Positions 1 through 64,000 of a stretch of DNA of 64,000 bases are shown here, piece after piece; positions within the stretch are counted from its first letter, which is position 1; each line of letters begins with the position of its first letter. The position numbers were made by a program, and so were the translations under genes. Below the pieces are notes generated by a model. The model was given only the letters and a program-made list of their open reading frames with translations, searched no databases and was not told the DNA's origin. The stretch spans positions 310,001 through 374,000 of the forward strand of contig JAUPSS010000011.1 in the NCBI GenBank assembly GCA_040285825.1. Direction: 5' to 3'. The DNA is from Eukaryota sp. TZLM1-RC. Lineage: Eukaryota; Protista; Metamonada: BaSk clade.

Positions 1-731
1 TTCAAATGTTGATAATTCCAACAATCGAATTTTCCATCTATAGAAATAAGTTCTTTTTATTCTATTGGCATTTTTAATGTTTTCAAAAAATGCAAGTTTC
101 CACCAGATGAAATTTCTTGATAAAAATCTTCTATTCATTTTGGAAGATTTAAAAGAAATTTTCCAATTAGTAAAGTGATTAGATAATTCCTTGGTATATA
201 ATTCAAATCGAAATTCAGTTTGAATACAATGAAGGACCCTTTTAAATAAAACAACAGTCTTCCATTTGTCAAATAGTCTTCTTATTTCTTCCTGTTCAAT
301 TAAGCATATGATAGTAGAAAATCGCCACTGTTTCAATGCATTATACGCTATATCAGCCATTACTTGGGGGACGAATCGTTTCTCAAGTGTTTTCACACCC
401 CTAACAAATCTCCACTTCATGAAGAAGTCACGAAGTAAACAACATGAGAGGTGAGAGGTAGAAGACAATGACTTGTTGGACTGTTGAGTAGTTCTTGTGT
501 GGTATTTCCATGAACGAAAGTAGCAACGTAAACGAAAACTAGAATACCATTGGTGAAAGTGAGTCCTAAGGATGTTAATGTATCGTTGTTCTATGAATAG
601 TATAGCAGACAACACGTGAATAGTCGATCGATCCATTCATTGACACCAATGTATAAGTCCACGTTAGTCAGGGTATTTTAATGCTGTGTTATCTTGACAG
701 CTGAATTGAATTCATGAATTGACTTACCATA

Positions 732-963
732 CTGTGAATTTCACTTATCATGCATTCCCCTGTGAAATTCACTCCTGTTTTCAACTTTCTCAATGTCTAC
801 TCACAGGCTGTAAGAGACATGTAGCGTCATTTGACAAAGACAATCATGATCTTCATCAATGGGCTACCTCACTTAAATACACCTACTGCTTTCACAGAAC
901 AAAGCCTCGCGACTTGATGTATCTAAGTGGATCTACCAAATGCTACTAAGGTATTTGTAGATC
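732..963 (-). ncRNA. Putative omegaRNA scaffold of Fanzor A copy 1
   Basis: Non-coding segment conserved in 3 copies between the stop codon and element end. Multiple stems, including GCGA and GAAA tetraloops. Confidence 0.7.
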
Positions 964-1015
964 GGTCCCAAAAGTTTTTTCAAAGTTTTTGTTTCTGTAT
1001 GCTCACGTTCCCCAT

Positions 1016-2972
1016 TCATCTTCTCAACAGAGCATCTGGGCAAATGTATCTTTCCGGCCACAATTCCGCTTTCTTCTTAATTTGAATATTTTTTGCAGCG
1101 GAAATATCTCTGTCATATACTATTTGACACTCAGTACAAATACGCATCTGCCATGAGCCTGCTTGAATATTCTCGGCCATGCAACAACTTGACATTTTGC
1201 TTGTATTAAATTCACTGGTTGACAAGTGCTTCACGTCCTTTTGATAACACAACCATTTTCTAAAAGCCCTTGCTGATCCATATCGATTGACTTTTCGGCA
1301 ATGAGAAGGGAAATTAGCAGAACCCACAGCAAGATAGAGTTTTTCAGGATGTCCAGCTAGCCTTTGAAATTTGTTGAGACTCTCTCTGAACCGTCTCTCT
1401 TTTCGTCTGCGGTTATCAAATTTAATTATTTTCCATTTCTGGCGATTACTTTCCAAATACACTTTCCTCCTGACCAAATTCCAATGGTTCAAATATTGGT
1501 TGAAATTTTGAACGGAATATTGGTTGGGAGAGTGTTTACTGGGTGAAGGTTTTGTCATGTATCTTCTGCCAGTTGGACAAGGAATAACTCCACATTGATT
1601 ATCATTTAAGAAGTAACCACATAATCTTGATTGGCCAAGATCAACGCCGATAAGGGACCTTTCAGGTAAAATTTCGACTGGATGTCTACGTCTTCGACGG
1701 GGCATTTTTTTAGTACCCTTCAACTGTGTTTCTCTGGTTTTGTTGGCATTAGGGTCACTTTTCATTTCATTTTTTGATCTTCTTTTCTTTTTCGGTGGTT
1801 CATCCAGCTCATCTGTGTTTTCTGAGTCATTATTTTTACCTTCAAAGGTCAAAAGCAGTTCATTACCATTAGTTTTCAATAAAATTTTGTTAAATCTATT
1901 TTTCAAACTTTTTCTGTTGATATTGAATTTTTGGTAAGGACATTGTTTGAATATTCGTTTCAGACATGTATTTTTGATAAACTTTGTTTTGGAAGATGAT
2001 CCTTCAATAATTGGAAATTTTTTTCACAGAGTGGAAAATTTGTGAAGGTACCTCAATAAATTTAGAACCTTTATGAGAAGCTAAAGGTATTATTCTAAAT
2101 TTCTTCCAGCAATGCATATGAGAAAAGAAAGTGAGTAAGTATTGTGAAATTTTAAGATTGAAGAGAAAAAGCTCACTAATTTCCTTTGATGAAAAAGTGA
2201 TTTTATCATGTGAGGACAGTAGGGAGGCAGTGGTAGGAAATCTTTGAAGGAGATTCAAGATAAACTTACATGCATTTAATAAAAAGAATCTTTCTCTTGA
2301 ATTATTCAAATTGAAATTGATGAGGTATTCAAGAACAGAATCAACTACTACTTTCTCGGGTTGGGCTAGTGGTTCATCTGGCAAAAGTGAAAGAATATTA
2401 TTTGCAAAGACATTTGTTTTATCCAGGGCTCTACAATGAGCACGAATAAAGTTCTTTGTCCAGGATTCACAAATTTTAGGTAAACTTGTCTTCACGTTAG
2501 ACGCCAATTGACGAGCCCGACAAGCAAGGTAAGGAGAAAGCCCTTTTCTATTGATAAAATTACAATTCTGAGATTGCAGCCAAGCATTGAGAAAAAGATT
2601 TAATGAATTTCTGTAAGGCACTAAAGAATTTTCCCACACAGAAACAAGAGACCTGTCTTGTGGGCATTCAGGAAGAAATCCATTGTAAAAGATATGGAGT
2701 AATTGGCGTTGGCCTTTAGATGTGGAAGGCTTAGGAAAAGAACCAGTGGTGATGACGGTCATAAACAGATACCATACATCCTTTTCCACTAAAGCTCTAG
2801 ATGCCAACGGAAAATTTAGAAGAAAAGATTGAAGTAATAAAGAAGCTTCATGACAAATCTCGGTGACCACAGGAAGGTCCGTCCGAATTTGTTGCACCGC
2901 TGCAGGGGTCAGCAGCGAGTTAAGTGCACAAGACCGAGTGAATACACGTGACACAGAGTGGGTGTCTGTCAT
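1016..2972 (-). CDS. Fanzor1-like RNA-guided RuvC endonuclease, ~651 aa after removing one base in the T7 run at 2018-2024
   Basis: ORFs 2004-2972 and 1016-1906 join if T7 becomes T6 (copy 2 has A6). Motifs: TNG (TDG-like), RuvC-I LIGVDLG, RuvC-II SEFNTSK, Zn finger CC...CTEC, RuvC-III YDRDISAAKNI. Confidence 0.85.
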
Positions 2973-3205
2973 GTAGTGAGAATAAAGAGCTCATCTATCA
3001 AATTTTACACTTGTCACCCCATTTTCGACTTCTGGTTGCCTGTTCTGGGAGGTTTTTAACCCTCAACTTGGTTTTGGGAGGTTTTCACTATTCCCACACT
3101 TTCTCCTCACTTCATAAACTAGGTTCTTATTTTTCTCACTTAACTTCTTTTTCGAGCTTTAGGACTCCCCTGTAATCTTTCAACTTCTTTCTATTACTCC
3201 CTCAG

Positions 3206-3477
3206 TTCATGCCCCACTACTGGCCCTCCACAAACTGCAACTTATGCTGCTCTACCACCGACGCCTCAACCGGTACAGTCCATGTACACACCGCCTGCTC
3301 CTCGCTGATCTGGTAATAATACCAGGAAAATTTTCCTTGAAAGCTCTGATTGGAAGTTAAACAAAACTGTTAGTCATTCATCAAACAAAAACGCTTCTGT
3401 CCCTAGCGTTTTACTTGGTTTGAAGCTTTCTAATGGCATCTCGAAGAAAAATGTTAACATTGAGCTAAACGAACGAA
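3206..3477 (+). pseudogene. Pseudogenised copy of the COMM-domain gene at 48915-49265
   Basis: Near-identical to the reverse complement of ~48975-49246. In-frame TGA replaces a Ser codon; 3' end cut by a non-LTR insertion. Confidence 0.85.
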
Positions 3478-3489
3478 AACTTTAAAAAC

Positions 3490-5329
3490 TTTGACCTGCT
3501 TTCGTCTTCAGGTGTTAAACAAGGTGATCCACTTGGTCCTTTTTTCTTTTGTCTGGCAATTCATCCATTAATGTGCGAATTGAAAGAAAAATTCCCAGAA
3601 ATAGATATTGTAGCTATATGGATGACATTTCTGTAATTGCTCCTATTACAATTCTGAAACAAATAGCAACTTTTATTCAACAGCGTTATGAAGATATTGG
3701 TCTCTCATTGAATATCTCCAAATGTTTGATTATTGGCCACGAACCAATTGATTTTTTCATTAATGATGTCAATGTCCCCTTTATCAATTATGATCAGTCT
3801 GGTTTTCGTTTTTTGGGTTGTTATCTCGGAAATATTGATGAAGTGAAAGGCCAACATTCGACTCTGTTGACTCAATTTGGAAATGAATTAGAATCAATAG
3901 AAAATTTAAATATTGAGAAACATTTGAAATTCTTTTTCCTAAAAATCTGTTATTCTGGAAAATTTACTCATATTTTGAGATCTACATCACCATCAATTTC
4001 TTTGGAGTTTTGTCGCATTTTTAATGAACAAAGAACCAATTTTTTAGCAAAATTATTGGAAATTGATGCATCTCAGTTACGAAGCCACATTTTTTGTGGT
4101 ACAAATTTTGGTGGTGTTGATTTTCATAAATCAAGCTACCTTTGTAAAGCTGCCTTTATTGGAGGTGAAAGAATTTTATTTATGAATTTGTGAATCGTTT
4201 TCCTGAAAAAATTCATCTCATTGAAAATTGTGGCAGCTCTTATCTTATTTCTTTGCAACACGAAATTGAAACTCTTTCACCCAATATTTGGGCTAAATGT
4301 TTCCCCTCTGATATTGTGGAACTTCCTTCAAGAAGCTTGTTCTCCTTACCACTGACTTTTGCAAAATTGCAGAAAAAAATCTTGAAAGTTTTAGAAAACT
4401 TGGATTATATTGTACGTCTTAGCTTGGCTAAGAAAAAAAATCCCGTTTTTGCAAACTTTTTGATTGATCTTGAAGACAGTTGTTCAAGTTGCCTAATCTC
4501 CCAAATTCCAAACATTTATGGCCTTCTACTTAATGATCACCAATGGACCACTGCAATGAGAATGAGATGTTTTCTATGGCCTTGTTCATTACCAAATGAT
4601 TTAATTTGTCGCTGCAAGAGTGTTGTTACGCTTTCCCATATTTTAAACTGTAAGTATTTTATAACTTATCGCTCACTTGTTCATGACTCAGTTCGTGATC
4701 AATTATATGCCATGTGCAAAAGTTTCAATATAGAGGCATTTATTGAGCCACTAGTACGTAAGCTGTCTTCAGTTCAAACTGATGATTCCTTTGGTAAAAG
4801 AAGGGCAGATTTAGTAGCTCCAGGGATCGATGGTGTTCTCAATGTTGTAGACGTTGTCTCAGTGGATGTTTGCAAAAATTCTGCTGCTCGTTTAGTGTAT
4901 TCCGCTGACTCGCCGTTATCTAACGCCGAAAAAAAGAAGATAAAAAAATATGAAGAACCTTTGGCACAGTTAGGTAGAGTGGAACATGTGAAATATCAGT
5001 TTGTGCCGTTTGCAATTTCTCTTTTTGGCAATATTGGACCTTCAGGGTTGCACTTTTTTGAAAACTTTAAAAAAGTGTTACTGAATAGGTTTGGTAAAAC
5101 AATGAACTCCACTTTCTGGTTAAATAGAATTGTTTTTTGCATTTTCAAGTCTATTCCAACAATGATTTCAAAGGCACTTTTAGCTATTGGTGTAGAATAT
5201 GAACGTAATGCTGTGAGTAGGTTCAGTAATAGTGACGCTTGTTTGGAGGATATTGAATTCTAGATGGTTTTTTTTATCTCAATAATTATTCCAGTTTTAA
5301 AAATAAAACCTACCTATTATAAAAAAAAT
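3490..5329 (+). mobile_element. 5'-truncated RLE-type non-LTR retrotransposon (RT, CCHC finger, restriction-like endonuclease)
   Basis: SSGVKQGDPLGP and YMDD RT motifs; CRC...HILNC; RRADL..VVDV..AEKKKIKKY..FVPFAISLFG; short 3' A-rich tail. Confidence 0.85.
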
Positions 5330-5332
5330 ATT

Positions 5333-6080
5333 ACCATTAATCAATCATTATTAAAAGAAAAATGTATTCGTTTGATTTCACCATAGCTCACTTTATGTCA
5401 TGCTCTGAATTGTTCGAAATCGATAACCTATCGTTCTTCATAACATGATGCTGTTAGAGACACTGTTGTTAATATGGCACGATTTGCAAGAATCTCGTGT
5501 ATCAAAGAGCCTCTGCTGAAAGCAACACTGCCATTGAATAGTTTTGGTTCTGATGACAAAGGTGATATATACTGTGATTGGATTGAGAACTCTGAAGCTG
5601 TTGTTGTCTTTGTCTCCTGTTATGTTGCAAATGACACTTTGGTTCAAAGAAAAAACTTAATCCTGTAGATGTTCTTGAATTCAGAGCCAAAGATGAACAC
5701 AGAAAACATGACAAAGATATCGAAGAAGTTAATGCTGAAAGAAATAGACCACTTGTTTTTATTGCTTTTCCATTTTCTATAAACGGAAGATTATCAGTAG
5801 AAGCAGAAACTTTTTTGAACGATTTCCAAATAATGGTTCAAGAAAAAGCAATGAAAAGATTTGATATCTTTTTTCGACTCTTTCGAATTCAATTTGCCAT
5901 TATTAATAGATTACCTCGGTTTTTCAATCGAATTAGAGAAGCTTTAGCGAGACAGCAAGCAGAGCAAGATTTTGTAGAGTAAATCCAGGTTCAATGAATT
6001 TCGTCCCATTAGTTATGAGTTTATTTTGTTAAGTGTGGGAGTGTAATAAACATATTTATGTGAATTGATAAATAATTTTT
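5333..6080 (+). mobile_element. 3' fragment of a second RLE non-LTR family (degenerate)
   Basis: HDAVRD..ARISCIKEPLL..DIYCDW; closely matches 62881-63630 including the 3' UTR. Confidence 0.75.
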
Positions 6081-7291
6081 CATTTTAAAATTTGGACATT
6101 TCATTCAACTAATGTTGTTGGATCCTGCTACTTAAACTATAATAACAGCCCAACTAATGGTCCAGAAAAAGAGTATTTTTCTTTGTAGTGACAACTACTC
6201 TTCAACTACTATATGATGACAAGATGCCATAGAAACATTATATCCAACCTGAGAAAAAAGGTACTGATTGAAAAATAATGCTAATCTCTTACTGCAATGT
6301 TGGAAACACTACGATTTTTACTGGAACTGACCGTATCATACAATACATTATGTAAATATTGCCTTAGTCGTGACATAGCTGAGTTCAGTCGGAAACTGTG
6401 ATGAAAGGATTGTTTTTGAGTTAGCACCACTGGTTGTACAATTATGAGATAGTGAACCAGTTCCAGAAGTACACATAAGAACGTCAAGTAACAAGTAGAA
6501 AACAAACGTTCAAATGGTACAAATAGACACATTCCGGCTTGGTCTAAATCAAAGCCCATTCATTACAGTGATTTTGACTGGCATTCCTATATGGCATTGA
6601 ATTATTGTGATCCACAGATTGACTTTTGTATTAATAGATTTCACCTCCAAAACAGTTAGAGAACGACACAATGCTATAATACTGCTGAAAATTAGCTTTG
6701 AATACAATTCCTCTGTGTAATCATTCTCATTACATTTACTGTATGTCACGTAACCCCAGCCAAAAATCATCAAAACAAGGTTGCTCTGAAGAACATCTAT
6801 GGTATGAGCATTAAACTATTTGAATTGTTAGTTCGTTGGACGACTTTCAAAATGAGCAATAGACAAACAGCATTGTTTTGTCCTCGATTGGTTCTTTTTT
6901 TATCACAATTGTACAAAGTATAGTCAATTAAAACACCTACTTTTTCGATTAATTGTGAAGACAACATTCGACTGAATTCAGAGTCAAGTTTTATATATCA
7001 AATTCAATAGTTAGAAAACATTTAATGGTAGAGAATAAATTCAAAATTCGAACGTGATCACCTTCCTAAAGAGGCAAGTCACGTTTAGCTACTGCCAACA
7101 TTCGAGACCAATATAGTCATTCCATGACTTTTTATCCAGTCAAAAATCTAAATAAGTAATTTACAAGAAGAAGCAAATATTGTAATGTATAATAGTATCC
7201 AATCATTTTACTCAAAAATTAATACATTTAAAATTAAAATACATAACCCACAAAAAAGAAAGAGAATAAAATCACCAGTTGGCAGTTAAAC

Positions 7292-8092
7292 TCACACTTG
7301 ATTTCCCCTCAATTCTTTCAACTTTGCTTCAGTACTACCCTTTTGTACAGCAATCACAGCCGGTTCTCGTACAGGACACGTCGTTATTGGTTTTTGAGGG
7401 GATCTCGGGGTCTCAGCATTGTGTTCAGTAAGAATTATTGGTGATTTTAAATCCTGAAACATTTCCTCATCTGAGATGGAGCGCTCAAGGTTTTTGTACC
7501 CCCTTGATTTCTTAGCTGAATCTACAATGGATTTAACATAAGATTCAGGAACAAAGATATCTCCACTAGATCCCAACCTTTTTTTAGGTGTGAAACTCCG
7601 AGTATCCGACGAAGGTTTATTAGAAGCAGGACGTGGGTAAGTAACAGGGGTAGCAGTCTTACGGGGGCGCGAAGGAGCTCGTTTTGGTTTTGTCTTCTTT
7701 TTCTTCTTTATTAATGTGGCAGAAGAGGCGGGCTTTGAATTTGAACTTTGAATAGGAACTGAAGGTTCCATTCGGAGCTCCGCAAGTCTCTCATTCAGCC
7801 AATCATTTTCTTTTTGAACACTTTTCATAGCTGCGTGGTGTCTGTGGGATTGTTCATCTAGTTTAGATTCTAAATCTTTAACCCTCGTTTGTAGTGAATG
7901 TATCTGTGTTTGAGATGAACGTAGTTGACACTGATAATCATAAGCATTTTGTTCTGCCACTGCAAGTTTTTGGAGAAGATCAGAAATTTGGGAATTAAGT
8001 AAGGACTCTTTCTTGGAGAAGACTGCTCGTTCACGATCAACAATGGTTTTGAGACGCTGTTTTAAGAGAGTGCGGTTATCCGCTTCATCCAT
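7292..8092 (-). CDS. Hypothetical protein, N-terminal coiled coil and basic low-complexity C-terminus
   Basis: 266-aa ATG ORF with heptad-rich first half and a poly-K NLS-like stretch. Confidence 0.7.
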   Translation of the reverse strand: MDEADNRTLLKQRLKTIVDRERAVFSKKESLLNSQISDLLQKLAVAEQNAYDYQCQLRSSQTQIHSLQTRVKDLESKLDEQSHRHHAAMKSVQKENDWLNERLAELRMEPSVPIQSSNSKPASSATLIKKKKKTKPKRAPSRPRKTATPVTYPRPASNKPSSDTRSFTPKKRLGSSGDIFVPESYVKSIVDSAKKSRGYKNLERSISDEEMFQDLKSPIILTEHNAETPRSPQKPITTCPVREPAVIAVQKGSTEAKLKELRGNQV

Positions 8093-8473
8093 GGGAAAAA
8101 TATTTGTCAGGATTTTTTTTCACAAAATCAATAACTGTTATTCATAGACTTTCCTTTTCAAAGTGATGACATTGAGAAATCTGCAATATAGTATTCTATT
8201 ATCATAATCATTGTTTTATGTAGTGATTTTTTGTATCATTTTGCCAACAATAAAATATGTTTACATCAATTTGTGTTGTTATTATATTCACCAAATCATT
8301 ACGCATCAGGTCATTGATAACTATGAACGATCAATGCAGAAGACTAAGAGTATGTAATTCATTGATTGCCATTACTGTCTTTTACTGACAAAATACACTG
8401 GGCTCACAGGCTCCGAGAGCATAAGTTTAAGCACAAATCAAAATGAAACAACTACATCGATGAAAACTAATAA

Positions 8474-8841
8474 TTATTGAACACGTCTGGCATTAGTATC
8501 TCTGTTTGGTCTCCATTGAGGATTGGCACGGACACGACGGTTGGTGCGAGAGCGGACACGAACGGAGTGGTTGTGGACTGCACAAGAGATACAGTATTGG
8601 ACCTTGTTGTAGGTCTTGGGAAGACGATATCCGTCAAAAGCAGCAGCGGCCTGAACATCCTTCAAACCGGCACTTTCAACGATGTTACGGACTTGAAAGC
8701 GTTTGACAGCTTTATCCTGAGATCAATAAGACAATAATGACACACTTTAGGAACGCAACGAGCACAGTTGTTGCATCTGACTGGATTGACGTGTCCACGT
8801 CCATGCTTACTACGACCCTGATTTCTTCTCTTGAAAGGCAT
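8474..8841 (-). CDS. RPS26: 40S ribosomal protein S26 (eS26), one 29-nt intron at 8717-8745
   Basis: [32 protein letters not shown]|DKAVKRF...[16 protein letters not shown]; GT..AG intron restores the frame. Confidence 0.96.
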
Positions 8842-8850
8842 GTTTAGGCA

Positions 8851-8894
8851 CTGATGTAAGAGAGAATTGATAACGTACGGAGAAAAGAGGAAAG
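8851..8894 (-). promoter_or_regulatory. Probable 28-nt 5'-UTR intron (8851-8878) preceded by a pyrimidine tract upstream of RPS26
   Basis: GTACGT...CATCAG ends 9 nt before the ATG; CTTTCCTCTTTTCTCC lies upstream (TOP-like). Confidence 0.5.
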
Positions 8895-9865
8895 ACCTAT
8901 TTTCGATCTCAATGGCTATTTGTAATGTATTACATTATGAATCTTTGTCTCTTTCCCGTATAGTGTATCCATATCTGCAATAACGGACCTCTCTTTCATG
9001 TGAGTCATGTTTCTTATCCCACATTCATACACAGGGGCGTTAAATGATTATTGCAAGGTTTAACTATCTGTTTTTTTGTGCATGATTGTCTTCTATTTTC
9101 TTCTAGTTCACACTACGTTTTCGCTTTTATTGATGAAGAGAGTATTTATTAATTTTGATAAAGCAACACCGAAAAGAATTTTGTATTAGATATGTATCCT
9201 CTTGCTCTTCTCAATGCAAATTGACATGGGAAATGTCTAAATTTCTAGTTGTCACTATCCTCTCGATAATTCACCTACTCTTTAGTTCTTTACACAACAA
9301 TTTCACAAGCAAATGGTAAATTTCAAGTATCCTATATCCTATATCATTCATTTATCGTGTTTCATTAATGCAATGTCTCTTGGTTTAATCACATTCAAAT
9401 GACTTCTGCAATACTTTGCCGATATTTGATGAACAGACGACATGTTTGATAACATTAGTTGCATTTAAGACAATCAAGGGGAAGATGTGATGGCCTGTGG
9501 TGAGAATGTGTGTTCTTGTCTGACATAGGGTGTATAGAATTATGGGGATGTAATGTGTTACAAGGGAAAGTGTATTTTCGTCAACTTGAGCGCAAATGCC
9601 TAATATTGATTACACTAAAAACAAAATACACTATAATATAGATACAATATTTTATCTAAACGGCTAACAGCTGCACTATGTAGTGAACAAGAAAGTGAAC
9701 AGTAGTCACTGCTCCTTCATGGGACGTAAGTCCACAAATTGCAACATCTGTATAACTCAACATAACTTTTTTAATTTTGCAATCTGTTTTTTTGGAAACT
9801 GTTCAGAAAAGTCAAGAATTACACGTTTCCTATTGATTTGAAATTGATTCAGCCCTCATTCTGTC

Positions 9866-10648
9866 ATGACTAAGCAACCAAAGATAGTTCCTGTAGCAGG
9901 TTTCGCCTTTGTTAATCCAAATGAAGATGGTCCTATGCAGGCTTACCTTACATTTGCGTCAGATAACAATCTGACTCAGCCACCTAAGTCTTGTGTGATC
10001 CAGCTCTCTGGAAATCAACCGGAGATACCTTCTGTTTCTCAACCGGGAATGTCAGTACAACATGCTCAGCCACAACAACAGCAAGCATATTCTCTCAATC
10101 CACCTGGTCTTCAACACGTTCCGGGTGCTCATCATTCATCCATGGGGGCTGTGTCTCATAATCCTCATGGTTTTATGCCTCAACATGGTGGTGAACAAAT
10201 GTTCTCAATGAACCCTTACATGGTACGCGGCCACTTTGCTCAGCCTTTCCCTAATAGTATGGGACCTGGTGGTATGAACCCTCGCTCTAACCACCCCTCC
10301 TTTGTACATATGATGGCTCCCCACAACACCCCCGGTGCACGTAATACTAATCCACCGCCATCGCAAGGATCTGAACCTCCGCTCAAAATCAGCAAGAAAC
10401 CTCCTCAAAAAAAGCCAAAGTCTGAAGTGGAAGTTATTGACTGTGAAGATCCCACCAGAAATGCACCCCAACCCAAGCCTGTTGAACAAAAGACTCCACC
10501 CGTCTCTACTGCTGTTAACCCTCAGCCCGCAACTCAACCATTACCACCCAAAACAGAGTCACCAGTAGTTAATCAAGAAGCAGTGAATGAACAAAAGAAA
10601 AAGCGGGCAGCCACTGCTTTTGAAAACCTAATCAATGAAGGACCTTAG
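9866..10648 (+). CDS. Hypothetical Pro/Gln/His-rich low-complexity protein
   Basis: 260-aa ATG ORF with raised GC and a downstream AATAAA. Confidence 0.7.
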   Translation: MTKQPKIVPVAGFAFVNPNEDGPMQAYLTFASDNNLTQPPKSCVIQLSGNQPEIPSVSQPGMSVQHAQPQQQQAYSLNPPGLQHVPGAHHSSMGAVSHNPHGFMPQHGGEQMFSMNPYMVRGHFAQPFPNSMGPGGMNPRSNHPSFVHMMAPHNTPGARNTNPPPSQGSEPPLKISKKPPQKKPKSEVEVIDCEDPTRNAPQPKPVEQKTPPVSTAVNPQPATQPLPPKTESPVVNQEAVNEQKKKRAATAFENLINEGP

Positions 10649-12068
10649 TGTTTGTTTAAGGTTATTCTTTAGCTTTGTTTTGATCTGCGTTTATTTGTAT
10701 TTTACTTTAGTCGTAATTCTATCTGCTACGTGCAGATTCTATTTTTTCCCTTATTTAATAAATTGTTGTAACTTATTTGTGTAATCTCTTGTGTTTGTCA
10801 TGTTTTACCTTTCAGAAGCGGATCTTTTTCCTTTGTCTTTGATAGAGCTGTGATTTAGGAAAGTCCTCTTTAAAGATCTTTAAAATATAAACAAAATTGA
10901 GAACTTTACAACTGAAAAGCAAAAGATTTATGTGGATTATTGTTTGATCTCAAACTTTTAATTTCACTTAAGAACAGTTCAAAAACATCCTATTAAAATT
11001 ACAATTACCTTATCCAAATAGCGTCGATCGATTTGATGTCGTACTTTGGTAATATTAAGGCAAAGTTCAGACACTCATTTCATCAGTTTGCTTTCCCAAA
11101 TGATGAATTTGATCAAAAGTTCATTTTGTTATATGTCTATGTCAGTGTGGTCTAAGACCAGGTTCTGAAGAAAAATTACTATGAAACAGCTTTCACCATG
11201 ATGACCATAGCGTTGTGTAATTGTCTCGTAGAAATTTTGTGACAATGGCGTCCATCAAATTTGCCTCAATAGAGAGTTGTATATCAATTGCATTTTCTAT
11301 TTTGCTGCGGCAACAGTGGATTGAATGCAGTGCTGTTTAAAACTGCTTGAATTATCATCATAATTTGACCTTATTTCTGAGATTAGTGTTAATTTTAACA
11401 ATCAAGAGATTGTTCATAAAAGGGTGACCATGAGGTGGAAGTATGCAGATTAGAATTTTGCTGAGGAAAATGTTCTCCGAATTTTGTCCCAGTAATTCTG
11501 AGTTCATTTTGTTAAATTTCAAAGTTTAATAGAACATAAAGAAATAATACTATAGAAAAAACAAATTTCAAAAAAGGTCATTTAATACAATTATAGTAGT
11601 TTTTTACCAATTGCGAAAATTCCGTAAGAATGTACATTGGGACACGTATCCCAAATCTAAAAATACACGCAGCAATCAAAAGCTTTGTTTTGAAACAGAC
11701 AGGACTTGATGCAGTACTTGAGATGTTTTGAAACAGACTTGGTTTTGGTCTCCAGACAAATTCATATTTTAAAAACATTATCTATTGGAACACAAATAAA
11801 AGCAAATTATTGTCCTCATCACAACAACCACAATTTTCAATGTTATGTTTTTCACAATTTAAAGATCAGAGCGTTGCATTTTGAGTAATTATGTTGGGGG
11901 ACAATGATCTCAATGTTGTGTTGTCTCCATTATGTGAGACAGAGGTACTAAACTTGACGTGCAAGCAATGAAAAAGAATTTTTTAGGAATCAGTTTCAAC
12001 AATAGAACTAAAAAACTATCAAAAAAGTTTGGACTTGACACCCAAAATCCGTCTAGTCAACCCCAAGG

Positions 12069-12587
12069 TCAACTCGAGTCATGTTCAGGAGGTACATAAC
12101 AAACTCTACCACAATTGATAGGCAAACAACGACTCTTGGAGACATCATCGTTGTGAACGACTAATATTTCGACTTTATCACTGTTGCAGCGAGGAAAACA
12201 TGATCGTTCTAAGGTAGAGAAGAAGCGGCCACGGTTTTTGTCCTTTCCATCACATTCAGAGAAGTCATCGGCATCAGGATTAAAGAATGTCAGCCACACA
12301 ATAGTGATGGTTAGGAGTACACCACAGATGAGTACAATTGTTGCAAGACTGGCGAGAGGAACATTATCAGCACGCACTTCATGAAGAATGCGGATTGCAT
12401 ATAACCCGATATAGAAAATACCAACTAGAGCTAAAAAGTGAGGTATGTGGTGATAATTGAACTGCATGGTCACATCGTACACCCCTGTTAACAGTCCTAT
12501 CCCCATGGAGCTGAAACATAGACGAATGGTGCGATCACGAGGTCGACGGTCTTTTGGAAAACACGGAAGCTTAAATTGTTCAAACAT
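12069..12587 (-). CDS. Hypothetical 172-aa membrane protein (about 3 TM, Cys-rich C-terminus), copy 1
   Basis: Hydrophobic segments; protein identical to the copy at 14192-14710. Confidence 0.6.
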   Translation of the reverse strand: MFEQFKLPCFPKDRRPRDRTIRLCFSSMGIGLLTGVYDVTMQFNYHHIPHFLALVGIFYIGLYAIRILHEVRADNVPLASLATIVLICGVLLTITIVWLTFFNPDADDFSECDGKDKNRGRFFSTLERSCFPRCNSDKVEILVVHNDDVSKSRCLPINCGRVCYVPPEHDSS

Positions 12588-12701
12588 TTGACGTGGTGTA
12601 CTGGGTGACTGATGTGACTATGTCGTAGACAACCTAATGAAGTGATGGATTGTTGATTGAGTTGAAGTCAATCAATCAAAGAAATCAAAATCACAAATAT
12701 A

Positions 12702-13235
12702 CTGTGAATTTCTATCAAAACGCACTGCTGGCTTTTGACCAATTCATACAATCTTGATAGACGTTAAGCTTACTTTAGATCTATCACTCTATGATATCAC
12801 GATCAAACGATAGTTAAAGCAGCAACATCACAATACACGTACAGGTACGCAATACATGGAAAAACACTTATCTACGGGGTCTCCGGAACGCCTCAGGTCT
12901 TTCATTGTGGTAGTGCTCACTTATGGCAATCTCCAGTTGGTTTCTGGAAGCTGAGATGTCCCTCGACCAGAGTGTCTGACATTGAGGGCATACAAACTTA
13001 TCATTGTTCACCCTCCCATCATCGTGATACAACTTTTGATTGAATACCTTACAGCAATTCGTTTTGGCAGATGTGTAGAATTCATCTCCATTAGGCTTCA
13101 CATATGTAAAATGTTTCTGAATCTCCTTCAAAAAGCGCTTCCTTGGGGTTTTCACAGATTGTCTTGATGGCCCATCACCTCCACTACCAAACCAAATTAT
13201 GGTTTCTCTTCCATTAGCCATTAGTTTAATTTTTT
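12702..13235 (-). mobile_element. Duplicated 3' end of Fanzor B (RuvC-II/III, Zn finger, putative omegaRNA)
   Basis: DEFYTSAKTNCC...CPQC..WSRDISASRN; ends GAAATTCACAG|TA. Confidence 0.85.
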
Positions 13236-14191
13236 AGTTCATTTTGTTATATGTCTATGTCAGTGTGGTCTAAGACCAGGTTCTGAAGAAAAATTACTAT
13301 GAAACAGCTTTCACCATGATGACCATAGCGTTGTGTAATTGTCTCGTAGAAATTTTGTGACAATGGCGTCCATCAAATTTGCCTCAATAGAGAGTTGTAT
13401 ATCAATTGCACTTTCTATTTTGCTGCGGCAACAGTGGATTGAATGCAGTGCTGTTTAAAACTGCTTGAATTATCATCATAATTTGACCTTATTTCTGAGA
13501 TTAGTGTTAATTTTAACAATCAAGAGATTGTTCATAAAAGGGTGACCATGAGGTGGAAGTATGCAGATTAGAATTTTGCTGAGGAAAATGTTCTCCGAAT
13601 TTTGTCCCAGTAATTCTGAGTTCATTTTGTTAAATTTCAAAGTTTAATAGAACATAAAGAAATAATACTATAGAAAAAACAAATTTCAAAAAAGATCATT
13701 TAATACAATTATAGTAGTTTTTTTTACCAATTGCAGAAATTTCGTAAGAATGTACATTGGGACACGTATCCCAAATCTAAAAACACACGCAGCAATCAAA
13801 AGCTTTGTTTTGAAACAGACAGGACTTGATGCAGTACTTGAGATGTTTTGAAACAACAGACTTGGTTTTTGTCTTCAGACAAATTCATATTTTAAAAACA
13901 TTATCTATTGGAACACGAATAGAAGCAAATTATTGTCCTCATCACAACAACCACAATTTTCAATGTTATGTTTTTCACAATTTAAAGATCAGAGCGTTGC
14001 ATTTTGAGTAATTATGTTGGGGGACAATGATCTCAATGTTGTGTTGTCTCCATTATGTGAGACAGAGGTACTAAACTTGACGTGCAAGCAATGAAAAAGA
14101 ATTTTTTAGGAATCAGTTTCAACAATAGAACTAAAAAACTATCAAAAAAGTTTGGACTTGACACCCAAAATCCGTCTAGTCAACCCCAAGG

Positions 14192-14710
14192 TCAACTCGA
14201 GTCATGTTCAGGAGGTACATAACAAACTCTACCACAATTGATAGGCAAACAACGACTCTTGGAGACATCATCGTTGTGAACGACTAATATTTCGACTTTA
14301 TCACTGTTGCAGCGAGGAAAACATGATCGTTCTAAGGTAGAGAAGAAGCGGCCACGGTTTTTGTCCTTTCCATCACATTCAGAGAAGTCATCGGCATCAG
14401 GATTAAAGAATGTCAGCCACACAATAGTGATGGTTAGGAGTACACCACAGATGAGTACAATTGTTGCAAGACTGGCGAGAGGAACATTATCAGCACGCAC
14501 TTCATGAAGAATGCGGATTGCATATAACCCGATATAGAAAATACCAACTAGAGCTAAAAAGTGAGGTATGTGGTGATAATTGAACTGCATGGTCACATCG
14601 TACACCCCTGTTAACAGTCCTATCCCCATGGAGCTGAAACATAGACGAATGGTGCGATCACGAGGTCGACGGTCTTTTGGAAAACACGGAAGCTTAAATT
14701 GTTCAAACAT
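14192..14710 (-). CDS. Hypothetical 172-aa membrane protein, copy 2
   Basis: Identical protein to 12069-12587. Confidence 0.6.
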   Translation of the reverse strand: MFEQFKLPCFPKDRRPRDRTIRLCFSSMGIGLLTGVYDVTMQFNYHHIPHFLALVGIFYIGLYAIRILHEVRADNVPLASLATIVLICGVLLTITIVWLTFFNPDADDFSECDGKDKNRGRFFSTLERSCFPRCNSDKVEILVVHNDDVSKSRCLPINCGRVCYVPPEHDSS

Positions 14711-14825
14711 TTGACGTGGTGTACTGGGTGACTGATGTGACTATGTCGTAGACAACCTAATGAAGTGATGGATTGTTGATTGAGTTGAAGTCAATCAATC
14801 AAAGAAATCAAAATCACAAAATATA

Positions 14826-14991
14826 CTGTGAATTTCTATCAAAACGCACTTCTGGCTTTTGACCAATTCATGCAATCTTGATAGACGTTAAGCTTACTTT
14901 AGATCTATCACTCTATGATATCACGATCAAACGATAGTTAAAGCAGCAACATCACAATACGCGTACAGGTACGCAATACATGGAAAAACAC
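14826..14991 (-). ncRNA. Putative omegaRNA scaffold of Fanzor B
   Basis: Lies between the stop codon and the GAAATTCACAG|TA end. Inverted repeats CTATCAA/TTGATAG, GCGTAC/GTACGC and CTTTA..CTATC/GATAG.TAAAG. Confidence 0.55.
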
Positions 14992-16906
14992 TTATCTACG
15001 AGGTCTCCGGAACGCCTCAGGTCTTTCATTGTGGTAGTGCTCACTTATGGCAATCTCCAGTTGGTTTCTGGAAGCTGAGATGTCCCTCGACCAGAGTGTC
15101 TGACATTGAGGGCAAACAAACTTATCATTGTTCACCCTCCCATCATCGTGATACAACTTTTGATTGAATACCTTACAGCAATTCGTTTTGGCAGATGTGT
15201 AGAATTCATCTCCATTAGGCTTCACATATGTAAAATGTTTCTGAATCTCCTTCAAAAAGCGCTTCCTTGGGGTTTTCACAGATTGTCTTGATGGCCCATC
15301 ACCTCCACTACCAAACCAAATTATGGTTTCTCTTCCATTAGCCATTAGTTTAATTTTTTCAATTAATCCCATTATTCTTTTTTGCCTTCTTATAAAGAAA
15401 TCAAACTTGTTGCGGCGCAGGGCTCGGCGATCTCCATTTATCAGCAGTTGGTCTAGTATAGTTCTCGGACAGAAGTCGGGATTGCTGATTTCTTCCTGTG
15501 TCGGTACCCACATCAAAGGCATTGCTACTTCATTAAGATATTTGTGTAAATTCTTAGCAAAATAGCAATTTGGTGATGCATGGGTCAGGACCGGGGGGTG
15601 AATGATCTTCTTTGCGTTTGGATTCAGAACAAGGCCCGAAAGTTGATGATCAACATTGTTATTATCAATTCTTGATTCAATTGAATAACCACACAAATTT
15701 TTGTGATTAGGATCAATTGCACAAAATGAATATTCAATTGGATCAACTGGCGGAGGCTCATAGGCGTCGTCAGTTCTTCGACGTTGCCTAGGACGGACCT
15801 GTTGTTGAAGTCTAGAGTTTCGCTTTCGACTCTTTGCAGGTATATCGAGTTCCCCACTGGCTATGGTGGTTGCCAATTCTCTGGCTGTCCGGCGATTCTT
15901 ATTTTTTTTTGGGGGCAAAAGAAAAAGTGAAGCGGATTGAAACAGCATCTGAACTGATTGTGTAAGTCAGATACTTCTTTTTTCTGAAAAAGGCAAACGG
16001 ATCTTTCAGCAGACAGCGGTTGGCATTAAAAGAGAGAAAATGCTTTTCCAGTTGTTGACTAAAAGAGATAAAGCCAGGTGAATAACTGGGGGATGGGGAC
16101 ACGGCATTTCTTCGCATGGTGTCAGATGCAATATTTTCCAGAAAGGATAAAATATTTAGCCCAGCAGTGAATAAGAAGGTGATGTTGTCTGGACTGAGAT
16201 CAACATTGTCCATCATTAACATAGCGTCAAAACGATGAGGGTCGGCAACCTGCTGAGTAAATAGGTCCATTATGTACTCATGGTGACCTTCATCATACCA
16301 TGCGCGCAAAGAGTCACGAATAGTGGCTGCAGTCGTGTTCACCACTAATGAAGCATATTTCTTTGGGCAAGGGCACTCAAAGAAGGTAGCCATTGTCCGG
16401 AAGAAGTTCAGCTTCCAGGAGACAGGGCCATCAGTAAGTATTTGACAAAAGCTGTTCGCCATTTGCAGTGCGCGAAAGCTTCTAATGTCAGAGTGGCACC
16501 AGTTGTCGGTTCCCTTCTGAAAGCCAATAGGAGGAAACGGCCAGCCAGGTCGGAAAGAGACATCATATAGTGCGCGGTACACTTCCATATGATTCTCGAA
16601 TGGGCGTCTCACAGTCGGATGAGGTACCATTACAAAGTCTTGACATTGATACCAAAACTGTTGTTGATATAACCAGAAAGCCATTTCCGGATACTGCAGG
16701 ACGAACAGCTGTGCTAACCGGGCAGTAAGCACAGTGACAGTTCGAATATAGCGAAACTGTCTTTCCATTGAAACAAGAGCTGCAGTAGAGAAGAACTGAG
16801 CAGCACTTGCTGGAACTGTCGTCTTGCTGTCGTTTATTGGTTGCTCACGACGGTTAACCTCCCAGGGGAGTACATGCCCTCGACGTGGCAACTCTGGATT
16901 TGCCAT
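14992..16906 (-). CDS. Fanzor family B RuvC nuclease, ~637 aa after a 1-nt correction near 15901-15915
   Basis: SDAVSIRFTF (TDG-like), RuvC-I FCAIDPN, RuvC-II DEFYTS, CC..CPQC, RuvC-III WSRDISA, C-terminal ERP. The frameshift is in a T9/G5 run. Confidence 0.85.
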
Positions 16907-17298
16907 TGGGGTGAATATGTCAGTCGAGAAAAGATCAGACAGTCAACAATAAAAATTTGATTTATTCACAACTTCTTACATTTATACAAATACAAAGCCT
17001 GAGCAAGATGATAATTAAACACTATAATACGTGATATTTAAGCTGCCGCAACTATTTTCTTTCTTGAAAGGGTTACAGTTGAAGGAGTTTTTTAGGTGAT
17101 AACATTAGCATATCCAATCAAGAAAACGTTTTGTTTCAATGAGTTCATATAAAGTATATTTTCATAATGGGATCAACTTGACACTTCTTTATTCTTGAAA
17201 TAGAAACCACTCAACCTAACAATGACTCTTGACAGGACAACATTCACAACCTCCTTCGTGACCCTGGTACCTCTACCATCCTGTCTTGTCCTGTGTCC

Positions 17299-17402
17299 TT
17301 AACTTCCCTCAACGTCAGCGGAAACAACATTTCTGACTCCCTTACACCTACAATTGTCTCGTTCCTAACTATTAATAGTACGCTAACCACATTCGCTCTT
17401 GG
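17299..17402 (+). pseudogene. Fragment of an RI-like leucine-rich repeat
   Basis: LTSLNVSGNNISDSLTPTIVSFLTINSTLTT. Confidence 0.35.
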
Positions 17403-17639
17403 CCTTTCTCCTAGGAACCGACCTAAATAGACAAAAGCTTGATTTCTTAAGTTACTTCAAAACTATACATTGTTCTTCAACTTTCGCTTTCGCTACTGGT
17501 GATAATGTATTGAGATCAGGTTGTTGCATCGGACTCATAGCTATACCAGCACCTTCAGTACCCTTTCCAGCAGCCTTTAGACTGTCATCAGTAATTTCAA
17601 TAACAATGGTTTGAGACTGTTGTTTCTTAAACACCTCTG

Positions 17640-18720
17640 ATCTCTCTCTTCCCAGCCAACATCAGAATATCTAGAGCAGAATTGGTATCTCGATTCCAGA
17701 ACGTTTTAAAGTTATTTACTTACTTATTTTTATCCAATATATATAATATATAATTATATGGAAAAAATATAGACAAATTTCATTTTGGATAGACAATATC
17801 CTTCTTTTTACTCTAGAGCCAATGAGTTCGAAATTGGAAACGGAAATACATACTCTCACGAACCATCTAGATGTAAGGTCTGAATGATTTTTACTCCCTA
17901 TCAATTAACAAGTGCCAATTAGAAATTAATGTGGATCCTTTCCTCTGCTAATAAACATTTAATTAATAAAGAATAAGCAGAATTGCTTTAATATTTTGGT
18001 TTAAATAATGCATTGAAAAAACAAATGGTGATAACCATTCTCTTAGTTTGTCACTAATGAAAGAGTTAGACAGAAATTGAAAATAATCATTTCTGCTCTC
18101 AACCATTACATACTGAGGAAAAATGGAAAACTCAATGAGCAATTACTACCAAACTTAACTGCGTTGAAGTATGTTTACATACTGAATATTCAGAATATGA
18201 GAAGGTCATTGAACAAACGATGAAGACCTCAAAGAGTTAAATGGACGCTGTTGATGATTCTTTTGATAATGTAGCTTCTGCTTGCTCCACTGTGATTCCA
18301 TTCTGTAAAATATACTCTTTCTTTTTGATTTTTCTAAATTTTTGGTGAACTCTCGACACCCTTGACCACTCCAACTCTGTTAATTTCAGTCAATTATATT
18401 GGTTAACTCTTTTTAATTGGTCTTTTGCATTGAGTTTGAATCGTTCTTGTTTACAAAAATAAAGTAAATCACTTTTACCTGGGTCAATATGTACTTTGTG
18501 TTTTGATGATAGAAAACCAACAATCCAATTCATCCAAATAGTTCTCTGTGGTTGCAAACTTTTCACTATCAGGCTTGGAGGACATGCATATACAATCTTC
18601 TCTTGCAAGCTCAATACAGGCTGCAAAACCATCAGTTTTAATGGTGTTGCTAAATTTGTAGCCCTTTTAAGTAAATGGTCTATTAAATTCAAAAATAAGA
18701 CCAAAGCAAATTTTGTTCTT
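17640..18720 (-). pseudogene. Degenerate Fanzor family E remnant
   Basis: IKTDGFAACIEL, VHIDPGKSDLLYF (RuvC-I) and FWNRDTNSALDI (RuvC-III, ~17665-17700), with many stops and frameshifts. Confidence 0.65.
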
Positions 18721-19495
18721 CTGGATTCATACGTTGAATGTCTGTCATTGAATTCTACTCTGAATTATTTTTTTTGTCAGCAATTTCATCATGTGTAAAA
18801 AAAGAACGGAAAACACCCTATAGATTTGTATGTATAATGAAAAACCCTTTAGATTTATTCAATAGGAACCAACTCAGAGACCTCAAAAATTTGATACAAT
18901 AAATTTTTTGCATGCAAAAATGAATCACAATCAGTTAAATTATTAGAATCAGAGCAAATCTCCTGCCAAAAACCTGATTAAAAGGGTTACATATCATTTG
19001 ATTCCATTAATTCTGGAAAACAACTACGATGAATTACCAACATGTTGAATAGTATTGAACTATCAAATTTCTTAATATTAAATTTTGTCAAAAAGTCTGG
19101 TCTGTGATCAACAAAAAATTGAATAAATAATGAAAATCCTCCCTCCGTTTTGAAAAAAGTGAATATTTTTATTGTGATCAGGGTCGTCTCAAATTTTATT
19201 GTACATGAAGCAATAAAGCTTACTGGCATATAAAATTCTTCCTTATGAAGAAAACCAAAAACACCAGCAATAATGAAAACTTTTTGGTTAGTGACTCATT
19301 CTAATTGTTCTTCATCATTGAGTTGTTCAAGTCTTCAGCCTTTTGATTCTTGATCTCATTCATCTTTTGAGTATTTTTTTAGGTGGAAGTTCATTTTTTG
19401 TTTCCGTTTCATTATCAAATGCAAGAATTGACTTTGGAATTTTTGGATCATTCAGTTCAGTGATATTGTTTATTGTTATCATGGGTTTTTTATTA

Positions 19496-19790
19496 TTACT
19501 GCCTTTTTGTTTTTCCCACTGACCTTGGACTTCTTCGGCTGAAAATCAATTTTTGCGGTCTAAGCAAATGTTCACAAGAACGGGAGATGATTTTTGATTT
19601 CATACCTGCAGGCATAATGCAAACAACACTGGTATCCAAGTTTTTATAAATATTCAATAGTTTAGCTGCCCAAAAATCCATCGCAGCATCAGTAATCCAT
19701 GTTGCTGGCTCTAGATTGTCTAAATCAATAGAATTTATGTCGACACGACCACGGTTAGATTCAACGTCTCCATCCAATAGCAATATATTA
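19496..19790 (-). pseudogene. Ulp1/C48-like protease fragment preceded by a degenerate 2A-like motif
   Basis: LLLDGDVESNRG followed by INSIDLDNLEPATWITDAAMDFW. Confidence 0.45.
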
Positions 19791-20049
19791 TTTTCTTATT
19801 TTTTACGTTGCTTTGAATTTGATTGCATATCCATAGTCTGAATTTCTTACTTTGAATCAGAATGTCATTTGCAACATCACAGGAAACAAAAATGACATAA
19901 GAATAAAAATAACAACAATGAAAATAGGACGAATTCAATCAAAATTTGTTATTGTTGAAAAATTTCACAAAGAAGTTGTGAAGAAACAGTGTATTTTGGT
20001 CATTCTCTGTTGAAGTCAATATCATGAACTAAAAAAGGAATAAACATTA

Positions 20050-20320
20050 ACAATACCATTGAAGCTACTGTTCTTGCGGCCTATGTTGAGCTTGTGAAAA
20101 AATTTGCCAACACAGAGAAATTATTGATGATTTGGATGTTGAATTTTTATCATTGAAAAACAAAGTAAAAATGCAAAGTCATTAGTAAAGTGAGTTACTT
20201 TTGTCTGTGATCACAAAAGGGTCAATCTCAATGCAATAGACGAATTGAAAAGCGATAAGCAATATGAACGGCTGAAATTAACAGAATTGAAGTGCCCCAA
20301 GGTGTCGAGAGTTCACTGAA
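20050..20320 (+). pseudogene. Inverted degenerate fragment of Fanzor family E
   Basis: CTGAAATTAACAGAATTG..GGTGTCGAGAGTTCAC matches the reverse complement of 18345-18440; the TDG-region match is also visible. Confidence 0.6.
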
Positions 20321-23300
20321 GTATTGTCCTTCAAAATCGGGTTCGTGGCAACCCGAAGCTTCATTATCAAAAGAATAAAAATATTCTGCAGTTTTTGTTG
20401 GCAGCGACTACAGGTGTTTCTTCGACCAAATCAAAAAATCTTTTTGTGCATGCGAATTCCTTTTTGAAGACAAATTTTTGGCCATTCAATTCATTTAACT
20501 TTTGTTGCATTTGTTTAGTTAAAGATGAAGTGATAGCAAACCGAATAGACAACCATTTCCTGATCAAAAAATGATTGAAATCCCCCTGAATTACACAATA
20601 TTTGGATATTTTTGACAATCATTTAGTCCAATCATTTGTTTGTTATCAAATTCCACATTGTTTTTTCCTTTATCATAGCTAATTTCAAGTCTCAGTGATA
20701 GAAACTTTGGCTATGCATGTATTCCAATGCCGCCACGAGGAAAAATAGTATTCTTTTGGCTGTTTGGGGAACAATCTGAAAAATAATGTGCTCCAAATTA
20801 CACATTGTTTAAAGATTTCCCAACTATGTTTTCTTGCTCATACATGGGCTTTCAGTACTATCAGATACTCAATGGATATGATATCACCTCTTCCAAGTTT
20901 CATGCCAGCCTTGATACAAAAACAAGTGCAATGAGTTGTACTGTACTCCATGACTTGACCCAAAAAGATATCCCCTTAGAAAACCCTGCAATAATTTTTA
21001 TTGGGTCAATTTTTTCCACCCATTTTCATCTTACCTATGCCATTCATTGTATTAGACTTCTTTTACATAGAGATTATCTCTACAAAGAAGGCTGCATCAA
21101 AAGATACAAAATTACGTGCTCTCCATAGTCATTTGGTCCAAGGAGAAAGTCAAAGTGTAAGGTGTTTACCCTTCTGAGAAAACTCAACAGTGTATTGTGA
21201 CTCCGGGTGTACATGATTATCTTCGTCCTTCGCAATTTTCCTTCAATTGCCATCGACAGCCAATTTTGGATTTCCTATCTACATCAGTTTTGTCTATGTT
21301 TTGTTCATTTGTTAACAATATCTTAAGACACAGTCTTGTTGAAATAGATGATCAGTCAACATCGAAATTATTAAGCAATTATTTAGTTTTTGCTGGTTTT
21401 TCAATGAAGAGATTTGATGAGAAAAGTTGTATTTTTACTGCTTGTTGTGAATTCAGCTTCTGACAAATTCATCTCGTTTTTTTACCACTCTAAAAATGGC
21501 CAACTGAATTTTAAATTCAGAACTGATTTCAAACTTTATTGTGTTGACTTAATGATTGTAATGTTGAAATCTTTAATAGCTACACATTCCCTTCCAATTA
21601 CTGCTGGTCTGGGTTCAATATTATATAAAAATAAACTTAACAACTATTCTTTGCTCCATTTTGTATAAAGCTGTTCGAGGCTAAAAAGCATGATGTAGAG
21701 TTAATATGATGATAGTTTCTGAATCTGAATATTAAATCGTGTGACAAGTTAATGGAGAAGGTAGACTAGTGTACCTGTGAAGATCCAAAGTTGTAACGGT
21801 GATGTTAAAAACTAAGTTGTTTTGTAACAGTTTTCATATCAGGTCTTAATAGAAACAAGAGAAATTTAGGTTGTAGAGATTCTGTTAACAAAAGAAAGAC
21901 AATGGAACCAGCATGATGACTATGCTCATTGGAAACCAGTGAGGTTGAAAGAACTGAGAAACACTGGACTATTAGGGATGAGGATACCTTGGGCAGCATA
22001 TTGTATACTTTATCCATCCACATCTCTCCACCTTCCCAAACTGCCTGTTGTAGCCCCTATAATTTCTGAAAAAAGCCAACCAATACAGGTCTGCTCTATC
22101 GACAGCATACCCGATCATGTTCCAACAGTGAACGTCCCGGAACCTGTAACAAGACAAGACGTTGCACCTCAGGAAGAACCAACTTCCTCTCAACCCATGG
22201 AAAGTGAAATTGGAGAAGACATTGAGTTGAACGGGCCAGTCGTTGGAGAAACGGCTCCTCCTCAACCCTCAGTAAGAGACTCTTCTTCCGATAGACCTAT
22301 GCGTATTGAGGACCTACAATCCTCAAGAAGAGCTATTGACATGAGCATAGCTAGTAGCCTTCATAGACAGATTGATCCACGGTCTAAGGATATCGACTAT
22401 AAAAGACCTCGATTATCCGCTGATGACCCTATTAACAAAATGTCTATCATAGCTTTTCTTTTAAAATAACAAACTGGGGATAAATACGGGCGAAAGATAG
22501 CTAATAGAAGCTTCGAAGCCCCAGGTCAATCAGATTGGACCAGAGCCTTTATGATAGCTACCCAGCTATTTGGAGAAGGCCAAGCAGAAATAACCCAAGA
22601 TAGGATCAAAGATCTCCCCAAACATATACGCGACGAGATCACCAGGGATACAACACAGCCTTTGGTAAGGATTGATCCAGCTATAACAGATAAGCTCGGA
22701 CCCCCAATCCACCATTATGATTTATTTAGGAGCATGATGATGAGCACTTGCCCCACAGGAATATCCAGCATGATCGACCCTAGCCTTCTATCTAGATGGC
22801 AGAGTCAAGGTTTACTCGGTGTTGATTATACCGACGCCGACGTCATGGTATTTCTGTTAAAAAGAACGCAATTCACATCATATCATGAGGCTTGTACAGC
22901 TCTAATGAAGCCTAGAATAAATTGGAGGAAAAATCCACAATAGGCATGAGGCTGACAACGAGTTTGGTCGTTATGTAGAAGATTTTGGAGACGTTTTGAG
23001 AATGACCACCTACATGACCGACCTAACCATCCCCGATTTAATTAGAGGAAGCAGTGGGTTGATAACCATATCTCCCGCTCTAATAGCCGAGTACTTCCTT
23101 ATGGGTCTGGATAACTTTGCTATATCAAGCGAACTCCTCCCAGTATGGACTAGGGAATCCTTGTGGGACTCACCGAACAGAACAACTCTACTCGATTTGA
23201 TATCGACAACGAGAAGACATTTCCTCGCTTGGTGTTACACAGCAGGAAACAAGCCCACAATGGATGTACTAAGGAACAGGGCTAACGAAGAAGATATTCC

Positions 23301-26300
23301 TTTGGGACTCACGGCAATGAGAACTTACTCAAGAGGAGTAACACCATCAGCCCAGGCTCCAACAAAACGAGCAAGACGATCAGGTGGAAAGTCAAGAGGA
23401 ACCCCTCAACACAAATACATCCCTGAAAAGCATGAACGAGAAGGGTCAAAATTCTGTAAATTCTGCAGCAACGTCGAAGGTAACAATCCTGTTGGCCACA
23501 CTGTATTCGAATGCAAAGACCCTCGTTGTGCTAGAAGCAGAGTTCCCAAAGAAGAAAGATTCAGATTAGGAGAACAGGAGGCGCCTGCTAGTAGAGGCAG
23601 TGTAGAAAGGGGCCGAGGTGGCCGTGGTAGACGTGTACATAGATTCAAATTTAGAGGCCGTGGAGGCCGTTATAGAGGCCATAAAGGAAGAGGTCAGTAC
23701 AGACCTATACATAACATAAACACAACAGAGGACATATCATCAAACGCATCCCCTACTGAGTCAAAACCGACCCGTTCGAGTACGGTTCCTCACAGACGGA
23801 TCAACAACAGCAACCGGAACAGCAGGACAGGCAACTTTCCTAATCGGGTACATATCAACGCAATCAATCACAACCAATCAACAACCGATTTAGGAAACCC
23901 AGTCAACAACTTTCCAACAGCTCAACAAAATCTTTTAATTCCTCTACAAATTCACCAAACCAGCTCTGATATCAATAACATTTTTGATATTAATTCTACG
24001 GTTAGTGAAAACCACGTCAGGTCCCAGCGTTCTCCATTTCTAAGACTGGAGATATCAATAAATGATATTAAAATGATTGCGACTATAGATTCGGCTGCGT
24101 TTTTGTTCAGTTATTACTGCAGATTTAGCTGAACAATGCCATATGTCAATCAATAGCAAGGATACTATTAAGTTCTTACCAGCTAATAACGTATCCACAA
24201 AATCGCTAGGGAGTGCAACTGGTATTCTGTCGTTCAACGTAGGAAGCATTGCGCAACAAGTTCACTATAAACATACTCTTCCCATAATCCCGGGTTCGAA
24301 CAAATTATTAATAGGGACAGACATGTTAAAAGCACTTGGGCTTCAGACGGATGATGGTCTTTTCATTAGATTAGACAAAGAACACCGCACTTTGCTAAAT
24401 GCAGAATCAGAATTCGACTCTAGGATCGCTCAACATTCGATTGGGAACTTAGATAACCAATCACCAAGTCCTTCTGATTTTTGAGGAGCAATTAGCAAGA
24501 TCTGGATGTGAGATAAATTTAGATGATAGTAATAATAAATTAAAATTAACGAGTCTACTAAAATTATTCAGCGATGTTTTTAGTGAAACTCCTAATAGAA
24601 AAGGAATCGATTGTAATCCTCTAACAATCCCCTTTAGAGATGAGAATGCTATAGTACATAAACCTGCTAGACGGTTAAATCCCAGCAAAATGGAAATAGC
24701 AAACAAAATATTTGATGAACTGATCGAAATGGGCTATGCAGTTGAATCTAATTATAAATTCAGCTCTCCTATTGTCTTAGTTATATACCCTGACGGCAAA
24801 AAACCCAGGTTAACTGTAGACTTTAGTGGTAAAGATGGAGTTAATGCCCATACGATTTCAGTAGAGCCTAATCTACCTAGGATTAGTGATATATTAGAAT
24901 TTTTGAGTAGAGCAAATTACATCGCCACGCTTGATTTACCAAAAAGCTTTCTGGCAGATGAATGTTGCTGAGAAGGATATTGAGAAAACATCAATCTCAA
25001 TCCCTGGAAGATCAATTATGTTTAAAAGAGCTTGCTTCGGATTAAAGAACATCCCAGCAGTTTTTCAAAATGTAATGATGGAAATATTCCAAATTGATGG
25101 CGTTTTTATATATATTGATGATATCATAATAGTTGGAACGACTTTCGAAGAATTCTATAAGAGATTACAAAGAGTCCTCCAATGCGCCAGAAATAGACGT
25201 GTAAATATAGGCTTACGTAAATGTAAATTCGTAACATCAAAACACCCTATCGACATTTTAGGAAGTACCTTCCAGGATAAAACTAGATTTATAAGTAAGA
25301 AAAAAATCGAAGCCTTGATGAGAATCCTTAGACCAAAAACAGTAAAAGAAGTTCGCTCATTGGTAGGATCCATCAATTATATTAGAGATTGGCTTCCAGG
25401 TATTTCTGAATTAATTGCTCCAATTAACGAGCTAATTAAAGGAAAACCCAGAATAATTAAATGGACTTGCAAGCATGACGATTACTTAAAACAAATAAAA
25501 GACCTAATAGTAAACCACATGCCCCTTGAATTACCAGCTCCGGGCAAGCGAGTATTGATAAGTACTGACGCTTCAGATGTAGCAGTAGGAGGTGTTATTT
25601 GGCAAGAAATTGAACCCTACTCCCCTGCAGGAACCCCGCTAAATAAAAAGGAAATTGAAACCTTTGTCATTCTATAGTAGATTACTTACAGAAACACAAA
25701 GAAAATGGTCCACCTTACAAAAAGAATTATACGCAATACTTCTGATTTTAACTGAAAGTTGTTTAGAAAGCTACTTGTTAACTAGACATTTAACAATTTT
25801 CACAGATCATAAAAACATTGCATTCCTGGCTACAGCCCCAGAGAAAAATAGAATCGTAAAGAGATGGCTGCCGATACTATCTGAATTCGACTTTGACATA
25901 GTCCACGAACCTGGTGAAGACAACCATTGGGCAGATATGTTATCGAGGAATATTGATTTGGATCAAAACGAGGAAACTCCTTCTATTTGTAGTATAAATA
26001 TACCAGACACTTTACTTTCAAATTACGAGATACCTCCACTAGACGATGATTCTGATTCGGATCTTGAAGACATCCCTTCAATCTCATCTCTAAGTAGACA
26101 CCAAGACCTACCTATTTTTTCTTCTTGGCTGTCTAAGATAAGATCTGAACAACAAATAGCCAAAAACAACAACGACTCTTTTATTTGATAACGCAATTCT
26201 AGATGTAAACACTCAAATTTGGAAAAATAATAAAAACAAAATTTTGATTCCAAAGAGCCTCAGAAAACAGGCACTATTATTAATACATGGTTTGGTTCAA

Positions 26301-26870
26301 TCTGGTCACCCCAGCAAAAACGATAGTTTACACAAACTGTCCAAAAGGGATTTCTACTGGCCCAATATGAGAAAGGACCTTATTAATCATGTCAAAAGAT
26401 GCCCAACTTGTCAAAAACGGCTCCAGTTAAAAGATCAAAAACACCTTCCACAGGATCTTTATGGGCAGATCGTCCTTTTGCCAGATTAAATGTCGATACA
26501 ATTGGACCCCTAAATTCTGACAACGAAGGAAATAAATATCTATTAGTATTTGTAGACTCTTTTACTGGATATACAATTTTAGTCCCTCTAAAAGAACTCA
26601 ATGCCTTAGAAACCGCAGATGCCTTGATTTGGAATGTTTGCGCTATCTTTGGCATACCTATGTTAATTCATAGTGATAATGGACCTGAGTTCGCCAATGA
26701 GACTTTCAAAATAGTGTGTAACAGATTAGCGATTGAGATGAGTAACTCAATTCCCCACTATTCAGAAAGTAATGGACTTGTAGAACGTAAACATAGAGAC
26801 GTTCTTCAATGCTTAAGGAAACTATTAATAGATTTCAATGATTACGGAAATTGGTCTACATACGTACCTA

Positions 26871-26950
26871 TGTTGGCGCCCTAAGGCTTATATAATATGA
26901 ATAGAAAATAAATCAGACTTTTTCTTTACTACAATAGACTTTAGGCAACA
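26871..26950 (+). repeat. 5' LTR of element 2 (80 bp)
   Basis: Identical to 33984-34063; differs from 42044-42122 by one T. Confidence 0.95.
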
Positions 26951-27207
26951 ATAATTATTGGCCATTTTAAAGTCAAAAGGTATACCATAACTTCAGCATT
27001 AGTGAACATCTTCAGACACTTTACAGCATGTCAGACATCTCCCAACCAGATATCTCTGACTCTAATCCACCACTTAATATGCAGCAGGTACCAGCGTCAC
27101 ATACACATGATATAGAGGGCAACGAGGCAACGGACCCGGATCCCACCTCCCCCTCCCTTAATGTAGAAGAAGATGAAAGAGTGGACGAGGTCCCTCCATC
27201 TTCAACA

Positions 27208-27405
27208 ACAGAAGAGGTAACGAGAACGGACCCGGCTCCCTCTCCCCTCAGGAAAAAAGAAACAGAAGAGGTAACGAGAACGGACCCGGCTCCCTCTCCC
27301 CTCAGGAAAAAAGAAACAGATGAGGTTACGAGAACGGACCCGGCTCCCTCTCCCCTCAAAGCAATGGAAGAGGCAACGAGAACGGACCTGGCTCCTCTCC
27401 CTCCC
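27208..27405 (+). repeat. 54-bp coding tandem repeat (TEEVTRTDPAPSPLRKKE), about 3.5 units
   Basis: Direct repeats within the N-terminal extension of the element 2 polyprotein. Confidence 0.85.
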
Positions 27406-30400
27406 AATTCTAGAACCTGTCTCAAAGGGAACGGATGGAGATCCCACCTTAGACACGTCTTCCCCATTAGGAGAATATGAAGAAATTCAATCTCAACTAG
27501 ATGAAATGGAGGGAGAAGACGACTCTTCTGAGGGGTTCTACAAGTTATTAAGAGAGGACGCGGAGGCTTACCTCGAACCAACAGATTTCTGTCTGTTCGA
27601 GCAACTTCCCCCTTTATGGAGTTACGTTCAAAAAAAGAGGCAGAAACGTTGGTTTTCAGACCCTCGGAATGATTGGGGATACCCAAAAGGTATTGGAAAT
27701 TCCCCTCAATGAAAGGAATGAACTCATAAAGGCACTCGATAAATTGAGTAGAGAGACATTCGGGCGTAACGCAGAACGCCGCCCCAGAATCTCTGGAATG
27801 GACAAGAGAATCAATGAATTGATGTCTCTTCCCATCAAAGATAGATTGGATTGGAAGGCCTCCTTCCTAGATCAATACGGCAGGAGAATAAGGTTTCTCT
27901 CCATCGAACAGAGAAGTAGGACCGACTCGGAAGACACCCTACAATCCAAATTGCCTGCCTGGTTTGATCCTAACTTTGATACGGAAATCCATAATTACAC
28001 GGAGCTGACAGAGGGTGCTCCCACATATTTTAGGGAATTTATGGAGCAGGAGGATAGTAGTGAACAAGACAAGCTTGAACCAGTAACCCCTGGTTTGATG
28101 CAGACGCTCTAAATAACATTCATACGGAACGATCAGCTGTATCCACGTATAGGAGCCGTCCTAACAACTACACCCAACAACATGGTAACTCGTTCACAAA
28201 ACAACGAGAGTTTAGACAATGGGTAACGGGAGATCCATCCACATCTCTCCACCTTCCCAAACTGCCTGTTGTAGCCCCTATAATTTCTGAAAAAGCCAAC
28301 CAATACAGGTCTGCTCTATCGACAGCATACCCGATCATGTTCCAACAGTGAACGTCCCGGAACCTGTAACAAGACAAGACGTTGCACCTCAGGAAGAACC
28401 AACTTCCTCTCAACCCATGGAAAGTGAAATTGGAGAAGACATTGAGTTGAACGGGCCAGTCGTTGGAGAAACGGCTCCTCCTCAACCCTCAGTAAGAGAC
28501 TCTTCTTCCGATAGACCTATGCGTATTGAGGACCTACAATCCTCAAGAAGAGCTATTGACATGAGCATAGCTAGTAGCCTTCATAGACAGATTGATCCAC
28601 GGTCTAAGGATATCGACTATAAAAGACCTCGATTATCCGCTGATGACCCTATTAACAAAATGTCTATCATAGCTTTTCTTTTAAAATTTCAAACTTGGGA
28701 TAAATACGGGCGAAAGATAGTTAATAGAAGCTTCGAAGCCCCAGGTCAATCAGATTGGACCAGAGCCTTTATGATAGCTACCCAGCTATTTGGAGAAGGC
28801 CAAGCAGAAATAACCCAAGATAGGATTAAAGATCTCCCCAAACATATACGCGACGAGATCACCAGGGATACAACACAGCCTTTGGTAAGGATTGATCCAG
28901 CTATAACAGATAAGCTCGGACCCCCAATCCACCATTATGATTTATTTAGGAGCATGATGATGAGCACTTGCCCCACAGGAATATCCAGCATGATCGACCC
29001 TAGCCTTCTATCTAGATGGCAGAGTCAAGGTTTACTCGGTGTTGATTATACCGACGCCGACGTCATGGTATTTCTGTTAAAAAGAACGCAATTCACATCA
29101 TATCATGAGGCTTGTACAGCTCTAATGAAGCCTAGAATAAATTGGAGGAAAATCCACAATAGGCATGAGGCTGACAACGAGTTTGGTCGTTATGTAGAAG
29201 ATTTTGGAGACGTCTTGAGAATGACCACCTACATGACCGACCTAACCATCCCCGATTTAATTAGAGGAAGCAGTGGGTTGATAACCATATCTCCCGCTCT
29301 AATAGCCGAGTACTTCCTTATGGGTCTGGATAACTTTGCTATATCAAGCGAACTCCTCCCAGTATGGACTAGGGAATCCTTGTGGGACTCACCGAACAGA
29401 ACAACTCTACTCGATTTGATATCGACAACGAGAAGACATTTCCTCGCTTGGTGTTACACAGCAGGAAACAAGCCCACAATGGATGTACTAAGGAACAGGG
29501 CTAACGAAGAAGATATTCCTTTGGGACTCACGGCAATGAGAACTTACTCAAGAGGAGTAACACCATCAGCCCAGGCTCCAACAAAACGAGCAAGACGATC
29601 AGGTGGAAAGTCAAGAGGAACCCCTCAACACAAATACATCCCTGAAAAGCATGAACGAGAAGGGTCAAAATTCTGTACATTCTGCAGCAACGTCGAAGGT
29701 AACAATCCTGTTGGCCACACTGTATTCGAATGCAAAGATCCTCGTTGTGCTAGAAGCAGAGTTCCCAAAGAAGAAAAGATTCAGATTAGGAGAACAGGAG
29801 GCGCCTGCTAGTAGAGGCAGTGTAGAAAGGGGCCGAGGTGGCCGTGGTAGACGTGTACATAGATTCAAATTTAGAGGCCGTGGAGGCCGTTATAGAGGTC
29901 ATAAAGGAAGAGGTCAGTACAGACCTATACATAACATAAACACAACAGAGGACATATCATCAAACGCATCCCCTACTGAGTCAAAACCGACCCGTTCGAG
30001 TACGGTTCCTCACAGACGGATCAACAACAGCAACCGGAACAGCAGGACAGGCAACTTTCCTAATCGGGTACATATCAACGCAATCAATCACAACCAATCA
30101 ACAACCGATTTAGGAAACCCAGTCAACAACTTTCCAACAGCTCAACAAAATCTTTTAATTCCTCTACAAATTCACCAAACCAGCTCTGATATCAATAGCA
30201 TTTTTGATATTAATTCTACGGTTAGTGAAAACCACGTCAGGTCCCAGCGTTCTCCATTTCTAAGACTGGAGATATCAATAAATGATATTAAAATGATTGC
30301 GACTATAGATTCGGCTGCGTTTTGTTCAGTTATTACTGCAGATTTAGCTGAACAATGCCATATGTCAATCAATAGCAAGGATACTATTAAGTTCTTACCA

Positions 30401-33400
30401 GCTAATAACGTATCCACAAAATCGCTAGGGAGTGCAACTGGTATTCTGTCGTTCAACGTAGGAAGCATTGCGCAACAAGTTCACTATAAACATACTCTTC
30501 CCATAATCCCGGGTTCGAACAAATTATTAATAGGGACAGACATGTTAAAAGCACTTGGGCTTCAGACGGATGATGGTCTTTTCATTAGATTAGACAAAGA
30601 ACACCGCACTTTGCTAAATGCAGAATCAGAATTCGACTCTAGGATCGCTCAACATTCGATTGGGAACTTAGATAACCAATCACCAAGTCCTTCTGATTTT
30701 GAGGAGCAATTAGCAAGATCTGGATGTGAGATAAATTTAGATGATGGTAATAATAAATTAAAATTAACGAGTCTACTAAAATTATTCAGCGATGTTTTTA
30801 GTGAAACTCCTAATAGAAAAGGAATCGATTGTAATCCTCTAACAATCCCCTTTAGAGATGAGAATGCTATAGTACATAAACCTGCTAGACGGTTAAATCC
30901 CAGCAAAATGGAAATAGCAAACAAAATATTTGATGAACTGATCGAAATGGGCTATGCAGTTGAATCTAATTATAAATTCAGCTCTCCTATTGTCTTAGTA
31001 ATATACCCTGACGGCAAAAAACCCAGGTTAACTGGAGACTTTAGTGGTAAAGATGGAGTTAATGCCCATACGATTTCAGTAGAGCCTAATCTACCTAGGA
31101 TTAGTGATATATTAGAATTTTTAAGTAGAGCAGATTACATAGCCACGCTTGATTTACCAAAAGCTTTCTGGCAGATGAATGTAGCTGAAAAGGACATTGA
31201 GAAAACATCAATCTCAATCCCTGGAAGGTCAATTATGTTTAAAAGAGCTTGCTTCGGATTAAAGAATATCCCAGCAGTTTTTCAAAACGTAATGATGGAA
31301 ATATTCCAAATTGATGGCGTTTTCATATACATTGACGATATCATAATAGTTGGAACGACATTCGAAGAATTTTATAAGAGATTACAAAGAGTCCTCCAAT
31401 GCGCCAGAAATAGACGTGTAAATATAGGCTTACGTAAATGTAAATTCGTAACATCAAAACACCCTATCGACATTTTAGGAAGTACCTTCCAGGATAAAAC
31501 TAGATTTATAAGTAAGAAAAAAATCGAAGCCTTGATGAGAATCCCTAGACCAAAAACAGTGAAAGAAGTTCGCTCATTGGTAGGATCCATCAATTATATT
31601 AGAGATTGGCTTCCAGGTATTTCTGAATTAATTGCTCCAATTAACGAGCTAATTAAAGGAAAACCCAGAATAATTAAATGGACTTGCAAGCATGACGATT
31701 ACTTAAAACAAATAAAAAGACCTAATAGTAAACCACATGCCCCTTGAATTACCAGCTCCGGGCAAGCGAGTATTGATAAGTACTGACGCTTCAGATGTAG
31801 CAGTAGGAGGTGTTATTTGGCAAGAAATTGAACCCTACTCCCCTGCAGGAACCCCGCTAAATAAAAGGAAAGTGAAACCTTTGTCATTCTATAGTAGATT
31901 ACTTACAGAAACACAAAGAAAATGGTCCACCTTACAAAAAGAATTATACGCAATACTTCTGATTTTTAACTGAAAGTTGTTTAGAAAGCTACTTGTTAAC
32001 TAGACATTTAACAATTTTCACAGATCATAAAAACATTGCATTCCTGGCTACAGCCCCAGAGAAAAATAGAATTGTAAAGAGATGGCTGCCGATACTATCT
32101 GAATTCGACTTTGACATAGTCCACGAACCTGGTGAAGACAACCATTGGGCAGATATGTTATCGAGGAATATTGATTTGGATCAAAACGAGGAAACTCCTT
32201 CTATTTGTAGTATAAATATACCAGACACTTTACTTTCAAATTACGAGATACCTCCTCTAGACGATGATTCTGATTCGGATCTTGAAGACATCCCTTCAAT
32301 CTCATCTCTAAGTAGACACCAAGACCTACCTATTTTTTCTTCTTGGCTGTCTAAGATAAGATCTGAACAACAAATAGCCAAAAACAACAACGACTCTTTA
32401 TTTGATAACGCAATTCTAGATGTAAACACTCAAATTTGGAAAAATAATAAAAACAAAATTTTGATTCCAAAGAGCCTCAGAAAACAGGCACTATTATTAA
32501 TACATGGTTTGGTTCAATCTGGTCACCCCAGCAAAAACGATAGTTTACACAAACTGTCCAAAAGTGATTTCTACTGGCCCAATATGAGAAAGGACCTTAT
32601 TAATCATGTCAAAAGATGCCCAACTTGTCAAAAAAACGGCTCCAGTTAAAAGATCAAAAACACCTTCCACAGGATCTTTATGGGCAGATCGTCCTTTTGC
32701 CAGATTAAATGTCGATACAATTGGACCCCTAAATTCTGACAACGAAGGAAATAAATATCTATTAGTATTTGTAGACTCTTTTACTGGATATACAATTTTA
32801 GTCCCTCTAAAAGAACTCAATGCCTTAGAAACCGCAGATGCCTTGATTTGGAATGTTTGCGCTATCTTTTGGCATACCTATGTTAATTCATAGTGATAAT
32901 GGACCTGAGTTCGCCAATGAGACTTTCAAAATAGTGTGTAACAGATTAGCGATTGAGATGAGTAACTCAATTCCCCACTATTCAGAAAGTAATGGACTTG
33001 TAGAACGTAAACATAGAGACGTTCTTCAATGCTTAAGGAAACTATTAATAGATTTCAATGATTACGGAAATTGGTCTACATACGTACCTATATCCCAACT
33101 ATTAATAAATTCTACTAAAAGCAGAAAAACTGGTTTTACCCCATACGAACTCATGTTCGGTTCTTCGATTAGTCCAAGAACAGACCCTGCTAATATATTA
33201 GGAAATTTATCCAAATTTGAAACTAATATCCCTTTATTAGATGACATCAAAATGAAAAACACTCGTCTACAAGAAAAAAGGGAAGAAGCAGAGCGTCACC
33301 AAACATTAAATACTCCGTCTTCAGTAGATAATACTAATTCGTGTTTTATAGTATTTAATATTGGTGACTACGTCTTACGTAAAACCAAGCAAAATAATAA

Positions 33401-33983
33401 ATTGCATGGATCTTGGAATGGACCATTTTTAGTTATTGACCTTCCTTCCAAATCCACTTTATTATTGAAGAATCTTACTACTGGCACAGAATTAAAAGCT
33501 GCCAAGAAAGATTGCAAAATCTATAACGCAGAAAATCCACAGGACATTGAATTCCTCAAGGCAGTCGCTGCAGGCGATTCCGAAAAACACGTTATAGAGA
33601 AAATCCTCTCAGAATACCACTCTGATTCAGGTAGTTTCTGTACTGTTCAGTGGTTTGGCGGTGAGACAACAGAAGAGCCACTCCATTCGGTTAGACACTC
33701 AGAAGCTTATAAGTTATTTAGTAAGGATAACAAGAAAATTGGAAAACGTACCATTAGTCGACGACAAGGTACCTCCAATGAGTCTACGCCTTCTAAGAAG
33801 CCTAGACGCAGTAATAGAATTAGGAAGAGGAGCTAATTCTTAGTTTATATCGATTATTTATATTATATTATATTATTTATATTATATCGATTATATGTAT
33901 TTATTATAGTTGTTTTGTTAATTGTATATAGTTTTTATTTCATATTCATATAAGCTGATTTATTTTGAAAAGGGAAGAAGCAG

Positions 33984-34063
33984 TGTTGGCGCCCTAAGGC
34001 TTATATAATATGAATAGAAAATAAATCAGACTTTTTCTTTACTACAATAGACTTTAGGCAACA
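33984..34063 (+). repeat. 3' LTR of element 2
   Basis: Preceded by the PPT and followed by TSD CCTA. Confidence 0.95.
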
Positions 34064-34389
34064 CCTATATCCCAACTATTAATAAATTCTACTAAAAGCA
34101 GAAAAACTGGTTTTACCCCATACGAACTCATGTTCGGTTCTTCGATTAGTCCAAGAACAGACCCTGCTAATATATTAGGAAATTTATCCAAATTTGAAAC
34201 TAATATCCCTTTATTAGATGACATCAAAATGAAAAACACTCGTCTACAAGAAAAAAGGGAAGAAGCAGAGCGTCACCAAACATTAAATACTCCGTCTTCA
34301 GTAGATAATACTAATTCGTGTTTTATAGTATTTAATATTGGTGACTACATCTTACGTAAAACCAAGCAAAATAATAAATTGCATGGATC

Positions 34390-37300
34390 TGTTGCCTTAG
34401 GTTGCAAAAGTGGTTGAGATAAAGATGATTTATTTTCTATTCATATTATAAAAGCCTTAGGGCGCCAACACTGCTTCTTCCCTTTTTCAGAGCTAATAGG
34501 CTTATATAAATATGAATCTAAACTATAAACAAATAACTAAATAACTAAATAACTAAATAACTACAAATAACCTAATCTAAACTGAGAATTAGCATCACTT
34601 CCTAATTCTAGTACTGCGTCTAGGCCTCTTGCAAGGCGTAGAGTTATTGGAGGTACTCTTACGTTGACTAGAGGTACGTTTTCCAATTTTCTTGTTATTC
34701 CTGCTGAACAACTTGTAAGCTTCTGAATGTTTAACTGAATGGAGAGGCTCTTCTGTTGTCTCACCGCCAAACCATTGAACAGTACAGAAACTACCTGAGT
34801 CAGAATTATATTCTGAGAGGATTTTCTCTATAACATGTTTCTCAGCATCGCCTGCTGCGACTGCCTTTAGAAATTCGATATCCTGAGGATTATCTGCGTT
34901 ATAGATTTTACAATCTTTCTTGGCAGCTTTTAATTCGGTGCCAGTGATAAGATTCTTTAATAATAAAGTGGAGTTGGAAGGATGGTCTATTACTAAAAAG
35001 GGTCCGTTCCAAGATCCATGTAATTTATTATTCTGTTTGGTTTTACGTAGGACGTAGTCACCAATATTAAATACTATAGAGCGCGAATTAGTATTGTCTA
35101 CTGAAATCGGAGTATTTAATGATTGATGACGCTCTGCTTCTTCCCTTTTTTCTTGCAGACGAGTATTTTTCATTTTAATATCGTCTAATAAAGGTATATT
35201 GGAATCAAATTTTGATAAGTTTCCTAATATGTTTGCAGGGTCCGATCTTGGACTAATCGAAGATCCGAACATTAGTTCGTAAGGTGTAAAACCTGTCTTT
35301 CTGCTTTTAGTGGAATTTATTAATAGTTGGGATATGGGTACATAAGTAGACCAATTTCCATAATCATTAAAATCTATTAATAATTTCCTCAAGCATTGTA
35401 GAACGTCTCTATGTTTTCGCTCTACGAGTCCATTACTTTCAGAGTAGTGGGGTATTGAGTTACTCATCTCAATAGCTAATCTATTACACACTATCTTAAA
35501 AGTCTCATTGGCGAACTCAGGACCATTATCACTATGAATTAACATAGGTATGCCAAAAATTGCGCAAACGTTCCAAATCAAAGCGTCTGCGGTCTCTAAG
35601 GCATTGAGTTCCTTCAGAGGGACTAAAATTGAATATCCAGTAAAAGAATCTACAAATACTAATAAGTATTTATTACCATCACTATCAGTATTCAGAGGTC
35701 CAATTGTGTCAACATTTAGTCTGGCAAAAGGACGATCTGCCCAAAGGGAACCTGTGGAGGGTGTTTTTGTTCTTTTAACTGGTGCCGTTTTTTGACAAGT
35801 TGGGCATCTTTTGATGTGGTTTATGAGGTCCTTTCTCATATTAGGCCAGAAAAAGTCGCTTTTGGACAGTTTATGTAGACTGTCGTTTTTGCTGGGGTGG
35901 CCTGATTGAACCAATCCATGAATTAATAATAGTGCCTGTTTTCTGAGGCTTTTTGGAATTAAAATTTTATTTTTATTGTTTTTCCAAATTTGAGTATTTT
36001 CATCTAGAATTGCATTCTCAAATAGAGGGTCATTATTATTTTTGGCTATTTGTTGTTCAGATCTTATTTTAGAGAACCAGGAGGAAAAAATAGGTAAGTC
36101 CTGGTGTCTACTTAGGGATGAAATTGATGGGATGTCTTCGAAGTCCGAATCAGAATCATCGTCTATAGGAGGTATCTCGTAATTCGAAAGTAAAGTATCT
36201 GGTATATTTATACTACATATAGAAGGAGTTTCCTCATCTTGATCTAAATCAATATTCCTCGATAGCATATCTGCCCAGTGGTTATCTTCACCTGGTTCAT
36301 GGACTATATCAAAGTCGAATTCAGATAGTATCGGCAGCCATCTCTTTACAATTCTATTTTTCTCTGGGGCTGTGGCCAGGAATGCAATATTTTTGTGATC
36401 GGTGAAAATTGTTAGATGTCTAGTCAAAAGGTAGCTTTCTAAACAACTTTCAGTTAAAATCAGAAGAATTGCATATAATTCTTTTTGTAAAGTGGACCAT
36501 TTTCTTTGTGTTTCTGTAAGTAATCTACTATAGAACGACAAAGGTTTCACTTTTCTTTTATTCAGCGGGGTTCCTGCAGGGGAGTATGGTTCAATTTCTT
36601 GCCAAATAACGCCTCCAACTGCTACATCTGATGCGTCGGTACTTATTAGTACGCGCTTGCCCGGAGCTGGTAATTCAAGGGGCATGTGATTAATTATTAA
36701 ATCTTTTATTTGTTTAAGATAATCGTCATGCTCGTTGGTCCATTTTATTACTCTAGGTTTTCCTTTAATTAACTCATTAATTGGAGCTATTAATTCGGAA
36801 ATACCTGGAAGCCAATCTCTTATATAATTGATGGATCCTACCAATGAGCGAACTTCTTTCACTGATTTTGGTCTAGGGATTCTCATCAAGGCTTCGATTT
36901 TTTTCTTACTAATAAATCTGGTTTTATTCTGGAAGGTGCTTCCTAAAATATCAATAGGGTATTTGGATGTTACGAATTTACATTTACGTAAACCTATATT
37001 TACACGTCTATTTCTGGCACATTGGAGGACTCTTTGTAATCTCTTATAGAATTCATCGAAAGTCGTTCCAACTATTATAATATCATCAATATATATGAAA
37101 ACGCCATCAATTTGGAATATTTCCATCATTACGTTTTGAAATACTGCTGGGATGTTCTTTAATCCGAAGCAAGCTCTTTTAAACATAATTGACCTTCCAG
37201 GGATTGAGATTGATGTTTTCTCAATGTCCTTCTCTGCTACATTCATTTGCCAGAAAGCTTTTGGTAAATCAAGCGTGGCTATGTAATCTGCTCTACTTAA

Positions 37301-40300
37301 AAATTCTAAAATATCACTAATCCTAGGTAGATTAGGCTCTACTGAAATCGTGTGGGCATTGACTCCAACTTTACCGCTAAAGTCTCCCGTTAACCTGGGT
37401 TTCTTGCCGTCAAGATATATAACTAAGACAATAGGAGAGCTGAATTTATAATTAGATTCAACTGCATAGCCCATTTCAATCAGTTCATCAAATATTTTGT
37501 TTGCTATTTCCATTTTGCTGGGATTTAATCGTCTAGCAGGTTTATGTACTATAACATTCTCGTCTCTAAAGGGGATTGTTAGAGGTTTACAATCGATTCC
37601 TTTTCTGTTTGGAGTTTCACTAAAAACATCGCTGAAAATTCTTAGTAGACTCGTTAATTTTAATTTATTATTATCATCATCTAATTTTATCTCACAACCA
37701 GATCTAGTTAACTGCTCCTCAAAATCGGAAGGACTCGATGATTGGTTATCTAAGGTCCCAATCGAATGTTGAGCGATTCTTGAGTCGAATTCAGATTCTG
37801 CATTTAACAAAGTGCGGTGTTCTTTGTCTAATCTAATGAAAAGACCATCATCCGTCTGAAGCCCAAGTGTTTTTAACATGTCTATCCCTATTAATAATTT
37901 GTTCGAACCCGGGATTATGGGAAGAGTATGTCTATAATGTACCTGGTGCGCAATGCTTCCTACGTTGAACGACAGAATACCATTTGCACTCCCTAGCGAT
38001 TTACTTGATACGTTATTGGCTGGCAAGAACTCAATTGTATCATCTCTATTAATTGACATGTTGCATTTGTTAGCCATATCTTCTGTTATAACCGAACAAA
38101 ACGCTGCCGAATCAATAGTTGCAATCATCTTTATATTATTTATTAAAATCTCCAATCTTAGAAATGGAGAACGCTGGGATCTGATGTGGTTCTCACTAAC
38201 CGTAGAATTTATACCAAAAATACTGTTGATATCAGAGCTGGGTTTGTGGAATTGTAGAGGATTTAGTAAGAATTGTTGAGCTGTTGGGGAGTTGTTGACT
38301 GGGTTTCCGAAATCGGCAATTGATTGATTATGATTGATTGCGTTGATTTGTTTCCGATTGGGAAAGTTTTCAGTGTTTCTGACCCTGTTGCTGAAACGGT
38401 CAATCCGTCTGTGAGAGGTCATGCTCGAACTAGCTGACACGTTCTCAGAAGGGGATGATGTTGATGATGTATCCTCTTTTGTGTTTATGTAATAAATAGG
38501 TCTATATTGACCTCTGCCTTTATGTCCTCTAAAATGGCCACCTCGGCCCCTACCTCTAAACCTAGAAATACGTCTACCACGGCCACCTCGGCCTCTAACT
38601 ACGCTGCCACTTCTCGCAGGCTGATCAGCCTCGCCGATCTTGAACCTCAATTCTTTTGGTACCTTGCTCCTGGTACAACGGGGGTCTTTGCATTCGAAAA
38701 CCGTGTGACCGATAGGATTATTTCCTTCGGTGACGTTACAGAATGTACAGAACTTAGATCCCTCTCGTTCATGTCTTTCTGGGACATATTTGTTTTGGGG
38801 AGTTCCTTTGGATCCGCCTCCCGAGCGACGTTTAGTACCTGGACCAGATGGGGTTGCTCCTCTAGAGAACGTTCTCATAGTCGAAAGGCCTAATGGGATG
38901 TCTTCTTCTCTTTCAGCTTGTTTTCTCAAAAGTTCCATAGTGTGCCTATTTCCTGTTGTTTGGCACCAAGCTAAAAAGTGTCTCCTGGTGGTCGAAATCA
39001 GGTCTAACAAAGTTGTACCTGTTGAAGGGTCCCATAGATCTTCTCTTGTCCAATGGCTTGCTAGCTCCTTGGTAATGGCAAAATTATCTATACCCAAGAG
39101 AAAATATTCTGCAATAAGGGCGGGTGAGAGGGTTATTAAACCGCTGCTTCCCCTAATTGATGCAGATATGGAGTGATCAACCATATAAGTGGTCATATTC
39201 AGGACGTCTCCAAAATCTTCGACGAACCTACCAAATTCGTTGTCCGCATCTACTTTGTTGTGGATGTTTCTCCAATTTATACATGGTTTTGCTAGGGCAG
39301 AGCAAGCCTCGTGATATGAGGTAAATTGTGTCCTGCGTAGCAGAAAAACCATTAAGTCAGCGTCTGAGAAGTCCGGTCTTAGAAGTCCTTGGCCTTGCCA
39401 TCTAGAGATGAGATGGGGGTCGACCATGCTTGATAAGCCGGATGGACAAGTACTTATCATCATACTTCTGAATAAGTCATAATGATGGATAGGAGGTCCC
39501 AAACGTTTCGTCAGTTCTGGGTCGATCCTTAAGAGTGGCTGTTTCATGTCCCTGTCTATTTCTTCTCTGATGTGAGATGGGAGTGATGATAACAACTCAG
39601 GGGTAATCTGGGTCTTTCCTTCACCAAATATTTGGGTTGCTATCAACATAGCACGAGACCAATCAGATTGACCAGGGGCTTGAAAGCTTCGATTGGCTAT
39701 CTTGCGTCCGTATTTGTCCCATGTTTGGAATTTGAGGAGGAAGGAGACGAGAGACATCTTGTTGAGAGGGTCTTTCTCAGATAGGTGAGGGGCTTTATAT
39801 TCAGCTGACCTAGGCTGAGAGTCCACATGTCTCTGAAGACTACTTGCTATACTCATATCCAAAAATGTTTCTAGAAGCTTGGAGGTCTTCCAAACGGAGA
39901 GGCTCCTCAGAAGTAACTCTTCTACGAGGGGGTTGAGGAGGAGGTGTTTCATCTAAACTAGGTCCTCTCAACTCGACTTCGTCTTCTGATGCGCTAGTGA
40001 GCATAGGTTGGGAGGGACTTGATGGTCCCTGAACCACTCTGGTAGGTCTGTTTGTTCGTTCTGTCACATCTACTGTCGGGATGTGATCAGGGAGTACGTC
40101 AATGGAACAGACTTGTACCGGTTGCTCTTTTTCAGATATAATGGGGGCAATTATAGGAAGTTTAGGTCTCTGGTGGAGCTCTGTTGATTGATCACCCGTG
40201 ACCAAGAACCTGAACTTCTTCTTCCTTGTCGTTGATTCCCCGAATTGCTGAATGAAGTTATTTGGGCGGCTCCTAAATGTGGATACGCTTGAACGTTCCG

Positions 40301-41467
40301 TGAGTATGTTATTTAGGGCGTCCGCGTCAAAGAAGTCACTGACGGGATCCAACTTACTTGGATTTGTGCTGTCTGCTTGTTCCATGTATTCTCTGAAACA
40401 AGTAGGAGCCCCATCCTCTACCTCTGAGTAGTTATGAATGATCGTATCAAAGTACGAGTCCATCCATGCCGGTAATTTGGTTTCCAGGATGTCGTCGGTA
40501 TCGGTTCTGCTCCTTCGTTCAATGGCTAAGAACCTGATCCTTCTCCCGAACTGATCTAAATGAATGGCTTCCCAATCAGGCCTATCTTTGATAGGTTTTG
40601 CCAGAATCATATGGATCTCTCTATCCATACCGGTTATCCTAGGACGGCGTTCTGCCCCGCGTCCATAGGTCTCTCTACTCAAAGTGTCCAACGCGTTTAT
40701 GAGTTCTCTTCTCTCATTTTGGGGGAATTCGTAGACTCTATTAGGGTCCCCTTTATGGCCCAGAGTCTGGAATCCCACATTTCTACCAGATTTTGATATT
40801 TGCTTCCAAAGGGGAGGGAGCTGCTCGAACAGACAGTAATCTGTTGGTTCAAGGTGAGCTTCCGCGTCCTTCATTATCTGTTGGCGAAGCTCTTTTTCAT
40901 CGTCGTCCATTTCTTCTAAAACGGACTGGAGTTCTTCGTAGTCCTTTAGGGCAGACGAAGTATCCGAGCTTAACCCAACATTTTCTTTAGGTGAGGAGGG
41001 GGGTGGTCCCGTTCTTGAAACCTTATCTGGTTTGTTGGACATGGAAGAGGCGGGAGGTGGTTCCGTGCCTGGTTCCATTGTTTTTGATTTGGAAGAGGCG
41101 GGAGGTGGTTCCGTGCCTGGTTCCATTTCTTTCTCATGAGGAGGGGCGGAGGGTGGTCTCGAGCCCGAGTCCTCTTCTTTATTTGACTCTTCAGTCCCTG
41201 CTGTTGTTGTATATATGCTCAAAGCATCTCTATCGTACTGTTGCATCTGACTAATGTAAAAAATTTGGCTGGAGTCAGTGTCCTGGCGAGGAGAGACTGA
41301 CATGATATCCGCTGAAGATATCCTCTGTTTGATAGCTGTGAGTTGTGTAAACGGTATACCTATAACCTAATACGGCCAATAATTATTGTTGCCTTAGGTT
41401 GCAAAAGTGGTTGAGATAAAGATGATTTATTTTCTATTCATATTATAAAAGCCTTAGGGCGCCAACA
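34390..41467 (-). mobile_element. Ty3/gypsy LTR retrotransposon 3 (sister family), full length (7078 bp), TSD GATC
   Basis: Identical 81-bp LTRs at 34390-34470 and 41387-41467; GATC at 34386-34389 and 41468-41471. Confidence 0.95.
34595..41303 (-). CDS. Gag-Pol polyprotein of element 3 (probably one ~2235-aa ORF; apparent frameshift near 39862)
   Basis: 1785-aa ORF with Zn knuckle, PR, RT, RNase H, IN and chromodomain-like tail, plus an upstream 487-aa ORF. The equivalent junction is in frame in element 2. Confidence 0.85.
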
Positions 41468-42043
41468 GATCTTGGAATGGACCATTTTTAGTTATTGACC
41501 TTCCTTCCAAATCCACTTTATTATTGAAGAATCTTACTACTGGCACAGAATTAAAAGCTGCCAAGAAAGATTGCAAAATCTATAACGCAGAAAATCCACA
41601 GGACATTGAATTCCTCAAGGCAGTCGCTGCGGGCGATTCCGCAAAACACGTTATAGAGAAAATCCTCTCAGAATACCACTCTGATTCAGGTAGTTTCTGT
41701 ACTGTTCAGTGGTTTGGCGGTGAGACAACAGAAGAGCCACTCCATTCGGTTAGACACTCAGAAGCTTATAAGTTATTTAGTAAGGATAACAAGAAAATTG
41801 GAAAACGTACCATTAGTCGACGACAAGGTACCTCCAATGAGTCTACGCCTTCTAAGAAGCCTAGACGCAGTAATAGAATTAGGAAGAGGAGCTAATTCTT
41901 AGTTTATATCGATTATTTATATTATATTGTATTATTTATATTATATCGATTATATGTATTTATTATAGTTGTTTTGTTAATTGTATATAGTTTTTATTTC
42001 ATATTCATATAAGCTGATTTATTTTGAAAAAGGGAAGAAGCAG

Positions 42044-42122
42044 TGTTGGCGCCCTAAGGCTTATATAATATGAATAGAAAATAAATCAGACTTTTCTTTA
42101 CTACAATAGACTTTAGGCAACA
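42044..42122 (+). repeat. 3' LTR of element 1
   Basis: 79-bp match to the element 2 LTR, preceded by the PPT. Confidence 0.93.
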
Positions 42123-42885
42123 CCTGACGTTATTATGCACTTTGCTTCTAAACGTAATGAAATGTTTACAGTTCAAAAGGTGAGTAAACAAAAGAGGTTT
42201 ACCACATTTACAAGTTAAATGATTGGGCAAATTGTTTGGCCATAGAAAACAACCAAAACGCATGTTTAGAAGCCATTCATTGTTTTTTAACAAAAGTCCA
42301 TAAACAGAGGGAATTTGAGTTACTAAAGCAGCAGCTGAACTATCACGAATATCCTTTAAAAAATTACTGAAAGCGGGATTTTTAGTTTTGGCCAAGCCAA
42401 GTCTTACTTCATAATCCAAGCCTTCATATAATTTAACCAGATGGTGCTGAAGCTTTTTCAAGCAAAAACGTAAATTTGGAAGTGATCGGGTGGGAATTTC
42501 TTGAACATTTTGAGGAAAACACTGAATCCAGATATCACTAAGCAAATTTTCTAATTCAAATTGCAGTTGATTCAAGTAAAAATTTGATTCACCATTGATC
42601 AGATGAACATCAAAAGGGAACCTTTGGAAAAATTCAAAAACAAAATTTTTACCACCTCCCAAAAATGCTGCTTTACACAGAATCGAAGATTTGGTGAATC
42701 CAATTCCACCCAAATCTGCTGAACAAAATACATGACTTCGAATTAAAGATTCATTTACTTCTAATAAAGAAGAAAAAAATTTGACTCGAAGTTTGTTAAA
42801 AGATCTGCAAAAATTGAGAGATACCGATGGGGGAGTTGACCTTAAAATATGAGTGAATTTTCCAGAATAACAAATTTTTAAAATT
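42123..42885 (-). mobile_element. Fragment of an RLE non-LTR retrotransposon, abutting the LTR of element 1
   Basis: LKICYSGKFTHILRST...CKCGKP..HLLNCKHF; homologous to 3940-4690. Confidence 0.8.
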
Positions 42886-43479
42886 TCAGGTGCTAACAAG
42901 AAAAATGGTATTAAGTATTACTGAGTTTCACAATGTACGTGCTCATGAACCCGTAAATAGTGAGAATCTACCTTCATTCTGTTAGTGATCACTTATTTAG
43001 AATATTGCTTTGCATTGTTGTTGTTTATAGTAATCTTGTTTGCATTCTTGGTATAAAGCCAATTTCAAAAGAAAAAAAGAAAAATGGTATCCACACAATC
43101 AAACTCCAATCACCAACTGTTGTATCATGTAGTTCTTCTTTGAAGAAAAGAAAACATTCGATATGTAACCTAGAGTGATATGTATCATCAATAAACATTT
43201 GACACTAACTTTACTTTGAATTGGCAACTATAAGTTTGATTGATTTCATCAATTTTCATTTTAAGGAGACCAATTTTTAATCATTTCTAACCAGAGTGCG
43301 CAAGCACGCGGTGTTCAGGATTTCTAACACGCTCCAACACGTGTTGGAAATTGTTAAGAGCCCAATTAATATTGCTTAATATAGTTTTATAGTGTTGCAC
43401 AAAACGTGTTTCTGTTTCCCCGTTTCCGTTTTATAATAAAACTTCACAACAACCTATTCACCTAGCCACAACTTTTGGT

Positions 43480-45880
43480 AATGACACTTGCTCCAGAATG
43501 TGCTACTGTCCTTAAAATTGACAATCGTAACCCTCCTGCTGCTTCCCCCAACTTTAACTTTGTTTGCCAATTCTTTGATTTAAATGAAGACTATTTGTAA
43601 TATTTTGTTAATAAACGTTTGTTGAAGTAATATGTAATTTTCAACAATTGGTTTCATTGATAGTTGTTCCTCCTCCTGAGCTTACTGCTGCACGTCTTAT
43701 TGCTTTGATAAAACCTGGTAGTGATACTAAGCCTTCGGGAATTCGTCCAATTTCAGTAGGTGAATCTCTATCTCGATTGTTTGCCTCAATTATTTTCAAT
43801 AGAATTGTTAAAAAGGCTGCTAAATTTTTATTGCCAATGCAATTTGGTATTCAAACGATTGATGGAGCTTCAGTCGCTGCACTGACATCAGACTTGTTCT
43901 TTAACTCCAAAGAAAACAATTTTATTTTCAATTTGGATTTTAGCAACGCTTTTAATAGTGTGAAAAGAAAAGCAATTTATGAGGTAATTCGAAACATTTT
44001 CCTGAACTATCAAGTTATTTCTATTTGTTTTACGGTAAACCCAATGAATTAGTATATGATGTTTTTTTTCTCAACTCTTCATCAGGTGCAAAACAAGGGG
44101 ATCCTTTAGGCCCATTATTATTTTGCATAGCAATTCAAGAATCATTGATTGTTATCAATGAAAAATACCCTTCTCTAAAAATTGTAGGTTACATGGATGA
44201 CATCTCCCTTATCGGTCCTTTCGACGTTGTCCAAAAAGCTTCTAATGAAATTCCTGGACAATATAAAATCACTGGTCTTCATTTGAATCCTAAAAAATGT
44301 TTATTAATTGGTAATGATTTCAAAGACTTTAAAATTAATAATTGTAAAATTCCTTTTACCAAATATTCACAAGAAGCTGTTCGTTCTTTAGGATTCTGGT
44401 TGGGAAATGTTGATGAAATTACTAAAAAATTTAACGAACTTGTTGCAAAACTTGGTAATGAGCTTCAATTAATTTCTGAATTAGAAATTGAAAAACATAT
44501 ATAATTTTGGATTTTTAAAATTTGTTACTCCAGACAAATTACTCATTTATTGAGGTCAACAGCACCTTCATTGTTTATCGATTTTGGCCGATCATTTAAT
44601 CAACTTCGTACAACTTTCTTTGCTTCCCTATTAGAAGTGAATCCTGAGCTAATTCGAGCTCACTTGTTCTCTTCTTCACAATTTGGTGGTTTTGGCTTTA
44701 CCAAATCTTCAATTCTTTGTCAAGCAGCTTTTGTTGGTGGTGGCAAAAATTAAATTTTTGAATTTCTTAATCGTTTCCCTGAAGATATTCATTTGCTTAG
44801 TCCATCATTTTCAAAATATTTGTCTGACCTTGATGTTGCCATTAATAAAATTGCACCACAAATTTGGTGTCAATGTTTTCCCGACTCAGTTCAACAGATT
44901 CCTCCACGAAATTTAGTTAATTTAAAGTATTGTGTGCAGTAGCTTCAACAAAATCAGACAGCAATATTTGAAGGCTTGGATTATGAAGTACGTCTTGGCA
45001 TGGCCAAGCAAAAAATCCCGCTTTTGCAAATTTTTTACTGGATGTTTGTGATAGTTCTGCCTCTTGTTTAATTAACCAAGTACCAAAAATTAATGGTTTG
45101 TTTCTCAATGACCCTTGCTTTTCATTATCTATGCGTCTTCGATCTTTTATTTGGCCTGATAATCTTCCTCATGGATTAATTTGTAAATGTGGAAAGTCTG
45201 TCACTCCAACCCATTTATTTAATTGTAATCGATTTTTTACTTTTAGATCAAAAGTGCATGGTGAAGTTTGTGATCAGCTTTATTGTATGTGTAAGTACTA
45301 CAAGATTGAATCTTTTTTTAGAACCTTTGCAATCAAATTTGGCTGATGAATCTGACAGAAATTTTTTCGGTGACAGCCGTGGTGATGTGCTAGTTCCCGG
45401 ACTTGATGGATCAATGATCATTATTGATGTCAGATCTACTGATGTATCAAACAGCTCAAATGAAAAACTGGCACAATCTTATAAATCACCTTTACGTAGA
45501 GCTGAAGAAGCATAAATTATTAAGTACACAGAAATAAATCAATAATCTGAATTCCGACTCACATACTCAATACCTTCTTTGTCTTTTGTTTTTTCTTTAT
45601 TTGGAACCTTGGGTAAAACTGCGTTATCTTTGTTGCACGATTTCTCTTCTATTGTCAAAAATAGAACTGGAAGAATATTTGACCGAACCTTTTGGCAAAA
45701 CAGAATTGTATTTTCTATTTTTAAGGGAATGTTTAGTCTTGTTTCTAGCTCGTTGTTATCACTAGGAAAATTTTATGAAGAAAAAGCTGTAGGTGAGTTT
45801 TCTATAGTAGATGTTGAGTATGAGGAGATTGATTTTTGATTTTTTATAATTTTGTTTGAATAGAATATGTATCAAAAAAA
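43480..45880 (+). mobile_element. Degenerate RLE non-LTR retrotransposon
   Basis: GIRPISVGE, LDFSNAFNSV, KQGDPLGP, YMDD, CKC..HLFNC and RGDV..IIDV motifs across frameshifted ORFs; A-rich tail. Confidence 0.85.
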
Positions 45881-46043
45881 TATGTAAAAACTATCAAAGC
45901 AAAATCAATCCATAAGGTATGACAAAAGCATAACACGCGGTGTTAAGGATTCTTTACACATTCCAACACGTGCTGAAAATAAACACGTGTTAAGGATTGA
46001 TGCGTACTCTGTTTTTAACTGTTTTCCTTCTGTGATGACTGTC

Positions 46044-47545
46044 ATGAATAACACTCTACAAACCACAACTGTGGGAGCGTCTGTTAACCAGTTCCTTTGG
46101 CTTAGAGGCATGAGAAGCTATGGAACGCCGGTTCCAAGTTCTCGCTAGTATTGAAGCTCATGCTACTCACCAAGCACGACTCTTTGTACTCCGATACTTA
46201 AAACAGTCTAGGTGGCTTACTCAAAGCCAGTTCTGGAGCCTCTGTTTCGACTTTGTTTGTGAAAGAGAACGCAAACAGAGAAAAACAATCCTCTGGATTT
46301 TCAAGGCTGCAACATCTCGTGCAGCACTTTTGGCCTTGGCATTCACGGAATGATACCACGTCAGCCAACGGTGGTACATTGGTGCCATTCCAGTCTGTTT
46401 GGCAGTCGAGCCATTCAACTGAGGAAAGCTTTTTGCCAGCTGTTGGCTGACGGCTTTGTTGCTTGGAAAACAATTTTTTCAAGAGATGTGCCCAGAGACT
46501 GAATTGCCCTGGTCCTAAAAAGTACGTCGAGTGTGTACTTCAAGATCTTCAGCCGAATGACTCTATTTCACAATGGTATCAAGAAATGTACCAACCTATT
46601 TTGACCCACTTGCTAAATACGACAGCAAATCCCTATATTGGTGGGGGTCCAAATATGTTGGAAACCTCAACCAGAAATGAACGATTTACCATAAATGTGG
46701 AAACTGCAGCCACAATCTTTCAGTCAGGACTGAACATTTTATCTTTTCTAGAAAATAACTGCCCTGGGGTTATGAAAAGACATTCTCTCTCACTTTTATC
46801 CAGTTAGTCTCCAAGTTTCTGCAGTTTGAATAAAAAACCGAAGTTTATTTAACAAAACTTAATGAAACCAAAGAGCTGCTGAACAACCCTTATCGGTTTT
46901 TTAATAAATCTAAATTTATTAATTATACCATTTTTCAAATGGTGATTCTCTGCGGTTTATGTTCACCCAGAAGACAAGGAAAACATATAGTTACCCGACT
47001 AAAGCGGAATTTGAGTCGAGACGTGTCTCTTGAAATAATGATTTTCAGAACTCTGTAAGGAAAAAAAACGTAATGGCCATAGAAAAGCAAATCCACAGCG
47101 GAGCCAGTGGATGGACATTCCAATTATCGAGATTCTGGTGGAAATTTTTTTGTAGCGATTGACCCCAACGTCAGCAATCTTTGTGGGTGAACTACTGGTT
47201 GTTTCCAAAATTCTGCACATGTTTTTGAGGGTTCTGGCTTGCTGCTAAACCCAAAAGAACGAATATCAAATCGCCTTCCTCCTCTCACTCAAGCAACTCC
47301 TAATACTTATTCCGCTCAGAGCTTCCAGAGGTATCTGATTGAAATAAGTTTACCTTATGTTTCTGCATCTGAGGAAGGACCTGAATATTTTTCAATTATG
47401 TGTGGAAACCTGCAGCGTGGTGCAAGAAAAAAGTTGAGAAGAAATAAGTTTGAATTTTTCATACGAAGACAAAAGAGACTAACTGGTTTTATCAACAAAA
47501 TTATACGCTTGACTGAGAAGGAAACACTACAGTTTGGTTCTGCAT
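46044..47545 (+). pseudogene. Degenerate, 3'-truncated Fanzor family C (relative of family B)
   Basis: MERRFQVL..QARLFVLRY..FWSLCFDFV aligns with the B N-terminus; FVAIDPN (RuvC-I) near 47150; RRNKFEFFIRRQKRL. Lacks RuvC-II/III. Confidence 0.8.
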
Positions 47546-47642
47546 TTAATTTCATTCAATATCCATTTGATGTGAAATTCTCAGGTTGTCTGGCAAAAAA
47601 AATGAAAAACCGATTTGTTTTATCCTGCATTTGGGAGACCTA

Positions 47643-48464
47643 ATGAGAACATATGGGTGTTTACGATCATGTAAGCCTGACAACAACATAGATAGGTCCT
47701 GTTCCTCTCCTCTATCCGACACTAGCAAGATCACCAAGTCGTCAACTACTCTCAAACAGAAGTCTTTACTTCATTTCTTCCGAAAAGGTGTTTCGCTTGA
47801 ACATTTTGACCGTACAAGGACGAACCTATTATGCTCAAATGAACCCGTTCACCCAGTTACATCTTCGAATGAGGCTCCAGACCTAAAGCAGATGTTTTTT
47901 ACCAGAAACTTTGCTCCACCCACTCACAGTAAGGAGGAGCGTTCCATTGCTGTTTCAGGACTGCATTTGTCAACTTTGCCTCAACAACCAGCCTTTTCTA
48001 GTGGTAATTTTCGTTTACACTACTTGAAATCCAATACAAAAGTGAGTAATTCAATTCTAAAATTCTTGTTAGTTGTAAACAAAAGCTTGGGCTATCCTAG
48101 CGAAGATTCTACTAAATTTGATGTTGTTATAGCAACTACAATGGTCGATTCGAAAAGTTTTATTGTGGGTGCAGTTCTGTTTTCATATTCTGTTGAATCA
48201 TACCCTCTCAGTTGCTTTACATCGAAGAGTACGAAAGCAGAGTTTAAACAAACATCCATCGGAGTTGATAGGATGTTCGTCGTGGAAAAGTACAGACGAC
48301 AGGGACTGTGCTCAAAAATGCTTATTTACATTAAACAATTGACAAGGCAAACGCTTATATCGTTTTCCCAACCAACAGCTGACGGATTAGCACTTGCTAA
48401 AAGTTTTACTGGTACATGTGATGTTCTTGTTTATGGGGAATTGTCCAGTAACGATACTGTCTAG
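47643..48464 (+). CDS. ECO1: Eco1/ESCO-like cohesin acetyltransferase (GNAT)
   Basis: PIP-box-like KQKSLLHFF; IGVDRMFVVEKYRRQGLCSKML; ISFSQPTADGLALAKSF..VLVY. Confidence 0.75.
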   Translation: MRTYGCLRSCKPDNNIDRSCSSPLSDTSKITKSSTTLKQKSLLHFFRKGVSLEHFDRTRTNLLCSNEPVHPVTSSNEAPDLKQMFFTRNFAPPTHSKEERSIAVSGLHLSTLPQQPAFSSGNFRLHYLKSNTKVSNSILKFLLVVNKSLGYPSEDSTKFDVVIATTMVDSKSFIVGAVLFSYSVESYPLSCFTSKSTKAEFKQTSIGVDRMFVVEKYRRQGLCSKMLIYIKQLTRQTLISFSQPTADGLALAKSFTGTCDVLVYGELSSNDTV

Positions 48465-48914
48465 TATTGGAAACGTGTTGTAATAAAGTTGAGCAAAAAC
48501 TTACTATATATGGGAATCTGAAAAGGATGAAGCAGCCAAAGATTTAATTCCTGGAGGCCTGCTATGTCCAAGTCTTAGATGTTGCTTGGATCATGATGAA
48601 ATCAAAGAAGTCTATGGCAATTTACTTGAGTAGATTGTGAATGTTGTTATTTTTTAGATAAAGTTTACTGTGGTTTTCACTTTAATTGCATTTTGGTGTA
48701 TTTTTTTTCACCAACCAGATCTTGCACCAACGTCTGGTTTCTCTCTACGACATTTATGGGCCTTAGTTTTCAACTTTTACTTAATGGTGTAGACATAAAA
48801 CACAGAAAACCTAGAACACACAGTTCAGGAGCTTCTTAGCATAATAACGTGCTAATAATGTTCAAATAAACAACAAAAAACATCAACTATTTATTTACAA
48901 AATAACTTACTTTA

Positions 48915-49265
48915 TTACAGATTGTTTAAATGAACAGAGATATCTTCAACAGTATTGAGAAGGGCTTCCAGCTCTCGTTCGTTTAGCTCAATGTTAACAT
49001 TTTCTTTCGAGATGCCATTAGAAAGCTTCAAACCAAGTAAAACGCTAGGGACAGAAGCGTTTTTGTTTAATGAATGACTAACAGATATGTTTAACTTCCA
49101 ATCAGAGCTTTCAAGGAAAGTTTTCCTGGTATTATTACCGGATGAGCGAGGAGCAGGAGGTGTGTACATGGACTGTACCGGATGAGGCGTCGGTGGTAGA
49201 GCAGCATAAGTTGCAGTTTGTGGAGGGCCAGTAGTGGGGCATGAAGTATTCTTGGAAATTGACAT
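48915..49265 (-). CDS. Short COMM-domain protein (COMMD6-like architecture)
   Basis: SDWKLNISVS..PSVLLGLKL..VNIELNERELEALLNTVEDISVHL matches the COMM-domain pattern. Confidence 0.7.
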   Translation of the reverse strand: MSISKNTSCPTTGPPQTATYAALPPTPHPVQSMYTPPAPRSSGNNTRKTFLESSDWKLNISVSHSLNKNASVPSVLLGLKLSNGISKENVNIELNERELEALLNTVEDISVHLNNL

Positions 49266-49298
49266 TTTAGATAAAGTATAAGAGTATAAGAGTATAAG

Positions 49299-49669
49299 AG
49301 TGCCAATGTATGATGAACACCTACACTACAAGAAACAATGTTAGAGAAGAAGGGTAACTGGAAATTCTTTCTACCAGTAGCATGAGGAGGAAAACATCGG
49401 GAGAGAACACCAGGTGTTGGAGATGAGAATAAAGAAACAGAAGATGCAACAGAGCCAATAAGGTTGATTCGTTTTATGCGAGACCAGAGAATTGAGTTTC
49501 CTTTAGATATGTAGCGAATTCTGTGAGATGGTACAGATAAGGCAAGAAAATCGTGAAGAGGGAGGAAGAATACACCGCCAAATGTATCCTCAAAACCAAC
49601 AAAGAAACGTTCTTTAGACAAAGAAGTATCGTGGACTAATCTGTTGATGATGCTGAGAGCGTCTTTCAT
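49299..49669 (-). CDS. MJ1316 (LENG9-like) domain ORF followed by one RCC1-like repeat; probably truncated
   Basis: IINRLVHD..FFVGFEDTFGG..VPSHRIRYI..LWSRIKRINLI; IVSCSVGVHHTLAL. The ORF tail runs out of frame into the COMM gene. Confidence 0.6.
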
Positions 49670-49711
49670 GAGTTACATAGAGTTGAAATTCCAGAAACTT
49701 TTACAAAGAAT

Positions 49712-52094
49712 ACCTAGTTTATGAACCTAGTTTATGAATTGAGGGGAAAGTGTGGGAATAGTGAAAACCTCCCAAAACCAAGTTGAGGGTTAAAAACCTC
49801 CCAGAACAGGCAACCAGAAGTCGAAAATGGGGTGACAAGTGTAAAATTTGATAGATGAGCTCTTTATTCTCACTACATGACAGACATCCCCTCTGTGTCA
49901 CGTGTATTCACTCGGTCTTGTGCACTTAACTCGCTGCTGACCCCTGCAGCGGTGCAACAAATTCGGACGGACCTTCCTTTGGTCACCGAGATTTGTCATG
50001 AAGCTTCTTTATTGCTTCAATCTTTTCTTCTAAATTTTCCGTTGGCATCTAGAGCTTTAGTGGAACAGGATGTATGGTATCTGTTTATGACCGTCATCAC
50101 CACTGGTTCTTTTCCTAAGCCTTCCACATCTAAAGGCCAACGCCAATTACTCCATAACTTTTGCAATGGATTTCTTCCAGAATGCCCACAAGACAGGTCT
50201 CTTGTTTCTTTGTGGGAAAATTCTTTAGTGCCTTACAGAAATTCATTAAATCTTTTTCTCAATGCTTGGCTGCAATCTCAGAATTGTAATTTTATCAATA
50301 GAAAAGGGCTTTCTCCTTACCTTGCTTGTCGGGCTCGTCAATTGGCGTCTAACGTGAAGACAAGTTTACCTAAAATTTGTCAATCCTGGACAAAAAACTT
50401 TATTCATGCTCATTGTAGAGCCCTGGATAAAACAAATGTCTTTGCAAATAATATTCTTTCTTTTACCAGATGAACCATTAGCCCAACCCGAGGAAGTAGT
50501 TGTTGATTCTGTTCTCAAACACTACATCGATTTCAATCTGAATAATTCAAGAGAATGATTCTTTTTATTAAATGTATGTAAGTTTATCTTGAACTTCCTT
50601 CAAAGATTTCCTACCACTGCCTCCCTACTGTCCTCACATGATAAAATCACCTTTTCATCAAAGGAAATTGGTGAGCTTTTTCTCTTTAATCTTAAAATTT
50701 CACAATACTTACCCACTTTCTTTTCTCACATGCATTGCTGGAAGAAATTTAGAATAATACCTTTAGCTTCTCATAAAGGTTCTAAATTTCATGAGGTACC
50801 TTCACATGTTTTCCACTCTGTGAAAAAATTTCCACTTATTGAAGGATTTTCTTCCAAAACAAAGTTTATCAAAAATACATGTCTGAAACGAGTATTCAAA
50901 CAATGTCCTTACCAAAAATTCAATATCAACAGAAAAAGTTTGAAAAATAGATTTAAAAAAATTTTATTGAAAACTAATGGTAATGAACTGCTTTTGACCT
51001 TTGAAGGTAAAAATAATGACTCAGAAAACACAGATGAGCTGGATGAACCACCGAAAAAGAAAAGAAGATCAAAAAATGAAATGAAAAGTGACCCTGATGC
51101 CAACAAAACCAGAGAAACACAGTTGAAGGGCACTAAAAAAATGCCCCGTCGAAGACGTAGACATCCAGTCGAAATTTTACCTGAAATGCCCCTTATTGGT
51201 GTTGATCTGGGCCAATCAAGATTATGTGGTTACTTCTTAACTGATGATCAATGTGGAGTTATCCCTTGTCCAACTGGCAGGAGGTACAGGACAAAACCTT
51301 CACCCAGTAAACACTCTCCCAACCAATATTCCGTTCAAAATTTCAACCAATATTTGAACCATTGGAATTTGGTTAGGAGGAAAGTGTATTTGGAAAGTAA
51401 TCGCCAGAAATGGAAAATAATTAAATTTGATAACCGCAGACGAAAAGAGAGAGGTTTCGAGAGAGTCTCAACAAATTTCAAAGGCTGGCTGGACATCCTG
51501 AAAAACTCTATCTTACTGTGGGTTCTGCTAATTTCCCTTCTCATTGCCGAAAAGTCAATCGATATGGATCAGCAAGAGCTTTCAGAAAATGGTTGTGTTA
51601 TCAAAAGGACGTGAAGCACTTGTCAACCAGTGAATTTAATACAAGCAAACTGTCAAGTTGTTGCATGGCCGAGAATATTCAAGCAGGATCATGGCAGATG
51701 CGTATTTGTACTGAGTGTCAAATAGTATATGACAGAGATATTTCCGCTGCAAAAAATATTCAAATTAAGAAGAAAGCGGAATTGTGGCCGGAAAGATACA
51801 TTTGCCCAGATGCTCTGTTGAGGAGATGAATAGGGAACGTGAGCATACAGAAACTAAAACTTTTGAGACCGATCTACAAATGCCTTAGTAGCATTTGGTA
51901 GATCCACTTAGATACATCAAGTCGCGAGGCTTTGTTCTGTGAAAGCAGTAGGTGTATTTAAGTGAGGTAGCCCATTGATGAAGATCATGATTGTCTTAAA
52001 CATGATCGTCTCTTACAGCCTGTGAGTAGACATTGAGAAAGTTGAAAACAGGAGTGAATTTCACAGGGGAATGTATGATAAGTGAAATTCACAG
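49712..52094 (+). mobile_element. Fanzor family A copy 2 (left end truncated; ORF 49877-51829 broken by frameshifts and a TGA)
   Basis: High identity to copy 1; ends GAAATTCACAG|TA (TA at 52095-52096). Confidence 0.88.
51871..52094 (+). ncRNA. Putative omegaRNA scaffold, Fanzor A copy 2
   Basis: Stems: GATCTAC/GTAGATC, CACTTAGATAC/GTATTTAAGTG enclosing AAGTC-GCGA-GGCTT and CTGT-GAAA-GCAG, GTCT-CTTACA/TGTGAG-T-AGAC, GTGAATTTCAC/GTGAAATTCAC. Confidence 0.7.
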
Positions 52095-52249
52095 TAGATA
52101 AAGTGTTGATTTATTAAATTTGATTTGCACACCCCAAAATTTAATCCTCAACCATTAATAGATGGATTGATGATGTCCTTTGCAAGGAGATGTCTACTAA
52201 CCTTTATCACTGCATACATTGATTTCTGTCCTTGTAATTAGTTTTCACC

Positions 52250-52510
52250 ATGCCTAAAGGATCTATTGACGATTTCAAGACTGCACAAAAGAGACTTGCT
52301 AAACAACATCAAAATGAAAGGCGAAGGTTACATTCAGAGCATGACAAGACCGAGCAAACACTACATACCATCCATAATGCTGAAGCTGAATCAATGCGAC
52401 TTCAACAGGAGCATGAAGTATGTACATTTCTTTTGGATTCATCATAGCGTGATCTATTGAGCATCCGCATTAAGGAGGAAAAACGAAACAAGACAGAGCC
52501 TCATTGGTAG
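52250..52510 (+). CDS. Small 76-aa charged helical hypothetical protein, 30-nt intron at 52418-52447
   Basis: GTATGT...ATAG phase-0 intron gives ...QQEHE|RDLLSIRIKEEKRNKTEPHW*, followed by AATAAA. Confidence 0.6.
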
Positions 52511-52610
52511 TTTTTAAGATCTTTTCTGCAAATAAACCAAGCATTTATGTTTCAATTCACCAATATCTACTTGGAAACACTCTAAGCTACAGTAAATAAC
52601 TTTTATTGCA

Positions 52611-53275
52611 TTACACTGAAGGTTTGGCTTCAATCAATTTTCTAAGATACAGAATTTGTCCCAACGAGAAAGCAATAAGAGCTACAATTTCAAACAGAGA
52701 CCACCACAAAACCCGATGGTTGGTGGATTCGGTAGCTGTAATGAGAGGAAACGGAAAAGAACATACTAGATCTGTGTACCCGCTCCCTAGCTTTCATGTA
52801 ATGTTGTTCTTGGATGACTTCCTCTAAAAGTTCTCTCATCTTTACCACAGATTCTTCAATGGGAGTGAGATGTTCCTGCTTGGCAAATTCATCAGTGACT
52901 TCAGTCCCAACCTTAACAGTAAATGTGATGAGCTTGGAAATTTTGTGAGTCATCTGGTTACGGAAACAGAACTGATAGATACCATCTTGAGGAGCTTGGA
53001 AGAAGAAGGCATCTTCAGCTTTTCTTTCAGTGGACACAATAGCAGACTGATCTGGTCCAATGATCTCGAAGTCGATCTGTAGCTGTTCATGAGCAGAGAC
53101 TTGATATGAGCCAGAGACGGGAGTATTTTTCGATATTTCTTCATAGAAACATTCTCGTTTCGTTGGCTTTGATAAATGATGTCGATAAAGGAAGACACAC
53201 TTCAATACGGAATGTGAAGGCAGAAGAGAATATAAAGAATGTCGTTAGGAGAAGTAGTACTGCACAGCGAACCAT
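52611..53275 (-). CDS. p24/emp24/TMED family cargo receptor; introns at 53167-53200 (34 nt) and 52736-52766 (31 nt)
   Basis: Signal peptide, GOLD domain (RECFYE..GIYQFCFRN), coiled coil EQHYMKARERVHR, ESTNHRVLWWS TM segment. Confidence 0.9.
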
Positions 53276-53352
53276 GAGAAAACAGTGAAACAAGTGTGGT
53301 AAATTCCCATAAATACACAATCAATTTTCGTGTAGAATAATTACAAAAACTA

Positions 53353-54800
53353 TCAACTACACAGAGACTGAGGTCTTTCATTGCCACTCATTCTAGCTTC
53401 AGCAATTGCAAACATATTCAGACAAGCCAGCTTATCTCTATTGAAAAGCTTTGTTGAGCCTTTGTTACTGATTTTGTAACTCTCGCTGTCACAAGCTAAT
53501 AAACCATGACATGTAGTAACTGGAGTCTTTTCTCTTCTATAGAATCTGCGATCTGTTACTCTCAAAAACGTATCAACTTTTTCAAAACAAACAGAACATT
53601 TTGTTGAAGGGAAAGCTTCATTAATCATCAATACTTCAAATCCATTTCTTTTCAGAAATTGAATCCATCCAATGCCTCGATTAGGTCTATCGTGTTTCAA
53701 ATTCTTGGAATCTTTTTTTACCATAATCACCCATTAGTATTAAAGCGTTTCTGGGTTGCCAAACTGTTGAACAAGGTTTTTTAGCAACAAACATTCAGTC
53801 TTTTGCTTGTGAATAAAAGCTTGCATATTGTGAGTGCTCCACAAGTCAAGACTGTAAAAGTCAATTGTCAAAAAAACTTGCCGAAGTTTGGCAACCACAA
53901 AGTTGGAAAAATCTATAAAAGTTGCTGAATTGGCGGCAAATGCTGATAATTCGGTGTTTGCATCTTCTATTGTCATTTCGTTAGACTCTATCATTTGATT
54001 GTGGTTCCCGTCTTTTCTACCTCAGTATACTTTGTCCCCCATCGTTTCTGTTTTTCATTTATCCCACTTTTCAAAGACCAGGACATCTGAGTCATTCTCA
54101 ACCATTTGAATTTCTTGTCTTGATTCATCACCCGACTATTTCTTTGCTGTTCAGTTTCATGTTCAGCCACCATGGATAATTCTTGATCAGTCTTTTTACT
54201 CCCAAAATACAATAGATCACGTTTTCCAGGATCACAAACAACAATTCGTTTGTCTTGAAAAGTAACATCATCAACATCAGTATATAAATCAGAAATACTA
54301 GCCTTGTTGTCTGGATTACATTTCTGACCTTTTAAATCCCGACCAACAAATTCTACTGCAATATTGAATCCGTCTGGATAATATTGTTGAATTTATAAAT
54401 CTTTTGGTTCAACATTGGTTGGTTTATTTAAATCGATAATATTAGACCAAAAGTCAAATTTCTCAGGTGGTTTAAATCTAAGGACTAGATCTTGTTTATT
54501 ACCATTTTTAATCTTTGTTGAGGCAACAAATCATACATCAATGTTTGGTTGATAATTGGCTGTATTGTTCTTGTGCCAATTGGAAAATATCCTGGACCTT
54601 CATTGGTTGATACAGGGGTAACGTGATAAGGTTTCCCTTCTCTACTGGCAATAATTGAGCAATCGTAATTGCTGGTTTTAAGAATAACTGAAAATCTTTC
54701 TCAACAGCATCTGCAAGAACATGTACGTCAACTGCAATTATAATGTCAACCAGACTTTCATCCGTGACCAAGTTCTCAATTTGACAAGTTTTCATTAACT
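53353..54800 (-). pseudogene. Degenerate Fanzor family D
   Basis: KRIVVCDPGKRDLLYF (~54195-54250), INEAFPSTKCSVC, CHGLLAC, FNRDKLACLNM..ERP. Confidence 0.8.
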
Positions 54801-54934
54801 AGAATTTCATAAATTTATGTAATGCTGTATTCATTGGTGGAGGCAAAAATTGTATTTTTGTATTTTTGAAACGTTATAAAGTATTTTAATTCCATTTTTT
54901 GGACCACTTTAATAATCTCTGTTTTAAAGTCTGC

Positions 54935-55530
54935 CAAAAAAAGTTTAGCCGTAGGAGCAAGTGAACCAATTAGAGAAAATACAAATGGAAGCAAATTGTT
55001 TATTGTGTTGAATGGACAATTTGGATAAAAATTCACTGTATTTTTTGATTTTGAAATTTTCAAAATTTGAAAGAGGATTACGAATTTCAGAATTAGCTAA
55101 CCTTTCATTTAAGACATTGCAAGAATGAACAGACATTACATCCAATAAAGTAAAGGTTCCATCTAATCCAGGTGATATGACATCACATCCATTATTCTTA
55201 TGAAAATCATCTTCAGCCTTCAACAATTTCACAACAGAGGTTCCAAAAAAACATTCAATTCTATAAGACTTACACATACAATACAATTAGTCTCTTACAG
55301 CATCATGAACCTTGCTTCTACAAATAATGAAATTTTTAAAATTTAACAAATGAGTGATTGTAATTATCCGAGAACATTTACAAATTAAACTATGGGGGCA
55401 ATTATTAGGCCAGCTAAAGGACCGAAGTCTCAAAATCAAAGTCCAGGCAGAATCAGTTAAGAGAGTGCCATAAACTTGAGCAATGGTTATTATTAAAGCA
55501 GAAGATGTATCACAGATACTATCACACATA
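54935..55530 (-). mobile_element. Degenerate 3' fragment of an RLE non-LTR element
   Basis: LICKC..HLLN..KVHDAVRD, PGLDG..LLDV, KIKKY. Confidence 0.75.
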
Positions 55531-56281
55531 CCTTGTAAAAGATCTGTAGGGTGGAAGCTTAATAAACATTATAGATCTACTTATGATCTATTCAGTTGCA
55601 TTCGACCCTGATCAGAACCATTTATCGGTGACTGCAAATATTCTGAAGGTAATAACGTAACACGATCAATGGTAAAGCAGAAATTATATCTGAGTGCTCG
55701 AAGAAGAGTAAGAAGAACACATTTGAAATCTTTATAAGAAAACAGTAAAGATTAAGCCCAATTAACGGCAACAACTACGTGTTTGTAAAAACTTTGGGAC
55801 AAAATGACAAAATTTATAAAGTTTTCAGGCCCAAAGCTATTTCCAACACGGTTTGCAATTTAAATGAAATCCACATAGAACTTAACAATTTCTTGGATAT
55901 AAATATTACAGATCACACTTAACAAATTAAAAGTATAACTAATGGGACGAAATTCATTGAACCAAGATTGAAGCAACATTGAGATGTCTATTCGTCACGT
56001 GCTTACCATGTGTAAATCATGCGAATGTTTGTGGAATAGTGATCGAAATGCTTCGCTGACTATGATGGCAATGATGGAAGCACATGTAAAAGGTGGGGAC
56101 AGGCCGTGATTCTGTAATAGAAAAAAGTTGGATTGTGAAGGAGCTGACGATGGAGAGGAATGGCAACATAGGAAGAGAGTGGTGGGGTTTAGGACGAGTC
56201 CAACAATTGTTTTAAGAGAACCAATTGCAGGTATAAGGTAAAAATAAATCGCAGATGAGTAAAAAAACTGGTAAAAGATTA

Positions 56282-58752
56282 CAGGGGAGTTCTAAAGCTC
56301 CGAAAAGAAGTTAAGTGAGGGAAAAAAGAACCTAGTTTATGAATTGAGGGAAAAGTGTGGGAATAGTGAAAACCTCCCAAAACCAAGTTGAAGGTCAAAG
56401 ACCTCCCAGAACAGGCGCCCAGAAGTCGAAAATGGGGTGACAAGTGTAAAATTTGATAGATGAGCTGTTTATTCTCACTACATAATAGACACCCACTTTC
56501 TGTCACGTGTATTCACTAGGTTTTGTGCACTTAACTCACTATTGACCCCTGTAGCGGTGCAGCAAATTCGGACAGACCTCCCCTTGCTCACCGAGATTTG
56601 TCATGAAGCTTCTTTATTGCTTTAATCTTTTCTTCTAAATTTTCCGTTGGCATCTAGAGCTTGAGTGGAAAAGGATGTATGGTATCTTTTTATGACCGTC
56701 ATCACCACTGGTTCTTTTCCAAAGCCTTCCACCTCCAAAGGACAACGCCAATTACTCCATATCTTTTACAGTGGATTTCTTCCTGAATGCCCACAAGACA
56801 GGTCTCTTGTTTCTTCATGGGAAGATTCTTTAGTGCCTTTTAGAAATTCATTCAACCTTTTTCTCAATGCGTGGCTGCAGTTCCAGAATTGTATTTTTAT
56901 CAACAATAAAGGGCTTTTTGCTCATCTTGCTTGTCGGGCTCGTCATTTGACGTCCAACGTTAAGACAAGTTTACCTAAAATATGTCAATCCTGGACACAA
57001 AACTTTATTCGTGCTCATTGTAGAGCTCTAGATAAAACAAATGTCTTTGTCAATTATATTCTCTCTTTTGCCAGATGAACCACTAGCCAACCCGAGGAAG
57101 TAGTTGTTGATTCTGTTCTCAAACACTACATCGATTTCAATCTAAATAATTCAAGAGAATGATTCTTTTTATTAAATGTATGTAGGTTTATCTTGAACTT
57201 CCTTCAAAGATTTCCTACCACTGCTTCCCTACTGGCTTCACATGATAAAATCACCTTTTCATCAAAGGAAATTGGTGAGCTATTTCTCTTTAATCTTAAA
57301 ATTTCACAACACTTACTCACTTTCTTTTCTCATATGCATTGCTGGAGGAAATTTAGAATAATACCTTTAGCTTCTCATAAAGGTTCTAAATTTCATGAGG
57401 TACCTTCACATGTTTTCCAATCTGTGAAAAAATTTCCACTTATTGAAGGATCATCTTCCAAAACAAAGTTCATCAAAAATATATGTCTGAAACGAAAATT
57501 CAAACAAAGACTAAAGATTCTTACCAAAGATTTAATATCAACAGAAAAAGTTTGAAAAATAGATTTAAAAATTTTTTACTGAAAACTAATGGTAATGAAC
57601 TGCTTTTGACCTTTGAAGGTAAAAATAATGACTCAGAAAACACAGAGGAGCTGGATGAACCACCGCAAAAGAAACGAAGATTGATAAAAGTAATGAAAAG
57701 TGACCCTGGTGCCAACAAAACCAGAGAAACACAGTCGAAGGGCACTAAAAAAATTCCCCGTCTGTCGAAGACGTAGACATCCAGTCGAAATTTTACCTGA
57801 AAGGCCCCTTATTGGCGTTGATCTGGAACAATCTAGATTAAGTGGTTACTTCTTAAATGATGATCAATGTGGAGTTATCCCTTGTCTAACTGGCAGAAGT
57901 AACATGACAAAACCTTCACATAGTAAACACTCTCCCAACCAATATTCCGTTCAAAATTTCAACCAATATTTGAACCATTGGAATTTGGTCATGAGGAAAG
58001 TGTTTTTGGAAAGTAATCGCCAGAAATGGAAAATAATTAAATTTGATAACCGAAGACAAAAAGAGAGATGGTTCAGTGAGAGTCCCAACAAATTTCAAAG
58101 GCTGGCTGGACATCCTGAAAAACTCTATCTTGCTGCGGGTTCTGCCGCAAAGTCAATCGATATGGATCAGCAAGGGCTTTCAGAAAATGGTTGTGTTATC
58201 AAAAGGATGTGAAGCACTTGTCAACCAGTGAATTTAATACAAGCAAACTGTCAAGTTGTTGCATGGCCGAGAATATTCAAGCAGGCTCATGGCAGATGCG
58301 TATTTGTACTGAGTGTCAAATAGTATATGACAGAGATATTTCCGCTGCAAAAAATATTGAAATTAAGAAGAAAGCGGAATTGTGGCCGGAAAGATACATT
58401 TGCCCAGATGCTCTGTTGAGGAGATGAATAGGGAACGTGAGCATACAGAAACACAAACTTTGGAAAAACTGATATTCTATTTTGAGTTTTTCATTTTTTT
58501 AATTTTTTTGAAGATCTTTTGAGACTGATCTACAAATACCTTAGTAGCATTTGGTAGATCCACTTAGATACTTCAAGTCGCGAGGCTTTGTTCTGTGAAA
58601 GCAGTAGGTGTATTTAAGTGAGGTAGCCCATTGATGAAGATCATGATTGTCTTTGTCAAATGATGCTACATGTCTCTTACAGCCTGTGAGTAGACACTGA
58701 GAAAGTTGAAAACTGGAGTAAATTTCACACATATGATAAGTGAAATTCACAA
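56282..58752 (+). mobile_element. Fanzor family A copy 3 (both ends present, ORF pseudogenised)
   Basis: AAAGATTA|CAGGGGAG left end; ...GAAATTCACAA|TA right end; lost ATG, stops and an internal deletion. Confidence 0.88.
58527..58752 (+). ncRNA. Putative omegaRNA scaffold, Fanzor A copy 3
   Basis: Same stems as copies 1 and 2; the terminal hairpin loop is shortened. Confidence 0.65.
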
Positions 58753-58772
58753 TACTCTCAATTCATCCCTCA

Positions 58773-60212
58773 ATGCACAGCTGTTCGTTGTGTGGGTCTT
58801 CATGTACTTCATTCGCTGTTTTTCCTTGCTCCCACTTCCTCTGTTCCGTGTGTGCTCTCAAACTTCGTCTTATTTACAAAGACTCTTCCTGTCCATACTG
58901 TAAATCTTCATGTACTAAAGTTGTCATTTCCGACAGAGTAGACGAGTACTCTATTCTTTTACCTCATGCCACATACACTTTACCAGAAACTCCATCTGTT
59001 TTCTTCACTTCTCCTCTTCTAAGTGAGCAATGTCAACGTCTCATTGGCCATTACTGTCCCAAGTGTCCTGACCTTCCTCCTTTTAGGTCCTCTTCTGCAC
59101 TCTCTAAACACGTGGAATCCACACATAATCGCTCCTTCTGCCGAATATGTCTTTCTGACAACCCACGACTGTCCTGTGAGCAGGTGTTATACACCCAGAA
59201 GAACTTGTCAAAGCATCTTGATGGAACCTTGGCGAATGAAAAGCCATTTACAGGCCATCCAAAGTGTCCCTGTTGTGGAAGGAGAAGTTATAATGATGAA
59301 CATTTGTTTCGGCATGTGATTAACAATCATATCACGTGTCATTTGTGTCAACAATCAATTGAAAGGACTGGAAGGTATTCTGAAGTGATTACCATTTGTT
59401 TTAAATCTCAGAAAGCTAGAATTGATCACTTTCATTCAAAACATTATGTCTGCCACTTCCCCCAATGTCTGGAGACTAACTTGTCTGTTTTTGATAATGA
59501 ATTGGATCTTGCCAAACACGTACAAACTGAACACAAGCACAATATGCCTATTCTTTTAGAGATGTTTGATTGTGGGAGACCTGAGGGTCAGAAAAGTGTT
59601 GAAAAAAGATCATCAATGACTGACTTGCTGGAAAGAGCAGAGGCGTTTGATCGCCTTCCTATTCATTTCAGAGACGAAAGGTCAAAAATTGCAGTCGAAA
59701 GAGTCAGAAAGTTCTTGAAAAGTCAAGAAAATTTTGAACTTTTTCTTAATATTTCAGCTTTTTACCGAGATGGTGCAATTTCCGCAAGTGAATATTTTTC
59801 ACATTTCTGTTCTCTTTTCAACTTAACTCCGCAGTCTGAAGCTGATTCCTTGTTTTGTAACTTGGTTTCTCTATTACCAAACAAGCAGAAAAGAATCGAA
59901 TTAGCGAATGAGTATTCCAATTGGGAAAAGACTGCTTCTGACTTCCCAACTCTCACAGGTAAGGCTGTCCCTCAATCAAGGAAATCACCTTCCGTTTCTG
60001 GACTAGCAGCACGTGTTGGTCAAGGCAAGGTCAAGAAAGGACCAGATTTTCCAGAACTTCCACGACCAACAACAACAAGGCAGCCCTGTGGTGGAAGAAG
60101 AATCGTCACGGCAAGAGGTCATAATCAAGTTGTCGATGTTGCCCCTGTGGAGAGTGTTGCCACTCAAAAGAAAAAGAATAGGAAAAAGAAGTTTGTCCCA
60201 CTTACAGTGTAG
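58773..60212 (+). CDS. ZNF598: RING and C2H2 zinc-finger E3 ligase, ZNF598/Hel2-like
   Basis: N-terminal RING (CSLC..CSH..CSVC..LRLIY..CPYC), C2H2 array including GHPKCPCC and HYVCHFPQC, DFPTL/DFPEL motifs, C-terminal KKK run. Confidence 0.85.
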   Translation: MHSCSLCGSSCTSFAVFPCSHFLCSVCALKLRLIYKDSSCPYCKSSCTKVVISDRVDEYSILLPHATYTLPETPSVFFTSPLLSEQCQRLIGHYCPKCPDLPPFRSSSALSKHVESTHNRSFCRICLSDNPRLSCEQVLYTQKNLSKHLDGTLANEKPFTGHPKCPCCGRRSYNDEHLFRHVINNHITCHLCQQSIERTGRYSEVITICFKSQKARIDHFHSKHYVCHFPQCLETNLSVFDNELDLAKHVQTEHKHNMPILLEMFDCGRPEGQKSVEKRSSMTDLLERAEAFDRLPIHFRDERSKIAVERVRKFLKSQENFELFLNISAFYRDGAISASEYFSHFCSLFNLTPQSEADSLFCNLVSLLPNKQKRIELANEYSNWEKTASDFPTLTGKAVPQSRKSPSVSGLAARVGQGKVKKGPDFPELPRPTTTRQPCGGRRIVTARGHNQVVDVAPVESVATQKKKNRKKKFVPLTV

Positions 60213-60292
60213 TGCTTTTGAATTTTAGTTTTATTTTTTTTGCGATTAAATTATTAATAACCCATTACTATTTATCTTTTTTATTTACAATT

Positions 60293-62068
60293 TCATTCCA
60301 AAATTTCTTTAACTTTCTCAATTAAATCAGCCTTTTTCAATCCTGTGAGACCTTTAACATTTTTTTCCTTCAAAAAAGCTTTTAATTGTTTGACCAAGAC
60401 ACCTGTCCAATCATCATTTTCAACCCTCGACTTCATCACATCATCATCAATCACATCATCATTTGATTGATTACTGACCACTTTCTTAGACCGCGAAGGA
60501 GCAGCTATTAAAGCGCTGATATCACTAGCATACTTGACAAATACTTCATCTTTTACCAAAGTTTCATCATTAATGCTATCAGAATCAAAAGGTTTTCTCA
60601 AAGCTCTACTTTCAATATAACTATAAAGTAATTGTAATTGGGGATTAAGAAAATCAGCAGGGTTGTAATCAATCATTAATCCATCAATCAAATTCTGAGC
60701 TGCTTCCGTTCTCGACAACACTTCCTCACCACCAGTCTCTCCTAATTTATCAAATAAATCACGGTAATCTTCTCTATAAGGTAACTTAACCATCCAAAGT
60801 CCTTCAACTCCAAGCAACCTACTTGCTTCTGCATTCACCCCCTCCCTGTCAGCTGCAGAGGGAAGCAGAGCAACTAAATATGGGAGAGAAATACGACTAG
60901 CAGTGTAACGACACAGGGCATAAACCCCTTTCAACTTCATTGTCTTATACAATGTAGAAAAGATTTCTTCTGAACCAGGAGCTGGTCTGACCAAACTAGA
61001 AGGGCGTACGTTAGCTTCAAGACCGAGGGTGGAAAGATTCTTGAACCCCAGCAATGCAAGTCCAGGGTCAACCAAACCTTTAATACTGCTGACGTCATCA
61101 TCAGTCATTTTGACCGCGCCATCCAGGAAGGTCACGTATTTGGTGATGTCATCCTTTGTTAATTCTTCCCCTAATTCATTTAAATAAGTCGTCCTTGTCT
61201 GTAATAGTTGATTTGTTTCACGGTGTAATTGCACAGGATTTGGAGGCTTAGACTGATGAAGCAGAGAAAATGTTTGGATTTTGAATGATAATTCATCAGA
61301 AACATTAAAATCCAAAGTGTTTAGTGCTCTTCTCTTAGTTCCTCTCCTCTTCACAACATCTTGCTCAAGATCAGGTTCAATCGTAATTGATTCGAGCTCG
61401 TTGGTGGTGAGTTCTGTGATCATCCTCCAGAAGGAAGATGAGCAAAAGTCATCTAGCGAAAGAGGGGAGACTGGGAAGAAAAAGAGGTCAATGTTGGATG
61501 AAAATAAATCTTTTAAACGTTGACGGCATAGTTCAATCTCAGACTGATGGTCACTTATGGAGGGTGTGGAATTGGTCATGATGTACAGAAACCTATTCCA
61601 AGTGGTCATGGGCTTGGATGAGAGAATCTGTAGGGCCACCGAGAACATATTGAGGTGATCAAAGGAGGGAGATGAAGGTAAAACATCGTTTGGATTTGAA
61701 GATGATTCCAAATCACCAATTAACGATTCAATAGATCGGATAAGATCAGCAGATGGTAATGAGAAAGGAAACCTTGATTGAATGTTTGGTATTTTATACT
61801 CGTTGTCAGAACTTTCTGTGTGATAGAATAAGAGACTGAATTCATCAGAGTCAGACTCAAACACTGCAGTTCTGATGAATTGACGGACAGTATGAAGTGC
61901 TACGACGATTGGTAGCAGCGTAGGAGAACCATCCTCTGATTTCGTTGGTGTTCGAAACATGTTGGAACTACCATCTATCAGTATGACAATAGCACGTTTT
62001 GTAGGATCCTTTTCTTCAGCTGCATGTATCTCGCTAATAACAAGATCTTCCCCCAGATCGAAGTCCAT
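60293..62068 (-). CDS. KU70: Ku70 NHEJ DNA end-binding subunit
   Basis: vWA (VILIDGSSNM), LALLGFK, RPSSLVRP, LVALLP, LPYREDYR, FLNPQLQ and C-terminal SAP domain. Confidence 0.93.
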   Translation of the reverse strand: MDFDLGEDLVISEIHAAEEKDPTKRAIVILIDGSSNMFRTPTKSEDGSPTLLPIVVALHTVRQFIRTAVFESDSDEFSLLFYHTESSDNEYKIPNIQSRFPFSLPSADLIRSIESLIGDLESSSNPNDVLPSSPSFDHLNMFSVALQILSSKPMTTWNRFLYIMTNSTPSISDHQSEIELCRQRLKDLFSSNIDLFFFPVSPLSLDDFCSSSFWRMITELTTNELESITIEPDLEQDVVKRRGTKRRALNTLDFNVSDELSFKIQTFSLLHQSKPPNPVQLHRETNQLLQTRTTYLNELGEELTKDDITKYVTFLDGAVKMTDDDVSSIKGLVDPGLALLGFKNLSTLGLEANVRPSSLVRPAPGSEEIFSTLYKTMKLKGVYALCRYTASRISLPYLVALLPSAADREGVNAEASRLLGVEGLWMVKLPYREDYRDLFDKLGETGGEEVLSRTEAAQNLIDGLMIDYNPADFLNPQLQLLYSYIESRALRKPFDSDSINDETLVKDEVFVKYASDISALIAAPSRSKKVVSNQSNDDVIDDDVMKSRVENDDWTGVLVKQLKAFLKEKNVKGLTGLKKADLIEKVKEILE

Positions 62069-62699
62069 TTTGTAAAGGAAAGGTGTTGGATTTTTAGATT
62101 TTTGTGAATTGTTCTGAGAAATTGGATACTGATTAAATACATTTTCATAGTAATTAGTCTCGCTCAGACTAATTTTAATATATGACTAATCATTATGATA
62201 GAAAATTAGTTCGACTTTTGCGGTTGAGATAAACCATGTTTCTAATTATTTTTACCGAAACAAAAACTACCAAGACTCAACATAACATCTTGAATAGACA
62301 CCGGTCATTAATCGTCTACTAAATCAGCATAATTAATTACAGCCTCATTTTCATGTACTTCAGTCAATACGGAAGAGACTGCATTTGTTGCACTTTTTAA
62401 ACCACCAGTTTCTGTAACAATGGCTCAAGTGTACTAGAGGCAAATCGATTGAGAGCTTGGCTGGCAGCTTGACGAGCAAAAACATTGAGGATTGGAGAGC
62501 CAGTGTTCATTAATGTAGTAATTAGTGTAATGCAACTGTTAAAGAAACAGCAACGCAAGTTCAACTATTTTTGCATTAAATGAAGAAATTTCTACAATCG
62601 ATGTAGAAAAATGGATTCGATGCTTTCCACAATCACCTATTGGAAATATTTCCCAAAAGAATTATTTAAATTTAAGATACACTCTTCGAACATTGAAGA

Positions 62700-63630
62700 A
62701 ACGATTGGCTGGAATGTATGAAAAAGATCTTTATAAAAATATATGCTGCTGGGCTGTTTTAAATCAAGATCTCCACTCATTGTGATTGGAAAAGGGTGTT
62801 TGTTAAACCCAGTCATCAGATTATTCACTGATTGTAACCATTGTACCACGAAGATTTGGACTGTGTGCCACTAATGAAGCGTTTGTAACAAAAATGAGAT
62901 TATATTTGAATATCCCCATTAATCAATTATTATCAAAAGAAAAATGTATTTGTTCGAATTCACCTACAGCTCACTTTGCGTCATGTCATGAATTGTTCGA
63001 AATTGATAACTTTTCATTACATGATGCTGTGAGAGACATTGTTTTTGATATGGCACGAACTGCAAGAATTTCCTGTATCAAAGAGCCTCTGCTGAAGGAA
63101 AAACTGTCACTGAACAATTTTGGTTCTGATGATAGAGCTGATGTATACTGTGATTGGATTGATAATTCTGAAGCTGTTGTTGACTTTGTCTCCTGTAATG
63201 TTGCAAATGATACTTTGGTTCACAGAAGAAAACTTAGTCCTTTAAGTGCTCTTGAATTTAAAGCTAAAGAAAAACATAGAAAATATGACAAAGATATCGA
63301 AGAAGCTAATGCTGATAGAAATAGACCACTTGTTTTTATTGCTTTCCCATTTTCGATAAACGGAAGACTATCAGTAGAAGCAGGAACTTCTTTGAATGAT
63401 TTCCAAAAAATGGTGCAAGTACAAACAATGAAAAGATTTGATATTTGTATATGGCGCTCTCGGATTCAATTTGCCATTATTAATAGATTACCTCGGTTTT
63501 CAATCGAATACGAGAAATTTTAGCTAGACAGCAAGCAGATCAAGATTTTGTAGAGGAAATTTTGGTTCATTGAATTTTGTCCCATTAGTTATGAGTCAAT
63601 TTTATTAAGTGTGCAAGATGAATAAAAAAT
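62700..63630 (+). mobile_element. 3' fragment of an RLE non-LTR element (same family as 5333-6080)
   Basis: HDAVRD..KEPLL..RADVYCDW..KAKEKHRKY..FIAFPFSINGRL. 62770-62860 recurs, diverged, at 63910-64000. Confidence 0.78.
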
Positions 63631-64000
63631 TTTAATTCAGCGAACCATTTTTTAAAAGAAAAGGTTATGCTTAAGTAATTAACAATAATGGTTTTTCAGT
63701 TTGTGTAGAGATGGCCAGAGAGGACTGCTTTAGACATCAATTTAAATCTGGTTAATGACTGTGAAAAATATCTTCAAGATTTCAATGAACAAAGTACTGG
63801 TTAGTTTTGAGAGACAACCTTAGAATACGCATAGCCCTGATCCGTCCTGATCGGAATGAGCCATCGGAAGATCACGGTGTATCCACAAGGGTAGGACCTT
63901 CGATGTTGACTTTGTAGTTCATTGTTATTGGAAAAAGGTGTTTGTGAAAATCATTCATCAGATTCTTCACTGTTTGTGACCATTGTACCACGAAGATTTG

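Follow-up and report, generated by a model that had tools for sequence, protein, structure and literature searches.

The window analyzed here is a 64,000-nt stretch of contig JAUPSS010000011.1 (positions 310,001 to 374,000) from TZLM1-RC, i.e., Skoliomonas litria, a soda-lake flagellate that belongs to the metamonads. The contig, 1,207,797 bp long (~1.2 Mb) and part of assembly GCA_040285825.1 (Nanopore R9.4 reads with Illumina correction), places the locus among eukaryotic genes, and the annotation of Eukaryota sp. TZLM1-RC includes near-identical proteins. The three repeat copies reported in the first-pass annotation are all found: copy 1 at 730-3180 on the minus strand, copy 2 at 49720-52096 (95.8% identical to copy 1) and copy 3 at 56274-58754 (89.8%). 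They were compared with 12 other loci (L001-L012) and with short-read contigs of runs X1 and X2. The core of copy 1, 732-3172, recurs with 88-97% identity in copies 2 and 3 and in nine loci of GCA_040285825.1. The repeat is present in many dispersed copies, including one with an intact 651-aa gene; among the copies examined, most are broken or left-truncated. The features of the window are as follows.

700-731, minus strand: right flank of copy 1, unique relative to all other right flanks; presumed guide template
730-744, minus strand: right terminus GTGAAATTCACAG with the TA that follows it; the homology of all copies stops here
732-974, minus strand: candidate omegaRNA scaffold of ~240 nt with eight helices, from fold and conservation
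734-772, minus strand: terminal hairpin with 11-nt arms GTGAATTTCAC and GTGAAATTCAC and a 17-nt loop
732-3172, minus strand: conserved core of copy 1, comprising a ~200-nt leader, the Fanzor1 gene, the structured 3' region and the right end; read here as less than the whole transposon
1016-1906, minus strand: C-terminal ORF, 296 aa, carrying the WED strands, RuvC I-III and TNB Zn finger; its actual frame extends upstream to 2017
1106-1108, minus strand: RuvC-III aspartate in DRDISAAKNI; D267, invariant in alignment A1, aligns with D606 (NRD) of SpuFz1
1127-1186, minus strand: Zn-finger cysteines, CC-x14-CxxC, within the PF07282 match; C242, C257 and C260 invariant in A1
1211-1213, minus strand: alternative RuvC-II glutamate in SEFNTSK; E232, invariant in A1, aligns with E541 (DEYKTS) of SpuFz1
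1640-1642, minus strand: RuvC-I aspartate in GVDLG; D89, invariant in A1, aligns with D383 (IDPN) of SpuFz1
1775-1798, minus strand: basic PPKKKRRS in the translation, NLS-like and presumed to act as an NLS
2004-2972, minus strand: N-terminal ORF, 322 aa, all-helical and REC-like; its final 4-5 residues are out of frame
2018-2024, minus strand: A7 homopolymer that splits the frame; read as A6, as in paralogues, it gives a 651-codon frame
3173-3476, minus strand: A-arm remnant of copy 1, including AAAGATTA (3173-3180); read as element, not flank
48655-52096, plus strand: copy 2, the only window copy with both termini, in the order left inverted repeat (48668-48680), A arm to 49245, substitute segment 49246-49720 (475 bp), core to 52094
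56274-58754, plus strand: copy 3, core only, decayed by six indels and three stops; its upstream sequence is different

The A7 run alone separates the two frames of copy 1, and the claim that removal of one homopolymer base yields a protein of about 651 residues with the RuvC triad holds: read as A6, the gene has 651 intron-less codons that include D (GVDLG), E (SEFNTSK), D (DRD) and all four Zn-finger cysteines. Its N- and C-terminal ORFs are 97 and 98% identical to residues 1-318 and 356-651, respectively, of P0099, an intact 651-aa paralogue annotated in the same genome; full-length comparisons used this natural protein in place of the joined reading of copy 1. A Nanopore homopolymer error is the probable origin of the A7: contigs assembled from the short reads of X1 (depth 49) and X2 (depth 29.5), which do not give copy-specific depth, have one base fewer, as do six annotated paralogues (P0001, P0022, P0060, P0077, P0084, and P0085). 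A6 is also present at this run in copies 2 and 3 and in L001, L002, L004, and L007. However, A7 is shared by three assembled copies, copy 1, L008, and L009, and therefore could be a genuine subfamily mutation. Copy 1 would then be a dead relic and no window copy would make the nuclease, a reading that draws on the evident decay of copy 3 and of copy 2 (frameshifts at 50460 and 51453, one in-frame stop) and on the annotated family proteins, which are mostly fragments. Yet none of the short-read contigs carries A7, the three A7 copies have zero in-frame stops, the remaining indels of L008 and L009 are all ±1 in A, T or G runs, as is typical of Nanopore errors left in unpolished repeats, and copy 1 remains nearly identical to P0099; we consider the relic reading unlikely, albeit one to be taken seriously.

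The first-pass identification of a Fanzor nuclease is borne out by profile and structure searches, which rank Fanzor1 ahead of TnpB and match the RuvC fold. A family profile of the C-terminal half finds SpuFz1 (E = 2e-30) and GtFz1 (2e-12) in the PDB, and a full-length profile finds SpuFz1 (6e-22), PpFz1 (9e-12), and GtFz1 (3e-9), with TnpB behind at 6e-5; TnpB matches in these searches (~3e-5 to 6e-5) are restricted to the Zn finger. A profile is needed, since the C-terminal piece searched as a single sequence against the PDB gives just a weak match to the Cas12m Zn finger. Pfam PF07282 (TNB) is detected in that piece at 9.3e-7 (29.4 bits vs. a cut-off of 26.3). The AlphaFold2 model of the C-terminal half has a core pLDDT of 80-93, and rows 1-24 of its Foldseek output are all Cas12 (Cas12f), TnpB or Fanzor, with TM ≤0.44 to SpuFz. 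The N-terminal piece is modeled as all-helical at pLDDT 64; it contains no Pfam domain and has no significant Foldseek match, with Fanzor1 structures (GtFz, SpuFz) at ranks 1, 2, 6, and 7 and E values of 0.65-1.8.

The triad residues D89, E232, and D267 are numbered along the C-terminal piece. The canonical RuvC-II position reads AVGSANF and lacks the glutamate, which is found at the alternative site. At RuvC-I, DPG is a distinguishing Fanzor signature and not a catalytic requirement (Yoon et al., 2023). The residues here and in the orthologue from GEM-RC1 are DLG, so the signature is absent; the nearest relatives, from TZLM3-RCL, have DPG or DPN. DLG looks like a secondary P-to-L change, and we do not take the DPG signature as defining. 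Further along the nuclease is another basic run, PRRRRRHP. By its sequence, the protein is a genuine Fanzor1-type RNA-guided nuclease with an intact catalytic triad, and presumably cleaves DNA. Its family is restricted to skoliomonads (21 matches among 1.84 billion representative proteins), and a literature search found no paper that connects Fanzor with metamonads.

Comparison with the GEM-RC1 orthologue shows, at the level of sequence, purifying selection on the protein and on the 3' region. Codon positions 1, 2, and 3 are identical at 75, 86, and 44%, respectively, and the 3' non-coding block is 73.5% identical, as against 43.6% at third codon positions. The scaffold block has a fold z-score of -2.5. 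In the GEM-RC1 comparison, base pairing holds in 98% of cells, and four pairs are changed on both sides, a compensatory pattern that none of 500 shuffles equals; the terminal hairpin retains its stem with one C-G to U-A swap and has a different loop. Conservation above that of third codon positions, together with the compensatory pairs, fits an omegaRNA scaffold, and 974-732 is likely to be such a scaffold, ending at the precise right end. The place proposed for the omegaRNA agrees with this arrangement, in which a conserved structured region is followed by unique DNA, as expected of a scaffold/guide site. An Rfam scan of 600-3300 finds no family. A relative from TZLM3-RCL, P0008 (L005), has a 3' spacer of only 85 nt with no recognizable right end and was therefore unusable for covariation.

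The right end is precise and its flanks are unique. The dinucleotide after the terminus is TA in most copies and TT in L001 and L006, and unique DNA follows; as had been claimed, right flanks differ in every copy, with at least 10 distinct flanks when other loci and read contigs are included. The same 13-nt terminus, GAAATTCACAG, is found in family B, a second Fanzor family that is ~30% identical.

The left side is organized differently from what the first-pass annotation proposed, i.e., a complete 2.44-kb transposon with definable ends at 732 and 3172, defined by three copies, with a TAM within (AAAG)ATTA. AAAGATTA does precede CAGGGG in both copies with an intact left end of the core, copies 1 and 3. 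However, copy 2 lacks the first ~45 bp of the core and has 475 bp in their place, and the left flank of copy 1 is itself repeated: 3206-3476 recurs beside copy 2 at 48975-49245 with 96% identity. In five loci on five contigs (copy 1, L003, L007, L011, and L012), this A arm runs unbroken across 3172 into the core, and AAAGATTA, the AAAGAT motif included, is co-repeated with the core along with ~300-600 bp to its left. Since the right flanks of these five loci are unrelated, the A arm moves with the core. An inverted right terminus marks the start of complete A-type elements, ~600 bp farther to the left, and therefore AAAGATTA would be internal to the element and not a TAM. The right terminus recurs in inverse orientation, as CTGTGGTTTTCAC, at the A-arm homology boundary in copy 2 (48668), L003 (3195), and L012 (5498); this repeat matches CTGTGAATTTCAC, the inverse of the right end, at 19 of 25 nt, a count that 0 of 100 shuffles reach. 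Terminal inverted repeats, as expected of non-autonomous cut-and-paste elements (MULE-, hAT- or Tc1-like), are found at both homology boundaries, although similarity among copy 2, L003, and L012 extends ~13 nt past the left repeat, which may be subterminal. In copy 1, the A arm is cut at ~3476, where it adjoins a reverse-transcriptase fragment, so copy 1 lacks a true left terminus.

On its opposite strand, the A arm holds a decayed ORF with a COMM domain (7e-10). At least three left-arm types exist, with fragments of host genes (COMM and MJ1316, the latter at 1.3e-9), and arms other than the A arm join the core at 3112 and 3129 (L008/L009 and copy 2). Similarity to the GEM-RC1 locus is absent upstream of the ORF; conservation between the species thus does not extend to the left arm.

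We conclude, with a probability of about 0.75, that 732-3172 represents the conserved core of a non-autonomous DNA transposon with many copies in the genome, which carries Fanzor1 and a putative scaffold, with AAAGATTA internal and copy 1 incomplete. Neither the window nor the 12 loci show a transposase gene with the same termini. A 9-10-nt repeat, TAGATAAAGT, is present on both sides of copy 2, and a third copy of it lies inside; no target-site duplication is seen around L012, L008 or L009. Only copy 3 and one read contig diverge near 3180 (within 1 nt), a coincidence that the long-element model leaves unexplained. A search upstream of copy 3 for the left inverted repeat, or for a 9-mer of the right flank in duplicate, gave nothing above chance; neither the 179 nt upstream of copy 3 nor the 475-bp segment of copy 2 has a match among the 12 loci.

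The same observations bear on other views of how the element moves. That 732-3172 is a complete element of the IS200/605 or IS607 style, with AAAGATTA/ATTA as the TAM and the A arm as DNA of an ancestral insertion, would explain why copy 1, copy 3, and an X2 read contig have AAAGA(T/G)TA directly before the core and diverge just left of this motif, as well as the TA on both sides of the unit; the Fanzor1 TAMs reported to date (CATA, TTAAN) also have a TA ending or an A/T-rich sequence. Yet the A arm stays joined to the core in five loci with unrelated right flanks, and has the inverted right terminus at its start, precisely on the homology boundary; in L008/L009 and copy 2, other left arms meet the core at 3112 and 3129, not 3172. 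No empty site is observed, and we hold this view to be very improbable. Experiments based on ATTA as a TAM or on 3172 as a boundary, e.g., TAM-library or editing assays, would start from a wrong premise.

One-ended or rolling-circle mobilization from the right end, similar to that of Helitron2, is in keeping with the asymmetry of the copies: left-side variation would reflect failed or early termination along with host-gene capture. The right end is constant, contains a subterminal hairpin and is always followed by T; many copies (L001, L002, L004, L006, and copy 3) are truncated on the left only; the various left arms bear COMM and MJ1316 fragments; and the inverted repeat is asymmetric, at the very end on the right but apparently ~13 nt inside on the left. 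In Chlamydomonas, Fanzor1 copies reside in Helitron2 elements whose terminal inverted repeats are asymmetric. On the other hand, a Rep/helicase gene is not seen, the termini are unlike the TC...CTRR of classical Helitrons, and copy 2 is flanked by a 10-nt direct repeat, like a target-site duplication; left truncations can also be due to nested retroelements, whose insertions are frequent here. Rolling-circle movement appears unlikely. Still less probable, in our estimate, is that the core is a module anchored at its right end, which gains new left arms, captured host gene pieces among them, through repair of Fanzor-induced breaks or one-ended copying, with GAAATTCACAG plus TA as the common signal of both Fanzor families. 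This terminus would then be read by one machinery for mobilization or RNA processing, which might be the Fanzors. Such a mode of spread, if true, has not been described for Fanzor elements.

For the non-autonomous transposon that we favor, a likely mechanism can be drawn by analogy with TnpB and Fanzor1; the guide RNA, DNA cleavage, TAM, and transposase that it invokes are all inferred. The 3' region would be transcribed across the right end, the element-encoded part of the transcript acting as the scaffold and the flank-encoded part as the guide. The nuclease-RNA complex would cut guide-matching DNA that adjoins a TAM, i.e., the unoccupied site, and repair from the occupied copy could restore or spread the element. 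Mobilization itself would depend on a transposase encoded elsewhere.

Among solved structures, the best relative is SpuFz1 of Spizellomyces punctatus (PDB 8GKH, 9CEU-9CEZ; profile E = 2e-30). The two proteins are similar in size (~640-650 aa), share a catalytic layout with the alternative glutamate in DE(Y/F)xTS (D383, E541, and D606 in SpuFz1), and combine the TNB Zn finger with a helical N-terminal half; in both, a non-coding RNA region 3' of the ORF extends to the transposon right end, although here it is a candidate only. By contrast, identity is ~13-15% in the structural alignment, RuvC-I is DPN there and DLG here, the N-terminal half is not recognizable by sequence (its structural match is suggestive), and the hosts are a fungus and a metamonad. 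GtFz1 and PpFz1 are related through the full-length profile. The Chlamydomonas CrFNuc copies in Helitron2 are similar in being multi-copy, in sharing a conserved 3' UTR RNA region among copies, and in residing in eukaryotic transposons with asymmetric terminal repeats. The Skoliomonas gene differs from all three in lacking an intron and in its mosaic left arms. As compact RNA-guided enzymes of eukaryotes, Fanzor1 nucleases attract interest for genome editing and for the study of transposon persistence; here, the intact 651-aa gene and a candidate scaffold conserved across species, in a family with dozens of recent copies, make a defined protein-RNA pair.

TnpB of IS200/IS605 (ISDra2) and IS607 shares the RuvC and TNB core, the guide taken from the flank past the right end, and the homing/retention logic behind the proposed mechanism. 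It matches the PDB profile at only ~1e-5, in the Zn finger alone; the glutamate here is at the alternative position, the host is eukaryotic and the protein carries an NLS-like stretch. The TnpB rule by which the motif 5' of the left end gives the TAM is inapplicable because the left end does not lie where the first-pass annotation placed it. Gene-capturing elements of the Pack-MULE/Helitron type resemble the Skoliomonas element in holding host-gene fragments between their ends (here COMM, 7e-10, and MJ1316, 1.3e-9), in the inverted terminal motif, and in the 9-10-nt flanking repeat of one copy. They differ in that the duplication is missing here from three other copies with both boundaries, and in that the cargo here includes an RNA-guided nuclease.

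Skoliomonas litria (= TZLM1-RC) is an anaerobic, free-living soda-lake metamonad, assembled from Nanopore R9.4 reads with Illumina correction, and relatives in this strain at 90-97% protein identity carry the annotation "hypothetical protein". Self-comparison of the window recovers the three copies (c1, c2 and c3; family A) reported by the first-pass annotation; in c1 the gene is split into two frames, the N piece and the C piece.

Family A copies and c1 reading frames
730-3180, gene on minus strand, c1
49720-52096, plus strand, c2 (95.8% identity to c1)
56274-58754, plus strand, c3 (89.8% identity to c1)
2004-2972, minus strand, N-terminal reading frame of c1 (N piece, 322 aa)
1016-1906, minus strand, C-terminal reading frame of c1 (C piece, 296 aa)

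The earlier assignment to a RuvC-type nuclease is upheld by profile and structure searches; in the profile searches, Fanzor1 structures score best, ahead of TnpB. The C piece lies above the Pfam threshold for the Cas12f1-like TNB domain and matches 21 proteins among 1.84 billion representatives, nearly all in three skoliomonad genomes. Against solved structures, the C-half profile finds SpuFz1 (E 2e-30) and GtFz1 (2e-12), and the full-length profile ranks SpuFz1 (6e-22), PpFz1 (9e-12) and GtFz1 (3e-9) above the best TnpB (6e-5). For the C piece, an AF2 model (pLDDT 68, core 80-93) retrieves exclusively Cas12f, TnpB and Fanzor as top matches, with the best TM-score to SpuFz. The family alignment shows no variation at the three catalytic residues, D in GVDLG, E in SEFNTSK and D in DRD, which align with D383, E541 and D606 of SpuFz1; as is typical of Fanzor1, the glutamate occupies the alternative position. 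At RuvC-I the sequence is DLG, as against the Fanzor signature DPG; because the nearest relatives have DPG, DLG looks like a secondary change. The N piece is predicted to be all-helical, weakly resembling Fanzor1 REC domains, and a PPKKKRRS stretch looks NLS-like. Family A thus belongs genuinely to Fanzor1, is new for a metamonad, and is probably active now or was so recently.

The c1 nuclease had been called near-intact. This stands insofar as there are two frames with an intact triad, parted by a single A7 run (2018-2024) that is A6 in c2 and c3; that A7 is an assembly error is less secure, at roughly 70%. We favor error because intact paralogues exist, short-read contigs have A6, and two loci close to c1 show homopolymer indels only. 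P0099, annotated in the S. litria genome, is exactly 651 aa, uninterrupted across the A run and 97% and 98% identical to the N and C pieces, respectively; six more annotated paralogues are likewise uninterrupted there. The A6 form appears in short-read contigs of two runs (depth 49 and 29.5), with no A7 contigs among them, and their majority substitutions introduce no stop codons. Two loci at 97% identity to c1, L008 and L009, both have A7; their remaining indels are all +/-1 in A, T or G runs, as expected for unpolished Nanopore repeats, and neither they nor c1 contain in-frame stops. The decay of c2 and c3 is genuine. The L008 and L009 ORFs (GCA_040285825.1) differ from c1 solely by such homopolymer changes; since repeats in this assembly seem poorly polished, it may be that many of its Fanzor genes only look "broken" and are intact.

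The position of the right end is sound. All three copies share the 3' terminus GTGAAATTCACAG (ending CACAA in c3), with TA next to it and unrelated DNA beyond; homology ends at CACAG in c1, c2, c3, L001, L006, L008, L009, L012 and several read contigs, and the next base is T in all of these copies, TA in most. The right flanks are, as first described, all different, and each is single-copy; the guides proposed earlier are these flanks and nothing more. In the GEM-RC1 orthologue P0093 (locus L010, 59% aa identity), the 3' region is retained in full and the terminus is likewise present, as ATGAAATTCACAG+TA. Between S. litria and GEM-RC1, identity is 75%, 86% and 44% at codon positions 1, 2 and 3 and 73.5% in the 3' non-coding block, so constraint acts on both protein and block. 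The block is more stable than its shuffles (z = -2.5), and its consensus fold has eight helices (969 to 734; 98% of cells paired). In four pairs both partners have changed, a count reached by 0/500 shuffles (slid controls, 0-2); one is a C-G to U-A change in the stem of the terminal hairpin, although the hairpin loop is otherwise without similarity between the species. This covariation, from one diverged lineage only, lends a candidate RNA scaffold moderate support, not proof. An Rfam search of the region gave no family matches. The right end and candidate scaffold of family A are well defined.

The left end is another matter. The motif AAAGATTA does immediately precede the core in c1 and c3, as noted at first pass, where it was read as flanking a left end at 3172 and as an ATTA-type TAM. 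However, at five loci on five contigs (c1, L003, L007, L011 and L012) sequence runs unbroken across 3172 into a further repeat, the A arm, which carries an antisense COMM-domain ORF fragment (Pfam 7e-10); the supposed c1 flank at 3206-3476 recurs beside c2 (48975-49245, 96% identity), which had been missed. In c2, L003 and L012 the outer edge of the A arm is CTGTGGTTTTCAC, abutting unrelated DNA and inverse to the right terminus CTGTGAATTTCAC (19/25 nt match); some similarity persists ~13 nt farther out. Because the arm is continuous across 3172 and starts with the inverse right terminus, AAAGATTA is internal to the element, ~610 bp from its left edge, which leaves the ATTA TAM unsupported. 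The c1 arm breaks off at ~3476 beside a reverse-transcriptase fragment, so c1 lacks a left terminus and is not the complete 2.44-kb transposon once proposed. The adjoining retroelement fragment (3549-5263, plus strand) has a YMDD motif and a weak RVT_1 match; a related element interrupts the Fanzor copy P0022 (L004).

Other left arms exist. One of 675 bp, joined at c1 position 3112, is common to L008 and L009; in c2 a segment of 475 bp is joined at 3129; c3 and one contig of short-read run X2 depart from the A arm within 1 nt of 3180; and several further copies are cut on the left. The left part of c2 includes two host-gene fragments, the first annotated at at least six loci as 84-85-aa proteins:

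48915-49265, minus strand, COMM-domain ORF (Pfam 7e-10)
49478-49669, minus strand, MJ1316 RNA-cyclic-end-recognition domain fragment (1.3e-9), in the 475-bp segment

In the 64 kb there are exactly three occurrences of the 10-mer TAGATAAAGT, always at c2 structural junctions: left of the inverted repeat (48655), at the start of the 475-bp segment (49268) and directly past the right end (52095). It may be a target-site duplication, or could reflect double insertion or a head-to-tail joint; no target-site duplication was found at L012, L008 or L009. Because the c2 repeat lacks a counterpart at these loci, the superfamily may be one that moves by cut-and-paste or one with Helitron2-like mobilisation. 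Neither the window nor the 12 further loci read showed a transposase partner.

The window holds two other Fanzors:

14824-16906, minus strand, family B Fanzor (P0012/P0016-like), ORFs 15899-16906 and 14992-15948
46463-47643, plus strand, third Fanzor remnant, ~1 kb left of c2

Family B has a shorter 3' region (~166 nt), and its terminus is the same 13 nt + TA as in family A despite ~30% protein identity, which suggests that this end serves both families as a functional signal. The terminus is duplicated at 12700-12712, within a 2.1-kb tandem duplication (11118-13235 / 13236-15359). In the third remnant, ORF 47239-47643 matches residues 394-490 of P0012 at 36% identity (E 7e-16). Downstream of the family B right end, ORF 14192-14710 follows after 116 nt; at the c3 right end, a co-oriented 490-aa ORF (58740-60212, plus strand) starts at or just past the end. 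A 4.9-kb repeat (22012-26871, 28233-33091 and 35334-40166; two copies at 99% identity, one inverted at 82%) is surrounded by sub-repeats of 80 to 660 bp. P0008, at L005 of TZLM3-RCL (GCA_040285805.1; 2923-7065, 41% identity), sits between XPG-like and WD40 genes with a 3' spacer of only 85 nt, and the annotated XPG model P0026 takes in its Fanzor N-terminus; P0008 may thus represent a copy that has been immobilised or domesticated.
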